Below are positions 1 to 64,000 of a DNA stretch of 64,000 nt, piece after piece. The position numbers and the translations under genes are program-made. The number at the start of each line of letters is the position of its first letter. Within the stretch, counting starts at the first letter, position 1. The DNA is from an uncultured Lentisphaerota bacterium. Lineage in GTDB: Bacteria; Verrucomicrobiota; Kiritimatiellia; RFP12; UBA1067. The stretch is from positions 1,325 to 65,324 of the forward strand of contig ONRL01000001.1 of the NCBI GenBank assembly GCA_900320225.1. The letters run 5' to 3'. Under the pieces are notes generated by a model that saw only the letters and a program-made list of their open reading frames with translations, had not been told where the DNA came from and searched no databases.

Positions 1-957
1 CATTCTCCACGCGGACGGGGCCGGAGAGGTCCGTGCCGAGACCGCGCTGGATCTCGTCGAACTCGTGCGCGCCGAAGTCGGTCACCATGCCGTTCCCGTA
101 GCGCTTGTTGAAGCGCCAGCAGGTGGGCTCGTGGATGGACGGGATGAACGCGTTGTTCTCCCAGTGCTGCGCCGGTCCCTGCCACATATCCCACGCCTCG
201 GGGCTCATCCACTTCGGGAGCGGCGTGCGCTCCTCGCTGCGTCCGTGGCCCACCCAGTGGTCGCCGCCGGGGATCGAGACGAGTCCGCCCGTGATCTTGC
301 CGCCGTAGCCGTTGAGCGCGAGCATCTCGGCGAAGATGTAGTTGGGGTTGCTGCGCCCCTGGTTGCCGGTCTGGAACGTGACGCCCGTCTCCTTCGCGAC
401 CTTCGCCATCGCCTTGCCCTCGGCAATGGAGAGCGACATCGGCTTCTGGCAGAACACGTGCTTGCCGGCCTTCATCGCGGCGATCGCGATGATGGCGTGC
501 CAGTGGTCGGGCGTGCAGATGCAGACGGCGTCGATCGTCGGGTCGGCGACCACGTCGCGCCAGTCGAACACCTCGCGGCACGCCTTGTCGCCGTAGTGGG
601 CGTCGACCTGGTTCTTGACGATCGTGGAGCCGCACACGTCGCGCGGCACCTTGGAGTTGTACTGGATGTCGCCCTCGAAGAGGTCCGACTTCGCGGCGCC
701 CTTCGGCTTCGCCCCGTAGAAGTAGCCGGGAGCGACCTTCACCATGTCGCACACCACGGTCACGCGGCAGCGCGGGTCCTTCAGGAATCCGGGCACGTTC
801 GTGCCCTTCGCGATCACGCCGCAGCCGATCACGCCCACGTTCACCTTCGCGTTCGGCGAAATACGGCGCGGCGCCGTCGCGCGGCCGCAAAACAGGCCCC
901 GGCACCCGCCGAGGAACGGCAGCGCAAGCGCGCCCGCCACGAACTCTCTTCTCTTCA
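1..957 (-). CDS. Gfo/Idh/MocA-family oxidoreductase with Tat-type signal (partial, C-terminus lies beyond window start)
   Basis: Open at the window edge, so absent from the ORF track. Reverse-strand reading from the ATG (complement of 955..957) gives MKRREFVAGALALPFLGGC...KVNVGVIGCGVIAKG...ICTPDHWHAIIAIAAMKAGKHVFCQKPMS. That is an RR signal, an N-terminal Rossmann glycine motif and the conserved C-x-KP block of this family. The + ORF 65..1021 is its antisense shadow. Confidence 0.8.
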
Positions 958-1002
958 TCGTCTTTCCTTTCATTGGGATGACCTCGCAAGTATAACAAAT
1001 TA

Positions 1003-1011
1003 TGGTATAAT
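1003..1011 (+). promoter_or_regulatory. extended -10 promoter (TGGTATAAT) for the hydrolase gene, probably leaderless
   Basis: TGGTATAAT matches TGnTATAAT and ends 6 nt before the ATG at 1018. There is no room for a Shine-Dalgarno sequence. Confidence 0.45.
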
Positions 1012-1017
1012 GCGCGC

Positions 1018-2655
1018 ATGAAAAATTATCGTCTTTTCGTTGTATCCGCCCTCGTCGCCGCCACGGTCTGCGCGCAGACCGTCCCCGAGACGTTCGAGGA
1101 AATGGTCCCCATGCCCGACGGCGTGAAGCTCTACACGTACGGCGTGCGCCCGGCGCCGGGCGTGAAGTGCCCGATCGTCATCGTGCGCACCCCCTATGTG
1201 AAGGAGAAGCCCGTGGACCTCGCGGCGTTCGCGCGCGAGCAGGACGCCAAGCTCGCACGCGGCTACGCCTACCTGTTCCAGCACTGCCGCGGGTGCGGGA
1301 TGAGCGAAGGCGACTGGATTCCCTACGAGTCCGAGCGCGCCGATGGCCTCGCCCTGCTGGAGTGGGTGCGGAAGCGTCCCTGGTACAACGGCGAGATCTT
1401 CCTCGACGGCGGCAGCTACCTCTCCAGCGTCCACTGGTCGTACCTCGGCACGAACCCTCCGGACGTCAAGGGCGCGTGCCTCTCCATCCAGGAGGTCAAC
1501 CGCTACAACATCGTCTACCGCAACGGCTTCTTTAAGGCCGGTCTCCACGGCGGCTGGTTCGTGAAGGGCTACAAGAAAAAGAACCATGCGCTTCAGCGCG
1601 ACAAGTCCGTCTCCTTCTCAGACTTCCCGCTCCTCGACTTCTCGAAGCGGTACTGGGGCGAGGCCGTCCCCTCGCTCGACAACAAGCTCGCGCACCCGAA
1701 CGCGAACGACCCCTTCTGGCGCTCGTCCGCGCCCGGGAGCGGCGTCGCCTACCGCCGCGCCCTCCTGGACTCCACCATGCCCGTCCTCCTCCGCACCGCC
1801 TTCTACGACATCTACACCGAGGGCCTCAACGACATGTGGCGCGAAACCCCGCCCGCGCGCCGCGCGAACTGCGCCCTGCTGATCGACGCCTACGACCACG
1901 GCGGCAAACTGCACAAGAGCATGAAAGGCACGCTCGGCGAGTTCCCCGGTGGCACGCGCGCCGACGAAGGCGTCTCGTCCCTCGACTGGTTCGATTCCTG
2001 CCGCACCGGCCGCCCCTGCACGAACGCCGTGCCGGGACGCGTCCGCTACTACGCCCTCTGGGAGAACCGCTGGGTCGAGGCGGAAGCCCTTACGGACGGC
2101 CCGCGCCGGATCGACCTGCCGCTCGGCACGGGCTCGCGCGCCTGGACGTACGACCCGAAGCGCCCCCTTCCCGACTTCCCCGGATCGGGCGGCATCTGCT
2201 TCGGCGGCATGCGCTGCCAGCCGGAACCAGATTTCCGCGACGACGTGGTCTCGTACGTCCTACCGCCCCTCACTGAGCGGCTCGACGTGCGCGGACGCAT
2301 GCGCGCAAAACTCACCGTCACGAGCGACTGCGAGGACACCTGTTTCTACACGCGTGTGAGCGTGAAGAAGCCCGACGGGAAATGGTATCTCCTGCGCGAC
2401 GACATCACGTCGCTCTGCGCGGACGGCGCCGACTACAAACCGGGCACGGAGAAGGTCGTCTCATTCCGCTTCGCGGACCATGCGTTCCGCCTGGCGAAAG
2501 GCGATGTGCTGCGCGTGGACGTTTCAAGCGGCTGCAGCCAGTTCGCGCCGCACGGAAACGTGAAGGGGTTGCAGGCCGCGGTACGCACGCCCAAGGTGGC
2601 GCACAACTCCGTCCGCGCCGACGCCTCCACGCTCACCCTCTTCACACTGCCTTGA
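1018..2655 (+). CDS. CocE/NonD-family (S15 X-Pro dipeptidyl-peptidase-like) alpha/beta hydrolase, secreted
   Basis: 545-aa ORF with a signal peptide (MKNYRLFVVSALVAATVCAQ). It contains PIVIVRTPY, GYAYLFQHCRGCGMSEGDW, ADGLALLEWV and NGEIFLDGGSYLS (nucleophile-elbow-like) blocks typical of CocE/NonD hydrolases. Confidence 0.72.
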   Translation: MKNYRLFVVSALVAATVCAQTVPETFEEMVPMPDGVKLYTYGVRPAPGVKCPIVIVRTPYVKEKPVDLAAFAREQDAKLARGYAYLFQHCRGCGMSEGDWIPYESERADGLALLEWVRKRPWYNGEIFLDGGSYLSSVHWSYLGTNPPDVKGACLSIQEVNRYNIVYRNGFFKAGLHGGWFVKGYKKKNHALQRDKSVSFSDFPLLDFSKRYWGEAVPSLDNKLAHPNANDPFWRSSAPGSGVAYRRALLDSTMPVLLRTAFYDIYTEGLNDMWRETPPARRANCALLIDAYDHGGKLHKSMKGTLGEFPGGTRADEGVSSLDWFDSCRTGRPCTNAVPGRVRYYALWENRWVEAEALTDGPRRIDLPLGTGSRAWTYDPKRPLPDFPGSGGICFGGMRCQPEPDFRDDVVSYVLPPLTERLDVRGRMRAKLTVTSDCEDTCFYTRVSVKKPDGKWYLLRDDITSLCADGADYKPGTEKVVSFRFADHAFRLAKGDVLRVDVSSGCSQFAPHGNVKGLQAAVRTPKVAHNSVRADASTLTLFTLP

Positions 2656-2739
2656 TGGTGGGCGCGGGGGGACTTGAACCCCCACTCCTTTCGGAACTGG
2701 AACCTAAATCCAGCGTGTCTGCCATTTCACCACGCGCCC
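2656..2739 (-). tRNA. tRNA-Leu (anticodon UAG), CCA encoded
   Basis: The reverse complement GGGCGCGTGGTGAAATGGCAGACACGCTGGATTTAGGTTCCAGTTCCGAAAGGAGTGGGGGTTCAAGTCCCCCCGCGCCCACCA folds as a class II tRNA. It has a 7-bp acceptor stem, anticodon stem CTGGA/TCCAG with loop TTTAGGT (TAG), a long variable arm and T-arm GGGGG-TTCAAGT-CCCCC. Confidence 0.92.
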
Positions 2740-2751
2740 GAGGGAGAGGAT

Positions 2752-2760
2752 AGTATATCA
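2752..2760 (-). promoter_or_regulatory. candidate extended -10 (TGATATACT) upstream of tRNA-Leu
   Basis: The reverse complement of 2752..2760 is TGATATACT, ending 12 nt upstream of the tRNA 5' end at 2739. It has the same TGnTATAnT style as other promoters in the window. Confidence 0.3.
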
Positions 2761-3984
2761 CAATCCCGGGTCCGGCGACAGCAGGCGCGGCAGAACTTTC
2801 GCGAGCGGATAGCGCCCTTCAGCGTCCGGATCTAGGCCCTTCAGGCGGAGACGCACCACGCGCGGGGGATGCGCGCGGTCGGCGAACTGTCCGGCGCGGA
2901 TCTGCGCCGTCGTCTGGTAGACGAAATCCACGGACACGCGGTCAAGGCCGTCATCGCACCGCCAGCGTCCGAGGACGATCTTCGAGCCGATGGGCGTGCG
3001 GCATTCGACCGCGCCGGGCAACTCGTACGGCTCCACGTCAAGCTGCGCCCCCATCCATGCGAGCGTGGTGTCGTGCCCGCCCAGGAACGTGAGGCGGGGT
3101 TCACCACGGCGCAGGGGCTCGGCCAGTTCGGGGAGGAGCTTCGCGCCGAGCGCGGCGGACATCGCCTTCGTCCGGTAGCGCATGTCAATGTAGACTTCCT
3201 TGACATCGCCGATGAGACGCCAACCCGACCACGAGAGAGGATAGCCAAACGAGGCGGCGGGGGAGGCATCCTCGTACAGCTGGAGCAGGAGGGAGTCCGC
3301 CACGGGATAGGCTTCGCCGATCGGACCATGGAGCCCGATGGAATTCGGCGGACGCACGAGATCGAAATAACTCACGCCCGTGGAGGCAAACGGCGCGGCG
3401 CCCGGACGGCTTCCGCGCGGCGAGCTGGGATAGTCGATGATGCGGCCGAGGAGCGCGTAGGCAGGTGCGAGCTGACGGTCGAGTCCCCCTTCGCCGCCCA
3501 TCATCTCGGCGATCTGACGGTAGACGCGGTTCGAGAGCGCGGCGTCGGCTTTTGGCACGCCGATGGAGAAGCGCGAGTCGCGCGGGCCGTCAAAAGGCAG
3601 GTGTTCGACCACGACGTCCGCCTCAGGCATGAAGCCGGCGGCGAAACAGCGCGCCGTGGCAACGGTCCGCTGCATGTTGTTGGCGAAGAAATGCACGTGG
3701 TCGGGCGTAAGACGCGCGTTCCGTTCACAGAGGCCCTCCTCCACGAGCCAGTCGCGGAACCAGCCGCCCATCGCGGTTTCGAGCGCGGCGCCCTTCCGCG
3801 AGAGCTCGCCGGGCGCGGACGTCCAGGTGAACCACGTGTTCGTCGTCGACTCGCGAAGATCCTGCACGGCCGTATCCAGCGGCGCACGCAGGTTATGCCG
3901 GCTCACGATCACAATCTGGCGTAGTTCCGCCGCCCAGCTTCCAGACGCCGCGACGATCGCAAAAACACACAGAAACTTCTTCAT
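2758..3984 (-). CDS. histidine acid phosphatase family (branch 2) protein, secreted
   Basis: 408-aa ORF with a signal peptide (MKKFLCVFAIVAASGSWA). It has the catalytic RHxxRxP motif as VSRHNLRAP and the downstream HD motif in GGHDTTLAW. Confidence 0.7.
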   Translation of the reverse strand: MKKFLCVFAIVAASGSWAAELRQIVIVSRHNLRAPLDTAVQDLRESTTNTWFTWTSAPGELSRKGAALETAMGGWFRDWLVEEGLCERNARLTPDHVHFFANNMQRTVATARCFAAGFMPEADVVVEHLPFDGPRDSRFSIGVPKADAALSNRVYRQIAEMMGGEGGLDRQLAPAYALLGRIIDYPSSPRGSRPGAAPFASTGVSYFDLVRPPNSIGLHGPIGEAYPVADSLLLQLYEDASPAASFGYPLSWSGWRLIGDVKEVYIDMRYRTKAMSAALGAKLLPELAEPLRRGEPRLTFLGGHDTTLAWMGAQLDVEPYELPGAVECRTPIGSKIVLGRWRCDDGLDRVSVDFVYQTTAQIRAGQFADRAHPPRVVRLRLKGLDPDAEGRYPLAKVLPRLLSPDPGL

Positions 3985-4023
3985 GCCATGGTTCCTTCCT
4001 TGTACTCTTTGCGTTCTTTGTGA

Positions 4024-5397
4024 CTAAACGACAATTTCTCCAATTAGAATCTGCGGGTGCGCCTCGGCGATGCGCACCATCACGGACGTGCCAACCACGA
4101 GCGGCACCTTCGGTTCGAACACGACGATGCGGTTGCCGCCGTCGCGTCCGCTCCAGCGGGCGGCGTTGCGCAGGGACGGTCCCTCCACCAGCACCTCACG
4201 CACGGTTCCCACGAGACGGGCGTTGCGCGCCTGCCCACGCACCTGCTGGTCGGCCAGCAGCACCTGGTCGCGCCGTTCCTTCTCGGCCGTCGGCACGTCG
4301 TCGGGCAGCGCCGCCGAGCGCGTGCCGGGACGCGGCGAGTATTTGAAGACGAATGCGTTGTCGAACCCGGCCTCTTCCATCAGCGAGCGCGTCGCCTCGA
4401 AGTCCGCCTCCGTCTCACCGGGATAGCCCACGATCACGTCGGTCGTCACGGCGAATTCCGGATCGAACGCCCGCAATTTCGCGACGGCCGCCAAATACTC
4501 GGCGCGCGTGTAACGGCGCCCCATCTCCTTCAGCACGCGGTCGCTCCCGCTCTGCACGGGCAGGTGAAGGTGGCGGCAGACCTTCGGAAACTCGGCGTAG
4601 GCGCGCACGAGTTCATCCGTACAGCCCTTTGGATGTGCGCTCGTGAAGCGGATACGTTCCAGGCCTTCAATCGCGCTCAGCGCCTCGAGAAGACGCGGAA
4701 ACGCCTCCGTATAGCCGCCGAGGCTGGGCAGGTCGTCGGGCAGCCACGCCGGATTGCGCACGCCATAGCGCAGGACGCTCTGTCCAAGCAGGCACACCTC
4801 CTTCACGCCGCGCGCGGCGAGCGCGCGCACCTCGGCCACCACCTCGCGCGCGGGACGCGAATACTCGTGTCCGCGCACGTCGGGCACGATGCAGTAGCTA
4901 CAGCGGTTGTCGCAGCCGAGCAGCACCGTAACGTAGCTCTGGAACGACGTGACGCCGTGCGCCTCCATGCCCGTCGGCACCTCGTCGTCGTCTGGCAGTT
5001 CGAGAATGCCCTTCTCGCCCGCGAGGCAACGTTCCACCAGACGCGGAATCGCGCCGAATCGGCGCGGCCCCACGGCGAAGTCGAGATTCGGAAGGTGTTT
5101 GAACACCTCCGCCCCCATCCGCTTGACCGCGCAGCCCATGAGGCCCACGATCTTCACGGCGGCGTTCGCGGGGCGGCGCGCCTTGCCGCGCCCTTCCTTG
5201 GCGGCGATCAGGTTGCCGCACTTGCCCACGGCCTTGCGTTCGGCCATGTCGCGCACGGTGCAGGAATTCACGATCACGAGCTCCGCCTCGGCTTCGTTCG
5301 CCACCTTCTCGTGTCCGGCCGCAACCAGGAGGGCCTCCACGGCCTCACTGTCGCGTACGTTCATCTGGCAACCGTATGTATGTACGTAAAATGTCAT
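4024..5397 (-). CDS. miaB: tRNA-i6A37 methylthiotransferase MiaB
   Basis: MTFYVHTYGCQMNVRDSE (UPF0004/MiaB N-terminal signature), radical-SAM CDNRCSYCIVP and a C-terminal TRAM-like end. The start is placed at the internal ATG 5397 (ATGA overlap with the stop of the upstream SDR gene) rather than the track start at 5544. Confidence 0.9.
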   Translation of the reverse strand: MTFYVHTYGCQMNVRDSEAVEALLVAAGHEKVANEAEAELVIVNSCTVRDMAERKAVGKCGNLIAAKEGRGKARRPANAAVKIVGLMGCAVKRMGAEVFKHLPNLDFAVGPRRFGAIPRLVERCLAGEKGILELPDDDEVPTGMEAHGVTSFQSYVTVLLGCDNRCSYCIVPDVRGHEYSRPAREVVAEVRALAARGVKEVCLLGQSVLRYGVRNPAWLPDDLPSLGGYTEAFPRLLEALSAIEGLERIRFTSAHPKGCTDELVRAYAEFPKVCRHLHLPVQSGSDRVLKEMGRRYTRAEYLAAVAKLRAFDPEFAVTTDVIVGYPGETEADFEATRSLMEEAGFDNAFVFKYSPRPGTRSAALPDDVPTAEKERRDQVLLADQQVRGQARNARLVGTVREVLVEGPSLRNAARWSGRDGGNRIVVFEPKVPLVVGTSVMVRIAEAHPQILIGEIVV

Positions 5398-6047
5398 GGT
5401 TCGGAAATGAGCGATTGCCCTCCATCCACGGGGATGACCGCACCCGTGGTCGATTCGGCCGAGAGAAGAAAGACGACTGCGTCGGCGACTTCCTGCGGCG
5501 TGGGATGCCGACCGAGCGGCGTCGCGCCGGCACGTTCGTGACACGTCTCGGGCGGCAACACGGGACCTGGCGCGACGGCGTTCACGCGCACGCGCCCAGC
5601 AAGGCGGAGAGCGTCCGCGCGCGTCGCGGCGAGCAGTTCACGCTTTGCGCGGAGATAGGGCGTATCGTCGGCGCGCGCCGCGCCGAGCGCACGACAATCG
5701 ACGATGTTCACGACCGCGCCGCCACCATGCGCGGCGAGCAATTCCGTCAGCGCACGCGGTGCGTCCACGTTCACGGCGCGAAGGCGTACCTCTTCATCCG
5801 GCGGCGGTTTCACGTCGTGCGAAAAGATTCCGGCGTTGTTCACAACGGCGCAGAGGTCGGGGGCGGCGGCGCATGCGGCGGAGAACAGCCGCGCGGGGCC
5901 ATCCGGCTCCGCAAGGTCGACCGCGAACGCGGCATCGGAGGACGTGCGCGAGGCGGCGATCACGTTCCAGCCGCATGCGCGAAGTGCGTCGGCGATGGTC
6001 TTTCCAAGGCGGCGCGCACCGCCAGTCACGAGAACGGTCCCTTTCAT
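5394..6047 (-). CDS. short-chain dehydrogenase/reductase (SDR) family oxidoreductase
   Basis: From MKGTVLVTGGARRLGKTIA (TGxxxxxG Rossmann), then NNAG, YLRAK (YxxxK) and PGPV. The start at 6047 lies 5 nt after the stop of the upstream gene. The longer track ORF (to 6425) overlaps the TrmH gene. Confidence 0.75.
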   Translation of the reverse strand: MKGTVLVTGGARRLGKTIADALRACGWNVIAASRTSSDAAFAVDLAEPDGPARLFSAACAAAPDLCAVVNNAGIFSHDVKPPPDEEVRLRAVNVDAPRALTELLAAHGGGAVVNIVDCRALGAARADDTPYLRAKRELLAATRADALRLAGRVRVNAVAPGPVLPPETCHERAGATPLGRHPTPQEVADAVVFLLSAESTTGAVIPVDGGQSLISEP

Positions 6048-6051
6048 GGCG

Positions 6052-6909
6052 TCAGTGGTCGTGGTGTCCTTCGCCATGCCAGGGGATGAACGCGGGCACC
6101 TGCTCGATGCCGGCGACGAGGCGCTGGCGCACCGCCTCGTAGACGAGAATCGTGGTGGCGGCTGACACGTTGAGCGAATCCGCGAGACCGAGCATCGGGA
6201 TGCGCACGCGCAGGTCCGCCGCGTCCATCCACTTCGCCGTGAGGCCGTACTGCTCGGCACCGACGGCAAGCGCGACGTTTCCCGTGAGGTCCACCTCAAA
6301 ATGAAGTTTCTCCGCGTGCGGAGTGGCCGCGAGGATCCTGAAACCGTGCGCCTTGAGCCAGGCAATCGCCTCGTCGGAGGAGGCCTCCACCACGGGAACG
6401 GAAAAGAGCGTACCCGTGGAGGCACGCACGACGTTCGGGTTGTGGACGTCCGTCGTGCGGTCGCACACGATCACGGCGCAGGCGTGCGCGGCGTCCGCGC
6501 TGCGGAGGATCGTGCCGAGGTTCCCGGGCTTCTCGATCGACTCGGTCACGATTACGAGCGCGTGCGGCGGCAGGTCGACATCCTCCAGGCGGCGCGTGAC
6601 GTGCGGCCCCACCATCAGGAGACCGTCGGGACGGTCCTTGTAGGCCATCTTGAGGAACGCCGCCTTTGAACAGGTGAACACCTCCGCGCCGCGCGCGGCG
6701 CAGTCGTCCACAAGCTGCGGCTCGTTTTCGTGTTTGAGGTAAAGGTCGGGACAGTGGAAAATGGCGTGCGGGCGGTAGCCGTTGTCAAGCGCGCGCCGGC
6801 ACTCGCGGAATCCCTCCACGATCATCTCGCCCGTCTCCTCGCGGAACGCGCAGTTCCGCAGTTTGACGACGTACTTGATCTTCGGGTTGGCGGGTGATGC
6901 GAGTTCCAT
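6052..6909 (-). CDS. TrmH/SpoU-family RNA 2'-O-methyltransferase
   Basis: 285-aa ORF with SpoU motifs: ESIEKPGNLGTILRSADA, VGAEQYGL and RIPMLGLADSLNVSAATTILVYE (SPOUT knot). Confidence 0.8.
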   Translation of the reverse strand: MELASPANPKIKYVVKLRNCAFREETGEMIVEGFRECRRALDNGYRPHAIFHCPDLYLKHENEPQLVDDCAARGAEVFTCSKAAFLKMAYKDRPDGLLMVGPHVTRRLEDVDLPPHALVIVTESIEKPGNLGTILRSADAAHACAVIVCDRTTDVHNPNVVRASTGTLFSVPVVEASSDEAIAWLKAHGFRILAATPHAEKLHFEVDLTGNVALAVGAEQYGLTAKWMDAADLRVRIPMLGLADSLNVSAATTILVYEAVRQRLVAGIEQVPAFIPWHGEGHHDH

Positions 6910-6933
6910 GTGCAGGCACCCCTCGGCGGCCGG

Positions 6934-7713
6934 TCAGCGGGTTCCCTGCTGAAGCAGTTTGTTCAGCTCGTCCGCCTTCTCCATCTCCTTGCGGTGCTCG
7001 ATGATCTGGGGCGAGTCCGTGCGGTTTTCGACCAGCTCGTCGCAGATTTCGCGGCTCAGGTAGTTGATGCCTTTGGCGCGCAACTTCCTGAGAAGATCCG
7101 CCCCGTCGTCCGCGTCGCGTATCGCCTCGGGCAACATCGCCAGCAAGGCACGTGCCATTCGCGGCGCCACGCTCACGGGTGCGTACCGCGAACCGAAGAA
7201 GATCACGTAGCCTTCACGAAGGCGGCGGTCAAGGTACGACCGCCGGTCGTTGATGCGCTTCAGCAGCCGCTTCGACTGCTCGTTCGGCGTGAAGTCGACG
7301 TCCTCGGCGGCATTCGCCGCCGCCGGGGCGGCGGTCTTGGCCGGCGCGACCGGCGGCGCATCCGCAAACAGGTCGTCCACGCTCTGCGCCGGACGGGCCG
7401 GCGCCGGGGCGGCGGGTTTCGCCGCGGCTGCGGCCGCGCCGCCCTGCGTGGCGAGGAACGTCTTCCACGGGACAATCTGTCCCGTGATCTGCGTGTTGTA
7501 ATTGACGAATAACGCCGTGCCCGAACGCATGAGCACGTAGGGCGGCTTCACGTAATGCCCGTTCACGAACACCATGCCCGTGCGTATCGCCTTGCCCTTC
7601 ACGGCCTTCAACGCCTTATTGGCGGCGGCCGGAACCTCTTCGAACTGCGGCGTTGCTGCGCCGACGGCCAACGCCAACGCGCCAATCAAACCAATCACGG
7701 CTTTCACTTTCAT
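6934..7713 (-). CDS. hypothetical exported protein
   Basis: The ORF is on the same strand and tightly packed with its neighbours. The start is set at MKVKAVIGLIGALALAVGAA (signal peptide), preceded by AAGGAAGG. It has an Ala/Pro-rich middle and no family was recognised. Confidence 0.5.
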   Translation of the reverse strand: MKVKAVIGLIGALALAVGAATPQFEEVPAAANKALKAVKGKAIRTGMVFVNGHYVKPPYVLMRSGTALFVNYNTQITGQIVPWKTFLATQGGAAAAAAKPAAPAPARPAQSVDDLFADAPPVAPAKTAAPAAANAAEDVDFTPNEQSKRLLKRINDRRSYLDRRLREGYVIFFGSRYAPVSVAPRMARALLAMLPEAIRDADDGADLLRKLRAKGINYLSREICDELVENRTDSPQIIEHRKEMEKADELNKLLQQGTR

Positions 7714-7759
7714 ATTCCTTGCCTTCCTTATTTGACTTTCTGTCACGCCCCGCGAACCG

Positions 7760-9046
7760 TCAGGCGGTCGCGGCGGCGGCTTTCTTCTTCTTCAAAAAGA
7801 CCATCACGAGCAGCGCCACGCCGCCGACCACGAGCGGAATGCCGACCAGCGGACGATAGTAGATCCACGCGATGCCGATCGTGAGAAGCGCGCACGCGCC
7901 AGACACGAGGCCGGCCGCGAGCGACGTACCCATGGCGACGATGCCGTTCAGGATCGGGATCACGTCCACGAGCGTGTCAATCGGCCCCAGCACCATCTTG
8001 AGGCCGAAATACATCACCAACAGGCCCGCGAGACGCAGCAGCCAGGTGATCTTTGAGTTCGCCGACTGCGCGTCGGCGAAGATCTTCGCGGCCGGCACGA
8101 TACCGTCGCGGACGAACGACAACGTCTCGCCATCCGAAGCCGCCCACGGCGCCAGCGTGCCGTTCGTCTGCTGCTCGACGACCGTCACGTCGTGCGGCAG
8201 GACCACGCTGAACATCACGCGCACGTCGCCGGGAGTCGGGCTGACGGCGACGGACCGTCCCACAACCGCCGACACCACCGCGTTCGCTGCCGCCGCCGAG
8301 GCTGTCTGCGCCGCGGCAAGGAGCGGGGAACCCGATGACGTCTGCTGGGCCGCTGGTGTCGCCGCCGTGGCCGGCGCGGTGTACGGCACGTAGAATGTCC
8401 CATTCTGGAACTGGCCGTTTGGCACGGTCTGCGGCACCTTGAAGTCTGCCGGGAACTGGAACGGAACCTTCCCTCCGATGCGCTTCACGTGCGCGTCGGA
8501 AAGCTTGAACGCGCCAAGCGACACGTTCGCGGCGAGCTTGTCCACGTCGCCGTACGGCATCGCCGCGGGGGGATTGGCCGCGCGCTTCGCCGCGTCATGG
8601 TACTGGGACGAATCGACCGGCTTGCTGCACCACTCGTTCGAGTAGGAGTAGGTGGTGACCTCGCGGGTCTTGTCGCCCTCCTTGATGCGTTTCGTCTCGG
8701 AGTGCTCGACCGTCTGGTAGACCTCTACCGTGCGTTTGAGGCGCAAGGCCGTGGCGGAGACGCCGAAAACGTCGTCCGACAAGACGTCCTGCGTATCGGC
8801 CTTCCCGCTGACATGCACGAGCTTTCCCTCGTTCGCGGCGTCAATCTTGTCCGCCGGCACGTCCACGACCGCGCCCGCGCCCTCCTTGAGGCGCTTGGCC
8901 GTGTCGACGGCGCGTCCCTCGTTCCAGAAGAGAATCGGAAAACCCGCGACGAAGAGGGCCAGTCCGATCAGCACGCCCCTAAAAGAAGATCCAAGGCGTT
9001 GGATCCAGGATGGATTGTCGACGATGCGTTCTTCGGTGACGGCCAT
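7760..9046 (-). CDS. TMEM43/DUF1625-family membrane protein
   Basis: It has an N-terminal TM followed by FWNEGRAV, characteristic of bacterial TMEM43-like proteins, and C-terminal hydrophobic helices. The start is 2 nt after the TetR stop, suggesting an operon. Confidence 0.6.
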   Translation of the reverse strand: MAVTEERIVDNPSWIQRLGSSFRGVLIGLALFVAGFPILFWNEGRAVDTAKRLKEGAGAVVDVPADKIDAANEGKLVHVSGKADTQDVLSDDVFGVSATALRLKRTVEVYQTVEHSETKRIKEGDKTREVTTYSYSNEWCSKPVDSSQYHDAAKRAANPPAAMPYGDVDKLAANVSLGAFKLSDAHVKRIGGKVPFQFPADFKVPQTVPNGQFQNGTFYVPYTAPATAATPAAQQTSSGSPLLAAAQTASAAAANAVVSAVVGRSVAVSPTPGDVRVMFSVVLPHDVTVVEQQTNGTLAPWAASDGETLSFVRDGIVPAAKIFADAQSANSKITWLLRLAGLLVMYFGLKMVLGPIDTLVDVIPILNGIVAMGTSLAAGLVSGACALLTIGIAWIYYRPLVGIPLVVGGVALLVMVFLKKKKAAAATA

Positions 9047-9047
9047 G

Positions 9048-9671
9048 TCATTTTCCTTTCGCTGATGTTTTTATGTTGGGTTCGGCGATGGACCTCACCA
9101 TCGCCGAAAAGCGGAGCTTGGATTTCTCGGCATCGAGCTCGACACCGAGCAGGATGCGCAGGACGACGCTCTCGAGGAGCGCAAAAAGGACTTCCGAGGT
9201 GAGGCGTGGATCGACGCGCGCCGACAGCTCGTTCCGGCGCGCGCCCTCCTCCAGCAGGCGGAGGAACAATTCGCGAAGCCCCCCCGTGAACCGGGCGATG
9301 CGCGCGCGCATGTCCTCGCCGCGGCGTACCATGTCGATCACGAAGGCGTAAATGGCCAGAAGGAACTGCTTCCGCTCGAAGAGCGTGTCGATCACGGTGT
9401 CCGCCACGCGGTTGAGGCGCTCCGGCACCGGCAGAGGCTGCCTGGCGATCGCGGTGGACGCCTCTTTGATCGCGTGCGTGCAACCGTGGATGGCTTCGTC
9501 GAATATCTCCCGCTTCGTCTTGAAATAGCGGTACAATGCGGTGCGCGCCACGCCCGTCGACTCGGAGATCGTGAGGAACGAGACCTTGGCATAGCCCATC
9601 TGGGCGAACAGTCCCATAGACCGTTCGACGATGAACTGCCGACGTGCGGCGTGATCAATGCGCTTTGCCAT
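9048..9671 (-). CDS. TetR/AcrR-family transcriptional regulator
   Basis: N-terminal HTH: RRQFIVERSMGLFAQMGYAKVSFLTISESTGVARTALYRYFKTKREIF. Confidence 0.85.
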   Translation of the reverse strand: MAKRIDHAARRQFIVERSMGLFAQMGYAKVSFLTISESTGVARTALYRYFKTKREIFDEAIHGCTHAIKEASTAIARQPLPVPERLNRVADTVIDTLFERKQFLLAIYAFVIDMVRRGEDMRARIARFTGGLRELFLRLLEEGARRNELSARVDPRLTSEVLFALLESVVLRILLGVELDAEKSKLRFSAMVRSIAEPNIKTSAKGK

Positions 9672-9682
9672 GTGCGTTTGTT

Positions 9683-9691
9683 AGTATAGCA
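9683..9691 (-). promoter_or_regulatory. extended -10 (TGCTATACT) for the TetR operon
   Basis: The reverse complement of 9683..9691 is TGCTATACT, 11 nt upstream of the TetR ATG at 9671. This implies a near-leaderless transcript. Confidence 0.4.
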
Positions 9692-9722
9692 TTTTTGACG
9701 CGACAGGGCTAGTGAGAACTGC

Positions 9723-12434
9723 CTAGCGAATCTCAAGCGTGAGTAGTATGGGCTGGGCGCTGGTCTGGAGGTCCACGGCCATCACGTTGCCGAAGAACCT
9801 GAACGGCACCGGCTGGCCGTTCGCCTTGACGGCGGCGGGCTTCTGCACGCGCGAGAAGAACACCTTGTACGGCGCTTTCGGCCAGGCAGCGATCTCGACG
9901 CGCGCGAGCTCGCCCGCCTGCGGCTTCCGGGCCGTGGCGCGCCCCGGCACGTGGACGAGCGTCTTGCCGCCCGCCACGGCGCGGGCCACGCGGTAGAACG
10001 GCAGACCGATGAAGTTGCTCACGTTCCCCTGCACGGTGCCCGGGTTGATCGGCGGCTCGCGGCGCACCTGTTCGACAAGCGCGAAGGAGTCCGGCAGCAG
10101 CCCCACCTTCTCGCCGTCGCTTGGCAGGTAGCTCTGGTCCACGCCGCTCGCCGTGATGCCCTTCGCGAGGTGCCGCCACAGGGCCGCCAGCCCCGCATCC
10201 GTCTCAATCTCCGCGAGGTCGACGAGCGCGGCAGAGTAGACGAGCCCGCACCACTGGACGGGCAGGCCGATCCAGTTGGGGGCCGCCCAGTTCGTCGCGC
10301 CCATGACGCCGATGGTGGCGTAGCGGCCGACGGGATTCGGCGCGTCCGTGGGCGGATCGACGAAGTAGATCATCGTCATGCCGGTGCGCGCCCAGTAGCG
10401 CGCCCGCTCAAGGTAGCGCGGATTGCCGGAGAGGAGGTAGCCGTTCACGTAGCACGCCACCAGATGGCCGGAGGCGAGGATGTCCGGCGTGTGGAGCGGC
10501 ATCTCCCACGGTTGCGCGCCGCGCGGCACGTCGTTGCCGTAGATTTCCGTGAACTTGTCGAGGACCGCGAGCGTCTCGGCGATCAGGCCCTCGTCGCCCG
10601 TCCAGAGCGCGCAACCGAGCATGCCGCTCGCCTGCATGGCCGTGTAGCCGTTGCAGTGGTCGGCGCCAAGCGTCTCGCCGTAGTCGGGCTTCTTGTCGGC
10701 GGGCTTGCGCCAGATGCGCTTGCCGCCCGCGAGCTGGCGCGCGAGGCCCTTCGCGGTGCCGCCCGCCGAAATGGCGTAGGCGATCGGGTCGCCGAACACG
10801 AGCGGCGCGGCCGGACGGCGCACGTGCGACACGCCGCCGCCCCAGCCCTTCCGCTCGACGGATTTCTCGGGCAGCGCCGCGATCATCTCGTTTGCGGCGG
10901 ACGACAGGCGCGCGGCGGATGCGGCGTCCGGCGTGGTCGCCGCCAGCCAGAGCATGAAAGCGGGCACGTCGGAGACGCGGCCCGCATGCCACCGCGAGCC
11001 AAGGGCGTGACGGCAGCCATTCGCGCCGTCGCGAATGCCGGACTCAAGCCAGCCGCGCGTGAGCACGTCGCAGGCCTTGGCGGTTTCGAGCGCGGGCGTG
11101 GGCGGAAGTCGCTTGAGCGGATAGCGCGCCGTCAGCACGTCCACCACGTCGCCGCCCGCGCCCGTCGAAAGCGTGGTCTCGACCACGCCCGACGAGAACG
11201 GCACGGAGGAGAATAGGCGCATGTCGCTCTCGCGCCGCGCCGCGCCGATGCCGGGCGCCCAGAGCGCGAAGAGGTGTCCGCCCGACTTGAACTGTCGGTC
11301 GGGCGTGTCGAAGACGGGGGCGAACGGCCATTCCGTATCCTTGGGCTGCGTCCACTCGAACGCGAACCAGCTGGAGGCGTCGGTGAGCGCCATCAGCGGG
11401 TAGCAGAACTTGTGCGCGGCGGGGATGAGGCGGTTCGCCTGCGGTCCGCGCACTTCCTTCTCGTTGGAGGAGGGTTCGTCGGCAAGGTACTCGATGCCAG
11501 GCAGGAGCGCCTGCGTTTTGTGTCCGTTCGAGGCGCGGTCGACGAAAAGGGTCATGTAGGGAACGTGATACACATGCGCGGGGCGGTCGACCGCGACGGC
11601 GGTACGTACGTTCAGAGTCGTACCTGCGGCGGCGAACGTGCGCGACCAGGTCCAGGTGCGTCCGGCGGAGTCCTTCACCGTGGCGCACGCCTCGACACGC
11701 GAACCGATCGTCTGTACCTTTGTTGCGCCTTTCTCCCAGGCGAGCGTCTCGGGCTTGCCGTCAGGCCCCTTGATCACAAACGGCTCGTTCGGGTAACCTT
11801 CCGCCCACGTCTTGCCGTTGGCGACGAAGGCGAACGCGCCCATGCGAGCGCGGTCGTGGCGCAGCTCCCAGCTGTCGCCCTTCAGGACGAACGGATCTGC
11901 GGCGAACGCCAGTGGCGGCGGGGCGGAGAATTGGGGCGTCCATTCGGCCGTTACGTACGAGGCGCGCAGGTGGCGGTACTCGACGGAGGTGAACGTCTCG
12001 GTCTTTCCGGGCGGGTCGATGCGCAGCGCCATCGCCTCAGGGCCGATGAGCCCGACGGGCAGCTCGACGGCGAACTTCGAGCAGGGCGCGGGGCCGACGG
12101 GCTCAAGGCGCGCAGCCTCCAGCTCGTTGAAATACCCCTTCTGCGGGTGCCAGAAGATCTGGAACGAGCGTGGGGCGGCGATGGGCGCGGTCTCCAGCTC
12201 GATGCGGAGGTACGCGGCGCCGGGCGGCGGCGCGGGCATCGCGTAGGTGGCGTGCGCGACGCACCAGGGGTCGACGCCCGTCACGTCGAACGAATAGCCG
12301 GTCGCGGTCTGCCGCGCGTTCGCCACGTGGTTGTGCGCCCGCCAGGGATGTCCGGCGCGCGAGAAGTCGACGAGTTCGCTCGCCATCGCGGTTCCCGCCG
12401 CGAGCGCGGCGATGCCCAGAAACAATTTTTTCAT
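9723..12434 (-). CDS. large secreted protein of unknown function
   Basis: 903-aa ORF with a signal peptide (MKKLFLGIAALAAGTAMA) and codon bias consistent with its neighbours. No family was recognised by eye. Confidence 0.6.
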   Translation of the reverse strand: MKKLFLGIAALAAGTAMASELVDFSRAGHPWRAHNHVANARQTATGYSFDVTGVDPWCVAHATYAMPAPPPGAAYLRIELETAPIAAPRSFQIFWHPQKGYFNELEAARLEPVGPAPCSKFAVELPVGLIGPEAMALRIDPPGKTETFTSVEYRHLRASYVTAEWTPQFSAPPPLAFAADPFVLKGDSWELRHDRARMGAFAFVANGKTWAEGYPNEPFVIKGPDGKPETLAWEKGATKVQTIGSRVEACATVKDSAGRTWTWSRTFAAAGTTLNVRTAVAVDRPAHVYHVPYMTLFVDRASNGHKTQALLPGIEYLADEPSSNEKEVRGPQANRLIPAAHKFCYPLMALTDASSWFAFEWTQPKDTEWPFAPVFDTPDRQFKSGGHLFALWAPGIGAARRESDMRLFSSVPFSSGVVETTLSTGAGGDVVDVLTARYPLKRLPPTPALETAKACDVLTRGWLESGIRDGANGCRHALGSRWHAGRVSDVPAFMLWLAATTPDAASAARLSSAANEMIAALPEKSVERKGWGGGVSHVRRPAAPLVFGDPIAYAISAGGTAKGLARQLAGGKRIWRKPADKKPDYGETLGADHCNGYTAMQASGMLGCALWTGDEGLIAETLAVLDKFTEIYGNDVPRGAQPWEMPLHTPDILASGHLVACYVNGYLLSGNPRYLERARYWARTGMTMIYFVDPPTDAPNPVGRYATIGVMGATNWAAPNWIGLPVQWCGLVYSAALVDLAEIETDAGLAALWRHLAKGITASGVDQSYLPSDGEKVGLLPDSFALVEQVRREPPINPGTVQGNVSNFIGLPFYRVARAVAGGKTLVHVPGRATARKPQAGELARVEIAAWPKAPYKVFFSRVQKPAAVKANGQPVPFRFFGNVMAVDLQTSAQPILLTLEIR

Positions 12435-12469
12435 CCTGTTACTCCTGATTCTTCGTTCACTTGCCGCAA

Positions 12470-12478
12470 ATTATAGCA
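12470..12478 (-). promoter_or_regulatory. extended -10 (TGCTATAAT) upstream of the 903-aa gene
   Basis: The reverse complement of 12470..12478 is TGCTATAAT, about 35 nt upstream of the ATG at 12434, with CAGGAG as the RBS. Confidence 0.4.
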
Positions 12479-12562
12479 TATTCTCCCGCTCCCTTGATCG
12501 AAAACTCATGCACAAATCCTAAGTCGACGACATCCTCAACATGGTCACTCGACACGTTCCCG

Positions 12563-12594
12563 AAAAAAACGGAAAGCCCCGAGATGGGGCTTCC
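12563..12594 (-). terminator. rho-independent terminator, probably the original terminator of tRNA-Arg now stranded at attL
   Basis: On the minus strand the sequence is GGAAGCCCC-ATCTC-GGGGCTTTCC followed by GTTTTTTTCGGG. It lies immediately downstream (minus sense) of the orphan tRNA 3' fragment. Confidence 0.6.
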
Positions 12595-12600
12595 CGCTTC

Positions 12601-12628
12601 ATTGGTGCGACTGACTGGGATCGAACCA
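12601..12628. repeat. attL core: orphan 3' fragment of tRNA-Arg (28-bp exact direct repeat)
   Basis: ATTGGTGCGACTGACTGGGATCGAACCA is identical to 57943..57970. It corresponds to the CCA, acceptor and T-arm of the tRNA-Arg gene. Confidence 0.9.
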
Positions 12629-12695
12629 AGGCCCCGGGGTTCTGGGGGTGGTTTTTCGGGGGTTTTTCGCTCATTTCCTTTATTGTTTTCCTTCT

Positions 12696-12717
12696 TTGTA
12701 TCATATTCTGTATCATA
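12696..12717 (+). repeat. candidate integrase arm-type site (P' arm), tandem GTATCATA pair
   Basis: TTGTATCATATTCTGTATCATA matches 57861..57882 at 21 of 22 positions. It lies 68 bp inside attL. Confidence 0.55.
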
Positions 12718-12732
12718 AAAACCAGCGGGGAG

Positions 12733-13026
12733 TTAGCGTGGATTCTTGACGAAGTAAAACAGACCGGCTATTGAGATTCCAACCCACGCGACTGCGAAGA
12801 CTTTTACAGCTAGCTTTGCGGACTTCGAGGCATCCTCATACCATGTCAGCCAGAGCGGACATGGGAAAGGAAAGAGCGCGGCGAAGTATGGCAAGGCGAT
12901 GATTATGCTCGACGGCATTGGGATCTTCTTGCACACCAGGACAACTAACCCGAGCACAAAGCTCCACAAAATGGCCAAAAGCCATAGTGGTAGAATAGTA
13001 TTGAGAGGGTCGTTGTCAGAACTCAT
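12733..13026 (-). CDS. small 3-TM membrane protein (moron-like, low GC)
   Basis: MSSDNDPLNTILPLWLLAILWSFVLGLVVLV... has three hydrophobic helices and visibly lower GC than the flanks. The start is set at ATG 13026, directly downstream of a TGGTATACT extended -10. Confidence 0.6.
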   Translation of the reverse strand: MSSDNDPLNTILPLWLLAILWSFVLGLVVLVCKKIPMPSSIIIALPYFAALFPFPCPLWLTWYEDASKSAKLAVKVFAVAWVGISIAGLFYFVKNPR

Positions 13027-13032
13027 GCGGAT

Positions 13033-13048
13033 AGTATACCACACCCCC
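13033..13048 (-). promoter_or_regulatory. leaderless extended -10 promoter (GGGGGTGTGGTATACT)
   Basis: The reverse complement of 13033..13048 is GGGGGTGTGGTATACT, and the -10 ends 6 nt before the ATG at 13026. It matches the block at 14098..14113 at 14 of 16 positions. Confidence 0.5.
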
Positions 13049-13083
13049 CTTCTAGGCGGATGAAAAAAAGTGGGAAAAAGTGC

Positions 13084-13112
13084 TTGAGGTGGTACACACC
13101 TTTTGATAGACT
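13084..13112 (+). promoter_or_regulatory. candidate early rightward promoter (TTGAGG -17 bp- TGaTAGACT)
   Basis: -35 TTGAGG is at 13084..13089, followed by a 17-bp spacer, TG at 13104..13105 and -10 TAGACT at 13107..13112. It lies about 45 nt upstream of the first + strand gene (13158). Confidence 0.45.
13086..13100 (+). promoter_or_regulatory. operator-like repeat copy 1 (GAGGTGGTACACACC) overlapping -35/spacer of the early promoter
   Basis: The same 15-16 bp sequence recurs at 13514..13529 and 13560..13575. It is an imperfect palindrome GGTG-GTAC-A-CACC. Confidence 0.5.
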
Positions 13113-13157
13113 ATGCGCCCGGAAGCACAAATCAGGTTTCCGCAACCCTAAGAAAGG

Positions 13158-13403
13158 ATGATTCAGATGGCCAATCAAGAGAACGGAGAAGTGAAGCAAC
13201 TCAAGCTTCGCATTCCCATGGAGCTATATGTTCAGCTCGAAATAGACGCTGCGGTTCACAACGAGCCGCCGGCCACTCGCGCACGCCATATTCTCGGCGA
13301 CCAGCTGATGAATGTGCCGTTGAGCGCTGCTGCCAAGGAGCGTGTCAAGGAACTCGTCGCACAGAACTGGGCGAAGATTCGTAAGGGGGAGGGCAACAAA
13401 TGA
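13158..13403 (+). CDS. small DNA-binding protein, ribbon-helix-helix-like
   Basis: 81 aa. KQLKLRIPMELYVQLEIDAAVHNEPPATRARHILGDQL fits a beta-strand/helix/helix RHH pattern. It is the first gene after the early promoter. Confidence 0.45.
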   Translation: MIQMANQENGEVKQLKLRIPMELYVQLEIDAAVHNEPPATRARHILGDQLMNVPLSAAAKERVKELVAQNWAKIRKGEGNK

Positions 13404-13585
13404 ATCGAGTAATCATCGTAGATGTCCCGGCGTGGATGCAGGATAAACTCGCCCAGATCGCAACAATCTGTGGCGAGAGCATCGACTATGTTGCCGCGTC
13501 TTTTTTTGCCGCAGAGGTGGTACACACCCAAGGCGCGGCAGCGGCTTCTTTTTGCCCGAGAGGTGGTACACACCCGAACGCCTAA
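13400..13585 (+). CDS. small protein, possible ribbon-helix-helix
   Basis: ATGA overlap with the previous gene. VIIVDVPAWMQDKLAQIATICGESIDYVAASFFAAE is RHH-like. Its 3' third is occupied by two operator-like repeats, so the true C-terminus is uncertain. Confidence 0.35.
   Translation: MNRVIIVDVPAWMQDKLAQIATICGESIDYVAASFFAAEVVHTQGAAAASFCPRGGTHPNA
13514..13529 (+). promoter_or_regulatory. operator-like repeat copy 2 (GAGGTGGTACACACCC)
   Basis: It is part of a ~28-bp unit TTTTTGCCGCAGAGGTGGTACACACCC that is repeated 46 bp downstream. Confidence 0.45.
13560..13575 (+). promoter_or_regulatory. operator-like repeat copy 3 (GAGGTGGTACACACCC)
   Basis: It is part of the unit TTTTTGCCCGAGAGGTGGTACACACCC. 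Confidence 0.45.
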
Positions 13586-13676
13586 CGAATGGAGGAAAAC
13601 GATGAGCTTTGAGACGGAAGACAGGTTAATGACGGCGGCGATGTTCATGTTGCTTGTCGGCGCTGCCATGGCGTTT

Positions 13677-14090
13677 CTAGGACTTGGCGTACTGGCGATC
13701 AGAGCCGCCTTCGGTGAATTCGGATCCGTCGGCAAGGCGGATGGACGCGAGGCCGTCGAATCCGCTGCCGCAGGAAAAGATCGCATGGCCGCCGGGCTGG
13801 ACGGTACGGACGGGAGCGGAATCGTCGGCCCCAGCAAGGAAATCCGGTTCAAAGGCACGTCCACCAACGCGCAACTCGATCACCGTGAAGGCGACGTGTC
13901 CGATGTTCGACACGACCACCTCGCGGTGGTAACTCCCTCGACTGATCCTGGTAGTTACGGACGCCTTCGGGATGTCCCGAAGCTCCTGCCGACGAATGGA
14001 ACGCCAGGAGAGGCAAGCCGCGATTACGGAGCCGAGGGCAGCAAGGGCTGTGCCGCCCGCCATGACCCATTGGACAAGAGAGTTTTCCAT
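13677..14090 (-). CDS. N-terminally anchored membrane protein with small beta-rich ectodomain (moron-like)
   Basis: MENSLVQWVMAGGTALAALGSVIAACLSW (TM) is followed by VVVSNIGHVAFTVIELRVGG...GGHAIFSC. The ATG at 14090 is 7 nt downstream of TGGTATAAT, within a block 14/16 identical to the promoter of the 12733..13026 gene. It competes with an antisense + ORF (13602..14123). Confidence 0.55.
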   Translation of the reverse strand: MENSLVQWVMAGGTALAALGSVIAACLSWRSIRRQELRDIPKASVTTRISRGSYHREVVVSNIGHVAFTVIELRVGGRAFEPDFLAGADDSAPVRTVQPGGHAIFSCGSGFDGLASIRLADGSEFTEGGSDRQYAKS

Positions 14091-14097
14091 GGCGGAG

Positions 14098-14113
14098 ATT
14101 ATACCACAACCCC
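14098..14113 (-). promoter_or_regulatory. leaderless extended -10 promoter (GGGGTTGTGGTATAAT)
   Basis: The reverse complement of 14098..14113 is GGGGTTGTGGTATAAT, and the -10 ends 7 nt before the ATG at 14090. Confidence 0.5.
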
Positions 14114-14139
14114 GAACGAATAGGAGGACGGTATACGGT

Positions 14140-14271
14140 ATGATGATTACGCAGAAGGAAATGAAGCGGGCGCTTGACCGGATGCAGCCGTGGAAGCTCA
14201 CCGACATGCGCAAGATGCCCAGTGGGCGGATCGTGCGGTTCGTCAACTGGAAGAAACTCGCGGGCAAGTAA
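14140..14271 (+). CDS. hypothetical small protein (43 aa)
   Basis: AGGAGG lies 12 nt upstream of the ATG at 14140, and there is a TAATG overlap with the next gene. The longer track ORF (13972..) would overlap the divergent promoter. Confidence 0.4.
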   Translation: MMITQKEMKRALDRMQPWKLTDMRKMPSGRIVRFVNWKKLAGK

Positions 14272-14672
14272 TGACGGCGAAGGAGATAAAGGAGGCGCTG
14301 GCCAGGGCAGCGCGCAAGGCATGGCCGAGAGTGGCCAAGGCCAGCGACCTCCCCTTCCCCGACTACTGGCGCAACAAGGTGGAATGGCTCACCTTCCATG
14401 CGCCGCACATCGGCGACAGGATGATGCGCGTGCTCATCGAGGATGCCGTGCGCGACGCCGTGCTCGCGGAGGCCGCAGGCAAGGAGCCCGTTTGTCCGCC
14501 GGTGCCCGCAAGCGTCAAGAAGATTTGGGAAAACCATGCCCTCGCTGGGCCGGCGAAGCCGGCGAGCCTGACCGATAGCTCAAATGTTGCCACTCGCGGT
14601 GACGGTGGGAGAGACCACGATTCAACAGCAAGCGTACGACAGCAAGTAATGGAACAAGGGAGGCTGCTGTGA
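14271..14672 (+). CDS. hypothetical protein
   Basis: 133 aa from MTAKEIKEALARAARKAW. It is translationally coupled on both sides. No family was recognised. Confidence 0.5.
   Translation: MTAKEIKEALARAARKAWPRVAKASDLPFPDYWRNKVEWLTFHAPHIGDRMMRVLIEDAVRDAVLAEAAGKEPVCPPVPASVKKIWENHALAGPAKPASLTDSSNVATRGDGGRDHDSTASVRQQVMEQGRLL
14625..14646 (+). repeat. 22-bp conserved motif copy 1 (ACAGCAAGCGTACGACAGCAAG)
   Basis: One of four near-identical copies, all on the + strand. Here it is read as T-A-S-V-R-Q-Q, 23 nt before the next gene start. Confidence 0.8.
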
Positions 14673-15046
14673 GCGAGGCGGCGAGCGAGATCTTCGGCGC
14701 GCGGGAAAGGCCCTACGACTACCGCTGGGGCACGCCCGTGCAGGTGAACGAGCAGTTCGGGATCAGCGCGGCGTCGCTCAAGGCCGCCTGGGCCCGTGGC
14801 TGGGTGCGCGCGCGTCAGGGCAACTGGGTGAGCGACGCGAAGCGCACGCAGACGATCTACTGCTTCGAGGACATCCACGGCTGGCTGGAGCGCGTCGCGC
14901 ACCGCGTGACGAAAGTCTACGCCGAGACGTTCTGGACGGACGAGACCGTGGCGGAGATGGCCGAGAAGACGCCCGACGGGCCGTACATGCGGCGGGCCAC
15001 GCTCGGTCGGAAAGACGGCTTCCCGAAACTTCCAAGGAAGGTATAG
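14669..15046 (+). CDS. helix-turn-helix DNA-binding protein (excisionase/AlpA-like pattern)
   Basis: 125 aa with a GTGA overlap start. VQVNEQFGISAASLKAAWARGWV...TIYCFEDIHGWLE resembles MerR-superfamily Xis/AlpA HTH domains. Confidence 0.4.
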   Translation: MSEAASEIFGARERPYDYRWGTPVQVNEQFGISAASLKAAWARGWVRARQGNWVSDAKRTQTIYCFEDIHGWLERVAHRVTKVYAETFWTDETVAEMAEKTPDGPYMRRATLGRKDGFPKLPRKV

Positions 15047-15048
15047 GC

Positions 15049-15249
15049 ATGAAACCACAGACACAGACAACAGAGATGACGATCCACATCAAGATCCCGG
15101 TCGGATGGTACGAGGGGCTGCGCAGGCTCGCCGACCAGGTCGAGGGCACGATCCACCAGCAGACGCGTCTCGCGATCCGCGAGCGCCTGGAGCGGACCGG
15201 CGCCGACTTTTTCGCCGGAAACGGCATGAACAACAAACTGGAGAACTAA
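15049..15249 (+). CDS. ribbon-helix-helix protein
   Basis: 66 aa. TIHIKIPVGWYEGLRRLADQVEGTIHQQTRLAIRERLE is a good strand-helix-helix pattern, and a GGAAGG RBS precedes it. Confidence 0.5.
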   Translation: MKPQTQTTEMTIHIKIPVGWYEGLRRLADQVEGTIHQQTRLAIRERLERTGADFFAGNGMNNKLEN

Positions 15250-15252
15250 ACA

Positions 15253-16371
15253 ATGAAAGCTACGATAGCAAGGAGCCTGCTCGCAGAAGCGGCCCAAGCA
15301 GTCAAGGGGCTCGTCGCGAAAGACGGGCTCAGCGCGTTCAGCAAGATCAGGCTGGACGTGAGCGGCGACGCGTCGGTGACGGGCTCGAACGGAGACATCC
15401 AGGTCGAATGGCGCATGGCCTGCGAGATCATCGACCGTGGGACGGTGACCGTGCCCGGCGCGGCGTTCGCGGCGTTCGTCGGCGCGATGCCGGAGGGCAA
15501 GGTCGAGATGGAATTGGCCAATCACAAATTGGCCATAGAAGGCAACGGAGTGAAGTTCAAGCTCGCGGCAGGCGAGGCGGCCGACTTCCCCGTGATGGCC
15601 GGTCCGAAGGAGGGCGCTAGGCTGGGTATCACCTCGACGCTCCTGTACGAGATGCTGCGAAAGGTGAAGTTCGCCGTCTCGGCGGACGATACGCGCAAGT
15701 CGCTCACGGGCGTGAACATCGCCTTTAAGGACGGGCTGCTCGGCATGACGGCGACGGACGGGCGGAGGCTCGCGCACGTGGAGAAGGATTTGGATGAGGA
15801 CGATGAGGCAGAGGCAGGCCGCCTCGGCTTCAACTTCACGCTTCCGATGAAGGCCGTGGGCACGCTGTACGGGCTACTGGAGAAGATGGCGGGGAGCGGC
15901 GACCTCGTGCAGATCGCATCGGACGGAAAGGCCGTGCGGTTCGTCGGCGACTTCTGGATCATGACGGCAAAGGTGATTGACGAGATTTATCCGAACTGGC
16001 GGAAGGTCGTGCCGGAGAAGCAACCGCACCAGGCGGAGCTGAAGCGCGCGGCGTTCCTCGCGGCGCTGGGCCGCGCGGCGCTCGCAAGCCAGGAGGTGAG
16101 CGGCGTGAAGATCACGCTGAAGAACACGAGCGCCGTGTTCGAGGCGAGGAACGAGATCACGGCGGCGAACGCGGGCACGGCGGCCTGCAAGATGGACGAG
16201 GGCGTGAAAGGCGAGTTCCGCGTGAACCCGCGCCTGATGAAGGACGCGCTGGAGTCGATCGACGAGGACGACTTCACGCTCCACTTCGACGACGGCAACG
16301 GGACGCCGATCAAGCTGACGTGCTCGCTGCCATGGGTGGCCGTGGTCATGCCATTCAGGAAGGAGGGCTGA
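15253..16371 (+). CDS. dnaN: DNA polymerase III beta sliding clamp (phage-encoded)
   Basis: 372 aa. LLAEAAQAVKGLVAKD..., LKFAVSADDTRKSLTGVNIAF and LGMTATDGRRLA are typical DnaN blocks, and the length is that of a three-domain clamp. Confidence 0.85.
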   Translation: MKATIARSLLAEAAQAVKGLVAKDGLSAFSKIRLDVSGDASVTGSNGDIQVEWRMACEIIDRGTVTVPGAAFAAFVGAMPEGKVEMELANHKLAIEGNGVKFKLAAGEAADFPVMAGPKEGARLGITSTLLYEMLRKVKFAVSADDTRKSLTGVNIAFKDGLLGMTATDGRRLAHVEKDLDEDDEAEAGRLGFNFTLPMKAVGTLYGLLEKMAGSGDLVQIASDGKAVRFVGDFWIMTAKVIDEIYPNWRKVVPEKQPHQAELKRAAFLAALGRAALASQEVSGVKITLKNTSAVFEARNEITAANAGTAACKMDEGVKGEFRVNPRLMKDALESIDEDDFTLHFDDGNGTPIKLTCSLPWVAVVMPFRKEG

Positions 16372-16374
16372 GGG

Positions 16375-17085
16375 ATGAGTGAAGAGGTACAGACGCCTGA
16401 CGAGGCCGAGGGCTTCTCGGAAAAGGAGAGGGCTGCGAACAGGCCCGGAACGGAAAAGCGCGACTGGGTGGAGGAGGCCTATCAGTGCTTCATTAAGGAC
16501 GCGCAGGGGATTGACCCGACGGATCCCGTGAAGGCAGTCGAGGCGTACTTTCAGAAGAACGCGACTGACGAGCTGAAGGCCAAATGCAAGGCCGAGGGCA
16601 AGGACGCCAAGGGATGCTGGAGGTTCATCGAGGCTGTGGCGCGGAAGGCGTTGCACGGATCGAGCGGCCACATCGACCCGGCCGTGGTGTATGCGATCGC
16701 CATGCACTGGTTCGAGGATGTGCCGGTGGACTGGAACATGCCGAAGGTATTGGGGAAGGCGTCCGAGCCGAAGAAGACAGCAAGCGTACAACAGCAAGAT
16801 TCTGGACCGAAGAAGAAGCCGAAGAAGCCGGCGGAGACGCCTTCCGAGAAGCGGAAGGAGAAGGAGCGTATGGCCAAGGCGAAGGCCAAGTCCAAGGCGA
16901 AGAAGCCGCGCGCGCAGCAGGGCTTCTTCTTCGAGATGCTTGAAATGCAACCGGGTGAACAAAAGCCATGTGGTTCACCCTCGCCCCAGGCGTCGGCGGG
17001 CGCGTCAGGGGAAGAGAATGCCGTGGCGCTCAGCGCACAGCCCGCTTCAACTTCTTCAACGGAAAGCGAGGTGCAGAATGGTTAA
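16375..17085 (+). CDS. PcfK-like protein (family that includes anti-CRISPR AcrIIA9)
   Basis: AYFQKNATDELKAKCKAEGKDAKGCWRFIEAVARKAL...IDPAVVYAIAMHWFEDVPV parallels the PcfK-like core (..DELFAK..EGK....C..YI.........D.E.Y..A.HYY.ED). It has a Lys/Glu-rich C-terminal tail and lies in the same block as a PcfJ-like gene, two genes downstream. Confidence 0.55.
   Translation: MSEEVQTPDEAEGFSEKERAANRPGTEKRDWVEEAYQCFIKDAQGIDPTDPVKAVEAYFQKNATDELKAKCKAEGKDAKGCWRFIEAVARKALHGSSGHIDPAVVYAIAMHWFEDVPVDWNMPKVLGKASEPKKTASVQQQDSGPKKKPKKPAETPSEKRKEKERMAKAKAKSKAKKPRAQQGFFFEMLEMQPGEQKPCGSPSPQASAGASGEENAVALSAQPASTSSTESEVQNG
16777..16798 (+). repeat. 22-bp conserved motif copy 2 (ACAGCAAGCGTACAACAGCAAG)
   Basis: It lies inside the PcfK-like gene and is read as T-A-S-V-Q-Q-Q. 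Confidence 0.8.
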
Positions 17086-17740
17086 GAAAAGTCTAGCAGA
17101 GATCCACGACTGGGCGATGGAATTCCTCAAGCGCGCGGAGTTGGGCACGGAGCAGATCGCGGCGCTCGACGCGATGGGCTACTTCAACAAGCCCGCGTCG
17201 CTGCGGCACCACCTGGCCCGCGCCGGCGGGCTCATGGAGCACAGCCTCAACGTGACCAACTGGATGGTCAACCTGAAGGACAGCTTCGGGTGCTGCATGC
17301 GGCCGAGGAGCCCGTACCTCATCGGGATGCTGCACGACATCTGCAAGTGCGCGTGCTACGAGTGGAACGAGTCGGCGCAGGCCTTCGAGTGGAAGGAGCC
17401 GCAGTACATGGGGCACGGCAGCGCGAGCGTGATCATGATCGCGACTGAGCTCGGGATCATCCTGGACCCGAACGAGGCAATGGCGATCCAATGGCACATG
17501 GGCGCGTTCGGTCTGGACAAGGCCGCGCTCGCGCGCTATGACGCGGCGCTGAAGGAATACCCTTCCGACATCCTGCTCACGCACACGGCCGACATGATGG
17601 CCTCCAAAGTGACCGAGGGGGGTGGGCATGAAAATATGCAACAAATGCAGGACGGCGCTCCTCAAAGGGAGGAAAATGGTCGATTGTCCACGACAAGGGC
17701 TCATTGGGGTGAAGAGCCGAGAATAACGGAAGAGAGGTGA
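17078..17740 (+). CDS. HD-domain phosphohydrolase
   Basis: From MVKKSLAEIHDW. LRHHLARAGGLMEHSLNV and IGMLHDICK provide the H...HD motif. There is an 8-nt overlap with the previous gene. The track ORF start (16691) is an out-of-gene extension. Confidence 0.7.
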   Translation: MVKKSLAEIHDWAMEFLKRAELGTEQIAALDAMGYFNKPASLRHHLARAGGLMEHSLNVTNWMVNLKDSFGCCMRPRSPYLIGMLHDICKCACYEWNESAQAFEWKEPQYMGHGSASVIMIATELGIILDPNEAMAIQWHMGAFGLDKAALARYDAALKEYPSDILLTHTADMMASKVTEGGGHENMQQMQDGAPQREENGRLSTTRAHWGEEPRITEER

Positions 17741-17743
17741 GCC

Positions 17744-18091
17744 ATGCTGAAGATTAAAAGAGGCGACTGCTCGGTACTTCATCTTGTGCTTAAGAAGAAG
17801 TGGTACGACATGATTGCGAGCGGCGAAAAACGCGAAGATTACAGGGCCGCGAAAAACTACTATCGGACGCGGATCGCAAACTTCATCAGACGCTACGCCG
17901 ACAAGGGTCTAAAGAAGCTTGTCGTCGCGTTTTCATGCGGAAGGAGAAAGGCCGACATTCACATGACTGTCATAGGGATAAACATCTACCCGGACAGTCT
18001 GCATCCCGAATGGGGAGAGCCGAAAGGCTACCACTATGTGATTGTACTCGGCAGACGCGTGGTCATGGTAGACGAAAGCGAGGTGGAATGA
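17744..18091 (+). CDS. ASCH (PUA-like) domain protein
   Basis: LHLVLKKKWYDMIASGEKREDYR matches the ASCH N-terminal signature common in phages. The patch is visibly lower in GC. Confidence 0.6.
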   Translation: MLKIKRGDCSVLHLVLKKKWYDMIASGEKREDYRAAKNYYRTRIANFIRRYADKGLKKLVVAFSCGRRKADIHMTVIGINIYPDSLHPEWGEPKGYHYVIVLGRRVVMVDESEVE

Positions 18092-19713
18092 TGAGCCTGA
18101 CACGGAAGCAGATGATGGAGATCGTCGCGTTCGACTGGAAACGGCGGACGGGGCTCGATTTCGACGGACGCCGGTATGGCAGCATCACCGGCGCGCACGC
18201 GCCGTACATCACCGAGACCTGGGGCCTGTGCCACGGATCGCATGTGTTCAAGGGCAAGAAGAATCCGCCCAGGAAGACGTTGCGATATAACTACATTGTG
18301 CCGGAGCGGGTAAACGGCAAGCGTACGACAGCAAGCGGGAAGCCGGTACGGCCGGACGTGACAGTCGTGCATGTGGCCGTGCGGCTTGACGGGAATTACC
18401 GGCCCGTCGTGAAGGACGTGTTTCGGTGGCACATCAAGACCAATTCGTGCGAGTTCCGGGACATCGACTACCACGGTCTCGGCGGGTGGATCGTGGAGTG
18501 GCAGCGCGAGGACTGGGCCGGGAAGAAGAAGGGCTGCAAGCGGTTGACGCCAAGGCTGGCGAGGTCTGTTGACGATGGATGGGGACACAACGGGATGAAG
18601 TGGAAGTTCAACATCGGGCTGACTTTTCCCTGGCACGAGACGGTGAACCCGGAGGCGCTAAAAGGCACGAAGTACGAGTGGTGTCAGTACAGCGACTCCA
18701 CGCCATGCAAGGCCGGACTTGTGGACTGGCTAATGATGTACCGCCAGGAGCCGAAGATCGAACTGCTGGCCAAGATGGGGCTCCACCGTCTCATCTGCCC
18801 GGCGGGGATCAAGGCGCTCCAGGACCGGCGCGTGCGCGACTGGATCCTGGCGCACCGCGAGGAGGCCGCGAAGCGGTACAAGGACGGCACGCCGCGCTAC
18901 GACATGGTGGACATCATCTACGCGGCACGGCACGGCGTGACGATCAACGCGGCCGAGAAGCGCCGGTGCTTCATCCAAGACGTGCGGCAACACCTGGACC
19001 TCTGGCCGAGCACGGAGAAGGTGCGGCTCGACTACGACCGGCTGATGAAGCTGTTCCGGAAGTGGAGGATCTCCGCTCCGGAGTATGGGCGCTACCTCAA
19101 GTACGCCCTACGCACGGGGCATGACCTCAAGAACGAGGGCACGCTCTATCCGCCGGTGCGCGGCGGGCGCGAGGCGTTCATGGTCCGGCTGGAGGCGCTC
19201 GAAGCGCTGTCCGCGAAGCTCGAGCGCGCCGAGCAACGCCGGCGCCGTAGGCAGGCGCGCATGGCCGAAGCCGAGCGGAAGGCCGCGATCGAGGCGGAGG
19301 AGAGGCGGATCGCCGAGATGATGAAGGCGAGAATGACCGAGCTCGAGGCGTTCCAGAAGTCGCTGAAGCGTTCGACCACGCTGAAAGGCTGCGGCTACGC
19401 GATCATCCTGGCAAAGTCCCAGGAGGAACTGCGGGTCGAAGGCAAGCGCATGGGAAACTGCGTGGGCATGGGCACGTACGGTCGCGCGATCGTGACGGGC
19501 GACGCGCTCATCATCATGCTCATGCGCGACGGGAAATCCTACTGCGACATCGAGATCGGGCGCAAGAAGTGGAACGTCCGCCAGTGCTACCTGGAGCGCA
19601 ACCAGCGCGCGCCCGAGGAGATCCACGAACTGGCGAAGCAGATCGCGGCCTGCCTCAAGGCGGAGTACCTGCGGTTCAAGAAGCGCAAGGCGCAGGAAAG
19701 GAAGGTCGCGTAA
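18088..19713 (+). CDS. PcfJ-like protein
   Basis: 541 aa from MMSLTRKQ (ATGA overlap). C-terminal EELRVEGKRMGNCVGMGTYGRAIVTGDALIIMLMRDGKSYCDIEI matches the PcfJ-like core (EG..M.(H/N)CV..Y......G...I...R). Confidence 0.6.
   Translation: MMSLTRKQMMEIVAFDWKRRTGLDFDGRRYGSITGAHAPYITETWGLCHGSHVFKGKKNPPRKTLRYNYIVPERVNGKRTTASGKPVRPDVTVVHVAVRLDGNYRPVVKDVFRWHIKTNSCEFRDIDYHGLGGWIVEWQREDWAGKKKGCKRLTPRLARSVDDGWGHNGMKWKFNIGLTFPWHETVNPEALKGTKYEWCQYSDSTPCKAGLVDWLMMYRQEPKIELLAKMGLHRLICPAGIKALQDRRVRDWILAHREEAAKRYKDGTPRYDMVDIIYAARHGVTINAAEKRRCFIQDVRQHLDLWPSTEKVRLDYDRLMKLFRKWRISAPEYGRYLKYALRTGHDLKNEGTLYPPVRGGREAFMVRLEALEALSAKLERAEQRRRRRQARMAEAERKAAIEAEERRIAEMMKARMTELEAFQKSLKRSTTLKGCGYAIILAKSQEELRVEGKRMGNCVGMGTYGRAIVTGDALIIMLMRDGKSYCDIEIGRKKWNVRQCYLERNQRAPEEIHELAKQIAACLKAEYLRFKKRKAQERKVA
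18314..18335 (+). repeat. 22-bp conserved motif copy 3 (ACGGCAAGCGTACGACAGCAAG)
   Basis: It lies inside the PcfJ-like gene and is read in a different frame, as N-G-K-R-T-T-A-S. Confidence 0.75.
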
Positions 19714-19902
19714 GTGGCACGGAGGCGAAAATGCGGGCATTGCCCGAAGAACGACTTCGGATGGTGTGCCATCCGGGCCGAATTGCGACCGCGCGACGCG
19801 CCTGCCTGCGACTACGGGCGAAAGCTGATGGACAACGCGTACATGGCAAAGTACATGCGCGAGCGACGCAAGGCGAGGAAGCGAGGGATGGAAGATGACT
19901 AA
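19714..19902 (+). CDS. small Cys-rich (zinc-binding-like) basic protein
   Basis: 62 aa with a GTG start directly after the previous stop. CGHCPKNDFGWC....C pattern with a basic tail. Confidence 0.4.
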   Translation: MARRRKCGHCPKNDFGWCAIRAELRPRDAPACDYGRKLMDNAYMAKYMRERRKARKRGMEDD

Positions 19903-20029
19903 GGTATTCCCGAGCGTGCTGATCGCGCTGGACGTGTGTGCTGCTGGCGTGTACGCGGCGCACGGCGACTGGCGCAGGTTCATTTACTGGATAGCCGCGG
20001 CGACGCTGACGGCCACGGTGACGTTCTAG
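19895..20029 (+). CDS. tiny hydrophobic protein (44 aa, below ORF-track cutoff)
   Basis: ATG 19895 overlaps the previous stop. MTKVFPSVLIALDVCAAGVYAAHGDWRRFIYWIAAATLTATVTF forms two TM-like segments. Confidence 0.35.
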   Translation: MTKVFPSVLIALDVCAAGVYAAHGDWRRFIYWIAAATLTATVTF

Positions 20030-20045
20030 GAGAAAGGAGCGCGGC

Positions 20046-20240
20046 ATGGAAGAGAAGGTATGGTGGACCGTCAAGACGGACTGTGGCACGCGCCGCACGC
20101 TCGCCGTGAGCGCGCGCAAGGCCGAGCGCAACGTGCGCTATCGGCTCGTCATGGACGACCGCTCATACGACCGACCACGGCCGCGCGACTTCGCCGAGAT
20201 GCGCGACATCGAGGTGATGGAGGTGGTGAAGGATGATTGA
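20046..20240 (+). CDS. hypothetical protein
   Basis: 64 aa with RBS AGGAGAAAGGAG. It overlaps the primase start by 8 nt. Confidence 0.45.
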   Translation: MEEKVWWTVKTDCGTRRTLAVSARKAERNVRYRLVMDDRSYDRPRPRDFAEMRDIEVMEVVKDD

Positions 20241-23085
20241 CGAGGCGGATTTCCTGGCCAAGTTCGAGGGCGTGCAGAAGTCTGGCGGCGGGTGGGTTGC
20301 CCGGTGCCCAGCGCACGAGGACAAGAACGCGTCGCTCTCGATCGGCAAGGGCGACGACGGGCGCTGGCTCGTACACTGCCACGCCGGGTGCAGCGCGGAG
20401 GCCGTCGTGTCGGCCCTGGGGCTCAAGCTGCGCGACCTCATGCCCGACAAGCCGGAGCACCGGACGGCGAAGAGCCGCTTCGGCACCTGGGTGTGCGACT
20501 ACGAATACCAGGACGAGGCCGGGAAGGTGCTCTACAAGAGCTGCCGGTACGTCAAGGACGACGGCAAGAAGACGTTCGTGATCAAGACGCCCGATCCGAG
20601 CTCGCCGTTCGGGTGGAGCTACGGACTCTCCAAGAAGAAGATCGCGCGCGTGCCGTTCCGGCTTCCGAGGGTAATCTCCGCCGCGAAGGCCGGCAAGACC
20701 ATCGTGATCGTCGAGGGCGAGAAGGACGTGCTGACGGTCGAGCAGACGGTCGGCTGCGCGGCGACCTGCAACGTCGCGGGCGCCGGCAAGTGGGGCTACA
20801 TGTTCCCGGAGGGATGGGGCAGGTGGTTCGAGGGCGCGCCCGGGATCATCGTCGTCGCGGACAACGACAAGAGCCTCGTCGGCCAGAAGCACGCGTGGGA
20901 CGTCCGGCGCCAACTGCTCGAGCAGGGCTACAAGGGCCGGACCAAGCTGATGGTCATGCCGGCCGTCGGCGAGGAGCGGCCGAAGGACTACACCGACTGG
21001 GTGGAGGCGCGCAAGGCCGCCGGGCTCCCGGCCGACAAGGCCGCGTTCATGGAAGCGGTGAAGAGCGCCGAGCCCTGGCCGAAGGAATGGGAGTTCGACG
21101 GCACATCCACGGATGTTGCGCGCGCTGAAAAAAGCGCGCGCGAAGCCTTATCAGATTCCGCAGACGAGGACCGCCGGCCGGACCGTTTCGGCGGTCCGGC
21201 TCCCCGCGCCCCTGGTGAAGAGCGTAAAACGTGGACGGTGGATTTTGACATCGGAGGCGGACGGTTCGCGCGTCTCGAGCTCGAGTACGGCTGGACGGTC
21301 GAGCAGGTTTTGACCTACAGCGTGACGGCCGTGAGCAAGAAATGCCCGAACAACGAGCTTCCGCGCGGCGTCTACGCCCGGCTGAAGGCATGGAGCGCGG
21401 CGCTTTGGCTCCTGATGCGCGGCAGTTTCTTCTGGCACAGCGACTACCGGGACTTCGGGACGTGCATGTTCCTCGACCGCGATCCGGACAGCTGCACGCT
21501 CATGCGGATCATGAGCGACGAGTTCTACGCCTTCGTGGCCCGGCACGCGCGCATGGAGGACGTTGATCCGAAGAAAGGCGACCTCGGCAAGGTGCTCGGG
21601 CTCGTCAAACAGATCGCGGTCAGCAGCGACTACGCGCAGGGCGTGAGGCCCGGCAACAGCTGGGAGCGTCGCGGCGACGCGGTGTACATCTCCAACGGCG
21701 ACACGGAGATGTGCAGAGTCAAGGACGGCAAATGCGAGATGGTGCAGAACGGCACAGACGGCGTAGTCTTCCTCCGAGGCAAGACCCTTGCGCCCTGGCA
21801 ACTCCGCGACGGCGCCGGCAAGGATCCGTTCGCGACGGCCAAGATCTTCACCGGCGCGAGCTTCGCGGACGCGAACGGGCTCATGAACGTGCGTCTCTGG
21901 ACGATGAACCTCCTCGCGTGCCACGCGACGAAACCTCCCCTTCTCATCACAGGCGGCGCCGGATCCGGCAAGACGCGCATGGCCAAGGGCATAAAAGAGA
22001 TCCTCGGCATGCGCCAGGACGGCGCGCTCGATCTCTCCGTGCAGCAGATCGAGGACGGCGACAAAGGGCTCGATGCGTTCTGGGCGACGGTCAACGACGG
22101 CAAGCTGGAAGTTTTTGATAACTTCGACACGAAGGTCAAATGGGCCAGCGACACGCTCCAGACGGCGGCCACGGACGGCCAGACGAAGCGCAGGACGCTC
22201 TACACGACGTTCGGCGTCTCGATCCTGCGGGCGAACGCGCACATCATCTTGACGTCGAACAACCCGATATTTTCCACGGAGGGCAACGGCGGCCTCGCCG
22301 ACCGGCTCATCACGATCCCGCTCACGCTGAACCGCAACGTGAGCCAGGACGCCGAGCTCTCGGCCGAGATCGCCGCGAACCGCGACGAATACCTCACCTG
22401 GATCGCGCGCACACTCGCGAAGGCGCTGCTCGACAAGGCGCCGGTGGACAAGTCGATCAACCGGCGGCATCCGGACTACGGCGAGTTCTCCGTGCGCGTC
22501 GGCCGCGCCATCGGCGACGAGGAGGGCGTCGTCAAGGCCCTGGGCGCTGCGGAGGCCGACAAGGCCATTCTCCCGCTGATGAACGACGCCGTGACGAAGG
22601 AGATCATGGGCGTGCTGTCCGATAAGGACTACGAATGGAGCGGGACGGCCGGCGAGATGTCCGGGCTCATCATCGCCAAGCAGGGCGACGACGAGGACGA
22701 GAAGACGAAGAGCATCTACTCTTCTCGGCGCGTCGGCAAGGCATTCAACAAGTACATGCGCCAGTTTTCGCTCATTTTCCGCATGGACGAGCCGAAATTG
22801 TACGAGGGCCGAAGCCTCTACACATTCCGCGGCATGACCGCTCTCGGTCAGATGTCGGTGGGTTTGGTGGATTCTAAACCCACTTTCGCCAAAACCCGTG
22901 AGAGCGCGCACGCGCACGGGTTTGTGGAAAACAACCCTTTTAATCCACCTAACCCACCAGACGAGGAAACCACGGGCGCAGGGGGCGCGGGCGTTAGCAC
23001 GCGCGCGCGCGGACCCCGCTCCCCTTTAGGCGTGGAAGAAGAAGAAGGAGGAAATGGAGATGAGGATTTATACTGGGATTTGTGA
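20233..23085 (+). CDS. bifunctional DNA primase / P-loop helicase (zinc finger + TOPRIM + D5/VirE-like NTPase)
   Basis: CPAHEDKNASLSI...HCHAGC is a primase zinc finger. IVIVEGEKDVLT and VVADNDKSLVGQKHA are TOPRIM motifs. LLITGGAGSGKTRMAKG is a Walker A motif in the C-terminal half. Confidence 0.85.
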   Translation: MIDEADFLAKFEGVQKSGGGWVARCPAHEDKNASLSIGKGDDGRWLVHCHAGCSAEAVVSALGLKLRDLMPDKPEHRTAKSRFGTWVCDYEYQDEAGKVLYKSCRYVKDDGKKTFVIKTPDPSSPFGWSYGLSKKKIARVPFRLPRVISAAKAGKTIVIVEGEKDVLTVEQTVGCAATCNVAGAGKWGYMFPEGWGRWFEGAPGIIVVADNDKSLVGQKHAWDVRRQLLEQGYKGRTKLMVMPAVGEERPKDYTDWVEARKAAGLPADKAAFMEAVKSAEPWPKEWEFDGTSTDVARAEKSAREALSDSADEDRRPDRFGGPAPRAPGEERKTWTVDFDIGGGRFARLELEYGWTVEQVLTYSVTAVSKKCPNNELPRGVYARLKAWSAALWLLMRGSFFWHSDYRDFGTCMFLDRDPDSCTLMRIMSDEFYAFVARHARMEDVDPKKGDLGKVLGLVKQIAVSSDYAQGVRPGNSWERRGDAVYISNGDTEMCRVKDGKCEMVQNGTDGVVFLRGKTLAPWQLRDGAGKDPFATAKIFTGASFADANGLMNVRLWTMNLLACHATKPPLLITGGAGSGKTRMAKGIKEILGMRQDGALDLSVQQIEDGDKGLDAFWATVNDGKLEVFDNFDTKVKWASDTLQTAATDGQTKRRTLYTTFGVSILRANAHIILTSNNPIFSTEGNGGLADRLITIPLTLNRNVSQDAELSAEIAANRDEYLTWIARTLAKALLDKAPVDKSINRRHPDYGEFSVRVGRAIGDEEGVVKALGAAEADKAILPLMNDAVTKEIMGVLSDKDYEWSGTAGEMSGLIIAKQGDDEDEKTKSIYSSRRVGKAFNKYMRQFSLIFRMDEPKLYEGRSLYTFRGMTALGQMSVGLVDSKPTFAKTRESAHAHGFVENNPFNPPNPPDEETTGAGGAGVSTRARGPRSPLGVEEEEGGNGDEDLYWDL

Positions 23086-23154
23086 GGCCGAGATTGCGCA
23101 GCCGAATGACCGCCGTTCAAATGGGGTGTTTTCGGGAGTAAACGGGAGGTGCCC

Positions 23155-23697
23155 GTGAGGCGTCTCGGTTTGACACTGATGGAGGAGCGGTTCTGTGCGC
23201 TGATGGCCCACGGAAAGACCGCGCGCGAAGCCTATTCCGAGGCATTCAGCGTCGCGCTCGTCGATTCCCGCCGCGAGCATTCGGTGGATAACCGGGCGAG
23301 CCGTCTCCAGAAGCGCGCCGACATCATCAGCCGGATCGCGGAGCTGGCAGGGGAAGCGAAACGCAAGAACCGCGAAATGTGGGAGAGGCGCGGAGAAGAC
23401 CTGGCCGAACGCCTCTACACGCGCGTGCTCGAGGCCGACGGCGCCGGGCTCCTGCTGTCCAAGGGCGCGCTCAAGGGCCTCGAGGTGCTGGCCAAGATGA
23501 AGGGATTGAACGCGCCCGAGGAGACCGTGCTAAAGGACGGCGGCCGATCCGACGACTTCGTGCCGCGCGGCATCGAGGGCATGAGCGAAGAGGATTTGCG
23601 CGCAATCATCGACCAGGAGAAGCGGACGATCGAGGCGGATGTGGTCGAGGCTGGAGAGGACAGCAAGCGTACTACAGCAAGTGAGGAGGAGGGATGA
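23155..23697 (+). CDS. terS: terminase small subunit
   Basis: LTLMEERFCALMAHGKTAREAYSEAF...NRASRLQKRADIISRIAEL is a classic Terminase_2 N-terminal HTH pattern. The start is placed at GTG 23155 (GGGAGG 5 nt upstream); the track start 23149 is also possible. Confidence 0.8.
   Translation: MRRLGLTLMEERFCALMAHGKTAREAYSEAFSVALVDSRREHSVDNRASRLQKRADIISRIAELAGEAKRKNREMWERRGEDLAERLYTRVLEADGAGLLLSKGALKGLEVLAKMKGLNAPEETVLKDGGRSDDFVPRGIEGMSEEDLRAIIDQEKRTIEADVVEAGEDSKRTTASEEEG
23660..23681 (+). repeat. 22-bp conserved motif copy 4 (ACAGCAAGCGTACTACAGCAAG)
   Basis: It lies at the 3' end of terS, 13 nt before the terL ATG, and is read as D-S-K-R-T-T-A-S. Confidence 0.8.
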
Positions 23698-25256
23698 TCG
23701 GGGCGAGGGAAGCACAGATCGAGCTCCTGCGCAGGGCCGCGCAGGTGAACCTGCTGGCGTTCCTCCAGTATTGCTGGTGGATGCCTGGGCCGCTACACAT
23801 CGGACGGCACACGCGCGAACTGTGCGCGCGTCTGACGCAGGCCGTGGTGGACTTCCGCGCGGGCAAGGACACCTACCTCATCGTGAACATGCCCTTCCGG
23901 CACGGCAAGAGCGACCTGGTCTCGCGCGCGTTGCCGGCATACTTCCTCGGGCGCTGTCGAGACATGCAGCCGAACGTCATCATGAGCGGCTACGGATCCT
24001 CGCTCGTCAAGGGCTTCTCGTCCAACGTGCAGGCGATCGTCGAGGGCGAGGCGTACGCCAAGCTGTTTCCGGGCATGCGGATCGACCCGGACAAGAACGC
24101 GACCGACGAATGGCGCATCAAGGACTCGGTCTCGAGCGTGTACGCGCAGGGTCTCGGCGGATCCATCACCGGCAAGGGCGGCAACCTCATCATCGTCGAC
24201 GATTATTGCAAGAACGCGGAGGAGGCCGAGAGCCAGGCCGTTCGTGACAAGGTGTGGGAGTCGTTTAAGACGGACATCTGCACGCGCACGAACGCGCCAG
24301 CGCACATCATCATCGTGTGCGCCACGCGCTGGCACGTAGACGATCTGGTGGGCCGCATCTACGCGGAGATGGGCAACAATCCCGACTATCCGCGTTACGA
24401 ATCCCTCGTCTATCCCGCGCACAAGAGCGGTCCAGGGGGATGGGACACGCTCTTCCCCGAGCACTACAAGGCGTCCTGGTACGCCATGCAACGGTCGCAG
24501 CTGGGGCCGTATCAGGCGGCCGCCCTTCTCGACTGCGATCCGCGCCGCGCCGGCACGACGGTGTTCAAGCGCGAGTGGCTCGAGTACTACACGGGCGAGA
24601 TCGACTGGCGGCAGATGCGGATCGTGATCCTCGTGGACGGCGCGAAGTCGAAGAAGCAGGGCAGCGACTACACCTGCATCCAGGTATGGGGCAAGAACCG
24701 CGACGGGCGCAACTACCTGCTCGACGGCGTGCACGCGCGGCTCAACCTGGCGGAGAAGATCCAGGAGCTGTTCCGCCTCGTCGAGCGGTTCGGAGGCCCG
24801 CGCAAGGTGGACTGCGTCTGGTGGGAGCAGGTCGGGCCGATGAGCGACGTGGAGGCGCTGCGCATGGAGATGGACCGCAGGCTCTACCACTTCACCGTGC
24901 GCGAACTGCGCCACACCACGAACAAGGACTTCCGCATCATGCGGCTCGTCGTGCCGTTCGCCAAGCGCGAGATCGTGCTGCCGCTAAAGCTGATCCGCTC
25001 GCGCGTGGTGGATATCGGTGACGGAACGCCGCCAGATGTCAAGTCGTACGACCTCACGCAGGAACTGGTCGAGGACGAACTCCTGCTGTACACGGGCGAC
25101 CAGTCATCCATCCCTCATGACGACATGATTGACTGCATGGCCGACCTCACGGACGAGGAGGTCCTGCGTGACTTCACGCCGCCGGAGGGAGGCGCGCCGA
25201 TCCGCGACGACCGTGGCTCAAGGCGCGAGGCGAGCGGCCGTCTTTTCGCGCGCTGA
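23694..25256 (+). CDS. terL: terminase large subunit
   Basis: LIVNMPFRHGKSDLVS is Walker A-like, NLIIVDDYCK is Walker B, and IIIVCATRWHVDDLVGRI follows. The C-terminal nuclease half has DGA..... and D..D acidic residues. Confidence 0.88.
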   Translation: MIGAREAQIELLRRAAQVNLLAFLQYCWWMPGPLHIGRHTRELCARLTQAVVDFRAGKDTYLIVNMPFRHGKSDLVSRALPAYFLGRCRDMQPNVIMSGYGSSLVKGFSSNVQAIVEGEAYAKLFPGMRIDPDKNATDEWRIKDSVSSVYAQGLGGSITGKGGNLIIVDDYCKNAEEAESQAVRDKVWESFKTDICTRTNAPAHIIIVCATRWHVDDLVGRIYAEMGNNPDYPRYESLVYPAHKSGPGGWDTLFPEHYKASWYAMQRSQLGPYQAAALLDCDPRRAGTTVFKREWLEYYTGEIDWRQMRIVILVDGAKSKKQGSDYTCIQVWGKNRDGRNYLLDGVHARLNLAEKIQELFRLVERFGGPRKVDCVWWEQVGPMSDVEALRMEMDRRLYHFTVRELRHTTNKDFRIMRLVVPFAKREIVLPLKLIRSRVVDIGDGTPPDVKSYDLTQELVEDELLLYTGDQSSIPHDDMIDCMADLTDEEVLRDFTPPEGGAPIRDDRGSRREASGRLFAR

Positions 25257-25431
25257 CGAAAACCCTGTCAAGCGCAAAAAACGCGATTTTAAATTTTTTT
25301 TGACCCCTCTGTTTCGTTCATTGCGTTCGTTTCGCGTTTTTAATCTTTTTCTTAGACGGTGGAAACAAATATTTTTCGTGCGCGGGTGTATTATGTTCGC
25401 GCACAAAGGACAACCATCGAAGGAGCCGAAA
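25257..25431 (+). promoter_or_regulatory. AT-rich intergenic island ahead of the head genes (candidate late promoter/regulatory region)
   Basis: This is the largest non-coding gap in the late region and is strikingly AT-rich. It contains TTGACC (25300..25305) and TATTAT (25389..25394) but no canonically spaced pair. Confidence 0.35.
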
Positions 25432-25692
25432 ATGGGACACAAATCTGGCAGTTCTAAGGTCAAGCCGGTCAAGTCGCAGCAGACCGTCCAGCGGGCGGCC
25501 GCGTCCAGCGCGCCCATGGCGCCGACGGTGCAGACTCCGCAGACCGAGGTGGTCACGCCCGCCGTCATGCGCGACATCAGCGTGGACACGCAGACCGCTC
25601 AGCAGAACCAGCAGCTCGCGCGCAGCCGCCTCACGGGCATCCGCTCGACGTGGTCGTCGTTCGGAGGTCGTGCGTCCAAGCTCGGATCGTAA
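25432..25692 (+). CDS. small hypothetical virion-module protein
   Basis: 86 aa from MGHKSGSSKVKPVKSQQ, with RBS GAAGGAG 6 nt upstream. It lies just upstream of the portal gene. Confidence 0.45.
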   Translation: MGHKSGSSKVKPVKSQQTVQRAAASSAPMAPTVQTPQTEVVTPAVMRDISVDTQTAQQNQQLARSRLTGIRSTWSSFGGRASKLGS

Positions 25693-25701
25693 GGGGGCGA
25701 G

Positions 25702-27456
25702 ATGGACTTCGCGCTCATATCCAAGCATTGCCGCCACAAGGAGAAGAAGCTCTTCACGGCGTTCGAGAATCGCAAGCCGCTCCTCCTGGACGTGGCGCGC
25801 GAGTTCTACCCGGCCGCGATCCCTGGACTCCAAAAGGGCGTCGAGGAGATGGCGGACGGCTACCAGCACGACGACGACCACCGCATGCTCACCACGACCC
25901 CGATGGACTGCATGCGTCGCGGCGCCGCCGGGTTCCACGGGAACCTCACCAGCCCGACCACGCCGTGGTTCAGGTTCAAGCTCCCCGACTTCATGGTGCC
26001 GGACGGCGAGACCACGCACGAGCAGCGGAAGCTCCTCGACGACGTCACCCAGGCGACGCGCTGGACGTTCAGCCGGTCAAACGCCTATCCCATGCTCCAC
26101 CGGCTTTACAAGCATCTGCTCACGTTCGGCTTCGGCTGCATGATTGTGACTGCGGACGAGCAGCGGATCGCGAAGGTCACGACGCTGCGCATCGGCACCT
26201 ACGCGCTCGGCGTGGGCGAGGACGGCACGGTGGACACGGTCGTGCGCCGGTTCGCGTGGACGGCCGGACAGATCATCCGCAAGTTCGGCCGCGAGCTCAT
26301 GCCGCAGTACATCCTGGACGCCGAGAAGGATCCCACGACGCGCTTCGAGGTGTGCAACCTCATCGAGCCAAACGCCACCGGCGACGACAAGGCGCACGAT
26401 CCGATCGCGCGCGAGCTGGACATGAGCGACGACACCGTCTACCGCTCGGTCTTCTGGCTCAAGAACGCCGAGGGCCACACGAACAACGGGTTCCTGCGGG
26501 CCGTCGGGTTCTCGGTGAAGCCGTTCGTCGCGCCGCGCATGGAGTGCGAGGACGGCGACACCTACGGTCTCGGGCCCGGCATCGACGCGCTCGACCTGGC
26601 GCGCGGCTGCCAGAGCTTCAAGTTCGACGAGCTCAATATCGTCGGCCGGATGAGCGAGCCGGCCGTCATCGCGGCGGACGAGCTGAAAGACGATGGCCTG
26701 CGTCTCTACCGTGGAGCCGTCAACTACGCGCGCTTCGGAGACCAGCAGCGGGCTCCGGTCGTGCCGGTGTTCCCGAATCCGCCCGGCCCGGATGGCGCGC
26801 GCGAGGAGCGCGCCGACGCCGCGCAGGAGATCGCGCGCCTCTTCTACAACGACGCCTTCAGCGTGATCGACGCCGTGCGCCGAGGCGAGACGGGCAAGAT
26901 GACCGCGACCGAGGTCGAGGCGCACGTGCGCGAGGCCATGCAGCGTCTCGCGCCCGTTGCCACGCTCTTCGATTCCGAGCTGCTCGATCCGCTCGTGACC
27001 ATCATGGCGCGCTACACGATCGCCGCCATGCCGACGCCGCTCACGCCCGACCAGGCCGACCAGCTCGCCGACGTGGACGTGGAGTACGTGAGCGCGATCC
27101 ACCTCGCCCAGAAGCAGAGCGTCATCGCCGGGATCCAGCAGGTGTATGACGTCGCTGCCGTCATGGCCAAGGGAGGCAATCCCGAGGTGCTTCACCGCGT
27201 GGACGCCGACCGGATGATCGTGACGCTCGCGGAGCTGATCGGCTGTCCGGAGTCGTGCATGAAGAGCGACAAGCAGGTCGCCGACGCCATCGAGGCCGAC
27301 CAGCAGGCCGCCGCACAGCAGGCGCAGCTCGCCCAGGCGCAGGCGCAGGCATCCGCCGCGAAGGACATCGGCAGCATCCCGCTCGACGAGGAGCATGCCG
27401 GCAGCGCGATCGCCGAGGCGATGGCGCAGAACGACGGAATGGGAGGCATGGCGTAA
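25702..27456 (+). CDS. portal (head-to-tail connector) protein, podovirus type
   Basis: 584 aa, positioned after terL. NLTSPTTPWFRFKL and the following blocks resemble T7-type connector proteins. It has an acidic/Gln-Ala-rich C-terminus. Confidence 0.75.
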   Translation: MDFALISKHCRHKEKKLFTAFENRKPLLLDVAREFYPAAIPGLQKGVEEMADGYQHDDDHRMLTTTPMDCMRRGAAGFHGNLTSPTTPWFRFKLPDFMVPDGETTHEQRKLLDDVTQATRWTFSRSNAYPMLHRLYKHLLTFGFGCMIVTADEQRIAKVTTLRIGTYALGVGEDGTVDTVVRRFAWTAGQIIRKFGRELMPQYILDAEKDPTTRFEVCNLIEPNATGDDKAHDPIARELDMSDDTVYRSVFWLKNAEGHTNNGFLRAVGFSVKPFVAPRMECEDGDTYGLGPGIDALDLARGCQSFKFDELNIVGRMSEPAVIAADELKDDGLRLYRGAVNYARFGDQQRAPVVPVFPNPPGPDGAREERADAAQEIARLFYNDAFSVIDAVRRGETGKMTATEVEAHVREAMQRLAPVATLFDSELLDPLVTIMARYTIAAMPTPLTPDQADQLADVDVEYVSAIHLAQKQSVIAGIQQVYDVAAVMAKGGNPEVLHRVDADRMIVTLAELIGCPESCMKSDKQVADAIEADQQAAAQQAQLAQAQAQASAAKDIGSIPLDEEHAGSAIAEAMAQNDGMGGMA

Positions 27457-27806
27457 TGGATCCGTTCGCCCGGACATCGCCTGAAGCCGAGCGCGAGCAG
27501 AAGGAGCTCGACGCGCAGCGGTTCTCGGACCTTCGCGCGTCGCTGTCGCGCCTGGTGGCAAACGATGATTTCAGGCAATGGTTCCGCTATGTGAACTGGA
27601 ACCTCCACCGGGGAGTCGTGGGCTCCTACGAGATGGACGCCTACACGCAGGGCAGGCGCTCGGTGGTGGAATTCCTCAAGGGCTCCATCTGCATCGCGGA
27701 CGGAGGCCCGAAGTTCCTCGGCGAGCTTGAGGAGAAGCACTTTACAGTCGTCGCGCAGGCCAAGGCCAAGTCGCGGCTCGGTTACGAAACAGGAGAAAAA
27801 ACATGA
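27456..27806 (+). CDS. hypothetical head-assembly protein
   Basis: 116 aa from MDPFARTSPEAE, with a TAATG overlap with portal and an ATGA overlap with the next gene. Confidence 0.45.
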   Translation: MDPFARTSPEAEREQKELDAQRFSDLRASLSRLVANDDFRQWFRYVNWNLHRGVVGSYEMDAYTQGRRSVVEFLKGSICIADGGPKFLGELEEKHFTVVAQAKAKSRLGYETGEKT

Positions 27807-28546
27807 ACAGACTGTTGATGAAGCTCGCGGGCGACATGCGCCTGCGCGATCCAGAACCTGGAACGGACGGCGCACCGCCCGCGTCCACGCCCGCACCGAC
27901 GCCCACAGGCGAGGAAAAGCCAGCGGATCCAGCTCCGGCCACGCCCGCGACGGATCCGGCTCCAGCGCCCACCGGAGACGACGCGCCTGCGGATCCGCTC
28001 GACGGCGTGACGCTCGGCGAGAACAAGCCGGCCGAGCCGAACGCGCAGCCGGCCACGCCCGCGCCCGAAATCAACGAGGAGGATTACGGCAAGGTCGCGA
28101 TCGACACCGACATCGCGTCGGACGTCGAGGTGGACCAGGGCGCCATGAAGGCCGTCGCGCCGATTCTGAAGGAGGCAGGCGTCACGCCAGAGACGGCCGG
28201 CAAGCTCGTCAACGCGCTCGCGCGCTACCAGGTTGAGCAGTTCAAGGCGCGCAACGCAGAGCGCTTCGCCGACAACAAGCGCATGCACGACGCGGCCGTG
28301 CAGAAGTACAGCAAGATGGACTTCGCGCAGATCAACGCCGGCATCGACGCCGCGTTCAAGCCCGGCGGCGTCATGAACTACGTCATCCGCCACTCGGAGA
28401 TCGGGAACGATCCCGAATTCCTCGCTCTGATGCTTTGGTACGGCCAGCACAAGCCCACGAACACCCAGCCCGCGGGCGGCGGCGGAGGAGGCGGAACGAC
28501 CGGACAGGCCGCCGGATTCAACGGAATCGCGAAGGCATGGGACTAA
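27803..28546 (+). CDS. probable scaffolding protein
   Basis: 247 aa, located between portal and capsid. It has a Pro/Ala/Thr-rich acidic N-terminal half, a helical C-terminal half and a poly-Gly tract. Confidence 0.5.
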   Translation: MNRLLMKLAGDMRLRDPEPGTDGAPPASTPAPTPTGEEKPADPAPATPATDPAPAPTGDDAPADPLDGVTLGENKPAEPNAQPATPAPEINEEDYGKVAIDTDIASDVEVDQGAMKAVAPILKEAGVTPETAGKLVNALARYQVEQFKARNAERFADNKRMHDAAVQKYSKMDFAQINAGIDAAFKPGGVMNYVIRHSEIGNDPEFLALMLWYGQHKPTNTQPAGGGGGGGTTGQAAGFNGIAKAWD

Positions 28547-28634
28547 TGACAATTTGCCGTCGGGTTCGCGGGTGCGACACAAGGCGGCGGACGGACCTGG
28601 ACGCAACCAGGGGCAAGTAAGAAGGAACAAGAAA

Positions 28635-29684
28635 ATGCAGGTAAACGGAACACGGGTACTCACTTACGCCGATTTCGTCAAGGGCCTCGATCCGAAGGGC
28701 AACTTCGTCCACCGGATCGTCGAGCTCGTGGCGAAAAAGGTTGAGATGCTCGACGACATGACGGTCATCGAGGCGAACGACGGTTCGTCCCTCTCGACGA
28801 CCGTGCGCACGGAGACGCCGAAGCCGGTTTGGACGACCTACTACGGCGGCATCCCCTCGAACAAGGGCAGTAAGGCCAAGATCAAGGTCGGCTCCGGCAT
28901 GATGGGCACCAAGGTCACGGTCGCGAAGAAGCTCTACGACGACTCCAAGGACAAGGACGCCGTGCTCGAGGACGAGATTCGCGCCAACATCACCGGCATG
29001 AAGAACGAGCTGGCGAGCGCGCTTGTCTACGGCCGACTGGCCGACAACCCGCTCGGGATCAACGGCCTCTTCAAGCACTACGACAAGTACGGCAGCGAGA
29101 CGGCCGACGACACGGAGTCGGCGCACTACGTCTTCAACGCGCTCGGCATCACGGGCAACACCGGCGCCAAGTCGAAGCTCGGCTCCATCGCGCTCGTCGG
29201 ATGGTCGCCGAACACGATCACCGCGTTCCACCCCGAGGGCCACGGCACGGGCGGCATCGAGAAGAGCGACAAGCGCGTCGTGGACATCGCCGATCCGGAC
29301 AAGGGCGGCGACGCGACGTACGAGGCTTATCTCCAGTACCTCTACTGGAAGCTCGGCCTCGCGGTCCGCGACTACCGCTACGGCGGGCGCATCTGCAACA
29401 TCCAGCGCGACCTGATGCTCACCAGGGGCTACGAGGGCAGCTACGTCGAGCTGATCGACCGCCTGTCGCAGCGCGTCCTGGACGACGACGTGAAGCAGGC
29501 CTACTACATGGACAAGCTCATGTGGGAGAACGTCTGCGTCATGTTCTCGCGCCTCACGCGCGGCAACGCGATCAAGTTCGAGCACATCGAAGGCCGCAAG
29601 GAGAAGCGCCTTTACGGCATCCCCGTGCGCATCATGGATCCGATGAAGACCAACGAGGCGGAGGTCACCGCCTTCTCGGCCTAA
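28635..29684 (+). CDS. major capsid protein
   Basis: 349 aa from MQVNGTRVLTYADF, and its position and size are typical of HK97-fold podovirus coat proteins. The start is set at ATG 28635 with an A/G-rich RBS; the track start 28554 is an upstream extension. Confidence 0.75.
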   Translation: MQVNGTRVLTYADFVKGLDPKGNFVHRIVELVAKKVEMLDDMTVIEANDGSSLSTTVRTETPKPVWTTYYGGIPSNKGSKAKIKVGSGMMGTKVTVAKKLYDDSKDKDAVLEDEIRANITGMKNELASALVYGRLADNPLGINGLFKHYDKYGSETADDTESAHYVFNALGITGNTGAKSKLGSIALVGWSPNTITAFHPEGHGTGGIEKSDKRVVDIADPDKGGDATYEAYLQYLYWKLGLAVRDYRYGGRICNIQRDLMLTRGYEGSYVELIDRLSQRVLDDDVKQAYYMDKLMWENVCVMFSRLTRGNAIKFEHIEGRKEKRLYGIPVRIMDPMKTNEAEVTAFSA

Positions 29685-29729
29685 CCGGAAGAACGCCACA
29701 CACAGAAACAACTGAAAAGGAACAGGAAA

Positions 29730-30176
29730 ATGCACGACAAGACTCTGTTTTTCTTCGACCGCAAGGCCCTCGCCGCCGCCAACAACACGGAGATCACCTC
29801 AAAGCTGATCGACATGCGCTTCAACGGCGACGACGTGGACGGGCGGCTGTTCATCAACGCGCAGCTCGGCGCGGCGCCCAGCGAGGGCGTCGTCCGGTTC
29901 AAGGTGCTCACGTCCTACGACGGCAGCTCCTGGGTTGACCTCCTGACGGTCAACAACTCGGGCGCGACGCTGTACAAGGGCCGTCTCCCGCGCGGCATCC
30001 GCCGCTACCTGAAGGCGGAGGCCAAGGTCACGACCGAGCTGGGCGAGGCGAACACCGTGTTCGCGGAGATCACCGACGGGATCGAGAACGGCCTGGACAT
30101 GAACCTTGTCCAGAAGTCGTCCGAGACTGACCAGGCTGCGGCCGGCGATGCCGTCCGCGCGGTGGTCGAGGCGTAA
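29730..30176 (+). CDS. hypothetical structural protein (possible capsid decoration/cement)
   Basis: 148 aa, immediately after the capsid gene, with a beta-rich sequence. The assignment is by position only. Confidence 0.35.
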   Translation: MHDKTLFFFDRKALAAANNTEITSKLIDMRFNGDDVDGRLFINAQLGAAPSEGVVRFKVLTSYDGSSWVDLLTVNNSGATLYKGRLPRGIRRYLKAEAKVTTELGEANTVFAEITDGIENGLDMNLVQKSSETDQAAAGDAVRAVVEA

Positions 30177-30242
30177 TCCTCCCGCCCCTCCTCCGTGCGT
30201 TCTCCGTTTCTGGGGGAGGGGCATTTTCCAACTTCCCAAGCA

Positions 30243-30674
30243 ATGGATCCAGACATGAAGATCATCTGCAAATCAGACACGCAGGTCTTCGGCTACGGCA
30301 TCGTCTCGAAAGGAGAGGCGATCGAATGGCCGGACGGCAGGCCCTTCCCGCCGCACGTTCAGGGCAACTTCAAGTCGGCCGACGGAAAGCCGCTGTGCAA
30401 CGCGAGCCCGAAGCCGCCGGAAGCCGCCGGGGACAAGCCCCAGCAGCCGGAAGGCAACGGCGGAACGCGCGAGCCGACGGCCGAGGAAAAGGCTGCGGAG
30501 CAGGGGCGCGCCGAGAAGACCGCGATCGACGAACTCGTGAAGAGGACGGCCGCGCTCGGCAAGCAGAAGCTGATCGCCGCGCTCGACGCGTCCGGCGTCA
30601 CATACTCGTCAAAGGCCACGTGCGAGGAGCTTGCAAAGGCCCTTCTCCGCTCGCAAGGCCAGGAAATCGACTGA
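30243..30674 (+). CDS. hypothetical protein with C-terminal HeH/SAP-like motif
   Basis: The start is uncertain (30195, 30243 or 30255). KQKLIAALDASGVTYSSKATCEELAKALL resembles Rho-N/HeH motifs frequent in phage structural proteins. Confidence 0.4.
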   Translation: MDPDMKIICKSDTQVFGYGIVSKGEAIEWPDGRPFPPHVQGNFKSADGKPLCNASPKPPEAAGDKPQQPEGNGGTREPTAEEKAAEQGRAEKTAIDELVKRTAALGKQKLIAALDASGVTYSSKATCEELAKALLRSQGQEID

Positions 30675-30686
30675 CGGAGGCGTGAC

Positions 30687-31298
30687 ATGGCGAAGACGGT
30701 CAAGTTCGGGATCGACACGGCTCACTCCCGCCTCTGGATCGACGAGGGACGGCTTTTCCTTGGCACGTCCGCGAAGATCGAACTTCTGGACTGGGAGGTT
30801 GACGACACCGGCTACGTGCCGGTCGTGACCGTGTTCCTTCCCGGCTCGCCCGTCCCGCTCGCGCAGTCGTCCTACGCGGACGGCGCGCTGACGCTCGACC
30901 TCACCGGCGAGGAGTTGCGCAAGGCGTTCCACTCCTCGCCGGCGAGGCACCAGTTCACGGCATACCTGAACCAGAAGCTGCCCGGCGGATCGTGGAAGCC
31001 GGACGTGGAGGCCGTCGGCGAAGTCTGGATCGACTGGTCGCCCGAGGCGTTCAATACCGAGGCCGGCACGGTCGCGACGATGCAGGGCCCGCCCGGCACG
31101 GACGGGCAGGACGGCAAGAGCGCCTACCAGCTAGCGGTCGAGAACGGCTACGCCGGAACGCTCCAGGAATGGCTGGCGGCGATGGAGGTTGCGAACGCGC
31201 TGAAAGGCAAGACGTTCGAGTTCTCGACCGCCACCTCTGAAAAGATGGCGAACGGATTGAAGTTGATTTTCGAGGCACTGGGAGGAACGGTACTATGA
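30687..31298 (+). CDS. tail fibre-associated protein with collagen-like triplets
   Basis: GPPGTDGQDGKSAYQLAVENGYAGTLQEWLAAM is the widespread phage fibre motif: G-x-y triplets followed by SAYE/Q-AV-NG-GT-EWL. Confidence 0.6.
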   Translation: MAKTVKFGIDTAHSRLWIDEGRLFLGTSAKIELLDWEVDDTGYVPVVTVFLPGSPVPLAQSSYADGALTLDLTGEELRKAFHSSPARHQFTAYLNQKLPGGSWKPDVEAVGEVWIDWSPEAFNTEAGTVATMQGPPGTDGQDGKSAYQLAVENGYAGTLQEWLAAMEVANALKGKTFEFSTATSEKMANGLKLIFEALGGTVL

Positions 31299-32764
31299 AG
31301 CGCATCGCATTCCTTTTCGCGCTCGCGGCGTCCGCATCGGCTTTCGCGGCGAACGTGGCGAAGGCCAGGTTCGGCGACCTTCCGATGAACGCGCAGGTCG
31401 TCACGAACGTTGACTTCTCCGGCATCTCCATGTCGGAGGAGGATCCCTACTTCAACGCGTTCACGCAGCGGGGCGGCACCATGTACGGGCCGCTCAGGTT
31501 CTGGAACGGCATCGGAAACTACGACATGTCCACCGTCATCTCCTCCAACGGCGTGTCGTTCTGGAAATTTGCGCCGGCTTCAGGCGGCGGCGGAATCTGG
31601 GCGAGCGGCAGCTTCGAATGGGGCGACCTGCTGACGAGCGAGAGCGATCCGAACGTCCCAGCATGGGCGAAGTCGTCAGTCAAGCCGTCCTACTCGTGGA
31701 GCGAGATCACCGGCAAGCCGTCCGGCCTCGACAACGCCGTGCCGTCCAGCCGCAAGGTGAACGGCAAGGCGCTATCGTCCGACATCACGCTTTCCGCGTC
31801 GGACGTGGGGGCGCCCTCGACGGGCATGTTCAACGCCTCGTCAAACCTCGCGTCCACGGCGGACAGCAAGGCCACAATGGCCATCGCATATCTTCAGGGC
31901 GACGACGCGAAGGTCGTTGTCACGAACTACGACTCGGCCGTCACGATACCGTCCATGAGCCTACAGCAGCGCATCGCCGACGGCGGATCGAACTACTGGA
32001 AAGTCGTCTGGAACGAAATGACGCGGTGGAACAGGTTCACTGGCGACGGCTTCGACTGGGCCGCATGGTGCGGCTTCGGCTGCTTCCGCACGAACGTCCT
32101 TGCGCAGCTCGACCAGAAGGCGGACCGCGCCTGGGGCTTCTACGAATCGCACACGGGCAACTACGCTCCGGACGGCTACGCGTGGATCAGCAGCCCGAAG
32201 ATCGCCATCGCCGCCGGGCTTGCGTACCAGCGGACGATCACGTCGGAGGGGGCCGTGTGGGTGCTGGAGTCTAACGGGCTTGTCACGGAGACGGGCGGAA
32301 ACATGACAAACGGATTCTTCCGCATCAGCGACGGAGAAAACAACACGCTCTTCGAGATCGTCAAGGGGAACAAGCGCACCGTCGGCGCGCAGGCCGGAAG
32401 CGTGACGACCGAAAGCGTCATGGGCATCTCGCACATGCACATCCTATACGCCGTCACGGGCGGCCATCCGACTATCAAGGTCTGCACCGACCTCACGACG
32501 GCGGACTGGAAGGCCGAGACGTCCGACGAATGCGTGGCGAACGTGAACTGGACTGGAGGGAGCGGGGCTTGGATTGCAGAGGTCTGGGGCAAGACGGCGC
32601 AGCCAAGAATGTTCGTGAACGCGGAGTACGAGGTAGGCGGCGAGACGTACATCAAGAACACGGTTCCGATTTCGGCCGACGGCGGGATCCTCTGCACCGA
32701 CGGGATCCACAAGGTGCGGCCGGTCTACAACAACGGCTCGATCACGTGGGAGGTCGTTCAGTGA
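31295..32764 (+). CDS. tail fibre protein
   Basis: VPAWAKSSVKPSYSWSEITGKPS and KVNGKALSSDITLSASDVGA are canonical tail-fibre repeat motifs. There is an ATGA overlap with the previous gene. Confidence 0.7.
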   Translation: MKRIAFLFALAASASAFAANVAKARFGDLPMNAQVVTNVDFSGISMSEEDPYFNAFTQRGGTMYGPLRFWNGIGNYDMSTVISSNGVSFWKFAPASGGGGIWASGSFEWGDLLTSESDPNVPAWAKSSVKPSYSWSEITGKPSGLDNAVPSSRKVNGKALSSDITLSASDVGAPSTGMFNASSNLASTADSKATMAIAYLQGDDAKVVVTNYDSAVTIPSMSLQQRIADGGSNYWKVVWNEMTRWNRFTGDGFDWAAWCGFGCFRTNVLAQLDQKADRAWGFYESHTGNYAPDGYAWISSPKIAIAAGLAYQRTITSEGAVWVLESNGLVTETGGNMTNGFFRISDGENNTLFEIVKGNKRTVGAQAGSVTTESVMGISHMHILYAVTGGHPTIKVCTDLTTADWKAETSDECVANVNWTGGSGAWIAEVWGKTAQPRMFVNAEYEVGGETYIKNTVPISADGGILCTDGIHKVRPVYNNGSITWEVVQ

Positions 32765-33408
32765 GGGAGCTGATCGCAGGATTCCAGGCGTCGCTGATCT
32801 GGATTTGCGTCGTCCTGCTGCTGTCGCTCGCGGGAATCGCCGCGTGCCCGATCGTGCGGGACGCGCTTGCGAAGCTCCGCTCGATGTTCGGCAAGTCGAA
32901 GGTTCAGGGCATACTTGTCGCGGCGGCGATCGTCGGCGCGGTCATGTACGGCGGGAGCAAGGGAACCCGCAGCGTCAGCTTCCCGCGCACGGACATCGAA
33001 GTCGCGTACCTGGTGGACGCCGGATCGTATGTCACGAACGACCTGGTGCACGTCGCCTTCGCCTCGTACCTGATCCCGCAGGACGCGCCCATAATCCTCT
33101 CGTACTGGCCCGACGGCTCGACGAACGAGGACGAGATCGTGACGGCCCTGGCGGCGCCGCTCGCCGACTTCCCGAACCCGCTTGACTTCGCCTTCGAGAA
33201 CGCTATCTCGAACAGGTGGTACTGCTACACGACGTGGACGCCTGGCCCGGCCGTACACACGAACGGAGTATGGCAGACGATTTGGATGATGGACAGGTGC
33301 GACAACTTCTACATGATCCCCATCCGGACATGGATCGAAGCGGACGGCGAAGTCATTGCTCCGCCGGTGTTCACCCTGCCAGAAGAAGGAGAACCAGACG
33401 ATGAATAA
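32761..33408 (+). CDS. membrane protein (2 TM)
   Basis: GTGA-overlap start. The hydrophobic segments are LIWICVVLLLSLAGIAACPIV and GILVAAAIVGAVMYG. Confidence 0.5.
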   Translation: MRELIAGFQASLIWICVVLLLSLAGIAACPIVRDALAKLRSMFGKSKVQGILVAAAIVGAVMYGGSKGTRSVSFPRTDIEVAYLVDAGSYVTNDLVHVAFASYLIPQDAPIILSYWPDGSTNEDEIVTALAAPLADFPNPLDFAFENAISNRWYCYTTWTPGPAVHTNGVWQTIWMMDRCDNFYMIPIRTWIEADGEVIAPPVFTLPEEGEPDDE

Positions 33409-33892
33409 GACAGCAGCACTCTTCGCGCTCGCCCTGGCGGCGGCGATCGCTCCGCTCGAACTCCGCCCGGACGGCGACCTCTCGCAGGTCGTCGCCCAGA
33501 CGCTCTTCTCGGACGGCAGCACGAACACGTGGACGCAAGCCGACCTGATCGCCGCCTTGCAACTTGTGAACCGCAAGTACCACCGCGACTGCGAGAGGGG
33601 GGACGGACGCAGGGCGTGGCACGGGAGGCTGATGCGGCAGACGGTCGTGACGAACGGCACGACGCTCGTCAAGACGGAGACGCACGAGGACGGGACCGAG
33701 TTCACGTTCGAGGCGCAGTACGTTCCGCCGTCCGTCGCCGTCTCGAACGCGAACGCGCGCCTGAAGACCACGATGTCGAGGGGCGTGCCGAAGGCGTTGG
33801 CCGAGGCGCGGCTCCGGCGAGCGGAGGAAAAGGCAAGCGTGTCGAACGTCACGGTGACGGTCACGGCGGGTGCCGGAACGGAGGTCAAATGA
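33401..33892 (+). CDS. secreted hypothetical protein
   Basis: MNKTAALFALALAAAIAP is a signal peptide. RBS GAAGGAG precedes it, and it overlaps the previous gene by 8 nt. Confidence 0.5.
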   Translation: MNKTAALFALALAAAIAPLELRPDGDLSQVVAQTLFSDGSTNTWTQADLIAALQLVNRKYHRDCERGDGRRAWHGRLMRQTVVTNGTTLVKTETHEDGTEFTFEAQYVPPSVAVSNANARLKTTMSRGVPKALAEARLRRAEEKASVSNVTVTVTAGAGTEVK

Positions 33893-34134
33893 CGGATGAA
33901 GAAAGACTGAAGGCGCTTGCCGAAGAGGCAAGATACGAGGCGCGTTTGTGCAGAGGTCAGTTTTTCAACTGCTGCTATCAGAACGACGGCATAAACAAGA
34001 TGCTGTTGAACCACGCAACGCTTTTCCGCCAACTGGCAAGGGCACTAGTCGGCCCTGACGATGAAGACAAGGCCTGGGATAACCTTTCGCAAAGAATAGC
34101 GGAAAAGTTTGCCGGAGGGGAAAACAATGGATGA
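33889..34134 (+). CDS. hypothetical protein (low-GC patch)
   Basis: 81 aa from MTDEERLKALAEEARYE, with an ATGA overlap. Confidence 0.45.
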   Translation: MTDEERLKALAEEARYEARLCRGQFFNCCYQNDGINKMLLNHATLFRQLARALVGPDDEDKAWDNLSQRIAEKFAGGENNG

Positions 34135-34375
34135 AGTCACGAGAGACATGGTTAAGGCCCAGCTGAAGTCAGCAAAGACCAAGGAAGCGTTGAACGACGC
34201 CATGGTCAGCGCGATGATCGCCGTCGTGGACTGCCAGTGCAAGACGGGGATGCGAGTCAAGCGCCAGGGGCTCATCCTCGCCGGCATCGGCCTGTTACTG
34301 CTTCTGACGCTTCTGTGCGGCAACGACAGCGCGCTGAAGTTGCTGTGCTTCTGGAGATCGGGAGGGACGCCGTGA
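34127..34375 (+). CDS. small membrane protein with single C-terminal TM (holin candidate)
   Basis: GGAGGGG lies 6 nt upstream of ATG 34127. The TM segment is GLILAGIGLLLLLTLLCG. Confidence 0.4.
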   Translation: MDEVTRDMVKAQLKSAKTKEALNDAMVSAMIAVVDCQCKTGMRVKRQGLILAGIGLLLLLTLLCGNDSALKLLCFWRSGGTP

Positions 34376-34818
34376 AGACGAAGTGGGCGACATGCGCCGC
34401 GCCGATCATCAGGCTTCCCATCAGCACGCTGGGAGAGTCTGAGGCGGTGCTGATGGAAGACTGGAACCTCGACGATGTGATCGGATTCTCGTTTTGCGTT
34501 CCGGCCGGAACCAGGACGGACGGCGCGAGCATCCCGAGGTTCCTCTGGAGGATTTGCGGCCATCCCCTCATGGCCCCGCGCGTGTATGCGGCCACACTCC
34601 ACGACTGGCTGTACGGCGAATTCGACCTGACGGCCGCCGCGCTGCATGAAAGCCGGTACTTCAACACGGCCCTTCCCACGGACCTTACCCGCAAGGAGGC
34701 CGACGAATGCTACCGCGCCCTCCTGCTGCACTTTGGCGTCGCCGCGTGGCGGGCCGACATCGAATACTACGCGCTCCGGCTGTTCGGATCGCGACACTAC
34801 AAAGGAAAAAGCAAATGA
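34372..34818 (+). CDS. DUF1353-domain protein
   Basis: FCVPAGTRTDGASIPRFLWRICG...AATLHDWLY...RKEADECYRALL matches the DUF1353 signature (VP.G..TDGAS.P......HD.LY...R..AD). The start is a GTGA overlap. Confidence 0.6.
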   Translation: MKTKWATCAAPIIRLPISTLGESEAVLMEDWNLDDVIGFSFCVPAGTRTDGASIPRFLWRICGHPLMAPRVYAATLHDWLYGEFDLTAAALHESRYFNTALPTDLTRKEADECYRALLLHFGVAAWRADIEYYALRLFGSRHYKGKSK

Positions 34819-35465
34819 AGAAGATCATCTGGTTTTGCGCGGCCGCCGCGCTTGCAGCGTCCGCATTGGCCGAATACGATGCCGTCCAGCTGGAAGCCGG
34901 CGACAACCTGGTACCGGCACCGTGCTCCGGCGTGATGCTCCATGCCATCAGCACGAACGCGAGCGGCACCGTCGTCCTGAAGAAGGTGACTGCGCTCTCG
35001 ATCACGTGGAACGAGACGCGGACGGTGACGAACATCATCTACACGACCGCGTGGAGCAACCTCACGCACACCGTCACGAACGACATGGTGAGCGCGTGGC
35101 GCACGAACGCCGTCACGGTCGCGGGGACGACGAACACGGTGGTCGAGACCAACTTCCTCGCACGGGCGATGAACGCCATTCCGTCCGTCTATCCCTGGCC
35201 CGACCTGCTGATCACGACGAACAAGCTGACCGGCGTCGAGGTGTACACGAACATCCCGTACAAGGTAGAGTCGTCGCGTCGCGTGATGCCCTACACGATC
35301 CAGCGCCGGGCGTCGAAGTACGTCACGAACGACGTCTGCAACGTGACGCTGGCCAGCGGATTCAAGACGAACGCCGTCAGCGGCGTGTTCGCGCCCGGCG
35401 ACTACATCTACGCGAGCGGCACGGCGTTCAACGGCGGACGCGTGCAGCTGATCATAGAGAAGTGA
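34815..35465 (+). CDS. secreted hypothetical protein
   Basis: MKKIIWFCAAAALAASALA is a signal peptide. The mature part is Thr/Asn/Val-rich and beta-like. There is an ATGA overlap. Confidence 0.5.
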   Translation: MKKIIWFCAAAALAASALAEYDAVQLEAGDNLVPAPCSGVMLHAISTNASGTVVLKKVTALSITWNETRTVTNIIYTTAWSNLTHTVTNDMVSAWRTNAVTVAGTTNTVVETNFLARAMNAIPSVYPWPDLLITTNKLTGVEVYTNIPYKVESSRRVMPYTIQRRASKYVTNDVCNVTLASGFKTNAVSGVFAPGDYIYASGTAFNGGRVQLIIEK

Positions 35466-35509
35466 CTTCCGGCAATTCCGCCGGGGAAAACAAACAGGAG
35501 TAAAAAGCA

Positions 35510-36013
35510 ATGAAGAAACTGATATTGGCGTGTGTCGTTGCCGTGGCCCTCTCGGGGTGCATGTTCATCGTCGCGGGCTGCCGTACGGTGTGCGTCGAGA
35601 ACGACAAGGAGAAAGGCTGGTCCGTGACCTGCCGCTCCAACATGATGAAGTCCGAGCTGGACAACATGAAGGCGTCCATAAATCCCGACGGGACTATCTC
35701 GTTCGAGATGGGAGGCCTCGCTTCTAGCCCGTCCGAGGAGTTCGCGAAGAGCCTGATGACGATGACATACATCGCGCGCCTTGCCGCTGCCATCGCGTCG
35801 CCAACTGCGGCCGGCGTCCCGCTCAACGAATCCGCCGCCGACCCACAGGCGATAGCTGCGATCCTTGCCGCCCAGGCCGCCGCAAAGGAAACGACGGTAA
35901 AGGCGAAGAGCGCGGCCGCCGTGAGCAAGATCGAAGCCAAGGCGAAGGCCGCGTGCCCGACCGGCACGTGCTCCGACGGAACATGTTCCGACTGCCAGGC
36001 GACGGCTAAGTAG
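35510..36013 (+). CDS. lipoprotein
   Basis: It has the lipobox VALSGC after MKKLILACVVA, an Ala-rich helical middle and a Cys-rich tail, CPTGTCSDGTCSDC. Confidence 0.55.
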   Translation: MKKLILACVVAVALSGCMFIVAGCRTVCVENDKEKGWSVTCRSNMMKSELDNMKASINPDGTISFEMGGLASSPSEEFAKSLMTMTYIARLAAAIASPTAAGVPLNESAADPQAIAAILAAQAAAKETTVKAKSAAAVSKIEAKAKAACPTGTCSDGTCSDCQATAK

Positions 36014-36040
36014 GGATCAGCACGACGGAAGGAGCGCCCC

Positions 36041-37066
36041 ATGACCATAAACGCCGACAATATCGCAGTCTGCCAGGAGGCTCTGTACCTTCTGCGGCAG
36101 GACGTGGGGCTTCCGTCCGTGGAGGCGGCGCCGACGGACACGTCGCTCGAATGGCAGAAGAGCAAGATCGCGTTCGACACGGCCGTCTCCGAGGTCTGGA
36201 ACGCGCACGACTGGAACGCCGAGCTGAAGCTGACGGGCGCAGACCTGACGGCGGCGCCCGCGAGCGTCGCGAAATGGACTCCCGCCATGCGCTCCGCGCT
36301 CGCCTACTGCGTGGCGTCGGAGCTGGCGATCCCGCTTGCGGGCCGCGTCCAGGACCTCCAGAACTGGCGCGCGCTCTACGCGGAGAAGCTGACGCGCGCC
36401 CGAGTCCTCTCGCTGGAGGCCGAGCGCAAGGCCGTCACGAACCAGACACACAACGACATTCTGGCTCTGCTCGTGCCGCACTTCGATCCGGCCGACGGTC
36501 ACCTGCCGCGCTCGATCAAGGTGCTGACAGACCGGGCCGACGCGCTCGCGGACTCCGCGCGCTACGCCGTCCTCGCCGACCACGCCTGGAACTTCGCCCG
36601 CGCAGAGGAGCGTGTCGCGTCGTGCGACGTCCCGCACGGCTGCGGGCCGTACCCGTTCGCGTCCGAGGTCCCGCCCTGCTGCGCTCACCTGGAGGCCGTG
36701 TTCACGCACGGCGGGAAGCTGGACGACTGGAAGGTGTACGAGGGCCGGATCATCGTCGCCCGCGAGCCGGTCGTCTCGATCGTCTTCACGCGCGACGACA
36801 AGCGGCCCGAGAAATGGCCGCCGCTCGTACGCCGCGCGTTCCTGTTCCGTCTCGCCGCAGACGTGGCGCAGACCGAGGTGCCGAAGCTCTTCGAGGTGCT
36901 GGAGGCGAAGGCGGCCGAAGCGCTCGTGGAGGCAAGGGCCCGAGACGCGCGCGAGTCGAACACGCCGCGCGACGCATGGGGACGCAACTACCACGTGGAC
37001 GCCATGCGCGGCATCCGTCCGGGCGGGCACCTCCCGCCGCACCGCCCTTTCCACGGCCTCATCTAG
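36041..37066 (+). CDS. head-tail adaptor / tail tubular protein A (T7 gp11-like)
   Basis: 341 aa, directly upstream of the nozzle gene. The N-terminal INADNIAVCQEALYLLRQD pattern is typical of podovirus adaptor proteins. Confidence 0.5.
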   Translation: MTINADNIAVCQEALYLLRQDVGLPSVEAAPTDTSLEWQKSKIAFDTAVSEVWNAHDWNAELKLTGADLTAAPASVAKWTPAMRSALAYCVASELAIPLAGRVQDLQNWRALYAEKLTRARVLSLEAERKAVTNQTHNDILALLVPHFDPADGHLPRSIKVLTDRADALADSARYAVLADHAWNFARAEERVASCDVPHGCGPYPFASEVPPCCAHLEAVFTHGGKLDDWKVYEGRIIVAREPVVSIVFTRDDKRPEKWPPLVRRAFLFRLAADVAQTEVPKLFEVLEAKAAEALVEARARDARESNTPRDAWGRNYHVDAMRGIRPGGHLPPHRPFHGLI

Positions 37067-37075
37067 GAGAACGCC

Positions 37076-40000
37076 ATGCCGCTTTGGAAGAACACGCAGC
37101 ACGCCTTCATCGCCGGGCAGCTCGACACGCATGTCATGGGCCGGCAGGACATGGACAAATATTCCCACGGCGCGACGCTCCTGAAGAACTTCCTCGTGAA
37201 GCGTCAGGGCTGCATTTCCAAGCGCAGGGGCACCGACCTCACGGCGGACCTCTCCGGACTTCTCGGAACGACCTACGACGGCACGCCCATCTCGCCGGAC
37301 AAGATGCGCCTCGTGCCCGTCACCAACGGCGACGACGGGCGATACGTCATCCTCTCCGGCGGCATCGGATTCGTCGCAGACCGTAGGGGAGTCATGCTCG
37401 ACAAGGGTGAATTCGCGCGTTCCATCGGCCCTTACGTGGCCGTCGACGCGGACGGGAAGGCCATCGTCTCCGCGCGCTCAGACTCGCGTGCGTCGAACGA
37501 GACTCCTGTGGACGTGATCCACGCGATCAGCGCGGGCAACTATTCTGTCGCGCGATACGGCAACACATACGATTCGAACGGCTACATGACGGCCAACGCG
37601 CTCCAGAACGCAATCGCCGCCGCGCAGGAGGGAGACACCATCCGCCTGCACGGCGACCTGCTGCTCGAGCAGAAGCGAACCGGCGAAAACACGCTCGCGC
37701 AGAACATCGTCACCGTGGACAAGTCCCTGACGATCGACCTGTACGGTTACAAGGTGACGGTGTACGGACGATACGCCCACATCGCCGTCACGTCGCCGGA
37801 CATCGACCTGACGATCACGTCCACTCGGCCCTGCGCCCGTTTCGTCACGCTCTCGGACGCAAACTCGTATTGGCTGAAGTTCACGCCGTACACGAGCGGT
37901 AACACGAAGTCCGGCACCCTGACGCTTGACGGAGACATCTCATGGCAGATGATGGGCGGCGGCTCCAACTTTGGCGGGATTTACGCGGACCACGCCGCCC
38001 ACGTGGTCGTGAACTCCGGGAGGTTCGAGTTCGACGACGTAAAGGGAGGATACGTGTTCGCGCTCAAAAACGGCGGCGACGTGACGATAAACGGCGGTAC
38101 GTTCAGGATCGGAAACTCCACCGTCACTGAGGACGACACGAAATACATCTTCTGGTGCGCGTCCGCCGGCGCCGTCACGGTCAACGGCGGGACGTTCGTC
38201 AACGAGAACACGAACTCTGGCTCGTCGTCCATCTTCTACGCCGCGACCGTCGCGATCTTCGGCGGAAGGTTCTCCGCGCAGTCGGCCGCGCAATATTCCA
38301 GTTCCGGAACGCTCCGCGTGTTCCGCGGGGAATTCGCGCACAACAACATCAACGGAACCGCCCTGGACGCGACGGGCTACTATCTCGGCTCGCGCCAGCC
38401 CGCGGCCACTACGATCGCTTTCGACGGCACCGACGTCACCGCGACGGCCAGCGCGTGGACCTTGTCTGATTCCGGGAACCTGACGATCTCGTGGCTCTCC
38501 ACACAGCATGTGTGGCGCCTGCTCGGCACGATGGCCGGAGGCGGGAACGTGAACGAGACAACGTCCGGCAATCCGGCCGACACCGAGGTCGTTTTCCCGG
38601 AGCACGGCGTGACTGCCACGCGGTCGTGGACGATCTCGGGGGACGGCTCGTGGGCGCTCACGTTCGACATCGCCACGACTTACTGGCGGCTCGTCGGAGC
38701 TGAGCCGAACGACACGCAGCCGAACGGGGCGGGTTACTACGGCGTCAGGATGATCGGCGAGAACGACTACGCTTACGCGCACACGACGGGATCCATCCCG
38801 TACCGCATCGCGATCCCGTACGCGGACGCGGACCTGGCCGACCTCTGCATCCGCCAGTCCGGCGACACTCTTTTCATCGCGCACCGCGACTACCCTCCTG
38901 CCAAAGTGTCGTTCGACGCCGACGGCCGCGCGACTTACGAGGAACTGCGATTCGACAACACTTCACTTCTGCCGCCGGTCGTCGACTCGGCGGAGATGGC
39001 CGGACAGGACCCGGTCGAAACCGAATGGCCGGACGAGTTCCCGCGGCTGAAGGAACAGAGCGACAGCAACGTGGACTGCGTGAACGTCGGCTCTGACGGA
39101 ACCGACGAATACTGGTACACCGCGGGGTGCCCGTCATGGCTCACCGAGAACCAGAAAAAGGAGCTCGTCGCGTTCAGGAAGGCCTGCGCCGCGCTCGGGA
39201 CGGTGACGGACGCGGGACACAGCGCCAACGTGGCTGACGGGAACGACGGATCTTGCAGCTACGCCTGCTCGTACACATGCACGTCTGTCAGCGTCGACCG
39301 TGCGATGGGCGTAAAAACGACAACCGTCTCCGTTAAGTCCTTCACCAAATCCGTGACGAAAGAGGAGACGACGGAATTCACGGACGGGCTTGCGACTGGT
39401 ACGTGCCAGCGGACGATCACCACGGACGGAAGCGCGGAGAACTCCGCGAGCGCGTCGTCCGTCCTCGTGTCTCGCACCGTCAGGTACGTCGCGACCTACG
39501 TCAAGGACGGCATGGAGTCGCGCCCGTCCGTTCCTGTCGCCGTGGACTACTTCATGCCATGGGCCAACAACGCCGTCGTGAACATCGTCGTGTCAAAGGG
39601 CGACAACGACGACGAGCCTGAATACTACAATGTCTACAAGGACAACGGGAACGGCTACGGACTGATCGGATCCGTGGGAGTAGAGGCGTCGTCCGGTGCG
39701 TTCTCCGCAACGGTTGACGAATATGCGACGAACATTCCGGACAACTCGGCGGACACGCTTTCGGCTCCCTGCCTCATGGACTACCTCGACGGCAGGGGCG
39801 TCGGACTGGAGACCGTGATGAGGAAGATCTGCTCGGGATCGAACGCGACATTCTCCACCTCGCCGGCCGGTGACGCCTGCCTCATCTGCCCGCCTTCGCG
39901 CCAGTCCGAAGGCATGACCATCAAATTCTCCAAGGGGACGAGGTTCAAGCGGATGCGCGTCTACCTCGACGGGCGCATCTACGACAAGGTGACAGGCACG

Positions 40001-41728
40001 GCGTACCTCGTGCCGTCCGCGCCGGAGATCAAGCTTTACGTCACATACCGTAAGGCCGACGGAACGTCCGCGCCCATGGCGTTCGGATCCGGCGCCTACA
40101 TCCACAAGTCCGTGTCGATGAACTACGTCGCGCGTGGCGGCTACCTCGGCACCGTAGCACAAGGTGCTTACGGCGACTGGCTCCTCCTTCCGATGAGATC
40201 GACCACGCTCCCGAACGGAGACGCGCTGTACATGCGCCTTGTCGGCCCGGGACACAACACCGAATACATGAACGCGCATCCGCGCTACGTAGATTTCGAC
40301 ATTTCGTCCGGAATCTCTTCTGCCGATTCATTCTCCTGCATCGACTCCGTGACCATGAAGTTCGACGGCAGCCAGTATTTCGCGTGGTCCGGGAACCGCC
40401 AGACGGGCGTCGTGCGCGCCTTGAAGTTCTTCTCCTCGTCGTCCGGCGGGGTAGACGGCGGGAACATGCAGGACGACTACATCAACCCAGACATGACGGT
40501 CACGCCGCCAGTCATCGACGACCCACACTTCGCCGCCGCCGGCGAATATCCAGGTTGCGTGGGCATCTACGAACAACGGCTCGTCTTCGCTTCCACGCGC
40601 GGCGCGCCGTCCACAATCTGGATGAGCCGCATCGCCGACCTCTACAACTTCACGGCCCACGAGTCGATCCGGGAGGACGACGCGCTCGAGCTTACCCTGG
40701 CCGCGACGGAGTTCCCGAACATCAACCACCTCGTCATGGGCCGCGACCTGATGCTGTTCGGCGACGGCGGCGAATGGTTGATCGCGCCCGTCTCGGGGAA
40801 CGCCCTCACCTACAAGACCGCATCCGCGAAGCTCCAGAGCATGGTCGGCTCCGACCGCACCCTCCAGCCGCTCCAGCTCGCGGACGAGACGCTGTTCGCG
40901 GAGCGCGGCGGCACGTGCCTACGCTCGATCAACTACAACTACACCTCCGACAGCTACCAGTCGGAAGACCTCTCCGTGATCGCGCAGTCGATCTTCCGCG
41001 CGAACCCGATCGTCTCGATGGCCTACAAGCAGCATCCGGACTCCATCGTCGAGTGCGTGCTCGCGGACGGGCGCGTCGCGACGCTAGTCTACATGAAGGA
41101 GCAGGAAGTCGCCGCCTGGAGCGTGCAGGAGCTCGGCGGCGGGTGGAAGGCCAAGGAGATCGTCACGCCCAAGTGCATCATCGACGGCACCACCGAGATG
41201 ATGATGCTCGTCGAGAAGGACGGCGTGTACCAGCTCTGGAAGGTCCGAAACGACTCCGACGCGCCGACGGCCGCGAACCAGGTGATACTGGACGGCATGC
41301 ACATCGAGACGTCATCCGAGCCGACCGGGACGGAAGAAGTCGGCGTCGCGCTCGGTGACGGAACCTACGCGGTCGGCTGGCCAATCGTGTCCGAGATGGT
41401 CACGGTCCGGCCAGAACCAGAACGTGCCCAGACCATGCAGATGGAGATCAAGAACGCGACCGAATCGGAGATCCGAGTCATCGGCGCCAGCACGTTCAAG
41501 GTCAAGCCATACGCGATCGACACGGGCTGGCGCGACGTCTCGCTGCCGGTCGTCCGCGACGGATCCGCCGTGACGCTCGCGGAGAAGGACTGCAAGAAGC
41601 TCATGACCGGCACGAACAACCGCGACGGGCGCATCCACGTCCGCCACGCCGAGCCGTGGCCGCTCACGATCCTCTCCATCAGCAACACCTACCAGGTCGA
41701 GTACGAGAACGGAGGAAAGGAGCAGTGA
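37076..41728 (+). CDS. tail nozzle / tail tubular protein B (T7 gp12-like) with very large insertion
   Basis: The N-terminus FIAGQLDTHVMGRQDMDKYSHGATLLKNFLVKRQGCISKRRG and the C-terminal block YPGCVGIYEQRLVFASTRGAPSTIWMSRIADLYNF...LMLFGDGGEW are nozzle-like. In between are about 900 aa, including right-handed beta-helix-like repeats (VTINGGTF, VTVNGGTF, AIFGGRF). Confidence 0.55.
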   Translation: MPLWKNTQHAFIAGQLDTHVMGRQDMDKYSHGATLLKNFLVKRQGCISKRRGTDLTADLSGLLGTTYDGTPISPDKMRLVPVTNGDDGRYVILSGGIGFVADRRGVMLDKGEFARSIGPYVAVDADGKAIVSARSDSRASNETPVDVIHAISAGNYSVARYGNTYDSNGYMTANALQNAIAAAQEGDTIRLHGDLLLEQKRTGENTLAQNIVTVDKSLTIDLYGYKVTVYGRYAHIAVTSPDIDLTITSTRPCARFVTLSDANSYWLKFTPYTSGNTKSGTLTLDGDISWQMMGGGSNFGGIYADHAAHVVVNSGRFEFDDVKGGYVFALKNGGDVTINGGTFRIGNSTVTEDDTKYIFWCASAGAVTVNGGTFVNENTNSGSSSIFYAATVAIFGGRFSAQSAAQYSSSGTLRVFRGEFAHNNINGTALDATGYYLGSRQPAATTIAFDGTDVTATASAWTLSDSGNLTISWLSTQHVWRLLGTMAGGGNVNETTSGNPADTEVVFPEHGVTATRSWTISGDGSWALTFDIATTYWRLVGAEPNDTQPNGAGYYGVRMIGENDYAYAHTTGSIPYRIAIPYADADLADLCIRQSGDTLFIAHRDYPPAKVSFDADGRATYEELRFDNTSLLPPVVDSAEMAGQDPVETEWPDEFPRLKEQSDSNVDCVNVGSDGTDEYWYTAGCPSWLTENQKKELVAFRKACAALGTVTDAGHSANVADGNDGSCSYACSYTCTSVSVDRAMGVKTTTVSVKSFTKSVTKEETTEFTDGLATGTCQRTITTDGSAENSASASSVLVSRTVRYVATYVKDGMESRPSVPVAVDYFMPWANNAVVNIVVSKGDNDDEPEYYNVYKDNGNGYGLIGSVGVEASSGAFSATVDEYATNIPDNSADTLSAPCLMDYLDGRGVGLETVMRKICSGSNATFSTSPAGDACLICPPSRQSEGMTIKFSKGTRFKRMRVYLDGRIYDKVTGTAYLVPSAPEIKLYVTYRKADGTSAPMAFGSGAYIHKSVSMNYVARGGYLGTVAQGAYGDWLLLPMRSTTLPNGDALYMRLVGPGHNTEYMNAHPRYVDFDISSGISSADSFSCIDSVTMKFDGSQYFAWSGNRQTGVVRALKFFSSSSGGVDGGNMQDDYINPDMTVTPPVIDDPHFAAAGEYPGCVGIYEQRLVFASTRGAPSTIWMSRIADLYNFTAHESIREDDALELTLAATEFPNINHLVMGRDLMLFGDGGEWLIAPVSGNALTYKTASAKLQSMVGSDRTLQPLQLADETLFAERGGTCLRSINYNYTSDSYQSEDLSVIAQSIFRANPIVSMAYKQHPDSIVECVLADGRVATLVYMKEQEVAAWSVQELGGGWKAKEIVTPKCIIDGTTEMMMLVEKDGVYQLWKVRNDSDAPTAANQVILDGMHIETSSEPTGTEEVGVALGDGTYAVGWPIVSEMVTVRPEPERAQTMQMEIKNATESEIRVIGASTFKVKPYAIDTGWRDVSLPVVRDGSAVTLAEKDCKKLMTGTNNRDGRIHVRHAEPWPLTILSISNTYQVEYENGGKEQ

Positions 41729-42243
41729 AGCCGTCCGTGACATTCCCGGGAGGGTTCAACCTGGCACCGTCCACGCAGGAGGAGATCGACTACGTGGAGG
41801 CGAACTACCGCACGGGCGAACGCCGCGAGTGCGAGATCGAGAAGGCGACGCGCACGCTCGTCACGGACTTCGAGCAGTGCTGGACGGTCCGCGCCGATAA
41901 CGGCGACATCGTGGGCTTCTTCGGCGTGCTCGTGATGCCGAACGAGTCGTTCATGAGCCGGACGCGCGGGTTCTGCTTCATGTCCTGCGAGAACGCGAAC
42001 CGGCACAAGATCGCGTTCGTCAAGGCGTCGCGTCCGGCGTTCAAGTGGATGGTCGGCCAATGCCCGGAATGGGCCGACACGTTCCTCACCTGGCCGCTCG
42101 AGTCGTACGCCGCGAGCGTGCGCTGGCAGGAGAAGATTCTGAAGATGCGCCGCGTGGCGCGCGTACCCGCACCCGAGGACGGGGAACGGTACATCGTGAT
42201 GGAACTCACAAGACAGGAGGTGGAATCATGGGCATGGAACTAG
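41725..42243 (+). CDS. hypothetical protein (internal virion protein position)
   Basis: 172 aa with a GTGA-overlap start. It sits in the gp13-like slot after the nozzle gene. Confidence 0.4.
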   Translation: MKPSVTFPGGFNLAPSTQEEIDYVEANYRTGERRECEIEKATRTLVTDFEQCWTVRADNGDIVGFFGVLVMPNESFMSRTRGFCFMSCENANRHKIAFVKASRPAFKWMVGQCPEWADTFLTWPLESYAASVRWQEKILKMRRVARVPAPEDGERYIVMELTRQEVESWAWN

Positions 42244-43016
42244 GGGTCGCCGGTCTCGTCATGACCGCGATCGGCGCCGGCTACAACGCCTGGGCCGCGA
42301 ACCAGGCCGGCAAGGCGCAGGCGTCCGACATCAAGCGGCAGTCGCAGCTTCAGGCCGCGAACATCATGCGCGAGGCGAACGCCACGGCGGAGGCCCAGCG
42401 CGCGCAGGCCCGCCAGTTCGAGCGCACGAGCCTCATGGACATGATGGAGGCCGGGAACCAGAAGTTCCGCGCAGACGAGGAGTTGCGCCAGGGCGAGATC
42501 GCACAGGAGAAGGCAAACATCGAGCAGCTCAAAGGCGAGCGCGAGGCCGCGCGCCGGTCGCGGATGCTCGCGCAGGAGATCGGCGAGCAGTACGCGCAGT
42601 TCGCCGGAAACGGCTTCGCCGTGGACGCCGGGCCGCAGGACACGTTCGGCGCGATCATCCGCTCGTCCGCGACGGAGGGACAGGCTGACATCAGTACCAT
42701 CCTCGACAACGCCAGGATGAATCAGTGGACGTTCGAGGAGGAGAAACGCACCCAGCAGCGCAACGCCGCCAACTCGCTCCAGGGCGCGAACAATCTCGTC
42801 TTCAAGGCGCAGAGCGACCTGGCGAGCGGACAGGACGCGCGCCGGGCCGCCGCGCTCACCATGGCGAACGCGCAGTCCGCAGCCGCTGACACGATCGCTT
42901 ACGGCAGGGCCGCCGCGCGCGCGGCCCGCAAATCCGGACGGCGCGCCGCCTGGGGCGCCGGGCTCGGTGGTGCTGCGCAGACCGCCTGGGGCGCATACTC
43001 ACTGTGGGGTAAATAA
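42228..43016 (+). CDS. internal virion protein (N-terminal TM, coiled-coil)
   Basis: AGGAGG lies upstream of ATG 42228. It starts MGMELGVAGLVMTAIGAGYNAW (TM), then a Gln/Ala/Arg-rich coiled-coil, and ends in a Gly/Ala/Trp tail. Confidence 0.5.
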   Translation: MGMELGVAGLVMTAIGAGYNAWAANQAGKAQASDIKRQSQLQAANIMREANATAEAQRAQARQFERTSLMDMMEAGNQKFRADEELRQGEIAQEKANIEQLKGEREAARRSRMLAQEIGEQYAQFAGNGFAVDAGPQDTFGAIIRSSATEGQADISTILDNARMNQWTFEEEKRTQQRNAANSLQGANNLVFKAQSDLASGQDARRAAALTMANAQSAAADTIAYGRAAARAARKSGRRAAWGAGLGGAAQTAWGAYSLWGK

Positions 43017-43018
43017 CA

Positions 43019-45169
43019 ATGGGCGTCATCAACATCACGCAGCGGAGCGAACGGCTCGGCAACCTCGGCGGCACGTCCGCCGCGCACGGCGTCACCTCCA
43101 CCGACATCGGCACGGTGCACCACACCTCGGCGCGCACGTTCGCGCCGACCTACTACTCCCGCAACTACCAGGAGGGCAACCGCGCCATCGGACGCGGCCT
43201 CGGCGCCGTCGGCGACACCATGCTCCGCATCGGCCTCGCCATCCAGCAGCGCGAGGAGGACCGCCAGGTCGACGAGTACACCAGCGCCATGATGCGCACA
43301 ATGGAAACCGAGAGCCGAGACGAGCGCGACGTCACCGACTGGAACACGCCGCAGCGCCAACACCTCAAAGGCCAGAAGCGCGGCTACTATCTCCGCACCG
43401 GTAAGGGCACGATGAACGTCGCGCAAGAGTGGGACGACTGCTTCGGCGAACGGTTCAACCAGATCGGCGTCTCGATCGGCGCGAACGAGCGTGTACGCGA
43501 ACGGACGATGAAGAACCTCGCCGGCTACAGGCGTAGTTGCATCAGCCGCCTCATGGACCAACAGGCTTCCGAATATCGTCGCCTGGAGCTGGGCAACGCA
43601 ACGGGAACACTCCAGACGCAGATGGATCTCTTTGACAGCGGAAACGACGCCGCCATTCCCGAAATCTTCAAGCAATATGACCGCGTGTCGCAGCTGCAAC
43701 GCCTCACGCCCGAGCAGGCGAAGGCCGGCAAGGAAGAGCTCGCGCTCAAGCTCACCGCGTCCGTCGTGGGACGGCGGGTCACCGGCTGCCAGACGGCCGA
43801 AGGCTTCGACCTCGTGGAGGCCGACATCAAGGCCGGCATGAAAGGAAAACTTCCCGACGAGATCGCCGCCAACCTCCCCGGCGGCAAGCGCACCATCGGC
43901 GGCAAGATGAAAGACGCCCTTCTCACAGACGTCCGCCGCGCGCGGCAGTCGTTCGACATCCAGCGCGACCGCGAGGAACGCGAGCAGCTGTCCGAACTCG
44001 TCGCGTTTTCCGACAACGCCCTCGCGCATGGCGACATCAAGAGTCTCGAGGACGCGTATACGGACATGGACGCGCGCGCGAAGGAGGCGCCCAAGGGTTC
44101 GCGCATGGAGACCGTCGCGCTCCAGCAGGCAAAGCGTCTCGACATGGCTGCCGACGCCGAGGCACGTCGCCTCACCTGGGACCACATCATCGCCCACGCC
44201 GGCGAGAAGGACGCGCAGGAGCCGGCAGACAACACGCGCATGGCGAAGTTCTACGGGCCGCTGAAAGAAGCGTACGACCGGCAGGCGCAGGCGTACCTGG
44301 CAGAGGGCGCGCTCATGGCCGACGCGGCCGAGAAGGAGATGTTCAAGGCGAACGAGGCGCAGATCAGGGCTAAGATGATGGAGATGGGCGCGGCGTCGCC
44401 CGGACTTGTCGCCGGTCAACTCGCGGAAGTCGCCGCGAACGGCCACATCACCCTCGACCAGTACAACCGGCTGCGCAAGGAGTACGAGAACATCTGGTCG
44501 CAGAAGGGAATGCCCGACAAGGCCGCAGAGCTCGTGCGTATCCTGAAACAGGAATTCTTCTTCGGCAGCGACGACTACGATCCGCAGGCGACCATGGGCG
44601 TCAGCTCGAAGACCGGCAAGTTCGAGTACCTCGTCGATCCCGAAACGAGGAAGCCTTACCCCGGCCAGGACGCGGAATGGGAGTTCGAGGAGCGCGTGCC
44701 CGGAGAGGCACCGAGCCCGTGGCTGGCGGCCTTCGCGCCAGGCACGGCCTACGCCACTTCAAAGAATCGTTCCGTCTGGCGCAGCCGCACGCTCACGAGC
44801 GACGAGCAGCTGAAACTTCTCGACTGGGGACTGGAACTTGCGAAACACGACGGCGAAATGCTGTCCGTCCACCCGCTCACCAACGAGATCCTGGACAAGC
44901 CGTTCAAGCTGGACGCGGCCGCCGTCTTCCGCGACGCCTGCGCACAGCTGAGCGCAGCCAAGGACGCGGAAGCCGCGCAGGAACTTGTCGTACAGCGCGC
45001 AGACGCCATGTTGAGCATCAACTTCGGCGCGGCAAAGCGCGAGGGCCTGCTCGTCGACACCACGACATCCATCCAGAAAAAGCGAGCCGAAGAGAAGAGC
45101 GGCCTGAAGCAGATGAAACGCAGACCATTTACGCCGAAGATGCCGAACGTTGAACCGACGGAGGAGTGA
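43019..45169 (+). CDS. internal virion / ejection protein (gp15-like slot)
   Basis: 716 aa, highly charged and helical. The assignment is by position between the TM internal protein and the giant gene. Confidence 0.45.
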   Translation: MGVINITQRSERLGNLGGTSAAHGVTSTDIGTVHHTSARTFAPTYYSRNYQEGNRAIGRGLGAVGDTMLRIGLAIQQREEDRQVDEYTSAMMRTMETESRDERDVTDWNTPQRQHLKGQKRGYYLRTGKGTMNVAQEWDDCFGERFNQIGVSIGANERVRERTMKNLAGYRRSCISRLMDQQASEYRRLELGNATGTLQTQMDLFDSGNDAAIPEIFKQYDRVSQLQRLTPEQAKAGKEELALKLTASVVGRRVTGCQTAEGFDLVEADIKAGMKGKLPDEIAANLPGGKRTIGGKMKDALLTDVRRARQSFDIQRDREEREQLSELVAFSDNALAHGDIKSLEDAYTDMDARAKEAPKGSRMETVALQQAKRLDMAADAEARRLTWDHIIAHAGEKDAQEPADNTRMAKFYGPLKEAYDRQAQAYLAEGALMADAAEKEMFKANEAQIRAKMMEMGAASPGLVAGQLAEVAANGHITLDQYNRLRKEYENIWSQKGMPDKAAELVRILKQEFFFGSDDYDPQATMGVSSKTGKFEYLVDPETRKPYPGQDAEWEFEERVPGEAPSPWLAAFAPGTAYATSKNRSVWRSRTLTSDEQLKLLDWGLELAKHDGEMLSVHPLTNEILDKPFKLDAAAVFRDACAQLSAAKDAEAAQELVVQRADAMLSINFGAAKREGLLVDTTTSIQKKRAEEKSGLKQMKRRPFTPKMPNVEPTEE

Positions 45170-45171
45170 CG

Positions 45172-48100
45172 ATGCCGAGACCGAATACCCCAACCCGATG
45201 GGACGCCATTCCCGCATTGACGGAAGAGGAGCGCGTCGCGTCGGCGCTCAGCGTCAGCCCGGCCACGGCCACCGACGAGGAGAGCCGCGCGGCCGCGCAG
45301 ACCCTTTCCAGGCAGGTGCTGATCGCGCACCAGATCGCGCAGATGCCGGATGAATCCTTCAAGACCGAGGCGGAGAAATACGCCGCAGCGTCCAAAATCG
45401 TCGAGACCATGACCGGCGCGAAGGACCTCGACGGCCGCCTCTGGAATGGGGGCAAGCCGTTCAAGACCGGCAAAGAATACCTGATGAGCGTCCGCGACGT
45501 GCTGACCCGTGGCATGACGGCGGCGGCCGATCCCGACCTCCAGGCGTGGCTGGCCATGTCGGACGAGGAGAAGGACGCGAAACTCGAGCGCGAGCAGGGC
45601 TTCCTCTCGTCCTTAGCCGAGGGCGTGGGCGACGCGACGTCGCAAGTCGCCGCGCATTACGGCATCAACACTGAGCTCTCGGAGAGCGAATATGAAGCGG
45701 CTCCGGAGGACGTGCGCAACGCGAGCTTCATGCTGTCGCGCGACGACACGCCGCAGGCCGAGCGGGACAAGTACGGCGCGACGATCCGCGAGTGGCGCAC
45801 GGGAGAATGGCGGAAACTCCAGCGCCGCAGCGAGTACGAGGCGAAGCTGCGCCGCAAGAACGCGCTCCTCTACCTTCCGGACATGATCAAGTCGCTGAAG
45901 ACCGATGAGGCCAAGACGCTCGCGGGCGAACTTGCACAGGACCCTTCCGCGATTCCGGACAACTGGGAGGCACGCCTGAGGCGCCTGCCCACGCACGACA
46001 TCGAGACGCTGGCGCAGATTCGCGGCATGACGCGCGAGCAGACCGAGGGCGGCTTCTTCAACTGGCTCGGCGACATGGGCATCGGCGTATACAACGCCGC
46101 GCGCGGACTCGTCAACGGGCCGTACCAACAGCTCGAGAAGTACGGCGCGATGGCCATGGGGTTCGACGAAAACCTCATCAACGAGACGATCCGCCGCAAG
46201 CACGCGCTCTGGAGCGCGTACGCGGGCTGGAGCTCGCCCGTCGCGCCGCTCTCCGACCAGCACGGGGCCGTCGCGAACTTCACGATCGGCCTCGCGTCCG
46301 CCGTTCCGTTCATCGCCTCGATGAAGCTGAAGGCGCTCGGCTACGTCGCGTGCGCGGGCGAGATGATGTCAGAGGCCGACGCCCAGGCCGCCGCAGCCGG
46401 CGTCGACACGACGAGCTTAGAGTACAACGCGATCAACCTCGTCGCAGGCGGCACCTACGCCTACATGCTGAAGGCCGTGAGCCCGAAGTTCTTCGGCGCG
46501 TCCGCGAACGGCGCGGCCGAGGAGATGGCCCTGCGCACCGCGTTCATGAAGGGCGTGCTGAGCGGCGTCGCGAAGCTCGACACCGTCAAGATCGCGTCCC
46601 AGCGCACGGCCGCCGGCTCGCTGATGATGGCCATGCAGCAGTCGATCGCAGCCGTGAACAACGACCTGCACCTCGGCGGAGACGCCTGGAACGACGCCGC
46701 GAAGAGTTTCACGGAGACGTTCGTCTCGTCCATCCCGGACATGCTCGCATTCACGGGATACGGGATCCTCGAAGGCCACGCCCGCGCGTCCGGCGGGTTG
46801 CCGAAGATGTTCACGGCCGAGGGACGCGCCAACCGCTCGCAGAACCTCCGCGAGGCCGTGGAGAACGCCTTCGCCGTCAGGACGGCGATCGTCGGGAATG
46901 AGCAGATAGACAATCTGCGTAAGGCAACCATTTTGAATCAACTCTCCGCCATGAGCCGTGCATGGACAGAGGGGGGCGAAGCTGGACTGAGAGGCCTTGG
47001 CCTGAAGCCTGCGGAGATAACCGAGGCGAAGGATTACTTCGAAGCTGAATGCAAGCAGCTTGGCGCGGCAGAGAAGCTGGGGGAACTTGACTCCATCCTC
47101 GACGAGCAGGGGGCGAGGGGAGAATTCGATCCGTACGTGTTCGCGGAGCGAAACGAGGCCGCAAGACGCTACGATGAACTGGCGCGCGACTACTCTGTCA
47201 AAACAGACCGCCTGCACAAGAGGATCATCGAGAAGATGCTCGATGAGAAAGGCACGCTGCGCGACATCGCGTCCGTGCGCAACGTCTGGGCGCAAGGCCA
47301 CGCCGTCGGTGCGGGAATGGCCGACGGCACCGACGCCGGCGCCGCCGCGCTCGTCAAGGCCGGCTTTACACCGGAAGACGCCGCGATTCTCTCCCGCGAG
47401 TTCGGCGCGGAGCGCAGGAACATGTACTCGCCCGCCGCGACCGAGGCATTGCGCGAGATGTACACGCGCTCCACGCGCGGGATGGTGGAGGCGCACGCCG
47501 CGCTCGCGAGCGCGTTCAAGGGCAAGGTGCGCACCGAGAACGGGCGCGTGCTGATCGACCTCCCGATGCCGGACGGCGGCACGGGCACGCTCGCCGTCGA
47601 GACGGAAGATCTGTCGCAGAGATTCTACGGCGCGGCGGGAAAAGACCCGGAGCTGGCGCGCCAGATCGAAAGCATTGTCACGCGCCTCGGCGGCCATGTG
47701 ACAGCTGACGCCTGGATCAACATGACGGACGCCGAGCGGCGCCGGATCGTAAAGGAATTCCATCTTCAGGACGAAGGCTACTTCATGCTGACGGATCCGG
47801 CCGACCCGTCGCTGCATGTCGATTCCGGCGACGCCGACGCCGTGATGGGCGTGATCCGTCTCGACCCGACCGCAGACCCCGGTGTAGGCTTCCACGAGTC
47901 GATGCACGGTTTCCTGCGTTTCTGCCAGGAGACGGGCTTCTTCGACGAGGCCGACGTCAAATGGCTCACGGACACCTACGGCACGCCGCAGAACGCGAAG
48001 GAGCAGTTGAACGAGGAGAGCGCGGCCGACGGCTTCCGCCAGTACCTCGCGAAGCGCATGGCGGGCTCGTTCGCCGAGGAGCCTGGCCCGTTCCGCAAGC

Positions 48101-51100
48101 TGTTCGGCCTCATCAGCCGCATCCGCCACCTGCGCGACAGCCGTGCGGCGACGGAACGCCTCGCCGCGAACGCCGAGGAGGCGCTGTACGACGCGTTCCT
48201 CGCGGGCAAGTACCAGCACGTTCGCGACCTCACTTTCGCCGAACCCGTCGCGCCCAAGGCCGAGACGGGCACCGGCACCGAAGCGCCGCAGACCGGCGCG
48301 CCGACGCCAGCGCCGACACCGGCGCCGACTCCGGCACCGGCACCCGCACCGACTCCAGCGCCGACGCCCGCACCGGCGCCCGCGCCCGCGCCGCGCGTCG
48401 TCTCGTTCGAGGCGCTGACGCCGACCGGCGGAAAGAAGGTCAAGGGACACTACGAGATCGTCCCGCTCGCGTCGCTGCTGCACTCCAACATGGCCGGCTA
48501 CCCGATGGAGCTCCAGCAGCGCGACCGCAAGGGCAACAAGGGCGAGGAGCAGACGCGCGAGGAGCACATCGCAAACTTCGAGCCGGGCTACCTGCTGGCG
48601 GATCCGAAGACAGACTCCGGCGCGATGGTCGTGGCACGGCGTCCTGGACCGGACGGCAAGCCGCAGCTCGTCGTCGTCTCGGGGAACGGGCGCACGATGG
48701 TCCTGGAGGAGATGGCCAAGCGCAACCTCTACGACCGCTACCGCAACCGCATGAAGGAATGGGCGAAGGAGAACGGCGTCGAGAACACCGTCGCGGACGC
48801 AGACAATCCCGTCCTCGTGCGCGTGGTGGACGAGCTCGGCGGCGCCACGCTGAAGGAGCTGGCCGACCTCTCGAACACAAACGCGATCCAGCAGATGAAC
48901 GAGGAAGAGCAGGCCCGCGCCGACGCCGACCTCGTGCGTTCGCTCGACCTCGCGAAGCTCTACAAGCCGAACATGGACGGCTCCGCGAACATGGCCGCCG
49001 GAGCGAGCGACGAGTTCTTCCGCGAATTCGTGCGCGCGACGGGCGACACCAGCCTGCTCAATTCCGACGGCACCTTCACCGAAGCCCTGCGCATGAGGGC
49101 GCGGCGCGCACTTCTCGCAATCGCATGCGGACAGGGCGAGCGCGGGCGCGACGTCGTGAAGAAGCTCGTCGAGGACACCGATGCGCTCGGCATCGACCGC
49201 CAGAAGGACACGGCCGCCGCGATCGCGCCGCACGTCGCGGCCATCGAGACGCGTCCGGAATACGCCATCGGCCCGGACGTGAGCCGCGCGTTCGCGGACT
49301 ACATCGAGTTCCGCGAGAACCGCGACACGGGCAAGAAATGGGGTACGCTCGATGAGTACCTGAAGCAGGGCGACATGCTCGACCAGCGCAGCGAGATAGC
49401 CGAGGCGGTCATGCGGCTCCTGGACGATCCGAAGAGCGCGCCCGTGCTGGCCGAGACGGTGCGCCTCTACGTCGAAGCCGCCAAGGGCGAAACGGACGGC
49501 CTCTTCGGCGCTGCCCGGACACGCGCCGAGATATGGCGCGACGCCGCAAAGGCCGTTAACGTTGAAGCCGCAGAAAAGCGCTACTCGATCGCGGGCAAGG
49601 TGGCCGCCTCAAACATGGGCATCAAGGGCGCGGGCGACGCCGAGGCCATGGAGAAGGCCGGCAAGGATCGCGAGGAGATATGGCGCACGACCGGATGGTG
49701 GCGCGGCAAGGACGGCCGGTGGCGCTTTGAGCTGCCGTCCGTGAAGATGAAGAGCGAAAAGGAGATCGAGGCTGCGCTACGGGAGGGAATAAACGGCCTT
49801 CGCGGCGGAAGCAGCGAAACGACGCTTGAAAAAGTGCTGGACGCTCCGGCGCTGTTCGAGGCCTATCCGCGGCTTAAGAAAACAAAGATCGTATTCTCTC
49901 CGGAACACGACGACAAGACCGGCGGATGGTACGACGCCGGAAAGAACGAGATCGTCCTGCTCGATACGGGTATAAAGGATCTAAGGCATCGGCCGAAGCA
50001 CGAACAGGACCTCTACGATACTTACCAGCAGGTAATAAACTCGGACGAGTTCCTTCAGAAGCGGTTCAGCAACATGGATGCGTTCGGCATCAAACACGGA
50101 ACGGCCGAGGAAGAGAGGGCGCTGGCGAAAGACTGGATCGCGAAATTTGACAAGAGCATTCAGGACGAAAACGCCGCAATAGTCAGAGATCTTGTAAAAG
50201 ATCGTGGGCCGTACAGCGCATTCGGCAAGATCGTCCACGAGGTGCAACATTCCGTGCAATACATGGAGACATTCGCAAAGGGCGGAAACCCTGAATCGGC
50301 AGCCGAATTCGTCAAGAACATGAAGCGCAAGCAGCGAATATGGGCTTACAGACTCGAGGTCGAGGAGACCGCGAAAGAGCTTGGCACGACGAATCCCTAC
50401 GAGATAGAAAGGGCAATCCTCGAGAAGCTGGGAGTGACGAGCCGTGAGCAAATAGCGGGGCTTGAAGCAGATGGATGGATCCCCGACAGGGAGGGAAGAG
50501 ACAAGGGATATAATCTGTTTGCCAGGGGATACGACAAGGAAGGCTACGAAGAAGCCTACAACGAATACCTGGGCGAAATGAGGAAGACCGGCAGGGCCGG
50601 ATGGTGGGAAGGCTCTCCACGAGAGCTTTACAACCGTCTTGCCGGCGAGGTTGAGGCGCGGAACGCATCGCGCCGCGAAGCCATGTCGCCGGAGGAGCGC
50701 GCGGCCACGCCGCCCTGGGAAACCGAGGACGTGCCAGCCGACCGCCAGATCGTCAGGTACTCCGTGACGGCGCAGAGAGTCACGCCCGAAGAGGACGCCG
50801 CGTATGCGGACGCCGTGAAGCGCGGCGACATGGAGACCGTGCGGCGCATGGAGCGCGAAGTTTACGAGCGCATGGGCTACTCGGACGACTCCAGCTACCA
50901 GGGAACGAGCGCGTTCAACGGCGCGGCTCCAAGCAGCAACGCCTACTTCGAGACCAAGGCGGAGCGCATCGAAGCGGCGAAGAACGGCGAGATGGAGGAC
51001 ACTACGACGCTCGGCGACTTCCGCGACGGCATCGACGTCAACAATCTTCAGTTTATCGTGTTTGATCCACGTTCGGAGCGCAACGCCGATCCGATGCGCC

Positions 51101-54100
51101 AGGAGGCAATACGGAACATTCGCGATGTTCTCGACGGCGGCAAAGACACGATAACGATGTACCGCAGCGTCCCGGCCGACGTGAAGGAGGGACAATTCCG
51201 GAACGGCGACTGGATCACGCCGAGCCGCGCCTACGCGGAGGACAACGCCCGCATCCACGGATGGGGCAAGAAGTTCCGCGTCATCGAGCAGGAAGTTTCG
51301 GTCGAAGACGTCTGGTGGGACGGCAACGACATCGCGGAATGGGGCTTCGACGACGGTAAGGGCAGCGTGTACAAGAACACGCGGGCGAACCGCAAGCTGC
51401 TCGGTCCGACCTACGACAACGCGGGCAACCTGATACCGCTCTCGAAGCGCTTCAACGACTGGCTCATGGACGCGCGCTACTCCATCGCGGGCCGTGTCGC
51501 CGCGTCGAATATGGGCATCAAGGGCGCGGGTGAGGCCGAGGCCATGGAGAAGGCTGGCAAGGATCGCGAGGAGATCTGGCGCACGACCGGATGGTGGCGC
51601 GGCACCGATGGTAAATGGCGCGTGGAGATCCCGGACTTCACGCTAAAGATGGACACGATTGGCAGGGAAGCCAACGAAAGCGACCCGGATTACTTCGTGC
51701 GCAAGCGGAAGTTGCCAGACATCATCACCGACACCCGTCTCTTTGAGGCGTACCCGGAACTGAAGAAGATCACGGTCGAGACGCCGCATCACGATACATT
51801 CGGCGGGGCCAGCGTCCTGGGTGACTACAACGGCAAGAGGCGCATCCGACTGAACACATGGGCGATGATGTACGATCCGGAACAGGTTCGCAGTACGCTC
51901 GCGCATGAGATACAGCACGCGATCCAGTACATCGAGGGTTTTGCCAAGGGCGGCAACCAAGGCCAGTTCAAGGAGGCAGACCCGTGGGCACTGCGCCGAA
52001 AGGCGAAGGCGGAGCGCAGGCGCGGCAACGAGACCGAAGCCGCACGTCTGGAAGCCGAGGCCGAGGAGATTGAGGAAAATGCGCTCGAAGGACATGTGAT
52101 CGAAAATGGCGAGGTGTACGAGGACACGTTCGAGGCTTACCAGTCGCTCGCGGGCGAGACCGAATCACGCAACGTCGAGAAGCGCCTTGCCATGACGCCG
52201 GAAGAGCGCGCGGCCACGCCCCCCTGGGCGACTGAGGACGTGCCCGCCGACCGCCAGATCGTCAGGTTCTCCCTCGTCGGCAAGCGTCCGGACGGGATCG
52301 AAGTGTTCAGCACGCGCTCCGTGGACGACATGACCAACGCTCAGCGGCGCGACGAGTTCCTACGTAAACTTAAGGAGGATTATAAGGGACGCACGGCGCG
52401 TTTCGTTGCGGACGGCAAGACCTACTATGCGACATTCGGCGATGATGATGTCGGCAAACTCGTATACGGAGACAATAAAACATCTCCTCGAAACAAGAAG
52501 GTAAAAGATCGAATCGGCGCGGCCGGTGATATATTTGATCTCGTCGAGAACTCTCGTTTCAAGGGACCTGGGAAAGAGCGCGGAAAGAAAACGGATGCTC
52601 ACAGGAACGTTGAGAGATGGGATTATTTCGTCAAGACCGTCCAGATCGACGATGGCATGTACGACGTGCGAATCGAAGTGCGGAGTAAACCCAGCAGGAC
52701 GGGTCAGTTGAAGGACGAATTCGTCTACAACGTGTTCTTGAACCACAGCAAGAAAAAAGCCGACCTTCGGTTCCTATCATGGGCAGAAGCCTTAGCAGGC
52801 GATGCCTCCGTCCGTAACGCGAACGTCACGGCTCTCAGACCCGAAAAGTCGGATGCGGAAAGTGTACCAAATCCCTCCGACGAAATCAAGGCCGATCCGG
52901 AGTCTTTTGCGCGGCGCTCGATCGTCTCGCGCGTAATCGACGGCGACGCCGAGGAACGCGAATCCGCGCTCGTGGCGTTCGTCGCCGAGCGCGCGCTCAG
53001 GCACGGCCCGAAGCCGAACGCCTTCAAGACCATCGCGCGGCTCGGGCTGGAGATGGGGCTCAAGACCGTGAACGCATCCAATATCGTCAAGAAAGGCGAG
53101 GCTCTTGCCGACCGCGTGCGCGGCACCGTCATCGAGAAGGCGATCCGCAAGGGCGACGTCGCCACGGCCACGGCCCTTCTCGCCCGCGAAAGCGACATCG
53201 ACCGTCTCGTCGCCGGCGCAGCCGGTCAGGGCGGCCAGCTCGTCCGCGCAGGCGAGGGCAAGATCAAGAGCTTCCTCGACCGCGAGATCGAAAAGCATAT
53301 CCGTTCGTTCAACGCCGCGTCGCTCGCGGACGTGGAGCGCGACACCGGCATCGACATCGCGGGCGAGATCCTGGCCAACAGCCCGGAGAGGTTTGATCCG
53401 AAGGGATCGGCGAAGCGCGAGGAAGCCAAGGCCGAAGCCGGCGAGGCTGGAGGCGAGGAAGGTGCCGTGCCCGGCGCCGGCGCGCCCGACGAGGGCAACA
53501 TCACCGACTTCGAGCGTGCCCGCCGCGAGCGCGTGCGCAAGGAGGCCGAGGAGCGCGTCGCCAAGATGATCGCCACGGCCAAGCAGCGCGCGGAAGAGGC
53601 CGAGAATCAACGCGCGGAATGGGAGGCGCAGCGCGAAGAGCGCAAGCGCCAGGCCGAAGCCGCAGCGGCGGCCGGCGAAGCCGGCGAGGCCGGCGAGGCC
53701 GGTGGCGGCGCCGGTGGTGGTGGCGAAGGCGGCGGCGTCGGTGGCGAGACCGTCACGCCGGAGCGTCCGAAACTCTCCACGTTCGCCGACTTCAAGTCGC
53801 CCGAGGAGTTCGCCGCGTTCTTCCGCGTCTGGGCCGAGGAGCGCTACAAGAAGGAACACGGCGCATCCACACTCGGCAAGCACGAGGAGAAGCGGCTCTT
53901 CCCGGAGTTCTACCGCAAGGCCGTCGTGCGCGAGCTGCAAGACCTGGCCGACAAGCTCCTGCCGCCCAAGGGCGCGCGCGCGACCGTCAACCGCTGGCTC
54001 GGCGAGATCCAGCCCGGCGTGAAGCCCGACACCCTCGAGCGCATTTCGGCCGACATCTTCAAGTACATCAACCGCAACGCGATCCGCGAGAGCCGCACGG

Positions 54101-56709
54101 CGACGATCCAGAAGTTCCGGAACGGACTCCAGGAGTTCATCAAGGGCCCGCAGTTCGACGACCTGAAGCTGGACTCCGACCGCAAGGTGACCGGCTGGGT
54201 GGAGGAGGCCGCGCGCTACATCCGGCGCGTGTGCAACCTCTCGATTCAGTCGATCAACGGCGAGCCGTCGCAGCTGGAAAAGGAGCGCGCCGAGCTCCAG
54301 GCCATTCTCGACCGCCGTTCGCAGGTGTACGACGAGGAAGGAAAGAACTCGGCCGACGCGCCGCTGTTCGACATGGAGACGCGCCGCGCGCTCGCCAAGC
54401 TCCAGCTCCTGGAGAAGTACGGCGCGATGAAACGATACATGCCCGGCCAGATCGCCGACCTCGCGAACGAGGCCATGACCTGGCTGCGCGACGAAGCTGG
54501 CAAGCTCGAGGACGCCTGGAAGAGCGCCCGCGAGACCGAGGAGTCGATCCGTTCCGCGCTCACAGGCGGCATCGTCGGCCCGAACGGGCAGAAATACCAG
54601 CGCGCCGAGGGCGTCAAGGGCTGGGCGGAACGTCTGTTCGACTCCATGAACGGCATGATCCGTCTCCGGCTCCAGCACCTCGTACGGTTCTCCGATTCCG
54701 CGAACCAGCAAAAGGCACGGGACGCCATCAACCGCGTCATCGTCATGCTCGGCGACGGCGAGGTGGCGTTCACGCGGCACACGCAGAACGACCGCAGGGC
54801 GTTCGAGCAGGCGCTCACGCGGATATTCGCCACGCCCGACGGCAAGGGCTTCGACCGCCGCGCGATGGCCGACTGGCTCAACCGCATGACCGAGGCGATC
54901 CCGGCCGACCTCTCGCGCCAGCTCTCCAAGCAGGGCTACGGCGACAGCATGACCTACGGGCAGATGCTCCAGCTGCTCGTCTCACTCGAGCAGAGATCCT
55001 ATTCCGAGGCGATTGCGGCGAACAAGCGCGAGAACCAGGCCGATCTCATCCGCACGTTCGAGACCGTCGGCCCGGACGGCCGGCGCGAGCGTGTGCTGAC
55101 CGACAAGGACATCCTCTTCATCGACTGGCTGCGCTCGTTCTACGAGGCGAAGCGCACCCAGCTGTCCGAGGTGACGAAGCGCATGACCGGCCTGCCGGTT
55201 GATTCTCCCGATCCGCTCTACTGTCCCGTGAAGATGTACATGGGCGACCGCGCGCGCGGCATGCACGTGGACGACACCAAGGCATGGGATCCGATCGGCG
55301 CCGTGTTCTCGCGCCGCGTGGAGACGCTGCGCGACTTCGACGAGTCGGCGTCCATCCTGGGCCAGTTCTTCGACCGCTCCGCAGAGGCCGCCAAGCTCGC
55401 GGCATGGGCCGAACGCGGCTCGATCATTCGCGGCGTGTTCACGAACGCGAGCGTCCAGGAGTCGATCCGGCGCGCGTTCGGCGGCGGCGAGCTCACGAAG
55501 ATCCTCAAACAGCTCGAGGAGACGTTCAACGGCGGCGAGAACATCAGGAAATCGCCCGGCGAGATCGCAGCCGCCGACAAGGCGATGAACTGGATGACCT
55601 ACCTCTCGCTCGGCTACAACCCGCTCTCAGCGATGAAGCAGACCACCTCGGTCTGGGTCTGGGCGAACGCGCTGCCGGGTGGATTCAAGGACCTCTGGCG
55701 CTACATGACCGACGTGGACATGGCCACGATCAAGCACATCAAGGAGAGCGAAGAGTACAAGGTGCGCTACGGCGTCGAGATCGGCAGCGGCCAGGACGTC
55801 GCCACGCGCGCGCTGAATGACGATCCGTCCGAGAACCCGGTCAAGAAGTTCTTCAAGAAGACCTCGATGGGATTGCTCCGGAAAGGCGACTTCCTTCCGG
55901 GTGGCTGGATTGCGCAGGGGCTCTTCCGCGACCTCTACAACCGGCACCTGAGAGAGGGCATGGATCCGCAGGCGGCCGACAAGCTCGCCATGACCGAGAC
56001 GTTCAACATGCTCGAAGAGACGCAGCAGTCGGGCCGCACGTACAACACGGCCGCACTCGCGCGCGAACACGGGCGCCTCGGACGGCTCCTGGTGCAGTTC
56101 GCCACCTCGCCGTTGCAGCAGCTCCAGTACGAGACGCAGGCCCTGCGCGAAGTGTGGGATCTCAAGCGCTACAAACCGACGACTCCTGACGCCGACTTCG
56201 AGAAGCGGTACTCAGATGCGAAAGGAAAGCTCGTGCGTGCTGCCGTGATAAACCATGTCCTGCTCCCGGCCGCGCTCCACGCCGTCACAAACCTCTACCG
56301 CTACGCGATGGGCTACGATCCGGAATGGGAACAGGAAGGCTGGCACTGGACGATGCTCCGCGACATAGTGCTCGGCCAGTTCTCGCGCGTGTTCTTTATC
56401 GGCGCGATTTCCACCGTGACATGGGACACGCTCATCACGGGCAAGCCCATGCGCGAAGTGCCGGCGCTGATTCCGGCCGAGGGCGTGGTGAAGCTCACCG
56501 GCAACATGATGGTCACGGCGCGCGACATCGCGAAGCTGGACTACGAGAAGGTGCAGAAAGACCTGGACCGGCTCTTGAAATCGACCTCGATCACGCGCAC
56601 GCCCTATGACGCCTTGCGCCTGCTCTCGGGCAGAGCCTACGCCGAGCGCGAGGAGCGCCGCGAGAAACGCCGCCAGAAAGAGGAGAAGAAAGCGGCTAAG
56701 CAGAAGTAG
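45172..56709 (+). CDS. giant polyvalent virion/ejection protein (~3845 aa)
   Basis: A single uninterrupted 11.5-kb ORF. GGAGGAG lies 6 nt upstream of ATG 45172 (the track start GTG 45166 is also possible). It contains three HExxH sites, an (A/T)P linker, a ParB-like block, an ART-like block, low-complexity tracts and hydrophobic helices. It is the last gene of the virion module. Confidence 0.85.
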   Translation: MPRPNTPTRWDAIPALTEEERVASALSVSPATATDEESRAAAQTLSRQVLIAHQIAQMPDESFKTEAEKYAAASKIVETMTGAKDLDGRLWNGGKPFKTGKEYLMSVRDVLTRGMTAAADPDLQAWLAMSDEEKDAKLEREQGFLSSLAEGVGDATSQVAAHYGINTELSESEYEAAPEDVRNASFMLSRDDTPQAERDKYGATIREWRTGEWRKLQRRSEYEAKLRRKNALLYLPDMIKSLKTDEAKTLAGELAQDPSAIPDNWEARLRRLPTHDIETLAQIRGMTREQTEGGFFNWLGDMGIGVYNAARGLVNGPYQQLEKYGAMAMGFDENLINETIRRKHALWSAYAGWSSPVAPLSDQHGAVANFTIGLASAVPFIASMKLKALGYVACAGEMMSEADAQAAAAGVDTTSLEYNAINLVAGGTYAYMLKAVSPKFFGASANGAAEEMALRTAFMKGVLSGVAKLDTVKIASQRTAAGSLMMAMQQSIAAVNNDLHLGGDAWNDAAKSFTETFVSSIPDMLAFTGYGILEGHARASGGLPKMFTAEGRANRSQNLREAVENAFAVRTAIVGNEQIDNLRKATILNQLSAMSRAWTEGGEAGLRGLGLKPAEITEAKDYFEAECKQLGAAEKLGELDSILDEQGARGEFDPYVFAERNEAARRYDELARDYSVKTDRLHKRIIEKMLDEKGTLRDIASVRNVWAQGHAVGAGMADGTDAGAAALVKAGFTPEDAAILSREFGAERRNMYSPAATEALREMYTRSTRGMVEAHAALASAFKGKVRTENGRVLIDLPMPDGGTGTLAVETEDLSQRFYGAAGKDPELARQIESIVTRLGGHVTADAWINMTDAERRRIVKEFHLQDEGYFMLTDPADPSLHVDSGDADAVMGVIRLDPTADPGVGFHESMHGFLRFCQETGFFDEADVKWLTDTYGTPQNAKEQLNEESAADGFRQYLAKRMAGSFAEEPGPFRKLFGLISRIRHLRDSRAATERLAANAEEALYDAFLAGKYQHVRDLTFAEPVAPKAETGTGTEAPQTGAPTPAPTPAPTPAPAPAPTPAPTPAPAPAPAPRVVSFEALTPTGGKKVKGHYEIVPLASLLHSNMAGYPMELQQRDRKGNKGEEQTREEHIANFEPGYLLADPKTDSGAMVVARRPGPDGKPQLVVVSGNGRTMVLEEMAKRNLYDRYRNRMKEWAKENGVENTVADADNPVLVRVVDELGGATLKELADLSNTNAIQQMNEEEQARADADLVRSLDLAKLYKPNMDGSANMAAGASDEFFREFVRATGDTSLLNSDGTFTEALRMRARRALLAIACGQGERGRDVVKKLVEDTDALGIDRQKDTAAAIAPHVAAIETRPEYAIGPDVSRAFADYIEFRENRDTGKKWGTLDEYLKQGDMLDQRSEIAEAVMRLLDDPKSAPVLAETVRLYVEAAKGETDGLFGAARTRAEIWRDAAKAVNVEAAEKRYSIAGKVAASNMGIKGAGDAEAMEKAGKDREEIWRTTGWWRGKDGRWRFELPSVKMKSEKEIEAALREGINGLRGGSSETTLEKVLDAPALFEAYPRLKKTKIVFSPEHDDKTGGWYDAGKNEIVLLDTGIKDLRHRPKHEQDLYDTYQQVINSDEFLQKRFSNMDAFGIKHGTAEEERALAKDWIAKFDKSIQDENAAIVRDLVKDRGPYSAFGKIVHEVQHSVQYMETFAKGGNPESAAEFVKNMKRKQRIWAYRLEVEETAKELGTTNPYEIERAILEKLGVTSREQIAGLEADGWIPDREGRDKGYNLFARGYDKEGYEEAYNEYLGEMRKTGRAGWWEGSPRELYNRLAGEVEARNASRREAMSPEERAATPPWETEDVPADRQIVRYSVTAQRVTPEEDAAYADAVKRGDMETVRRMEREVYERMGYSDDSSYQGTSAFNGAAPSSNAYFETKAERIEAAKNGEMEDTTTLGDFRDGIDVNNLQFIVFDPRSERNADPMRQEAIRNIRDVLDGGKDTITMYRSVPADVKEGQFRNGDWITPSRAYAEDNARIHGWGKKFRVIEQEVSVEDVWWDGNDIAEWGFDDGKGSVYKNTRANRKLLGPTYDNAGNLIPLSKRFNDWLMDARYSIAGRVAASNMGIKGAGEAEAMEKAGKDREEIWRTTGWWRGTDGKWRVEIPDFTLKMDTIGREANESDPDYFVRKRKLPDIITDTRLFEAYPELKKITVETPHHDTFGGASVLGDYNGKRRIRLNTWAMMYDPEQVRSTLAHEIQHAIQYIEGFAKGGNQGQFKEADPWALRRKAKAERRRGNETEAARLEAEAEEIEENALEGHVIENGEVYEDTFEAYQSLAGETESRNVEKRLAMTPEERAATPPWATEDVPADRQIVRFSLVGKRPDGIEVFSTRSVDDMTNAQRRDEFLRKLKEDYKGRTARFVADGKTYYATFGDDDVGKLVYGDNKTSPRNKKVKDRIGAAGDIFDLVENSRFKGPGKERGKKTDAHRNVERWDYFVKTVQIDDGMYDVRIEVRSKPSRTGQLKDEFVYNVFLNHSKKKADLRFLSWAEALAGDASVRNANVTALRPEKSDAESVPNPSDEIKADPESFARRSIVSRVIDGDAEERESALVAFVAERALRHGPKPNAFKTIARLGLEMGLKTVNASNIVKKGEALADRVRGTVIEKAIRKGDVATATALLARESDIDRLVAGAAGQGGQLVRAGEGKIKSFLDREIEKHIRSFNAASLADVERDTGIDIAGEILANSPERFDPKGSAKREEAKAEAGEAGGEEGAVPGAGAPDEGNITDFERARRERVRKEAEERVAKMIATAKQRAEEAENQRAEWEAQREERKRQAEAAAAAGEAGEAGEAGGGAGGGGEGGGVGGETVTPERPKLSTFADFKSPEEFAAFFRVWAEERYKKEHGASTLGKHEEKRLFPEFYRKAVVRELQDLADKLLPPKGARATVNRWLGEIQPGVKPDTLERISADIFKYINRNAIRESRTATIQKFRNGLQEFIKGPQFDDLKLDSDRKVTGWVEEAARYIRRVCNLSIQSINGEPSQLEKERAELQAILDRRSQVYDEEGKNSADAPLFDMETRRALAKLQLLEKYGAMKRYMPGQIADLANEAMTWLRDEAGKLEDAWKSARETEESIRSALTGGIVGPNGQKYQRAEGVKGWAERLFDSMNGMIRLRLQHLVRFSDSANQQKARDAINRVIVMLGDGEVAFTRHTQNDRRAFEQALTRIFATPDGKGFDRRAMADWLNRMTEAIPADLSRQLSKQGYGDSMTYGQMLQLLVSLEQRSYSEAIAANKRENQADLIRTFETVGPDGRRERVLTDKDILFIDWLRSFYEAKRTQLSEVTKRMTGLPVDSPDPLYCPVKMYMGDRARGMHVDDTKAWDPIGAVFSRRVETLRDFDESASILGQFFDRSAEAAKLAAWAERGSIIRGVFTNASVQESIRRAFGGGELTKILKQLEETFNGGENIRKSPGEIAAADKAMNWMTYLSLGYNPLSAMKQTTSVWVWANALPGGFKDLWRYMTDVDMATIKHIKESEEYKVRYGVEIGSGQDVATRALNDDPSENPVKKFFKKTSMGLLRKGDFLPGGWIAQGLFRDLYNRHLREGMDPQAADKLAMTETFNMLEETQQSGRTYNTAALAREHGRLGRLLVQFATSPLQQLQYETQALREVWDLKRYKPTTPDADFEKRYSDAKGKLVRAAVINHVLLPAALHAVTNLYRYAMGYDPEWEQEGWHWTMLRDIVLGQFSRVFFIGAISTVTWDTLITGKPMREVPALIPAEGVVKLTGNMMVTARDIAKLDYEKVQKDLDRLLKSTSITRTPYDALRLLSGRAYAEREERREKRRQKEEKKAAKQK
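47893..47907 (+). other. HExxH site 1 (HESMH) in giant protein
   Basis: VGFHESMHGFLRF is a zincin-like metallopeptidase motif. The surrounding fold was not verified. Confidence 0.35.
48298..48393 (+). repeat. coding low-complexity (Ala/Thr/Pro)n linker
   Basis: It encodes APTPAPTPAPTPAPAPAPTPAPTPAPAPAPAP, from the imperfect repeat unit CCGACGCCAGCGCCGACACCGGCG. Confidence 0.8.
48448..48930 (+). other. ParB/Srx-fold nuclease-like block in giant protein
   Basis: HYEIVPLASLLHSN...QQRDR...LVVVSGNGRTMVL resembles the ParB N-terminal domain pattern (conserved strand, an R-rich motif, a G-x-x-R motif). Confidence 0.35.
49579..50763 (+). repeat. intragenic duplicated module copy 1 (HEVQH metallopeptidase-like)
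   Basis: It starts RYSIAGKVAASNMGIKGAGDAEAMEKAGKDREEIWRTTGWWRG. HEVQHSVQYMETFAKGGN is at 50236.., and it ends ERAATPPWETEDVPADRQIVRYS. The DNA core 49615..49708 is 90/94 identical to 51511..51604. Confidence 0.8.
51000..51370 (+). other. ART-like block between the duplicated modules
   Basis: TMYRSVPADVKEGQFRNGDWITPSRAYAEDNARIHGWGKKFRVIEQEV aligns by eye with VVYRGSPYDPLAQEAGKGVIKPEAYFTADPEYAKRYTGNGGKVGAYYLNI in the second giant protein. This is a possible R / S-T / E ADP-ribosyltransferase-type arrangement. Confidence 0.3.
51475..52272 (+). repeat. intragenic duplicated module copy 2 (HEIQH metallopeptidase-like)
   Basis: It starts RYSIAGRVAASNMGIKGAGEAEAMEKAGKDREEIWRTTGWWRG. HEIQHAIQYIEGFAKGGN is at 51904.., and it ends ERAATPPWATEDVPADRQIVRFS. 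Confidence 0.8.
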
Positions 56710-57817
56710 ACTCCAGTGCCTGACGGATCTCCTCCGTCTTGTCGGCGTGGTCATATCGCTGCACGGTCGCGTCCTGCGTCCATCCGCCGAGCCGCTTTGC
56801 GAGGTCGTTGCTCACGCCGGCCTCGGCCAGGCGTGTCCTGAAGGTATGCCGCCAGCTGTGGAAGGTGATCGTCGGATCGTCCACGCCGGCCGCCTTCAGG
56901 ATCGCGGCGAAGGTACAGTCTTCCGGATCGCCGGGATAGACTTTCGCAAACTCCGGAAGCACATACTTCCGGCCCTTCACGAACAGACCCTTCAGCGCGT
57001 CGCGCAGCACGGCCACCATCGGAACCTCGACCTCGATGTTGTAGCCCTGAGTCTTGATCGGCTTCACGCGGATCACGCCCCTCTCGAAGTCTACTTTGCT
57101 CCATTCCAGGAACACGACGTCATGCTTCCGGAGCCCGGTCCACCGTGCGACGAGACACGCCTCATACCAATGCGGCACGGCGCTCGCCTTCGCGGCCGCC
57201 AGCACGGCCTTCTCCTGGGCGCGCGTAAACGCGGCGTGACGCTGGCCGTCGCGCACGGTCGGCCGGAGGTCCTTCCACGGATTGCGGACGCCATACAGGG
57301 CCTCGGCGGCCTTCCAGATCGTGGATAGATTCCCGATGTATTCTTTCCGGCTTTTGTCCTTCAGCTTCGCCTTGTGCTTTTTGTCCTTCGGCGAGCTCTT
57401 CTTCTTCAGGTGCTCGGCATACGCCATCGCACACTCGAACGTCACCTCCTCCACGGTCGTGACCGGGAACTCGGTTTTCGTCCACTCGATGAAATCCTCG
57501 AGGTTCTTCTTCCGCTGCTTCACGAGCCGTTCGCCCGGCTTGCGATCGCGCATCGACATGAACCGCTCATACGTCGCCCACAGCTGAGCGATCGGCAGCC
57601 CGGCTCCCTCGCGCTCCCTGGTGAAGACGGCGTCGAGAATGGATTTCAATTTCATCTCGGATATCTTGCCCTTAATCGACAGGTGCATGGACTCCTCGAT
57701 CGACCGCGCATCCTTAATGGAAGTTGTGCCGGTAGACTGGCGGATGAATTTCCCTGGTCTTTTGGGGTCACGGAATGAAACCCACCAGTATTTAGAACCG
57801 TTATTTTTGTATAGCAT
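56696..57817 (-). CDS. int: tyrosine-type site-specific integrase
   Basis: 373 aa. ARWTGLR (Arg), HSWRHTF (H-x-x-R) and QRYDH (Tyr) are in the right order and spacing. It is adjacent to attR/tRNA, and its 3' end overlaps the giant gene by 14 nt (convergent). Confidence 0.9.
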   Translation of the reverse strand: MLYKNNGSKYWWVSFRDPKRPGKFIRQSTGTTSIKDARSIEESMHLSIKGKISEMKLKSILDAVFTREREGAGLPIAQLWATYERFMSMRDRKPGERLVKQRKKNLEDFIEWTKTEFPVTTVEEVTFECAMAYAEHLKKKSSPKDKKHKAKLKDKSRKEYIGNLSTIWKAAEALYGVRNPWKDLRPTVRDGQRHAAFTRAQEKAVLAAAKASAVPHWYEACLVARWTGLRKHDVVFLEWSKVDFERGVIRVKPIKTQGYNIEVEVPMVAVLRDALKGLFVKGRKYVLPEFAKVYPGDPEDCTFAAILKAAGVDDPTITFHSWRHTFRTRLAEAGVSNDLAKRLGGWTQDATVQRYDHADKTEEIRQALESTSA

Positions 57818-57860
57818 TTTAGCCCGTTTCTTTTATTGCGTTAAATTGAACGATGGTCTA

Positions 57861-57882
57861 TTGTATCATATTCCGTATCATA
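57861..57882 (+). repeat. candidate integrase arm-type site (P arm), tandem GTATCATA pair
   Basis: TTGTATCATATTCCGTATCATA matches 12696..12717 at 21 of 22 positions. It lies 61 bp inside attR, between int and the core. Confidence 0.55.
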
Positions 57883-57902
57883 TCCGCAACGATAAAAGAA
57901 AA

Positions 57903-57936
57903 CAGAAAAACGCCCATTTTCAGGGCGTTTTCCGTT
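57903..57936 (-). terminator. phage-borne rho-independent terminator downstream of the reconstituted tRNA-Arg
   Basis: On the minus strand the sequence is AAACGCCC-TGAAAAT-GGGCGTTT followed by TTCTGTTTT, beginning about 9 nt past the tRNA 3' end. The hairpin also has a T-run on the + strand, so it may act bidirectionally. Confidence 0.6.
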
Positions 57937-57942
57937 TATCTT

Positions 57943-57970
57943 ATTGGTGCGACTGACTGGGATCGAACCA
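57943..57970. repeat. attR core (within intact tRNA-Arg)
   Basis: It is identical over 28 bp to 12601..12628. Confidence 0.9.
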
Positions 57971-58021
57971 GCAACCTTCGGCTTCGGAGGCCAACGCTCT
58001 ATCCAGTTGAGCTACAGTCGC
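57945..58021 (-). tRNA. tRNA-Arg (anticodon CCG), CCA encoded
   Basis: The reverse complement GCGACTGTAGCTCAACTGGATAGAGCGTTGGCCTCCGAAGCCGAAGGTTGCTGGTTCGATCCCAGTCAGTCGCACCA gives a 77-nt cloverleaf. It has acceptor GCGACTG/CAGTCGC, anticodon loop CTCCGAA (CCG) and T-arm GCTGG-TTCGATC-CCAGT. Confidence 0.92.
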
Positions 58022-58159
58022 ATTATTTCCAATGGTTTTTGATGTTTGTTGCCAATTTGATGCCAAATCGCGTCGGCCAGATACATCTCAAACCTTCCGA
58101 AAACTTGCCTTTTCCTTCGGTTGCGGAGTAGTTTACCACATTCCCTTTCGGTTTGCAAG

Positions 58160-61100
58160 TCAGTCGAAATCGCCATCCCAGCCTTCCGCCTCGACCTGCC
58201 GCTTCGCCCTTCTGTACATCTTTTCGTCATTCGACATCTTCCTGAGCGTCTTCCCGATCGGATCGAACTCGCTTCCCATCTTCGCCGCGATGCCCTGCAC
58301 CTTCTTGAACGCCAGGCCCTCGATGATCTCCGCGTCCTCCTCGGGCAATCCCAGCTCCGCTACCCTCGCCGCGAGCATCTCGCTGTAGTCGAAGTCCTCG
58401 CCTTTCGCCCTCACCGCCTCGATCACCTCGTCCGCCACGCGCTGCGCGGCCGCCCTGAGCGGCGCGCTGTCGTCCCGCCGGTACTTCTCCAGCCTCCGCG
58501 CGATCCGCTCGTTGCCGCCGTTCTGGAATGTGATGAGCCCGCTCGCCGCCGCCGACAGGAACGGTATCGAATGCAGCGCCTGGAAGATCGTCTTGCCGCC
58601 GATCGGCATGCAGCCGGCCTCGCCCTCCTCCGCTCCGCTGAGCGCCCACTGTCCCTGGTCGTCGTACGCCCCCTCGTCCTCGTCCCAGGTAGTGGCCGGC
58701 ATGACTACCTGCCCGCCCACGTCGTTCCACAGCTGCTTGCCTACCTTCGTCGCCATGTTGCCCGGATCCGCGAACCTCGACTCGAAGTCCGCCTCGCTGT
58801 ACACCGTGCGCTGCGTGAACGAGTTGTACGGGTTCCACCCGACGAGCGGGCCGATCGCGTCCTGGAACAGCGACATGAGCAGTCCCCTTCTCGTGAGGTC
58901 CGGCACCAGTCCGCTGTTCAGCACCGTGTTCTGCACCGCCTGCGAGCCCGTGTAGTTCAGGTCCGTCGGCAGCGAGAATCCCGCCTCCTCGGCGCGCTCA
59001 GACCCCAGCAGGCCGTGCGCCAGCAGGTCCACCGCCGGCATGAGCAGCCTGTCCTCGTCGCCGCGCGGCATCGAGATCGCGAGCGTGCTCCACTTGCCGT
59101 ACAACCCGACCGGCACGATGTCGTAGTTTCTCAGACGATAGTCGCTGCAGTTCGCGAGGCCGTGCGCCATGCGCCGGCCGAACCTCATCAGCCACCCGGC
59201 GTTCTTCTGCTTCTCCTCGTCGTCTCCCGCCTCCTCCCCGAGCATCTTTGCGAGGACCGCGTACCCGCCGCCCATCCACAGCACGCTCGTCGCGAGGCGC
59301 CCGGCGATCCGGCTCGCCGCCTTCGTCCACCAGGCCTTCGGATCGTAGCGCATCGCCTCCAGCGTGCGGTACGCGCCCTTCATGCCCACGTTCATGAACG
59401 GGCCGCACGCGAACTCGATGTAGTTCATCGCGCGTCCCCGGTTCTCGTACCGCGGGCTCCCGCTCATCGTCGCCACCTGGTAGGTGATCTCGTCCGCCGA
59501 CCTCGGCGCCTCCCGTCCCTGCGCGCGCGCCAGCTCCGCCTCGTGCTCCGCCGCGAGGAGCGCGATCAGCTTCACGCGCGCCTCCTCGAAGTCGTTGAAC
59601 CGCTTCACCGTCTCCGCCCGGCGCTGCATCCACCTCTTCACGCGCTTTATGCCGGTCAGCTTCGTGCCGTCTAAGTTCGTCTCCATGCCCAGCGTGCGCA
59701 TGAGCTCGTCGATGTCCGTCTTGCCGCTTTCGCCCATGATCTGCTTCCTGACGCCGGCGAAGATCGGCAGCTTCATCACGCCCCTGCACTTCTCCACGTC
59801 CTCCATGATGCGCTGCGCCTGTGCCGTCTTCCCCTGCCCGGCCAGCCGGTCCGCCTCCGCGATCCTCTGCTGCAGCAGCTTCGGGTCCTGCATCAGCTTC
59901 GCGATCCGCGTCGCCTCCGCCTCGTAGTAGATGTTCGTCTTGTCGCCGTACAGCAGGTTCATCAGGCCGTTGCGCGCGAACCTGTCCGGCAGGTGCGCCG
60001 CCGCGCGCTCCATCAGGAACGTCGCGAGGCGCGCGATCGGACGTAGGCCCACCAGCCCCGCCGCGCCCACGAACTTCCCCTCGCCCATCCAAGCGATGTT
60101 GTTCGCGTTGCTCGCCCGGTTGCGCCAGATGTTGCGCAGCGCGAAACGCGGGCTGTACTGCGTGAGTACCGCGCTGATCGCCCGGTTGATCTTCACGACC
60201 TTGCTCACGCCCTTCGCGTCGTGCTCGAACCCGTCCGCCACGACCTTCGGCATGACGAGCGTCATGCGCCTGCCGTCCTTCAGGAACGTCACGCTCCCGT
60301 ACCTGTTGCTCCCCTTCAGACGGCCGCCGCCGCCCCGGTCCTCCATCACCGCGAACCCCTCGAGCCCCAGCGTCTTCGACGCCTCCGCGAGCGAGCACGC
60401 CCAGTGGTTGCGCTGCGCGAACTCGACGATCCGCAGGTCGTTCTCGAGCGTCGCCGCGAGCGGGTCCTTCACCGCCTTGAGGCTCCCGACGAGCGGCTTC
60501 ATGAACGAGCTTCCCGACGCGCCGCTGCCCTTGAGCGCGTGCATGTCCATGAGCGCCTCGATCTCCGCGATCACCGTGCTCTCGCCCGGATGGCGCTTCA
60601 TCCAGTCCTCGCGCGCGGCCCTGTACGCCTCCACCTCCTCGGCCGTCCACGTCCGCTCGCTCCGCACGTAGCTCGCGTTCATCCGCCAGTAGCCCACGAG
60701 GTCCCGGCCAAACGCCTCCAGCACGAACTCGTTCTCGAGGATGTGCTGCTCGCGGAGCGCCTGGAATCGCTTCGCCGCCGTCTCGAGACGCGTCCAGCCG
60801 TCCGCGCCCAGACGCCCCTCCAAATCCTTCAGCACCTTGTCCGCCTCGCGCTGGTCCATGCCCAGCGCCGCGGCCTTGCCCTTCTGGTGCATGCCGTCCC
60901 GCACGCTCTTCGCGTAGAGATAGCGCCGCAGGTCGTCCAGCTGCACGCCGTCCTTCGCCACCTCGTCCATGATGTGCTCGGCGAAGTCGAGCGCGTACCT
61001 TCTGCCCTTTCCCCCTCCTCTCTGCTTTTCTAGCAGCGCCGCATTTATCTTATTCAGCTCATCCTTCACACTTCTGGCCAGCAGATCGTACTTTTCCTTT

Positions 61101-64000
61101 TCGATCTTCCCCGCCTTCTTCAGACGCTTCAGTTCCGCCAGCTTCTCGCGTACCGCGTCCGTCACCCACATGACGGCCGGGCCCTCCGTCGAGTCCAATT
61201 CCAGCAACAGTCGCGCGCGCGTGCGCTTCCACCAGTTCCCGATCGGCTTGTCCATCTCGGCCAGCAACTCCTTGATTGTCGCCTGCTGGTCTGCATCCCA
61301 CTGCCGCTCGATGTCGCGCATCACGCGCTCGTGCGGACCCTCCGCGTCGCGCGTGCGCCGGAGCGCGTTCCACGCCTCGGACAGCTTCTCGTTCCCGGCG
61401 ATCGCCTCCACCATCTTCGCGTACACCTTCGGCGCGTGCGCCTCCAGCCCCACGGGATCCGCCAGGAACATGCCGAACATCTCCGCCCACAGCTCGCTCG
61501 CCGCCACCCCTTCGCTCTTCTTTGCCGTCGGGTCCTTCCTGACGGGATCCTGCTCGCGCCACCACCTCGCGGCCTCCTGCGCCTCCTTGCCGAGCTCGCC
61601 CTTCGTGTCGCCCAGCTCCTTCGAGATGCCCATGCCGAGCTTGCGCAGGTCCTTCAGGCACTGCGGCGCGCCGGCCGTCGTCGGCAGCTCGCACGCTATG
61701 CGCCCGATTTCCTTCGCGAGGATGTTCACGGCGGTGCGGCCGCCGCCGCTCGTCTTGCCCTTGATCCTGGCCTCCGCGAGCCCCTCCATCTCCTCGGCGA
61801 GCGCCTGCTCGCTCAGCTCCTTCATGGCCTTCACTTCTTCGTAGCTGTTGTGCAGCCGCCACGACGGATCCTCGTTGAGGAACATGCCGTCCTTCTTCAG
61901 CCCGGCCTTGACCGCCTCCAGGTCGCTCTTGTCCACGATGCCGAACGCGGCCGCGTTGAGACGCAGCCTGCCGTCGCGGCCCCTGCCCGCGAGCCACGGC
62001 ATCTTCTCGAGTATCTTGGGCATGTGCGCGTTCGCCGCGAGCGCGCGGTAGAGGCGCAGTGCCTCGCTGTAGGCGAGCGTCATGCTGCCGTCCTGCGACG
62101 GCCCGGCCTGCCCTTCCCGCTCGAGATAGAGGTTCGCGCCCGCGTCGAAACCGGCCTCTGTGCGCTCGCTCCGCCCGGCCGCCACGCGCTGCCCTCCGGC
62201 GCGCACGGCCCTCAGCACGTCGTCGTACACCTCGTCCCTGCGCTTACCGCCGCGCGCGTAGCGGATGTCTGGATTTTCCGGATCGAACGTGCCGATGTTG
62301 TCCGTTGCGCTCTTGACCTGCGCCCCGCCGTCCAGCGGCACGTAGCTCACGCCTCTGTATTTCACCCCGCTTCCCGTCGGGTCTCCTCCCTCGTCATAGA
62401 CGATGCCGTCGTACTTGTCACCGAAGTTCTCGCGCAGGAACTCCCCGTCTACGATCGACGCCTCGCCCCAGTCCAGCGCGCCCGACTTTCCTTTTATGAA
62501 TTCGTGGTCCGGGAAGATGCTCTGCAAGTCCTTCAGGCATTCAGGATCCCTGATGTCGAAGGGCCTGCGGATGTTCAGGTAGTACGCGCCCACCTTTCCG
62601 CCGTTGCCCGTGTACCTCTTTGCGTATTCCGGGTCTGCCGTGAAGTATGCCTCCGGCTTGATAACGCCCTTGCCCGCCTCCTGCGCGAGCGGATCGTACG
62701 GCGATCCCCGATACACCACCAGCGGCTCGCCGTTTTCGTCTACGACTTTCGACGCGTTCGCCGGATCCTTCTTCACGTCGCCGAAGAATTCCTTGAATTG
62801 GCGCGTCTCCGTCTGGCTTGAGATTTTTGCAGCCTGCGCCTTGACCGGCGAACCGGGATCGTGTATACTATGCACCAATCCATTCACTTGCTTTCGTTTG
62901 GCATACTTTAGCCCTAGGCTTGCAAGTTGTGGATTTGCTTTGGCCAGCGAGGTGAAAACCCTGCTGGTCTTTGCATTATCCATGTAGAATACTCCGATAT
63001 CGCCCTTGCCTTCAGCCTCAATTGCCTCTTTCACAAGTCCTGTCCATGCGTTTCTGCGTCCATGTGCGCTTGTCATGACATGTGCCGTTATTTTGCCGCT
63101 GTTAATTTCTGGCTCTCCGTTTATAACTATCGGCAGAATCATGTCCCCTTCTGGCGTTGACACAGATGTGATCGCGACCACACTTGTGTCTTTGCCTTTC
63201 TTGGACCTCGACGCTATCACCATCACAGGCTTTTTCAACGCACCAGGGACCTTCTTCAAGTTGTCGCCCAGGCCGTGCATGTGCCCGCCGATATTCCAGT
63301 TCACGCCGTCCTGCTTCGTGAAGTAGCATGTCTCGATGTGGTGCTGCGTCATCATCACAGGCAACTTAACGAATCCTATTTCCTCTAATGCGCTCGGCGT
63401 CTCTCCTACAAACACATAATCGTCAGATATAAGCTTCGCGTTTCTTCCGCCAGCCCTTCTGTTCGCCACGATCTTGTCAACGGCCTTGTCGAACGGCACT
63501 TCGTAATATCGCTGATTCTTCCCTTTCTCGCTGAGTTTCGATACAGGCACCCCGCCCCTGCTGTACCTGATCTCGCCGTCTGTCCACTTGTGGTCCACGC
63601 GGATGTGCTCGTCCGAGAACGCGACGTAGTTCCAGCCCGCCGTGTCGCCGTCCTTCACGCTCTTGCCGCCGTAGGAGTCGACCGGGTACTTCACGCCGTC
63701 GATCCCCGCGCGGTAAAGGAACTCGGAGGCGGCCTGCGGAGAGCCGAGGAGTCTTGACAGGCTTTCGTATATTGCGTCTCCGCTGTTGCCGTTGTCGGTA
63801 ATGAAATGCTCCAGGTCGCCGTTGAAGCGAAGCCACCAGGCTCCTTTTAGCTTTTCGCGCAGACCTTCCTTCTCCGCCTGTGCGATCACCCTGTCCCAGT
63901 TGGCGTCGGAAATAGCGTCGTACCACTTCAGCAGGTGGCTCTCGTCGCCCTCCGCCCGGTTCGTGAAGAACGTCTGCTCGTAGAGGTTGGCTCGCGCCTC
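58160..64000 (-). CDS. second giant polyvalent-type protein (>1946 aa, N-terminus beyond window end)
   Basis: The track ORF is 58160..63889 (1909 aa), but the same frame stays open for all 37 codons up to position 64000 (EARANLYEQTFFTNRAEGDESHLLKWYDAISDANWDR then VIAQAEKEG). It contains a MuF-C-like block, an ART-like block and a long C-terminal region colinear with the prophage giant protein. Confidence 0.8.
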   Translation of the reverse strand, partial: EARANLYEQTFFTNRAEGDESHLLKWYDAISDANWDRVIAQAEKEGLREKLKGAWWLRFNGDLEHFITDNGNSGDAIYESLSRLLGSPQAASEFLYRAGIDGVKYPVDSYGGKSVKDGDTAGWNYVAFSDEHIRVDHKWTDGEIRYSRGGVPVSKLSEKGKNQRYYEVPFDKAVDKIVANRRAGGRNAKLISDDYVFVGETPSALEEIGFVKLPVMMTQHHIETCYFTKQDGVNWNIGGHMHGLGDNLKKVPGALKKPVMVIASRSKKGKDTSVVAITSVSTPEGDMILPIVINGEPEINSGKITAHVMTSAHGRRNAWTGLVKEAIEAEGKGDIGVFYMDNAKTSRVFTSLAKANPQLASLGLKYAKRKQVNGLVHSIHDPGSPVKAQAAKISSQTETRQFKEFFGDVKKDPANASKVVDENGEPLVVYRGSPYDPLAQEAGKGVIKPEAYFTADPEYAKRYTGNGGKVGAYYLNIRRPFDIRDPECLKDLQSIFPDHEFIKGKSGALDWGEASIVDGEFLRENFGDKYDGIVYDEGGDPTGSGVKYRGVSYVPLDGGAQVKSATDNIGTFDPENPDIRYARGGKRRDEVYDDVLRAVRAGGQRVAAGRSERTEAGFDAGANLYLEREGQAGPSQDGSMTLAYSEALRLYRALAANAHMPKILEKMPWLAGRGRDGRLRLNAAAFGIVDKSDLEAVKAGLKKDGMFLNEDPSWRLHNSYEEVKAMKELSEQALAEEMEGLAEARIKGKTSGGGRTAVNILAKEIGRIACELPTTAGAPQCLKDLRKLGMGISKELGDTKGELGKEAQEAARWWREQDPVRKDPTAKKSEGVAASELWAEMFGMFLADPVGLEAHAPKVYAKMVEAIAGNEKLSEAWNALRRTRDAEGPHERVMRDIERQWDADQQATIKELLAEMDKPIGNWWKRTRARLLLELDSTEGPAVMWVTDAVREKLAELKRLKKAGKIEKEKYDLLARSVKDELNKINAALLEKQRGGGKGRRYALDFAEHIMDEVAKDGVQLDDLRRYLYAKSVRDGMHQKGKAAALGMDQREADKVLKDLEGRLGADGWTRLETAAKRFQALREQHILENEFVLEAFGRDLVGYWRMNASYVRSERTWTAEEVEAYRAAREDWMKRHPGESTVIAEIEALMDMHALKGSGASGSSFMKPLVGSLKAVKDPLAATLENDLRIVEFAQRNHWACSLAEASKTLGLEGFAVMEDRGGGGRLKGSNRYGSVTFLKDGRRMTLVMPKVVADGFEHDAKGVSKVVKINRAISAVLTQYSPRFALRNIWRNRASNANNIAWMGEGKFVGAAGLVGLRPIARLATFLMERAAAHLPDRFARNGLMNLLYGDKTNIYYEAEATRIAKLMQDPKLLQQRIAEADRLAGQGKTAQAQRIMEDVEKCRGVMKLPIFAGVRKQIMGESGKTDIDELMRTLGMETNLDGTKLTGIKRVKRWMQRRAETVKRFNDFEEARVKLIALLAAEHEAELARAQGREAPRSADEITYQVATMSGSPRYENRGRAMNYIEFACGPFMNVGMKGAYRTLEAMRYDPKAWWTKAASRIAGRLATSVLWMGGGYAVLAKMLGEEAGDDEEKQKNAGWLMRFGRRMAHGLANCSDYRLRNYDIVPVGLYGKWSTLAISMPRGDEDRLLMPAVDLLAHGLLGSERAEEAGFSLPTDLNYTGSQAVQNTVLNSGLVPDLTRRGLLMSLFQDAIGPLVGWNPYNSFTQRTVYSEADFESRFADPGNMATKVGKQLWNDVGGQVVMPATTWDEDEGAYDDQGQWALSGAEEGEAGCMPIGGKTIFQALHSIPFLSAAASGLITFQNGGNERIARRLEKYRRDDSAPLRAAAQRVADEVIEAVRAKGEDFDYSEMLAARVAELGLPEEDAEIIEGLAFKKVQGIAAKMGSEFDPIGKTLRKMSNDEKMYRRAKRQVEAEGWDGDFD
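62290..62770 (-). other. ART-like (polyvalent-type ADP-ribosyltransferase-like) block
   Basis: GEPLVVYRGSPYDP...AYFTADPEYAKRY...GAYYLNIRRPFDI...YDGIVYDEGG shows a YRG / T-A-D / acidic pattern as in ART-fold modules of polyvalent and MuF proteins. Confidence 0.35.
63040..63370 (-). other. MuF C-terminal-like block (low-GC patch)
   Basis: LPVMMTQHHIETCYF...HGLGDNLKKVPGALKKPVMVIASRSKKGKDTSVVAITSV...ILPIVINGE...AHVMTSAHGRRN follows the MuF_C pattern (PL.M....I.K....H.L....L..LP..L..P..V..S......V....). Confidence 0.4.

What the first reader, a model, noticed from the sequence alone, without database searches (positions are those of the whole stretch)
12733..14113. Two minus-strand membrane-protein genes with near-identical leaderless promoters: candidate lysogen-expressed exclusion/defence genes
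Almost all prophage genes are on the + strand. The exceptions at the left end are a low-GC 3-TM protein (12733..13026) and an N-anchored beta-rich protein (13677..14090). Each start codon sits 6-7 nt downstream of an extended -10 embedded in a shared 16-nt block. The blocks are GGGGGTGTGGTATACT and GGGGTTGTGGTATAAT, identical at 14 of 16 positions. With no room for an RBS, both should be leaderless mRNAs made from host-type promoters, independently of the lytic programme. This is the classic signature of morons such as superinfection exclusion, receptor masking or abortive infection genes. Neither protein resembles a family I recognise.
Basis: partly seen in the sequence, partly recalled or inferred. 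Interest (0 to 1): 0.62.

Follow-up and report, generated by a model that had tools for sequence, protein, structure and literature searches.

The report
Two leaderless prophage membrane-gene cassettes
Two small membrane-protein genes at the left end of a prophage in a rumen Kiritimatiellae bacterium are optional add-on cassettes, each driven by a copy of the host's tRNA-type promoter and read without a leader, which is normal for this host; their likely job, keeping other phages out, is untested.

Summary
Gene A (12733-13026, minus, 97 aa, three hydrophobic helices, 50% GC) and gene B (13677-14090, minus, 137 aa, one N-terminal helix plus a beta-sandwich) each start 6-7 nt after TGGTATAMT inside a shared block.

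Both genes are real. B has homologs under purifying selection (dN/dS 0.18-0.62), and all of them keep TATAAT-N7/8-ATG. A's one variant copy differs by three synonymous changes and one non-synonymous change.

The host is an uncultured Kiritimatiellae bacterium. In 529 kb of its relatives' DNA, 33 of 91 such -10 motifs lie 6-9 nt before a start codon, so leaderless expression is routine there. The shared block is the host's tRNA-promoter consensus: GGGNNTGTGRTAWAMT occurs four times in the window, before tRNA-Leu, tRNA-Arg, A and B.

Contigs from other metagenomes show that both genes are optional cassettes. B with its promoter (543 bp) is cleanly absent from some relatives. The A slot holds at least five other cargo genes in relatives.

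So both are classical morons. Expression in the lysogen and an exclusion or defence role remain inferred. No known family matches either protein. I rate this a new member of a known kind, of moderate interest.

The parts
12733..13026 (-). Gene A: 97 aa, three predicted transmembrane helices, 49.7% GC. Cargo of the attL-proximal accessory slot.
   Evidence: It is the only open frame here. Three hydropathy peaks. The identical protein is called in 3 other contigs (P0004). The X7/X9/X28 variant has 3 synonymous and 1 non-synonymous change.
13027..13048 (-). Gene A promoter: -10 TATACT (13033-13038), TG of the extended -10 (13040-13041), G-run upstream, and the 6-nt ATCCGC before the ATG.
   Evidence: In X8 the block from 13033 upwards is kept while the cargo differs. 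L099/L100 have GGGGGGTATGATATACT-N7-ATG in front of a 314-aa cargo.
12737..13054 (.). A cassette as delimited by a natural swap: coding sequence plus promoter, 318 nt.
   Evidence: An X12 contig replaces exactly 12737-13054 with 569 other nt.
13677..14090 (-). Gene B: 137 aa, N-terminal membrane helix plus an Ig-like beta-sandwich, predicted N-out/C-in.
   Evidence: Homologs at 28-67% identity. dN/dS 0.18-0.62. Frame test. Structure model with pLDDT 72. Flank charges in 9 members.
14091..14113 (-). Gene B promoter: -10 TATAAT (14098-14103), TG (14105-14106), GGGGTTG upstream, and the 7-nt CTCCGCC before the ATG.
   Evidence: TATAAT-N7/8-ATG is kept in all B homologs. Relatives diverge just upstream of the hexamer, at 14103/14104.
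13597..14139 (.). B cassette as delimited by a natural deletion or insertion: 543 nt.
   Evidence: An X8 contig of 7.4 kb joins 13596 to 14140 with 7 nt (TGAGATG) between. The same joined form is seen in an RNA-library contig of X23. X7, X6 and X28 phages also lack B.
13602..14123 (+). + strand ORF that spans the B cassette. Mostly a shadow of B, but its first 25 codons (13602-13676) look conserved as a hydrophobic peptide.
13084..13112 (+). Probable early promoter TTGAGG-17-TGATAGACT with operator GGTGGTACACACC (13088-13100; the 15-nt repeat GAGGTGGTACACACC spans 13086-13100) in its spacer.
   Evidence: Read. L001 has the same layout. The promoter is inferred: it falls below the consensus scan threshold.
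13514..13574 (+). Two further operator copies, at 13514-13528 and 13560-13574.
13167..13403 (+). Ribbon-helix-helix-like regulator gene between A and B (78 aa).
   Evidence: The gene at the corresponding position in L001 gives a marginal RHH_1 match, E 6.5e-4. The window protein has no Pfam hit.
12601..12628 (.). attL, the 28-bp copy of the 3' end of tRNA-Arg. attR is at 57943-57970.
2752..2767 (-). Host tRNA-Leu promoter GGGATTGTGATATACT, the same 16-nt class as A and B.
58130..58145 (-). Host tRNA-Arg promoter GGGAATGTGGTAAACT, same class.

Best explanation
A and B are two independent, optional single-gene cassettes (morons) in a roughly 45-kb temperate phage integrated in tRNA-Arg of a rumen Kiritimatiellae bacterium.

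Each cassette carries its own copy of the host's strong tRNA-type extended -10 promoter (GGGnnTGTGrTAwAmT). The promoter sits so that transcription should begin at, or within a base or two of, the A of the ATG. The host RNA polymerase can therefore make these mRNAs without any phage factor, and the ribosome reads them without a leader, as it does for many genes of this host. The genes should thus be made in the lysogen while the + strand lytic genes are shut off by the repressor-operator system that lies between them.

Both products go to the cytoplasmic membrane. A is a small three-helix protein. B is a single-pass protein whose Ig-like domain hangs on the cytoplasmic face. The most likely job is to protect the lysogen from other phages at the membrane step, that is superinfection exclusion by blocking genome entry, as with HK97 gp15 or P22 SieA.

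Shown here:
- both genes are real;
- promoter placement and its conservation;
- the promoter is of host type;
- cassette boundaries and optional presence;
- membrane-protein character.

Inferred:
- the transcription start;
- expression in the lysogen;
- the topology;
- the anti-phage role.
For: Gene reality:
- B-frame substitutions are 17-33 synonymous against 25-61 non-synonymous codons. The antisense frame gives 2-9 against 42-77.
- dN/dS for B is 0.18-0.62.
- A's variant copy has 3 synonymous changes and 1 non-synonymous change.

Promoter:
- TATAAT-N7/8-ATG is kept in every B homolog, down to 28% protein identity.
- The scan for a -10 motif (TGnTAnnnT or TAYAMT), 5-8 nt, a start codon and an ORF of at least 40 aa finds no site in the prophage other than A and B; of the stricter TGnTAWAMT motif there are also only these two.
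- GGGNNTGTGRTAWAMT occurs four times in the window against 0 expected: tRNA-Leu, tRNA-Arg, A and B. The same block precedes tRNA-Trp in another Kiritimatiellae genome.
- In 529 kb of Kiritimatiellae DNA, 33 of 91 such motifs lie 6-9 nt before a start codon, with a peak at 7 nt. A -10-like signal about 10 nt before the start codon is the accepted mark of leaderless genes (PMC3160421).

Cassette status:
- X8 lacks 13597-14139 cleanly.
- X12 swaps 12737-13054.
- X8 keeps the A promoter with a different cargo.
- X28 has A but not B.
- The A slot holds 178-, 314-, 66+193- and 488-aa cargo in relatives. The 178-aa, 314-aa and 488-aa (read) products have hydrophobic stretches. One cargo matches the defence protein PD-T4-9_A at E 1.3e-6.
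- A has 50% GC against 64% for the phage.

Membrane location and topology: hydropathy peaks. In all nine B-family members the N-flank net charge is -1 or 0 and the C-flank +2 to +5.

B's core (residues 46-114) is a divergent allele between near-identical flanks (dS 0.91 against 0.16). This fits a specificity-determining surface.

Weak RNA hint: in one rumen metatranscriptome, the only two pieces of at least 100 nt over 20 kb of phage both lie on B.
Against: - No 5'-end or strand-specific RNA data exist. One of the two RNA contigs runs 56 nt upstream of the ATG, so it is not a leaderless B transcript. It may be DNA carry-over or a + strand transcript.
- No terminator was found behind either gene. 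Textbook morons have one (PMC3594210).
- B's GC content (62.6%) does not differ from the phage.
- B sits at the same place in divergent relatives. That would also suit a phage life-cycle gene.
- There is no sequence or confident fold match to any known exclusion or defence protein.
- A cytoplasmic Ig-like domain is unusual.
Confidence: 0.5

Rival explanations
1. Lysogenic-conversion genes that help the host for reasons unrelated to phages, for example envelope stress, transport or colonisation of the rumen niche. They would be expressed as described but have no effect on phage infection.
For: The same cassette and promoter evidence applies. Morons often carry such genes (PMC3594210). There are no defence-family matches.
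Against: A related phage carries a PD-T4-9_A-like protein in the A slot. Small membrane proteins next to the immunity region are most often exclusion genes in studied phages; I did not test that here. B's allelic core suggests a changing partner.
Confidence: 0.2
2. B serves the phage's own lysis-lysogeny control. A tRNA-strength promoter fires against the early operon between the operators and the replication genes, so it acts through transcriptional interference or antisense RNA. B protein could add a membrane-linked input.
For: - B's promoter converges on the probable early promoter about 1 kb away.
- There is no terminator behind B.
- B holds a constant position in divergent relatives, and is duplicated in L012.
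- The + strand stays purine-rich through B.
Against: - Phages with the same backbone lack the cassette altogether, so it is not needed for lysogeny.
- The protein itself is under purifying selection, so transcription alone is not the point.
Confidence: 0.15
3. Membrane-damaging effectors: abortive-infection or toxin-like small hydrophobic proteins, or holin/antiholin-like lysis timers. This applies mainly to the three-helix protein A.
For: A's size and three-helix layout resemble class-I holins and small membrane toxins; this comes from my general knowledge.
Against: Constitutive expression of a toxin from a strong promoter would need an antidote, and none is seen in the 318-nt cassette. A lies far from the structural and lysis end of the phage. 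There is no PHROG match.
Confidence: 0.1
4. The + strand ORF 13602-14123, which has a good ribosome-binding site, is the real gene and B is its shadow.
For: GGAGGA lies 5 nt before the ATG. The codon-usage score equals that of B. Gene callers chose it in several assemblies. Its first 25 codons change conservatively.
Against: - Substitutions fall on B's third codon positions, for example 19/11/43 by position. The + frame shows 6 synonymous against 52 non-synonymous codons.
- The + frame is broken by stops in L011 and L013, while B is intact everywhere.
- An open antisense frame is expected in 58% of windows of this size in this phage.
Confidence: 0.03

Closest known systems
Phage morons, type case HK97 gene 15 (PMC3594210)
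   Same: Extra DNA that is absent from close relatives. A single gene with its own host-type promoter, inserted between genes of a phage operon (B) or at the genome end (A). The product is a small inner-membrane protein. A has deviant GC content.
   Different: No terminator was found. B's GC content matches the phage. The mRNAs are leaderless. The promoter copies the host tRNA promoter class. The host is a Kiritimatiellae bacterium. No phenotype is known.
Membrane superinfection-exclusion proteins: P22 SieA (PMC10883804); lactococcal Sie2009 and T4 Imm from my own knowledge
   Same: Small prophage-borne membrane proteins encoded beside the immunity region and transcribed opposite to, or apart from, the lytic genes.
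   Different: No sequence similarity. Function is untested. B's folded domain is predicted to be cytoplasmic and Ig-like.
Lambda cI mRNA from PRM (own knowledge), and leaderless genes of Actinobacteria and Deinococcus-Thermus (PMC3160421, PMC12340547)
   Same: The -10 element lies about 7 nt before the start codon, so the transcript begins at the AUG. This is used for a lysogen-expressed phage gene.
   Different: Here it is the host's general habit, not a peculiarity of the phage gene. The products are membrane proteins, not repressors.
Prophage-mediated defence genes of actinobacteriophages, for example Butters gp30/gp31 (PMC7542560) and Sbash (PMC6426596)
   Same: Variable accessory genes near the immunity/integration region, expressed in lysogens and often membrane proteins, in hosts rich in leaderless mRNAs.
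   Different: Unrelated sequences and an unrelated host phylum. No experimental evidence here.
DUF11/DUF7507 Ig-like repeat domains, and helix-plus-sandwich proteins such as archaeal type IV pilins and FlaG
   Same: The strand motif VVSNxGxVA is shared. The overall shape is an N-terminal helix plus a beta-sandwich.
   Different: The match is limited to about 25 residues (hhalign probability 2.6%). Foldseek E is about 1e-3 and TM 0.43. There is no prepilin-peptidase site. B has a single domain, and that domain is predicted to be cytoplasmic.

Membership tests
Moron (independent accessory transcription unit in a phage genome) | Extra DNA that is absent from otherwise similar phages | tested here: met
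   B: X8 joins 13596 to 14140. X7, X6 and X28 also lack B. A: X12 swaps 12737-13054 and X8 has a different cargo. Other cargo sits in L001, L011, L099 and L103.
Moron (independent accessory transcription unit in a phage genome) | Own promoter recognised by host RNA polymerase | tested here: met
   Met at the sequence level only. The extended -10 is of the host tRNA-promoter class and is conserved in all B homologs. Transcription was not measured.
Moron (independent accessory transcription unit in a phage genome) | Own terminator | tested here: not met
   No terminator-like hairpin lies on the minus strand behind A or B. Folds of the 3' flanks are no better than shuffled sequence (z +0.66 and -0.36).
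Moron (independent accessory transcription unit in a phage genome) | Base composition differs from neighbouring genes | tested here: inconclusive
   A has 49.7% GC against 63.6% for the prophage, so the feature is met. B has 62.6%, so it is not met.
Moron (independent accessory transcription unit in a phage genome) | Expressed from the repressed prophage | not testable with these tools
   Only sparse, unstranded contigs from RNA libraries were available.
Leaderless (TA-led) bacterial genes | TANNNT -10 element about 6-8 nt before the start codon, and no Shine-Dalgarno site | tested here: met
   Host-wide spacing peaks at 7 nt. The criterion is taken from PMC3160421.
Leaderless (TA-led) bacterial genes | Mapped transcript 5' end at the start codon | not testable with these tools
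   No raw-read or 5'-enriched RNA run holds the locus.
Known superinfection-exclusion or defence protein families | Sequence or profile match to a described family | tested here: not met
   PADLOC, PHROGs and Pfam give nothing significant for A or B. tblastn against 50,697 phage records finds nothing.
Known superinfection-exclusion or defence protein families | Membrane location | tested here: met
   Prediction only: hydropathy peaks of 1.7-2.7 for A (three) and 1.94 for B (one). Charge bias is consistent across 9 B-family members.
Known superinfection-exclusion or defence protein families | Blocks infection by a challenging phage | not testable with these tools
   Host and phage are uncultured.
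DUF11 / CARDB-like Ig repeat domain (for B) | Profile match above the family threshold over the domain | tested here: not met
   B has no Pfam hit. The B profile touches DUF11 and DUF7507 repeat proteins at E 1.6e-9 and 3.2e-4, through short stretches. hhalign aligns 25 columns with probability 2.6%.
Type IV pilin-like proteins (for B) | Class III signal peptide with a prepilin-peptidase cleavage site before the hydrophobic helix | tested here: not met
   The N-termini are MENSLVQW, MEVN and similar, with no basic residue followed by G/A before the helix. The fold match is weak.

The most novel reading that the evidence does not exclude
The B cassette may be a two-faced switch module. From the minus strand, a tRNA-strength leaderless promoter makes membrane protein B in the lysogen and fires head-on into the early operon, just before the replication genes. 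From the + strand, the early transcript translates a conserved hydrophobic peptide. This peptide is the first 25 codons of the ORF that spans the cassette exactly, from the displaced ribosome-binding site to the next gene. One piece of DNA would then give different membrane products in lysogeny and in lytic growth, and would also gate replication-gene expression by convergent transcription.
Probability: 0.1. Interest if true: 0.65.

Novelty: new member of a known kind. Interest (0 to 1): 0.35.

Why it matters
Kiritimatiellae are abundant, mostly uncultured gut and rumen bacteria, and their phages and gene-expression signals are almost unstudied.

This locus gives a clean, comparatively supported example of how their temperate phages carry accessory genes. 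A hot-swappable slot lies next to attL. A second cassette sits inside the early operon. Both are wired to a copy of the host's tRNA-type promoter and read without a leader.

The work also has a practical annotation lesson. Gene callers chose a downstream ATG for B in seven of the eight L001-L008 loci, or chose the antisense ORF, because they expect a ribosome-binding site.

If A or B proves to block phage entry, B would define a new exclusion family built on a membrane-tethered cytoplasmic Ig-like domain.

The finding does not open a long-standing question. Without a cultured host it will be slow to test.

Tried and rejected
- Family searches for A, B and their neighbours in Pfam, PHROGs and PADLOC found nothing significant.
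- tblastn of A and B against INPHARED phages found nothing. blastn of 12600-16400 against phages found nothing.
- IMG/VR scans with A, B and the DnaN-like protein found nothing.
- A scan of GTDB representative genomes with a B-family alignment found nothing.
- A JGI metagenome scan with DnaN returned only five short contigs, which were of no use for the left arm.
- The DUF11 link was rejected as family membership. The pilin-like reading was rejected because there is no cleavage motif and the fold score is weak. A lipobox reading of IAAC in B was rejected because the Cys is not conserved.
- I recalled a resemblance between the 488-aa cargo of L103 and Mrr-type nucleases. Pfam and PADLOC did not confirm it, so I dropped it.
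- I considered that the shared block is an operator for the phage repressor. I rejected this for three reasons: the same block precedes host tRNA genes; it travels with B in phages of other immunity types (L007, L012); and the operator GAGGTGGTACACACC does not match it within 3 mismatches.
- The open + frame across B is not special. 58% of comparable windows in this phage are open.
- Loose ends at 12696 looked like an excised attP joint. They are better explained by the repeated TGTATCATA motif near the integrase end.
- RNA libraries gave only sparse contigs with no strand or 5'-end information.
Full report
**1. What is in the sequence**

The window holds a prophage of about 45 kb. It is bounded by a 28-bp direct repeat, at 12601-12628 and 57943-57970, which is the 3' end of tRNA-Arg(ccg) at 57945-58021. 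The integrase lies at 56696-57817 on the minus strand (Phage_integrase E 8e-21, phrog_1 E 3e-40). Primase, large terminase, a head-tail adaptor family match (phrog_332), major head and tail genes are all on the + strand.

At the left end the minus strand reads GGGGGTGTGGTATACT-ATCCGC-ATG (start at 13026) and GGGGTTGTGGTATAAT-CTCCGCC-ATG (start at 14090). The similarity extends to 22 nt at 86%.

The whole window has only eight TGnTAWAMT motifs. Six are in host DNA. The only two in the prophage are these. A scan for a -10 motif, 5-8 nt, a start codon and an ORF of at least 40 aa finds just A, B and host gene 1018-2655.

**2. Are the two genes real?**

Gene A (97 aa) is the only open frame at its place. 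It has three hydropathy peaks and 49.7% GC against 63.6% for the prophage. In 5.8 billion proteins it has only identical copies. A variant copy in three other metagenomes (one search lists three of the four changes) differs by three synonymous changes and one non-synonymous change.

Gene B needed a real test. A + strand ORF (13602-14123) with a good ribosome-binding site overlaps it completely, and the two frames score alike on codon usage. B has homologs at 52-67% identity. Across them, changes fall on B's third codon positions, for example 19/11/43 by position. That gives 17-33 synonymous against 25-61 non-synonymous codons in B's frame, but 2-9 against 42-77 in the + frame. dN/dS for B is 0.18-0.62. 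The + frame is broken by stops in two relatives, while B is intact in all ten. An open antisense frame is expected in 58% of windows of this size in this GC-rich phage. B is therefore the gene.

**3. What the proteins look like**

Neither protein matches Pfam, PHROGs, PADLOC or any of 50,697 phage records.

An exhaustive profile search of 1.84 billion representative proteins found only eight B-profile matches at E <= 0.001. Six are small proteins of 130-146 aa with the same layout. The other two are giant DUF11/DUF7507 repeat proteins, touched only through the strand motif VVSNxGxVA (hhalign 25 columns, probability 2.6%).

The AlphaFold model built on nine sequences has pLDDT 72. It shows a helix at residues 3-38 followed by a seven-strand sandwich. 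Foldseek finds only generic helix-plus-Ig-like shapes, such as archaeal pilins and FlaG, at E about 1e-3 and TM 0.43, and uncharacterised phage proteins at best E 2e-4.

In all nine family members tested, the stretch before the helix has net charge -1 or 0 and the 15 residues after it +2 to +5. By the positive-inside rule, the folded domain lies in the cytoplasm. This is a prediction.

The window's B has near-identical flanks but a strongly divergent core compared with L001: dS is 0.16 for residues 1-45 and 0.91 for residues 46-114. It is an allelic, mosaic domain.

**4. The promoters are the host's own kind**

The host is an uncultured Kiritimatiellae bacterium. The MiaB-like protein at 4024-5544 is 80-91% identical to proteins of rumen and gut MAGs with that label.

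In the 529 kb of Kiritimatiellae DNA fetched that way, 33 of 91 TGnTAWAMT motifs lie 6-9 nt before an ATG or GTG that opens at least 80 codons. The counts are 9, 15, 5 and 4 at 6, 7, 8 and 9 nt. A -10-like signal at that distance is the accepted mark of leaderless genes (PMC3160421). Leaderless expression from extended -10 promoters is therefore routine in this host, not a mark of morons.

The 16-nt block is also not private to the phage. GGGNNTGTGRTAWAMT occurs four times in the window against none expected. The four sites precede tRNA-Leu (2752-2767), tRNA-Arg (58130-58145), A and B. The tRNA-Leu promoter even continues ...TATACTATCC, as A's does. Each of A and B matches the tRNA-Leu promoter at 13 of 16 positions; A matches the tRNA-Arg promoter at 13 of 16 and B at 12 of 16. 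A and B match each other at 14 of 16. Other Kiritimatiellae genomes carry GGGTTTGTGGTATAAT or GGGTTTGTGGTATACT, once directly before tRNA-Trp.

I conclude that A and B use copies of the host's strong tRNA-type promoter. That fits factor-independent, probably high, expression.

**5. Conservation of the leaderless start**

Every B homolog keeps TATAAT, then 7 nt (8 in one case), then ATG. The list is:

- L001-L005 (TGCTATAAT-ctccgcc-ATG)
- L006
- L007 and L008
- L009 (TGGTATAAT-ccccggc-ATG)
- L010
- L011 (TGGTATAAT-cgctgac-ATG)
- both tandem copies in L012
- L013
- L099-L103

Protein identity among them falls as low as 28%.

Gene callers usually missed this start. In L001-L005, L007 and L008 they chose a downstream ATG. 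Elsewhere they chose the antisense ORF.

The sequence upstream of the hexamer comes in at least two types: GGGTTGTGG and TTTGC. Joints between the types fall just upstream of the hexamer, at 14103/14104.

**6. Both genes are optional cassettes**

Contigs from other metagenomes, laid on the window, give natural deletions and swaps.

- A 7.4-kb contig in X8 joins 13596 directly to 14140, with TGAGATG between. The 543 nt that hold B and its promoter are cleanly missing, and the ribosome-binding site GGAGGA then serves the next + gene.
- The same joined form appears in X23. X6, X7 and X28 phages also lack B.
- X12 replaces exactly 12737-13054, which is A plus its promoter, with 569 other nt.
- X8 keeps A's promoter from 13033 upwards but has 482 other nt in place of the coding region.
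- X7, X9 and X28 have A joined to a different immunity region.

In assembled relatives the slot next to attL holds other cargo:

- a 178-aa anchored protein behind TGCTATACT-N8-ATG (L001);
- a 314-aa multi-helix protein behind GGGGGGTATGATATACT-N7-ATG (L099);
- a 66-aa plus a 193-aa gene, the latter matching the defence protein PD-T4-9_A at E 1.3e-6 (L011);
- a 488-aa protein (L103).

This meets the core definition of morons (PMC3594210): extra DNA with its own promoter, and for A a deviant GC content. Two textbook features are missing. There is no terminator behind either gene. B's GC content equals that of the phage.

**7. The setting between the two genes**

Between A and B lie a ribbon-helix-helix-like gene at 13167-13403 and a 61-aa gene. 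The gene at the corresponding position in L001 gives a marginal RHH_1 match at E 6.5e-4.

A 15-nt repeat, GAGGTGGTACACACC (core GGTGGTACACACC), occurs three times, at 13086, 13514 and 13560, against 0.74 expected within 3 mismatches. The first copy lies in the spacer of a probable early promoter, TTGAGG-17-TGATAGACT (my reading; it is below the threshold of the scan). Relatives keep the layout with other palindromes. This looks like the immunity switch.

In phages without B, the two downstream operators sit directly before the first replication-operon gene. Phages without B keep this switch, so B is not needed for it.

**8. Mechanism and its rivals**

Best reading, at 0.5 overall. I put about 0.75 on 'optional cassettes expressed by host polymerase as leaderless mRNAs in the lysogen' and about 0.35-0.4 on 'their job is anti-phage'. 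Under this reading the two membrane proteins are made constitutively in the lysogen and act at the cytoplasmic membrane, most likely against incoming phage genomes, as HK97 gp15 and P22 SieA do (PMC3594210, PMC10883804).

Rivals:

- Host-benefit conversion genes unrelated to phages (0.2).
- A role of B's convergent promoter and protein in the phage's own switch (0.15). B-less phages and selection on the protein argue against this.
- Membrane toxin, abortive-infection or holin-like roles, mainly for A (0.1).
- The + ORF as the true gene (0.03).

**9. RNA evidence**

No run gives strand or 5'-end information. In one rumen metatranscriptome (X22), the only two pieces of at least 100 nt over 20 kb of phage lie on B, at 2-3x depth. 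One of them runs 56 nt upstream of the ATG, so it cannot be a leaderless B transcript. I count this as a hint at most.

**10. Verdict**

This is a new member of a known kind, involving one new small protein family (B) and one orphan (A) in a poorly known phylum. Interest is 0.35.

Noticed in passing
L014-L093 (529 kb of Kiritimatiellae MAG DNA); window 1002-1020: Leaderless mRNAs from extended -10 promoters look like a general habit of Kiritimatiellae. 33 of 91 TGnTAWAMT motifs lie 6-9 nt before a start codon, with a peak at 7 nt. Host gene 1018-2655 (an S15 peptidase) is one of them.
   Followed up: partly
window 13084-13112, 13514-13528, 13560-13574; L001 5754-5801 and 6218-6231; L006 5219-5266 and 5669-5685: The immunity region has three copies of a 13-nt near-palindrome. 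One lies in the spacer of the probable early promoter and two lie before the replication genes. Relatives keep the layout but use different palindromes (GGTATGCCCTACC, AGGTTTCAGAAACCT, GGCGTTTAACGCC), which suggests different immunity types.
   Followed up: partly
window 13602-13676 (+), continuing to 14123: The + ORF that spans the B cassette starts 5 nt inside its left edge and ends 17 nt before the next gene. Its first 25 codons encode a hydrophobic helix and change conservatively between relatives (AGG to AAA gives R to K; TTA to ATC gives L to I). It may be a real lytic-phase peptide.
   Followed up: partly
window 13677-14090: B's third codon positions are 69% pyrimidine, against 47% in the integrase, the other minus-strand gene. 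The + strand therefore stays purine-rich through B. I have no explanation.
   Followed up: no
L012 5452-5889 and 6013-6441: One 45.9-kb relative carries two B-family genes in tandem. Each has its own -10 element 7 nt before the ATG. The gene caller started the second one inside its -10 hexamer.
   Followed up: partly
window 12697-12717 and 57862-57870; L001 about 6985-7010: TGTATCATA occurs three times against 0.04 expected: twice just inside attL and once between the integrase gene and attR. It is conserved in L001. These are probably integrase arm-type binding sites.
   Followed up: partly
window 45166-56709 (+): A single ORF of 3,847 aa fills the last 11.5 kb of the prophage before the integrase.
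   Followed up: no
window 12435-12733: No minus-strand terminator lies between gene A and attL. A's transcripts could run out of the prophage toward the host's 903-aa secreted-protein gene (9723-12434), which also has its own TGCTATAAT promoter at 12470-12478.
   Followed up: no
L011 8312-8893: In a related phage the accessory slot holds a 193-aa protein that matches the PADLOC model PD-T4-9_A (E 1.3e-6). It sits behind a 66-aa leaderless gene (TGCTATAAT-N7-ATG).
   Followed up: partly
window 9672-9700: The host TetR-family gene (9048-9671, minus) has TGCTATACT 11 nt before its ATG. Its leader would be very short or absent.
   Followed up: no

Follow-up and report, generated by a model that had tools for sequence, protein, structure and literature searches.

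In REPtrons, a TnpA_REP gene is flanked by its own repetitive extragenic palindromes (PMC3116915, PMC5581495, PMC6006769). REP insertions within RAYT genes have precedent in subclass 2.8 (PMC6006769), and in the BIMEs of enterobacteria REPs are combined with further short motifs into mosaics (PMC2817692). Rickettsia palindromic elements (RPEs) and other intragenic MITEs, reviewed in PMC10969869, are a further described group of repeats. Here we analyzed a 64,000-nt stretch of DNA (the window) in which a prophage carries four copies of a 22-nt motif. The motif probably belongs to a host-lineage repeat system of the REP/RAYT type, and the prophage copies are most likely passengers rather than phage control signals. 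The system is atypical in its non-palindromic unit, in the intragenic position of about half of its copies and in the DprA-like fusion of its partner protein.

The motif ACRGCAAGCGTACNACAGCAAG has exactly four matches in the window, all on the + strand, and the number is unchanged when three mismatches are permitted. It does not occur in 100 dinucleotide-preserving shuffles of the window. Copy 1 (ACAGCAAGCGTACGACAGCAAG, 14625..14646, +) lies among the last codons of ORF 14190-14672, where it is read as TASVRQQ within the C-terminal tail STASVRQQV; its end is 23 nt upstream of the GTG at 14669. Copy 2 (ACAGCAAGCGTACAACAGCAAG, 16777..16798, +) is read as TASVQQQ in a Lys/Pro/Glu-rich low-complexity linker of ORF 16375-17085 (in context KKTASVQQQDSG). 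Copy 3 (ACGGCAAGCGTACGACAGCAAG, 18314..18335, +) is read as GKRTTAS in a variable loop encoded by the PcfJ-like ORF 18088-19713 (in context VNGKRTTASGKP), and copy 4 (ACAGCAAGCGTACTACAGCAAG, 23660..23681, +) as DSKRTTAS in the C-terminal tail encoded by the terS-like ORF 23149-23697, which closes with EDSKRTTASEEEG and the stop codon. The end of copy 4 lies 13 nt before the terL ATG at 23694. The flanks of the four copies are unrelated, and their likeness stops at the edges of the motif. These positions, the common strand, the two reading frames and the distances to the next starts are in accordance with a previous sequence-only reading of this DNA. The host flank contained in the window (18.5 kb) holds no copy. 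INPHARED gave no likeness to cultured phages and a literature search with the sequence string returned no paper.

The unit is built from two tandem 14-nt sub-units, (RnR)ACAGCAAG-CGTACR-ACAGCAAG, which bears out the direct octamer repeat with a 14-nt period described previously. Among 465 octamers we counted 181 pairs at exactly 14-nt spacing with the spacer CGTAC(A/G/T), and the sequence logo additionally displays R at -3 and R at -1 but no GTAG/CGTC tag. In the window the octamer occurs 10 times, always on the + strand. Since most octamers are part of a 14-nt doublet and the three solitary ones in the window (28308, 31863 and 52745) are plain xAC-AGC-AAG codons without the CGTAC context, a Chi- or KOPS-like role of the octamer was rejected. 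For a single 22-mer, folding is no stronger than for shuffled sequence (-2.1 kcal/mol, z = -0.95), and it has no stem-loop of its own; forward/inverted pairs fold strongly (z = -5.8). There are 34 distinct pairs of this kind with gaps of 1-45 nt, and the sense strand gives the better hairpin 23 times versus 7, an advantage gained through G.U-compatible ACAACAAG variants. Singlets, for which no hairpin is possible, account for about three quarters of the copies. GTAG-tagged GC-rich palindromes are a separate module in these genomes and sometimes lie beside the 22-mer, either as palindrome, 22-mer and inverted palindrome (L102, L013; L numbers denote loci) or as a 51-nt module of 22-mer and palindrome (L012, L018). 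Spacings within arrays are mostly multiples of 3. A CRISPR array was considered for the 66-bp spacing in L035 and L057 and rejected, as it is an in-frame coding repeat of 22 aa.

Comparison with related phages revealed a turnover of the copies. At the site of copy 1, the close relative L001 retains only the 3' 15 nt (GCGTTCGACAGCAAG), so that the window has 15 extra in-frame nt, which corresponds to a single 14-nt unit and a compensating indel of 1 nt. Copy 2 is identical in L001, and its orthologue in L124 is degenerate (ACCGCAAGCGGAAAACAGCAAG), shifted by 1 nt and read as QAENSK. This change of frame supports the view of the sequence-only reading that conservation is at the level of the nucleic acid and not of the protein and, together with the use of three sense frames and of antisense copies elsewhere, rules out a protein-level repeat. 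Copy 3 is found also in L001/L126 and is missing in L124, where the PcfJ-like protein is 59% identical and the loop at that position is different and longer. The terS tail is hypervariable among the related phages. At the terS-terL junction, the motif is missing in L123 and L125 and replaced by unrelated sequence in L124; L122, the same phage as L001, has a degenerate single unit at copy 4 and is 15 nt shorter there. Overall, the differences between motif copies and their orthologous sites are indels of 15 nt, 51 nt or entire arrays.

Outside these phages the motif is common in the host lineage. The exact 22-mer occurs, among the matches listed, in more than 116 8-kb tiles of genome_contigs from 25 species representatives. 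Carriers are rumen Kiritimatiellae MAGs, some of them labelled Lentisphaerae or Verrucomicrobia, and each of the four richest genomes contains at least 27-36 exact copies. In IMG/VR the exact 22-mer was found in 5 contigs only. The motif is retained across the 25 species despite diverging flanks (for example in L006, L038, L049, L116 and L119). Its chromosomal settings comprise ordinary genes, tiny intergenic gaps, tandem arrays and inverted, hairpin-forming pairs. Tiles with a relation to the window phage or the Mu-like prophage account for about 14% of the instances and unrelated tiles for about 86%; in the unrelated tiles, the genes hosting the motif include glycoside hydrolases and giant surface proteins.

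Genomic context was described in 941 kb of fetched DNA, in which the motif has 271 instances if up to 3 mismatches are allowed. Using a home-made codon-usage gene caller, which is able to read through short intergenic regions, we assigned 130 instances to called CDS in sense and 14 in antisense orientation and 127 to intergenic DNA; with 144 of the 271 overlapping CDS, the family is not extragenic as REPs are. The intragenic location was confirmed in conserved enzyme domains and in phage proteins, and the former contain in-frame inserts such as FRVDITDAVK[TASVQQQDGRACRPATA]VLDLEIRVTNLWPNRLIGD. All three sense frames are used (68, 29 and 33 instances), and in signal peptides the antisense copies are translated as LLLYACC. 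With A or G at the N position, the motif is free of stop codons in all six frames. Unpaired intergenic copies are in sense orientation in 42 cases versus 21 on the opposite strand. Seven loci (L084, L094, L054, L020, L076, L082 and L019) share a layout of stop codon, motif, SD and ATG with the motif 10-14 nt before the ATG, and copies 1 and 4 of the window are placed in the same manner before the next start.

In rumen Kiritimatiellae, motif copies bracket a gene encoding a protein of about 360 aa. In L099, L110, L072, L028 and L058, which were selected by the motif and hence are an ascertainment-biased sample, an inverted copy lies 7 nt upstream of the gene's ATG (the element ahead of the ATG being inverted copy + CACCCC), a forward-then-inverted hairpin occupies the inter-domain linker and arrays are found at the 3' end of the gene. 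As an unbiased test, contigs were retrieved by protein similarity only. This yielded L128, whose protein is 47% identical and whose gene has three perfect 22-mers directly upstream, as well as L127 and L129 with dialect copies of the motif. At the five motif-selected and the three protein-fetched loci, the motif or a dialect of it is present upstream of, within and/or downstream of the gene. The gene is not in the window; we assume that the host of this window possesses it.

The protein was assigned using NCBIfam, structure prediction combined with Foldseek, and a broader sequence profile. Its sole NCBIfam match is NF047646, the REP-associated tyrosine transposase, with scores of 16-38 bits for the Kiritimatiellae proteins, far under the NCBI curated cutoff of 80. 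The same model matches 35 of 36 wider relatives at E <= 1e-3 (best E 5.5e-17), and Pfam Y1_Tnp matches 8 of the 36 family members. Pfam gave no match for the RAYT-like protein or for its C-terminal half alone. A PDB profile search built from just 10 close homologues gave nothing useful; with the broader profile, the PDB search yielded ISDra2/IS200 transposases. Invariant columns comprise the HUH histidines (PDHFHG) and the tyrosine motif Y..xN(P/A)(R/K)R (Y...N..R). In Foldseek the predicted N-terminal domain matched IS608/ISDra2/IS200 TnpA and the RAYT structure 4ER8, and the predicted C-terminal domain matched DprA with a probability of 1.0. Proteins of this two-domain architecture are widespread and number 3,751 cluster representatives at E <= 1e-3. 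We found no description of an HUH and DprA-like architecture in the literature searched, and the term 'DprA' has no occurrence in the published TnpA-Y1 classification. The sequence-only reading had listed a nicking target among several possible roles of the motif, and this suggestion may prove nearly right, given that the motif's partner protein is a homolog of HUH nucleases.

The family shares several features with REP/REPIN-RAYT systems: a short repeat of 22 nt and high identity in tens to hundreds of dispersed copies, inverted doublets forming hairpins with strand-specific structure, conservation of copies across related species, and clusters flanking a Y1-HUH gene for which the RAYT model is the best family match and the only one. 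It differs from them in that the 22-mer is a direct octamer repeat and not a palindrome, carries no GTAG/CGTC tag, lies in about half of its copies in frame inside protein-coding genes and occurs predominantly as singlets. Furthermore, the nuclease has a C-terminal DprA-like domain, and the host belongs to the PVC superphylum. The apparently selfish in-frame insertion into unrelated genes at tolerated positions, adding short peptides, resembles RPEs and other intragenic MITEs. RPEs, however, are palindromic, approximately 100-150 bp long and encode one conserved peptide each, whereas the unit here is a non-palindromic 22-mer used in three sense frames and antisense and linked to a Y1-HUH gene. 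As in BIMEs, fixed combinations that join the 22-mer to GTAG-tagged GC-rich palindromes are frequent, but these mosaics are also found in coding sequences and the 22-mer stands far more often alone.

On these grounds, we suggest that the 22-mer family is the cognate repeat of the Y1-HUH protein, whose N-terminal domain is nearest to RAYTs and whose C-terminal domain has the predicted fold of the ssDNA-binding DprA; the position of the HUH gene itself among motif copies would then correspond to a REPtron-like layout. The enzyme would recognize hairpins on single-stranded DNA, cut and rejoin them and thereby spread or homogenize copies, and replication slippage between the direct octamers could add or remove 14-nt units. 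Selection would retain copies only at harmless sites, namely short gaps from a stop codon to the following ribosome-binding site, the C-terminal tails of proteins, disordered linkers and surface loops. All four copies in the window are found at permissive places of this kind. The prophage may have gained them during residence in such hosts or via recombination with other prophages. Distribution, anatomy, gene association and turnover of the family are observed here, whereas its mobilization by the enzyme and a neutral effect of the copies on the phage are inferred. Points against a RAYT-like mechanism are the non-palindromic unit without the classical tag, the intragenic half of the copies, the low scores with the RAYT model and the singlets, which lack the hairpin that a Y1 enzyme needs; cleavage and transposition are themselves putative. 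Copies reach a density of 4 per 45 kb in the window prophage and at least 8 per 4 kb in the Mu-like prophage L115, compared with none in the 18.5 kb of host flank; the density looks greater in prophages than in the chromosome, and the copies could be of some benefit to the phages.

Viewed in isolation, the window suggests a different picture, as a one-stranded, repeated, asymmetric motif near gene boundaries of a temperate phage resembles the stoperators of cluster A mycobacteriophages and the start-associated sequences of cluster K phages. Those elements are phage-specific and conserved among related phages; the 22-mer is neither. The sequence-only reading had proposed such a phage-specific early or replication signal, acting as an RHH operator, middle or late promoter, antiterminator, or pac or replication site. 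All four copies do lie on the coding strand within the 9 kb from the early/replication part to terS, two of them just upstream of gene starts, and L115 and L084 are further motif-rich prophages of the clade. Nevertheless, the motif is present in host-lineage chromosomes in both orientations and mostly in tiles unrelated to these phages, and the related phages retain the surrounding genes but not the motif, with copies 1 and 4 missing or half-sized in the closest relative. These are the two kinds of observation that the sequence-only reading had itself named as refuting its proposal. A promoter scan of 13000-25500 found no sigma-70-like site, and no terminator-like or promoter-like site was called at any copy. 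The three RHH proteins that had been proposed as binding partners could not be confirmed, with no Pfam match for 13158-13403 or 15049-15249. Judged by the sequences compared, the phage-signal explanation is already contradicted, and we give it hardly any chance. A function in DNA uptake we also regard as very unlikely. The DUS of Neisseriaceae and Pasteurellaceae, such as Neisseria DUS and Haemophilus USS, are motifs maintained at the DNA level in several frames and both orientations, with inverted pairs after genes, across a whole clade. The 22-mer shares these properties, occupies permissive positions within genes and is conserved in 25 species while flanks diverge, and its partner protein has a DprA-like domain that could read a DNA-uptake- or Chi-like 'self' tag on ssDNA during transformation or recombination, with its identity kept by biased uptake or recombination. 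However, known uptake sequences are 9-12 nt long and occur at about 1 per kb, far above the density of the 22-mer, which has no copy in the host flank and, as a lower bound, tens of exact copies in the richest genomes. In addition, the 22-mer comes and goes by indels and in tandem arrays rather than through point substitution, and its arrays around an HUH nuclease gene are the signature of REP/RAYT systems.

The strand bias raises the question of whether the motif acts in RNA, as a cis element under selection on the transcribed strand; the HUH association would then be secondary. Paired copies would form 3' stem-loops that stabilize or terminate mRNA, and single copies would be sites ahead of the ribosome-binding site that modulate translation or bind an RNA-binding protein. 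The sense bias is strong in CDS and weaker in intergenic DNA, hairpins are better on the sense strand and the layout of stop codon, motif, SD and ATG is recurrent. The bias can, however, also be explained by peptide tolerance, with TASVQQQ, SKRTTA and QQAYNSK on one strand versus LLLYACC and CCCTLAV on the other, and copies in antisense or on the opposite strand are equally well conserved. Strand-specific hairpins are equally expected of a Y1 enzyme that reads one DNA strand, Rfam gave no RNA family match at gathering thresholds, and function-selected binding sites are usually degenerate and not identical at 22 of 22 positions. We therefore consider an RNA element improbable. Also unlikely in our judgment is a distinct, domesticated ssDNA-processing system comprising the Y1-HUH and DprA-like protein and the non-palindromic 22-nt tag. 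Its DprA-like domain would load onto ssDNA from replication, transformation or phage intermediates, and its HUH domain would have the tag as its nicking site or would itself write it. Such a tag would serve throughout the lineage as a signal for recombination or of 'self' and would build up preferentially in coding DNA and resident prophages, with the latter as targets or vehicles.

The REP/RAYT-like reading, which we prefer, carries a caution for annotation: a perfectly conserved, one-stranded prophage motif near gene starts can be an invading host repeat, and only host genomes and sister phages allow it to be distinguished from a regulatory signal. It also offers a lead for repeat biology, namely a REP-like family of an uncultured PVC lineage that departs from three REP rules, being neither palindromic nor extragenic nor GTAG-tagged, and whose partner nuclease is fused to a predicted DprA-like ssDNA-binding domain. 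This system opens tests of how Y1-HUH enzymes disseminate short repeats and how proteins tolerate in-frame repeat peptides, as well as the question of whether prophages act as preferred sinks for such repeats or as their carriers. If it were a distinct ssDNA-processing system, prophages would not be accidental bystanders.

A pattern search for ACRGCAAGCGTACNACAGCAAG returned exactly four matches in the window, all on the + strand and starting at 14625, 16777, 18314 and 23660 (copies 1-4); the motif was absent from 100 shuffles with up to three mismatches allowed. Similarity among the four sites ends at the motif borders, as evidenced by an alignment with 80-nt flanks. Search, shuffles and alignment thus agree with the sequence-only reading, which had described four same-strand copies with unrelated flanks. 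ORF translations bore out its two reading frames, two copies being translated as TASV(R/Q)QQ and two as (G/S)KRTTAS, and the gaps to the next start codons are 23 nt for copy 1 and 13 nt for copy 4, as it claimed. All four copies are in change-tolerant places, namely the final codons of a small ORF (copy 1), a Lys/Pro/Glu-rich linker (copy 2), a loop of the PcfJ-like protein (copy 3) and the C-terminal tail of terS (copy 4). No promoter-like sites were called between 13000 and 25500, no terminator-like sites overlapping any window copy were called, and no Rfam family matched.

The window contains a prophage of ~45.3 kb bounded by the 28-bp direct repeat ATTGGTGCGACTGACTGGGATCGAACCA (12601-12628 and 57943-57970), which equals the 3' end of tRNA-Arg(CCG) (57945-58021, - strand). 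An integrase-sized ORF (56696-57817, -) adjoins the tRNA. The prophage encodes its own DnaN-like DNA polymerase III beta sliding clamp (15253-16371, +, three Pfam domains) and a PcfJ-like protein (18088-19713, +), whose family takes its name from a protein of conjugative plasmids. Its + strand genes also include a weak HD-domain protein and a Toprim/AAA primase-helicase-like protein (20233-23085), as well as terS-like, terL-like and then morphogenesis genes. The tail/host-recognition part contains a single ORF of 3,847 aa (45166-56709, +) with a strong coding score, an unusually great length in a siphovirus-like prophage; a tape-measure-sized ORF of 1,550 aa (37076-41728) precedes it. No cultured phages resembling the prophage region were found. 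The host flanks encode a giant ORF of >1,900 aa that runs beyond the window (58160-63889, -) and a 903-aa secreted protein (9723-12434, -), both of which fit the PVC-type host suggested by the motif distribution.

The four copies are members of a host-lineage repeat family. An exact-pattern scan of one genome per GTDB species found the exact motif in at least 116 8-kb tiles, versus 5 viral contigs only in IMG/VR. The motif is therefore not phage-specific, counter to the phage roles suggested as possible from the sequence alone. The same scan addressed motif frequency in host-lineage chromosomes: the listed tiles, with both sense and antisense copies, belong to 25 species representatives, nearly all of them rumen or gut MAGs labeled Kiritimatiellae, Lentisphaerae or Verrucomicrobia, and the four richest genomes contain at least 27-36 exact copies each. 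Tiles related to the window phage or to a Mu-like prophage supply only ~14% of instances. Within these loci, a sample ascertainment-biased to exact motif copies, genes were called with our own codon-usage model trained on the loci. At up to three mismatches, 130 of 271 instances are sense within CDS (68, 29 and 33 by frame), 14 are antisense within CDS and 127 are intergenic, a split that is approximate as the gene caller may read through short intergenic regions. Despite these limits, in-frame copies clearly occur within real domains, for example in locus L012 (FRVDITDAVK[TASVQQQDGRACRPATA]VLDLEIRVTNLWPNRLIGD). Antisense copies yield LLLYACC in signal peptides; in L064, L079, L081 and L086 this peptide forms the hydrophobic core of the N-terminal signal peptide predicted for orthologous genes from several MAGs. 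In orthologous membrane-protein genes from 5 MAGs the motif is identical at 21-22 of 22 positions and the flanks have diverged.

The dominant unit of the family is the 22-mer. Among 181 octamer pairs exactly 14 nt apart the spacer is CGTACA (119), CGTACG (44) or CGTACT (6) and never CGTACC. The logo shows R at -3 and R at -1, mirroring the A-C-R ahead of the second octamer, so the motif consists of two tandem 14-nt sub-units. It contains no stop codons in any of the six frames with N = A or G. Five contexts were found: singlets, tandem arrays with spacings mostly in multiples of three (in L099 also 14-nt ladders), a pre-start layout, forward/inverted pairs with gaps of 1-45 nt, and palindrome fusions. 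The recurrent pre-start layout, 'stop - motif - Shine-Dalgarno - ATG' with the motif 10-14 nt ahead of the start codon, is shared by window copies 1 and 4. A single unit does not fold (z = -0.95); forward/inverted pairs do (z = -5.8 and -8.2). In such pairs the inverted copy is usually the ACAACAAG variant, so that one strand has G.T/G.U wobbles and the other has A.C mismatches; the strand that folds better is, in 23 versus 7 cases, the sense strand of the nearest gene. In the fusions the 22-mer is joined to GTAG-tagged GC-rich palindromes resembling canonical REPs. These palindromes, e.g. GGTAGGGCGGTCGCCCCGCGACCGCC, form a second repeat class often joined to the 22-mer (L012 7438-7510, L018 6183-6255, L102 1140-1300, L013 4070-4160); some are 51-nt modules set in frame within enzyme genes, and in others the 22-mer forms the loop of a long hairpin.

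An ORF in L099 that encodes MPDHFHGIVYI and INYVLSNAKRR is both flanked and interrupted by motif arrays. Five motif-selected loci, each from a different genome, carry this gene (L099, L110, L072, L028 and L058, the last with only its C-terminal half next to a masked stretch), and two of these genomes have a single tile among the matches listed, the gene's own. An inverted copy lies 7 nt ahead of the ATG in L099 and L072, the loci covering the 5' end. A forward-then-inverted hairpin occupies the linker in L099, L072 and L028, with the inverted copy seen there in L058, and in L099 and L028 the 3' end of the gene carries motif arrays. Since motif-chosen loci are biased, contigs were also retrieved with the protein as the only query. 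Three perfect 22-mers immediately precede the gene in L128 (protein identity 47%). In L127 and L129 the copies are dialects, with ACAACAAG units and other spacers, and are found ahead of the gene, inside its linker and at its stop codon.

The sole family match of the L099 ORF is NCBIfam NF047646, REP-associated tyrosine transposase (RAYT), almost full length with a score far under the curated cutoff. Database search yielded only 32 homologues; complete ones (~320-360 aa) have conserved N- and C-terminal domains and a variable linker filled with motif-derived peptides. Foldseek with the AlphaFold2 model (pLDDT 84-95 C-terminal, 60-75 N-terminal) matched the C-terminal domain to DprA (probability 1.0, E about 1e-4); for the N-terminal domain the matches were transposases of ISDra2, IS608 and IS200 as well as 4ER8, an E. 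coli RAYT structure. The best Foldseek match was ShosA, part of the anti-phage system Shosta. Of 36 panel members (33 full-length phmmer relatives plus the family members P0026, P0028 and P0014), the RAYT model matches 35 (best E 5.5e-17) and Pfam Y1_Tnp 8; the two HUH histidines and Y...N..R are invariant columns. A sequence search of the PDB with the family profile also reached IS200-family transposases. P0026 and P0028 have HUH and 'Y-L-x-D-N-P' signatures that agree with those tabulated for class 2 (TnpA_REP) in PMC6006769, which makes no mention of a DprA-like domain. An exhaustive phmmer search found the two-domain architecture in 3,751 50%-identity cluster representatives (E<=1e-3), showing that this Y1-HUH plus DprA-like combination is widespread; the sources covered give it no name.

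Conservation in related phages, by which the sequence-only reading had proposed to judge the motif, did not hold. A relative with 80-94% nucleotide identity (L001/L122/L126) keeps copies 2 and 3; its copy 1 site holds just the 3'-terminal 15 nt of the motif and its copy 4 site one degenerate unit. The window is 15 nt longer at both, an excess read here as one 14-nt unit with a compensating indel of 1 nt. Related phages are hypervariable in the terS tail, which lacks the motif in L123 and L125 and is unrelated in sequence in L124. In L124, whose proteins are ~60% identical, copy 3 is absent and the orthologous copy 2 is degenerate and lies one nucleotide out of register, which puts this DNA element into a different reading frame.

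Prophages show an apparent motif excess: the window prophage has four copies and its 18.5 kb of flanking host DNA none, and the Mu-like prophage L115 (CAMKJU010000003.1 24001-32000) has at least 8 in ~4 kb of its early region. Mu-like prophages with a DDE transposase and MuB-like ATPase or a head module (L115, L084, L121, L094, L024, L054) are very motif-dense, with copies directly upstream of major head genes. RGIG6720, with three tiles among the matches listed, has copies at the RAYT-like gene and in a Mu-like prophage. The apparent excess leaves some room for more novel readings than passive colonisation.

The organisation of the family matches the logic of REP/RAYT 'REPtrons', with a predicted enzyme activity for the nuclease. 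Compared with textbook REP/RAYT, the 22-mer unit is non-palindromic, lacks the GTAG tag and is frequently intragenic, and the nuclease differs in architecture through its DprA-like C-terminal domain. The system would work like REP/RAYT but, given these three departures and the nuclease architecture, is not filed as a canonical member. For the prophage, the most economical reading is that permissive sites were colonised passively, copies being gained and lost rapidly.

Follow-up and report, generated by a model that had tools for sequence, protein, structure and literature searches.

[quoted passage not shown] The gene is one intact, translationally coupled gene that closes the operon for the tail and internal virion proteins. 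The domain content of its product supports a reading as a polyvalent protein, with predicted nuclease-like and protease-like modules placed between two constant ends. The window that was analysed is a stretch of 64,000 nucleotides, and the features discussed below are collected in Table 1.

Table 1. Positions of the giant open reading frame, its modules and the surrounding prophage features in the window (aa, residues of the 3,845-aa protein).
Feature	Coordinates	Strand	Remarks
attL	12601..12628		28-bp core ATTGGTGCGACTGACTGGGATCGAACCA
Tail protein (341 aa) and 1,550-aa nozzle-like (tubular tail B-like) protein	36041..41728	+	phrog_394, phrog_376; weak PF25675 Phage_nozzle match
Three genes in internal-virion slots	41725..45169	+	172 aa (41725-42243), 262 aa (42228-43016), 716 aa (43019-45169)
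Giant ORF	45172..56709	+	3,845 aa from ATG; stop included in coordinates
N-terminal constant region, aa 1-880	45172..47811	+	one hydrophobic stretch, aa 366-395
Zincin-like module 1, aa 880-1020	47809..48231	+	HESMH aa 908-912; likely third ligand E949
32-residue Ala/Pro/Thr linker, aa 1043-1074	48298..48393	+	
DdrB-like ParB/Srx domain and conserved extension to aa 1469	48412..49578	+	Pfam match aa 1087-1219, contains GNGR; closes constant N block
Module a: LPD23 (aa 1472-1527) and zincin-like domain	49579..50763	+	HEVQH aa 1689; RYS junction at both ends; PF18838
Cassette with core of no assigned family, aa 1865-2101	50764..51474	+	adaptor helix, conserved core, IPLSxRFN tail
Module b: LPD23 and zincin-like domain	51475..52272	+	HEIQH aa 2245; PF18838; weak SprT-like match
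LPD3 cassette, aa 2368-2568	52273..52875	+	PF18798, 28.3-28.9 bits (curated cut-off 27)
Start of constant C block: helical C0 (aa 2569-2740) and E/K/A/G-rich low-complexity linker (aa 2741-2865)	52876..53766	+	
C block core, aa 2866-3845	53767..56706	+	about 40 helices; hydrophobic helices aa 3687-3750
Tyrosine integrase	56696..57817	-	convergent with giant ORF, 14-nt overlap; PF00589 8e-21, phrog_1 3e-40
attR	57943..57970		copy of 28-bp core; 3′ end of tRNA-Arg(CCG), 57945-58021, minus strand

The prophage is 45,342 bp long and is inserted in the tRNA-Arg(CCG) gene. Scaffold L011 contained the attP junction of the excised phage, running through a single core, and the length of contig L006 equals that of the phage genome plus k; thus, the phage excises and is active. 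The giant gene occupies 11,538 of the 45,342 bp (25%), in agreement with the quarter of the phage genome given in the original prediction. The gene order is a T7-type portal (PF12236), capsid, tail protein, 1,550-aa nozzle-like tail protein, two small genes, the 716-aa gene, the giant gene and the integrase. Both small genes matched PHROGs annotated as 'internal virion protein' (phrog_308 at 5e-7 and phrog_418 at 8e-9), and these genes and the 716-aa gene were also called in L006. The gene order, the PHROG matches and the att sites bore out the earlier description of a last virion-module gene behind three internal-virion-type genes in a temperate podovirus-like prophage, and the position, in a row that runs from the portal through the internal-virion genes, agreed with the slot of gp16 that had been proposed for it. 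Relatives keep the order of an approximately 700-aa gene, the giant gene and the integrase. A second polyvalent protein is encoded just beyond the prophage boundary. By appearance the host is an uncultured bacterium of the gut or rumen that resembles Kiritimatiellae.

The N block (aa 1-1470) is constant among relatives. Its first 880 residues showed 76% identity to the close relative P0013 and 33-35% to P0014-P0018, and searches of this region against Pfam and PHROG were without a match. Hydrophobic helices had been noted in the N-terminal region, and hydropathy showed only one clear stretch there, a weaker picture than the one given. The HESMH motif that had been noticed at 47893 lies in the zincin-like module 1 (aa 908), for which the Pfam search gave no match; in 73 related segments H908, E909 and H912 were conserved at 99% and E949 at 96%. 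The 32-residue (A/T)P linker and the ParB/Srx-like block behind it were also recovered, the latter as a DdrB-like ParB domain (PF18763, E 2e-17 to 2e-18; also phrog_2299) that is found at the equivalent position in 35 relatives.

The centre of the protein (aa 1470-2570) varies between relatives and has a lower GC3 than the flanking blocks, with a value of 0.84 for the gene as a whole. In the present protein the cassettes of the centre are two LPD23-zincin modules, one core of no assigned family and an LPD3 domain. The two LPD23 copies matched PF18838 at 3.9e-28 as a pair and at 3e-15 and 4e-15 singly. Module a has a GC3 of 0.72, and module b is its paralogue, with DNA direct repeats between the two at 83% and 76% identity. 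The SprT-like match of module b scored 16-19 bits, which is under its cut-off; H2245, E2246 and H2249 were conserved at 95-97% in relatives, and E2255 is a candidate third ligand. In the Pfam search none of the three zincin modules matched the MPTase-PolyVal profile PF18818. The two modules with HEVQH and HEIQH had been read correctly from the sequence, and the accompanying question of whether the HExxH motifs are chance matches was answered in the negative. Since all three are 95-99% conserved in relatives, they are best regarded as conserved catalytic-type motifs. The low-GC module that had been placed at about 52330..52900 was also found (GC 0.53, GC3 0.63, the lowest GC of the modules), and Pfam identified it as LPD3.

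The cassette at aa 1865-2101 had been described as an ART-like block, and this identity was dropped. The conserved core follows the pattern YRxVP...W[IV][TS]PS...R[VI]I...EWG.DDG and matched phrog_2579 at 1.6e-13. Neither ART-PolyVal (PF18760) nor the R-S-E types found support in Pfam, profile-profile or fold searches: Pfam stayed empty up to E 5, comparison with 14 ART-PolyVal cores taken from relatives reached a probability of 0.2% in hhalign, and a Foldseek search of the PDB gave a best E of 0.74, with ART entries appearing at E 9 only. The AF2 model used in the fold search was of moderate quality (pLDDT 67), which makes the fold test alone a weak one. The EQE triplet was not invariant, being REA in one homologue, and a word-indexed search with the core returned just four short nameless fragments. 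The IPLSxRFN tail was also considered as the PLxRFG motif of Pseudomonas phage H66 gp60, and this was rejected as the H66 motif stands in a different, C-terminal context.

A short junction motif, R[YF]S[IVL], was counted 186 times, while the counts for permuted controls were 6-28; successive occurrences lay a median of 272 aa apart. In the present protein the junctions lie at aa 1470, 1862, 2102 and 2365. A search of the main text of Iyer et al. 2017 (PMC5512222) found no mention of a junction motif of this type. In part, the R[YF]S junction motif is the first strand of LPD23 itself.

The constant C block (aa 2570-3845) opens with a helical part and the long E/K/A/G-rich stretch that had been foreseen. 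For the C-terminal region as a whole, a length of about 1300 aa with hydrophobic segments had been given, and we found 1,277 aa (about 1,270) with two such stretches. The AF2 model of the core (pLDDT 81, pTM 0.76) was all helical. Sequence profiles and fold comparison revealed no Pfam, PHROG or PDB match for the C block, and no segment of the N or C block matched a PHROG at E up to 1. The fold had 87 matches in BFVD (best E 3e-20), and it matched the final pieces of polyvalent proteins from uncultured phages with TM 0.55-0.60. At least 507 representative clusters make up the family that the C block defines, and in all 98 proteins that reach 2,000 aa the block was C-terminal. Homologues of 3,000-6,500 aa are the rule in this family, and the median is 3,572 aa among members that reach 2,000 aa; thus, 3,845 aa is typical. 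Together the N and C blocks make up about 70% of the protein and are constant and largely helical, and both are under constraint in relatives.

The polyvalent-protein concept invoked in the original prediction was supported by Pfam. The protein contains more than one unrelated domain, among them signature domains of polyvalent proteins, with PF18763, two copies of PF18838 and, just above its limit, PF18798 all exceeding the curated cut-offs. The gene also lies beside virion genes in a phage, as the last gene of the operon in an att-bounded prophage. DdrB-ParB, LPD23 and LPD3 were defined as polyvalent-protein domains by Iyer et al. 2017 (PMC5512222), who predicted that such proteins are injected with the DNA and processed by peptidases, and who linked DdrB-ParB domains to virion genes. 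The proteins described there resemble the present one as multi-domain chains with DdrB-ParB, LPD23, LPD3 and zincin metallopeptidases next to virion genes, whereas the approximately 1,270-aa C-terminal module and the N block fall outside the Pfam families built from that work.

The further suggestion that a protein of such size and make-up was uncharacterised for a temperate phage did not hold: besides the family median given above, giant virion proteins of a similar kind have already been published by Iyer et al. 2017 and as H66 gp60 (Hardies 2016), N4 gp50 and phi24B gp47. Mass spectrometry of virions detected H66 gp60 (3,787 aa), which was classed as an IVP-D homologue with a domain that must act in the cytoplasm (Hardies 2016). 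Like the present protein, gp60 and its counterparts in F116-like temperate podoviruses (Hollowayvirus) are giant and encoded by the last virion-module gene of a temperate podovirus. Gp60 shares the order LPD23, zincin, LPD3 and has an LPD23-zincin module homologous to module a (H66 aa 2152-2374; 29% identity, E 8e-20). In contrast, the N and C blocks have no detectable relation to gp60, which carries SAM-methyltransferase-like and PLxRFG domains where the present protein carries ParB, zincin module 1 and the core of aa 1865-2101, and the gene is followed by a lysis cassette in H66 but by an integrase here. A scan of the whole protein against NCBIfam gave two chance-level matches only and no PLxRFG. 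N4 gp50, the virion RNA polymerase, is similar in size (3,500 aa) and is packaged, in full-length form, and ejected, and both steps are predicted for the present protein. Gp50 also carries its cargo behind an N-terminal region and ahead of an IVP-D-like C-terminal one, and has a zincin domain. However, the present protein is without an RNA polymerase module and shows no sequence or profile match to gp50, and N4 is lytic. A reading as an N4-like virion RNA polymerase was rejected, with no match in Pfam, PDB sequences or folds. [quoted passage not shown] The Stx phage protein phi24B gp47 (2,811 aa) is an LPD-containing virion protein and the proposed ejection protein of a temperate podovirus; compared by description only, it differs in having LPD1, LPD5, LPD38 and MuF-C.

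The properties that define IVP-D were only partly found. The synteny of Hardies et al. 2016, behind tubular tail B, IVP-A/B and IVP-C, was present, and the AF2 model of aa 2866-3845 was extensively alpha-helical. T7 gp16, which is IVP-D itself, is likewise placed behind the tail genes and the gp13/14- and gp15-like genes and is helical, and hydrophobic segments lie near both ends in T7 gp16, H66 gp60 and N4 gp50 as they do here. Homology was not detected: HMM searches for the C and N blocks, among them one with an HMM of 158 C-block sequences, did not match T7 gp16, T7 gp15, H66 gp60 or N4 gp50, and hhalign gave probabilities of 1.6% or less. This test set profiles against single sequences, and the joined HMM-HMM chains of Hardies et al. 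2016 are the more sensitive method. The C-block model had no fold match in the PDB although T7 core proteins are deposited there, and at the sequence level neither the C-block profile nor the whole protein had a significant PDB match. Compared to T7 gp16, the present protein is three times longer and has no similarity in sequence, profile or PDB fold; no lysozyme or transglycosylase domain was found in it. The IVP-D assignment is therefore one of position and general properties only.

As an enlarged ejection protein, a few copies would be packed in the capsid core alongside the 172-, 262- and 716-aa proteins, and the giant chain would be ejected at infection ahead of or with the DNA. By analogy with T7 gp16, H66 gp60 and N4 gp50, the constant blocks with their hydrophobic helices near both ends might serve incorporation and the envelope-spanning channel. 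In the cytoplasm, the central cassettes together with the ParB-like domain may then act against host defences in the first minutes, and the zincin modules might cut the chain into working units, with the recurrent R[YF]S[IVL] junctions as conjectured cleavage sites. A purely structural ejection protein could explain part of the data. Here the chain would be an envelope conduit, the zincins would digest peptidoglycan or process the core, the ParB and LPD domains would be structural or hold DNA, and host defences would be unaffected. The constancy and helicity of most of the protein are in line with this, as is the proposal by the authors of the phi24B study that the metallopeptidase of gp47 helps the conduit through peptidoglycan; moreover, an anti-defence role of the modules is putative, and PADLOC gave nothing. 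However, the centre is swapped between close relatives, as P0013 is without about 800 aa of it although the C block is 90% identical, and the cassettes have a foreign GC3. In relatives the centre holds cytoplasmic-type enzymes, namely ART-PolyVal, a Zeta toxin or kinase and a PRTase-like domain. Conflict effectors, unlike structural parts, typically show such turnover; this argues against the structural reading, which we consider unlikely. Also doubtful, to about the same degree, is a further reading in which the N and C blocks together act as a scaffold for packaging and ejection with an origin other than the T7 gp16-type IVP-D. The centre would then be an array of cassettes, each bounded by a junction (adaptor helix ... 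IPLSxRFN ... R[YF]S[IVL]) and cut after ejection by the zincins of the protein itself. If so, the protein would be a self-dismantling delivery vehicle with exchangeable warheads, resembling a polymorphic toxin except that its variable part is central.

The surroundings of the gene bear on whether it encodes a virion component at all. A multi-toxin expressed late or in lysogeny, intracellular or secreted, could be carried as a 'moron' at the prophage end that adjoins the integrase. That end, beside int and attR, is a common place for cargo genes, and the polyvalent protein outside the prophage would suit such cargo. In contrast, the giant ORF is on the same strand as the virion gene upstream, its ATG is preceded by the ribosome-binding site GGAGGAG at 5 nt, and the TGA of the 716-aa gene lies 2 nt upstream, which leaves no room for an intergenic promoter. 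The pairing with the approximately 700-aa gene is retained even in distant relatives, and P0013 retains the entire order of tail and internal-virion genes. The nearest characterised analogues, H66 gp60 and phi24B gp47, are virion proteins by proteomics, and the link of DdrB-ParB domains to virion genes points the same way. A moron thus appears very improbable.

The single 11.5-kb ORF of about 3845 aa that had been reported was confirmed, with no in-frame stop codon anywhere before the end; GTG at 45166 is a second possible start (3,847 aa). The identical product was called on at least seven independent contigs from other samples, so that continuity is not tied to one assembly, and L006 was 100% identical to the window across 22 kb. 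A fusion of several genes by misassembly or missed frameshifts, as short-read metagenome assemblies, the only kind available, and internal direct repeats of 131-176 nt (76-91% identity) might produce, is hardly credible given that these contigs came from different samples and assemblers, that GC3 is coding-like in a single frame along the full ORF, that such lengths are the rule in the family and that the repeats are diverged enough to be resolved.

To disarm host defences early, within minutes of infection, podoviruses probably use giant enzyme-carrying virion proteins as a main route, and apart from N4 gp50 almost none of these proteins has been studied. The present protein and P0013 offer a natural comparison, in which the phage backbone is shared and about 800 aa of cassettes are present in one and missing from the other. 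The recurrent junction motif makes the old idea of self-processing directly testable by mass spectrometry, and the family-wide C-terminal module could be a search handle for such proteins in metagenomes. In a set of 50,697 deposited phage genomes the gene had no megablast match, and tblastn queries with the first 1,000 and the last 1,245 residues were equally empty; only the central modules matched deposited phages, in 119 records. A scan of GTDB yielded a single partial locus, L001 (rumen MAG RUG11823), and a scan of IMG/VR yielded one relative, L002.

The ATG of the giant ORF lies 2 nt beyond the stop codon of the upstream gene and follows a GGAGGAG ribosome-binding site at a gap of 5 nt, and a separate gene call took this start to give a product of 3,845 aa. 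The GC3 of the frame is 0.84. An identical product was found on at least seven contigs from other samples, and L006 (ENA ERZ27280420 k141_70067), a contig from another sample, was identical to the window across 22 kb. Thus, the continuity of the ORF is independent of any one assembly, and the ORF is real. The landmarks of the original prediction, namely the HESMH, HEVQH and HEIQH motifs, a 32-residue A/P/T linker and an E/K/A/G-rich stretch, were borne out. The surrounding genes follow the plan of a T7-type podovirus, and with the 28-bp direct repeats as its bounds the element is 45,342 bp long, of which the giant gene takes 25%. In the metagenome scaffold L011 (ENA ERZ28613036 scaffold_423; 90,766 bp, or approximately two genome lengths), one 28-bp core directly links window 42172-57970 with window 12597-14367. 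This join (L011 15769-15799) represents the attP junction of phage DNA in circular or concatemeric form. L006 is 45,483 bp long, which by our own arithmetic is 45,342 + 141, as expected of a circular k141 contig. From the junction and this length it follows that the phage is active. An uncultured bacterium of Kiritimatiellae-like kind is the probable host; this name is borne by one of the giant protein's relatives and by one relative of a flanking hydrolase.

Features of the prophage, its right flank and the giant protein (nt, window positions; aa, residues of the giant protein unless stated)
Feature	Position	Detail
28-bp direct repeat, both element ends	12601-12628; 57943-57970	right copy is the tRNA-Arg(CCG) 3' end
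22-nt repeat TTGTATCATATTC[T/C]GTATCATA	12696-12717; 57861-57882	additional weaker, overlapping left copy, 12684-12705
23-nt motif ACAGCAAGCGTACNACAGCAAG	14625-14647; 16777-16799; 18314-18336; 23660-23682	91-100% identity
DNA polymerase III beta sliding clamp	15253-16371	3 of 3 Pfam clamp domains
PcfJ-like protein	17800-19713	
950-aa protein	20233-23085	Toprim match weak, sub-threshold
Large terminase	23694-25256	
T7-type portal	25702-27456	PF12236
Protease or scaffold-like gene		between portal and capsid protein in listed order
Capsid protein		PF20911
Tail protein	36041-37066	
Nozzle-like tail protein	37076-41728	1,550 aa
Two small genes	after nozzle-like gene	internal-virion PHROGs phrog_308, phrog_418
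716-aa gene	directly before giant gene	no match
Giant ORF (+)	45166 (GTG) or 45172 (ATG) to 56709 (stop)	
Tyrosine integrase	after giant gene	convergent
Constant N block	aa 1-1470	76% identity to P0013; 33-35% to P0014-P0018
HESMH	nt 47893	
A/P/T linker	aa 1043-1074	
DdrB-like ParB	aa 1087-1219	Pfam, 2e-17
Variable centre	aa 1470-2570	content varies among relatives
R[YF]S[IVLM]	aa 1470, 1862, 2102, 2365	nt 49579, 50755, 51475, 52264
LPD23 copy 1	aa 1472-1527	Pfam
HEVQH	aa 1689	
LPD23 copy 2	aa 2104-2158	Pfam; coordinates converted from segment match
HEIQH	aa 2245	
LPD3	aa 2389-2506	Pfam, just above curated cut-off
DNA repeats flanking cassette	49578-49753 / 51474-51649; 50623-50763 / 52132-52272	
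Constant C block	aa 2570-3845	90% identity to P0013; ~51% to P0014-P0018
E/K/A/G-rich stretch	aa 2741-2865	
Second polyvalent protein (-)	58160-63889	1,909 aa; MuF_C, its aa 209-284, 2.6e-9; ART-PolyVal, its aa 384-535, 4.8e-14

Besides its own sliding clamp, the early region of the prophage encodes a PcfJ-like protein and another of 950 aa. A 23-nt motif that recurs four times over the early and packaging region is a candidate promoter or operator of the phage, and the 22-nt repeats just inside both prophage ends may be integrase arm-type binding sites.

BLASTP against full-length relatives resolved the giant protein into three parts, with constant N and C blocks enclosing a variable centre. 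In the relative P0013, whose 45.9-kb source contig has the gene order and integrase seen here, the centre is ~300 aa compared with 1,100 aa in the giant protein, and in other relatives this part holds a Zeta-toxin or kinase domain, ART-PolyVal or a PRTase-like domain. The GC3 was 0.87-0.91 in the constant blocks; three of the four modules in the centre had lower values (0.72, 0.80 and 0.63), suggesting that they were acquired recently. The ParB and LPD-type matches in Pfam are signature domains of polyvalent proteins as defined by Iyer et al. 2017 (PMC5512222). All three HExxH motifs proved to be more than chance matches when relatives were compared. In the first, H908, E909 and H912 were conserved at 99% and E949 at 96% (n = 73 related segments), and in HEIQH, which had a sub-threshold SprT-like Pfam match, H2245, E2246, Q2248, H2249 and Q2252 were conserved at 95-97% and E2255 at 87% (~38 LPD23-linked modules). 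None of the three modules reached the Pfam MPTase-PolyVal model, and they are thus termed zincin-like. The two LPD23-zincin modules are direct DNA repeats of 83% and 76% identity; flanking a cassette with an unnamed core, these repeats are possible substrates for recombinational cassette gain or loss.

The giant protein has four copies of the motif R[YF]S[IVLM] (0.18 expected), every one at a module boundary. Counted over the giant protein and the 81 relatives of more than 2,500 aa, the motif had 186 copies, compared to 6-28 for control motifs of permuted or near-miss type. Almost all of the 186 were in the central part of the proteins, spaced by a median of 272 aa. What follows the motif differs every time, ...IPLSxRFN...D[IVT] is often found ahead of it, and part of the signal is supplied by the first strand of LPD23. 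The motif marks module boundaries family-wide; a search of the Iyer et al. 2017 main text revealed no junction motif of this type. The block at aa 1865-2101 had been read as ART-like, and this reading failed every ART test. There was no Pfam match even at E 5, profile-profile comparison with 14 ART-PolyVal cores of relatives gave a probability of 0.2%, an AF2 model (moderate, pLDDT 67) had no fold match in the PDB, and the EQE triplet was not invariant. The core here is a different, unnamed domain. What stood was the slot, since the ART-PolyVal domains of relatives (73-84 bits) sit within the flanks of this cassette, an N-terminal helix TPEEDAAYxDAVxRGD... and a tail ...DDAGNxIPLSxRFN, so that a slot often holding an ART had been noticed.

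When the C-terminal region served as query in an exhaustive profile search, 507 representative clusters matched, 195 with values below 1e-30. Of the listed proteins, 98 had 2,000 aa or more (median 3,572 aa, maximum 6,531 aa), and in these the match stopped a median of 3 residues before the C-terminus. The AF2 model of the C block, built from 28 diverse sequences, was confident (pLDDT 81, pTM 0.76) and all-helical with ~40 helices. It had no match in the PDB (best E 0.08, TM <0.2); among the viral models of BFVD, 87 matched it with an E value of 1e-3 or below. The best of these (~3e-20, TM 0.55-0.60, ~1,000 columns, 12-16% identity) were the final pieces of giant proteins from uncultured phages, and the names of matches included ART-PolyVal-like, LPD-containing, MuF-C and nuclease. 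These matches to the last pieces of such proteins indicate that, as modelled, the C block is a common yet unnamed C-terminal part of phage polyvalent proteins. No link from the C block to internal virion protein D could be made, as neither a 158-sequence HMM nor hhalign found anything in T7 gp16, T7 gp15, H66 gp60 or N4 gp50. The only shared property demonstrable was a moderately hydrophobic region towards either end of the giant protein, T7 gp16, H66 gp60 and N4 gp50.

The observation of a giant polyvalent protein in the gp16 slot was real and correct. With the central part as query, tblastn matched 119 deposited phages, mostly F116-like temperate podoviruses. H66 gp60 (3,787 aa), the last virion gene of its phage, shares with the giant protein the order LPD23, zincin module, LPD3; its record lists it as a virion part verified by mass spectrometry, and Hardies et al. 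2016 (PMC4819975) assigned it as the homologue of internal virion protein D in its group. A 2026 preprint reported that phi24B gp47 (2,811 aa, LPD domains) is abundant in virions and proposed it to be the ejection protein. Thus, a giant virion protein in a temperate podovirus, suggested to be uncharacterised, was already in print, and what may usefully be added to the description is the three-part plan, the family sharing the C-terminal region, and the junction motif.

The present data establish the position and coupling of the gene, its domain content and conservation, the turnover of cassettes and the activity of the phage. By analogy with known proteins and following Iyer et al., the giant protein would be packaged in the virion, be ejected, act in the cytoplasm and cleave itself. 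The main rival explanation is a purely structural conduit with peptidases that act on the cell wall, but the cassettes turn over between relatives and the relatives hold cytoplasmic-type enzymes, both of which argue against it.

A second polyvalent protein is encoded just outside the prophage, beyond the tRNA-Arg. BLASTP gave no match between it and the giant protein, it lacks the R[YF]S junction motif, and it is probably part of a neighbouring mobile element. Both GC and AT skew flip sign at ~57 kb of the window.
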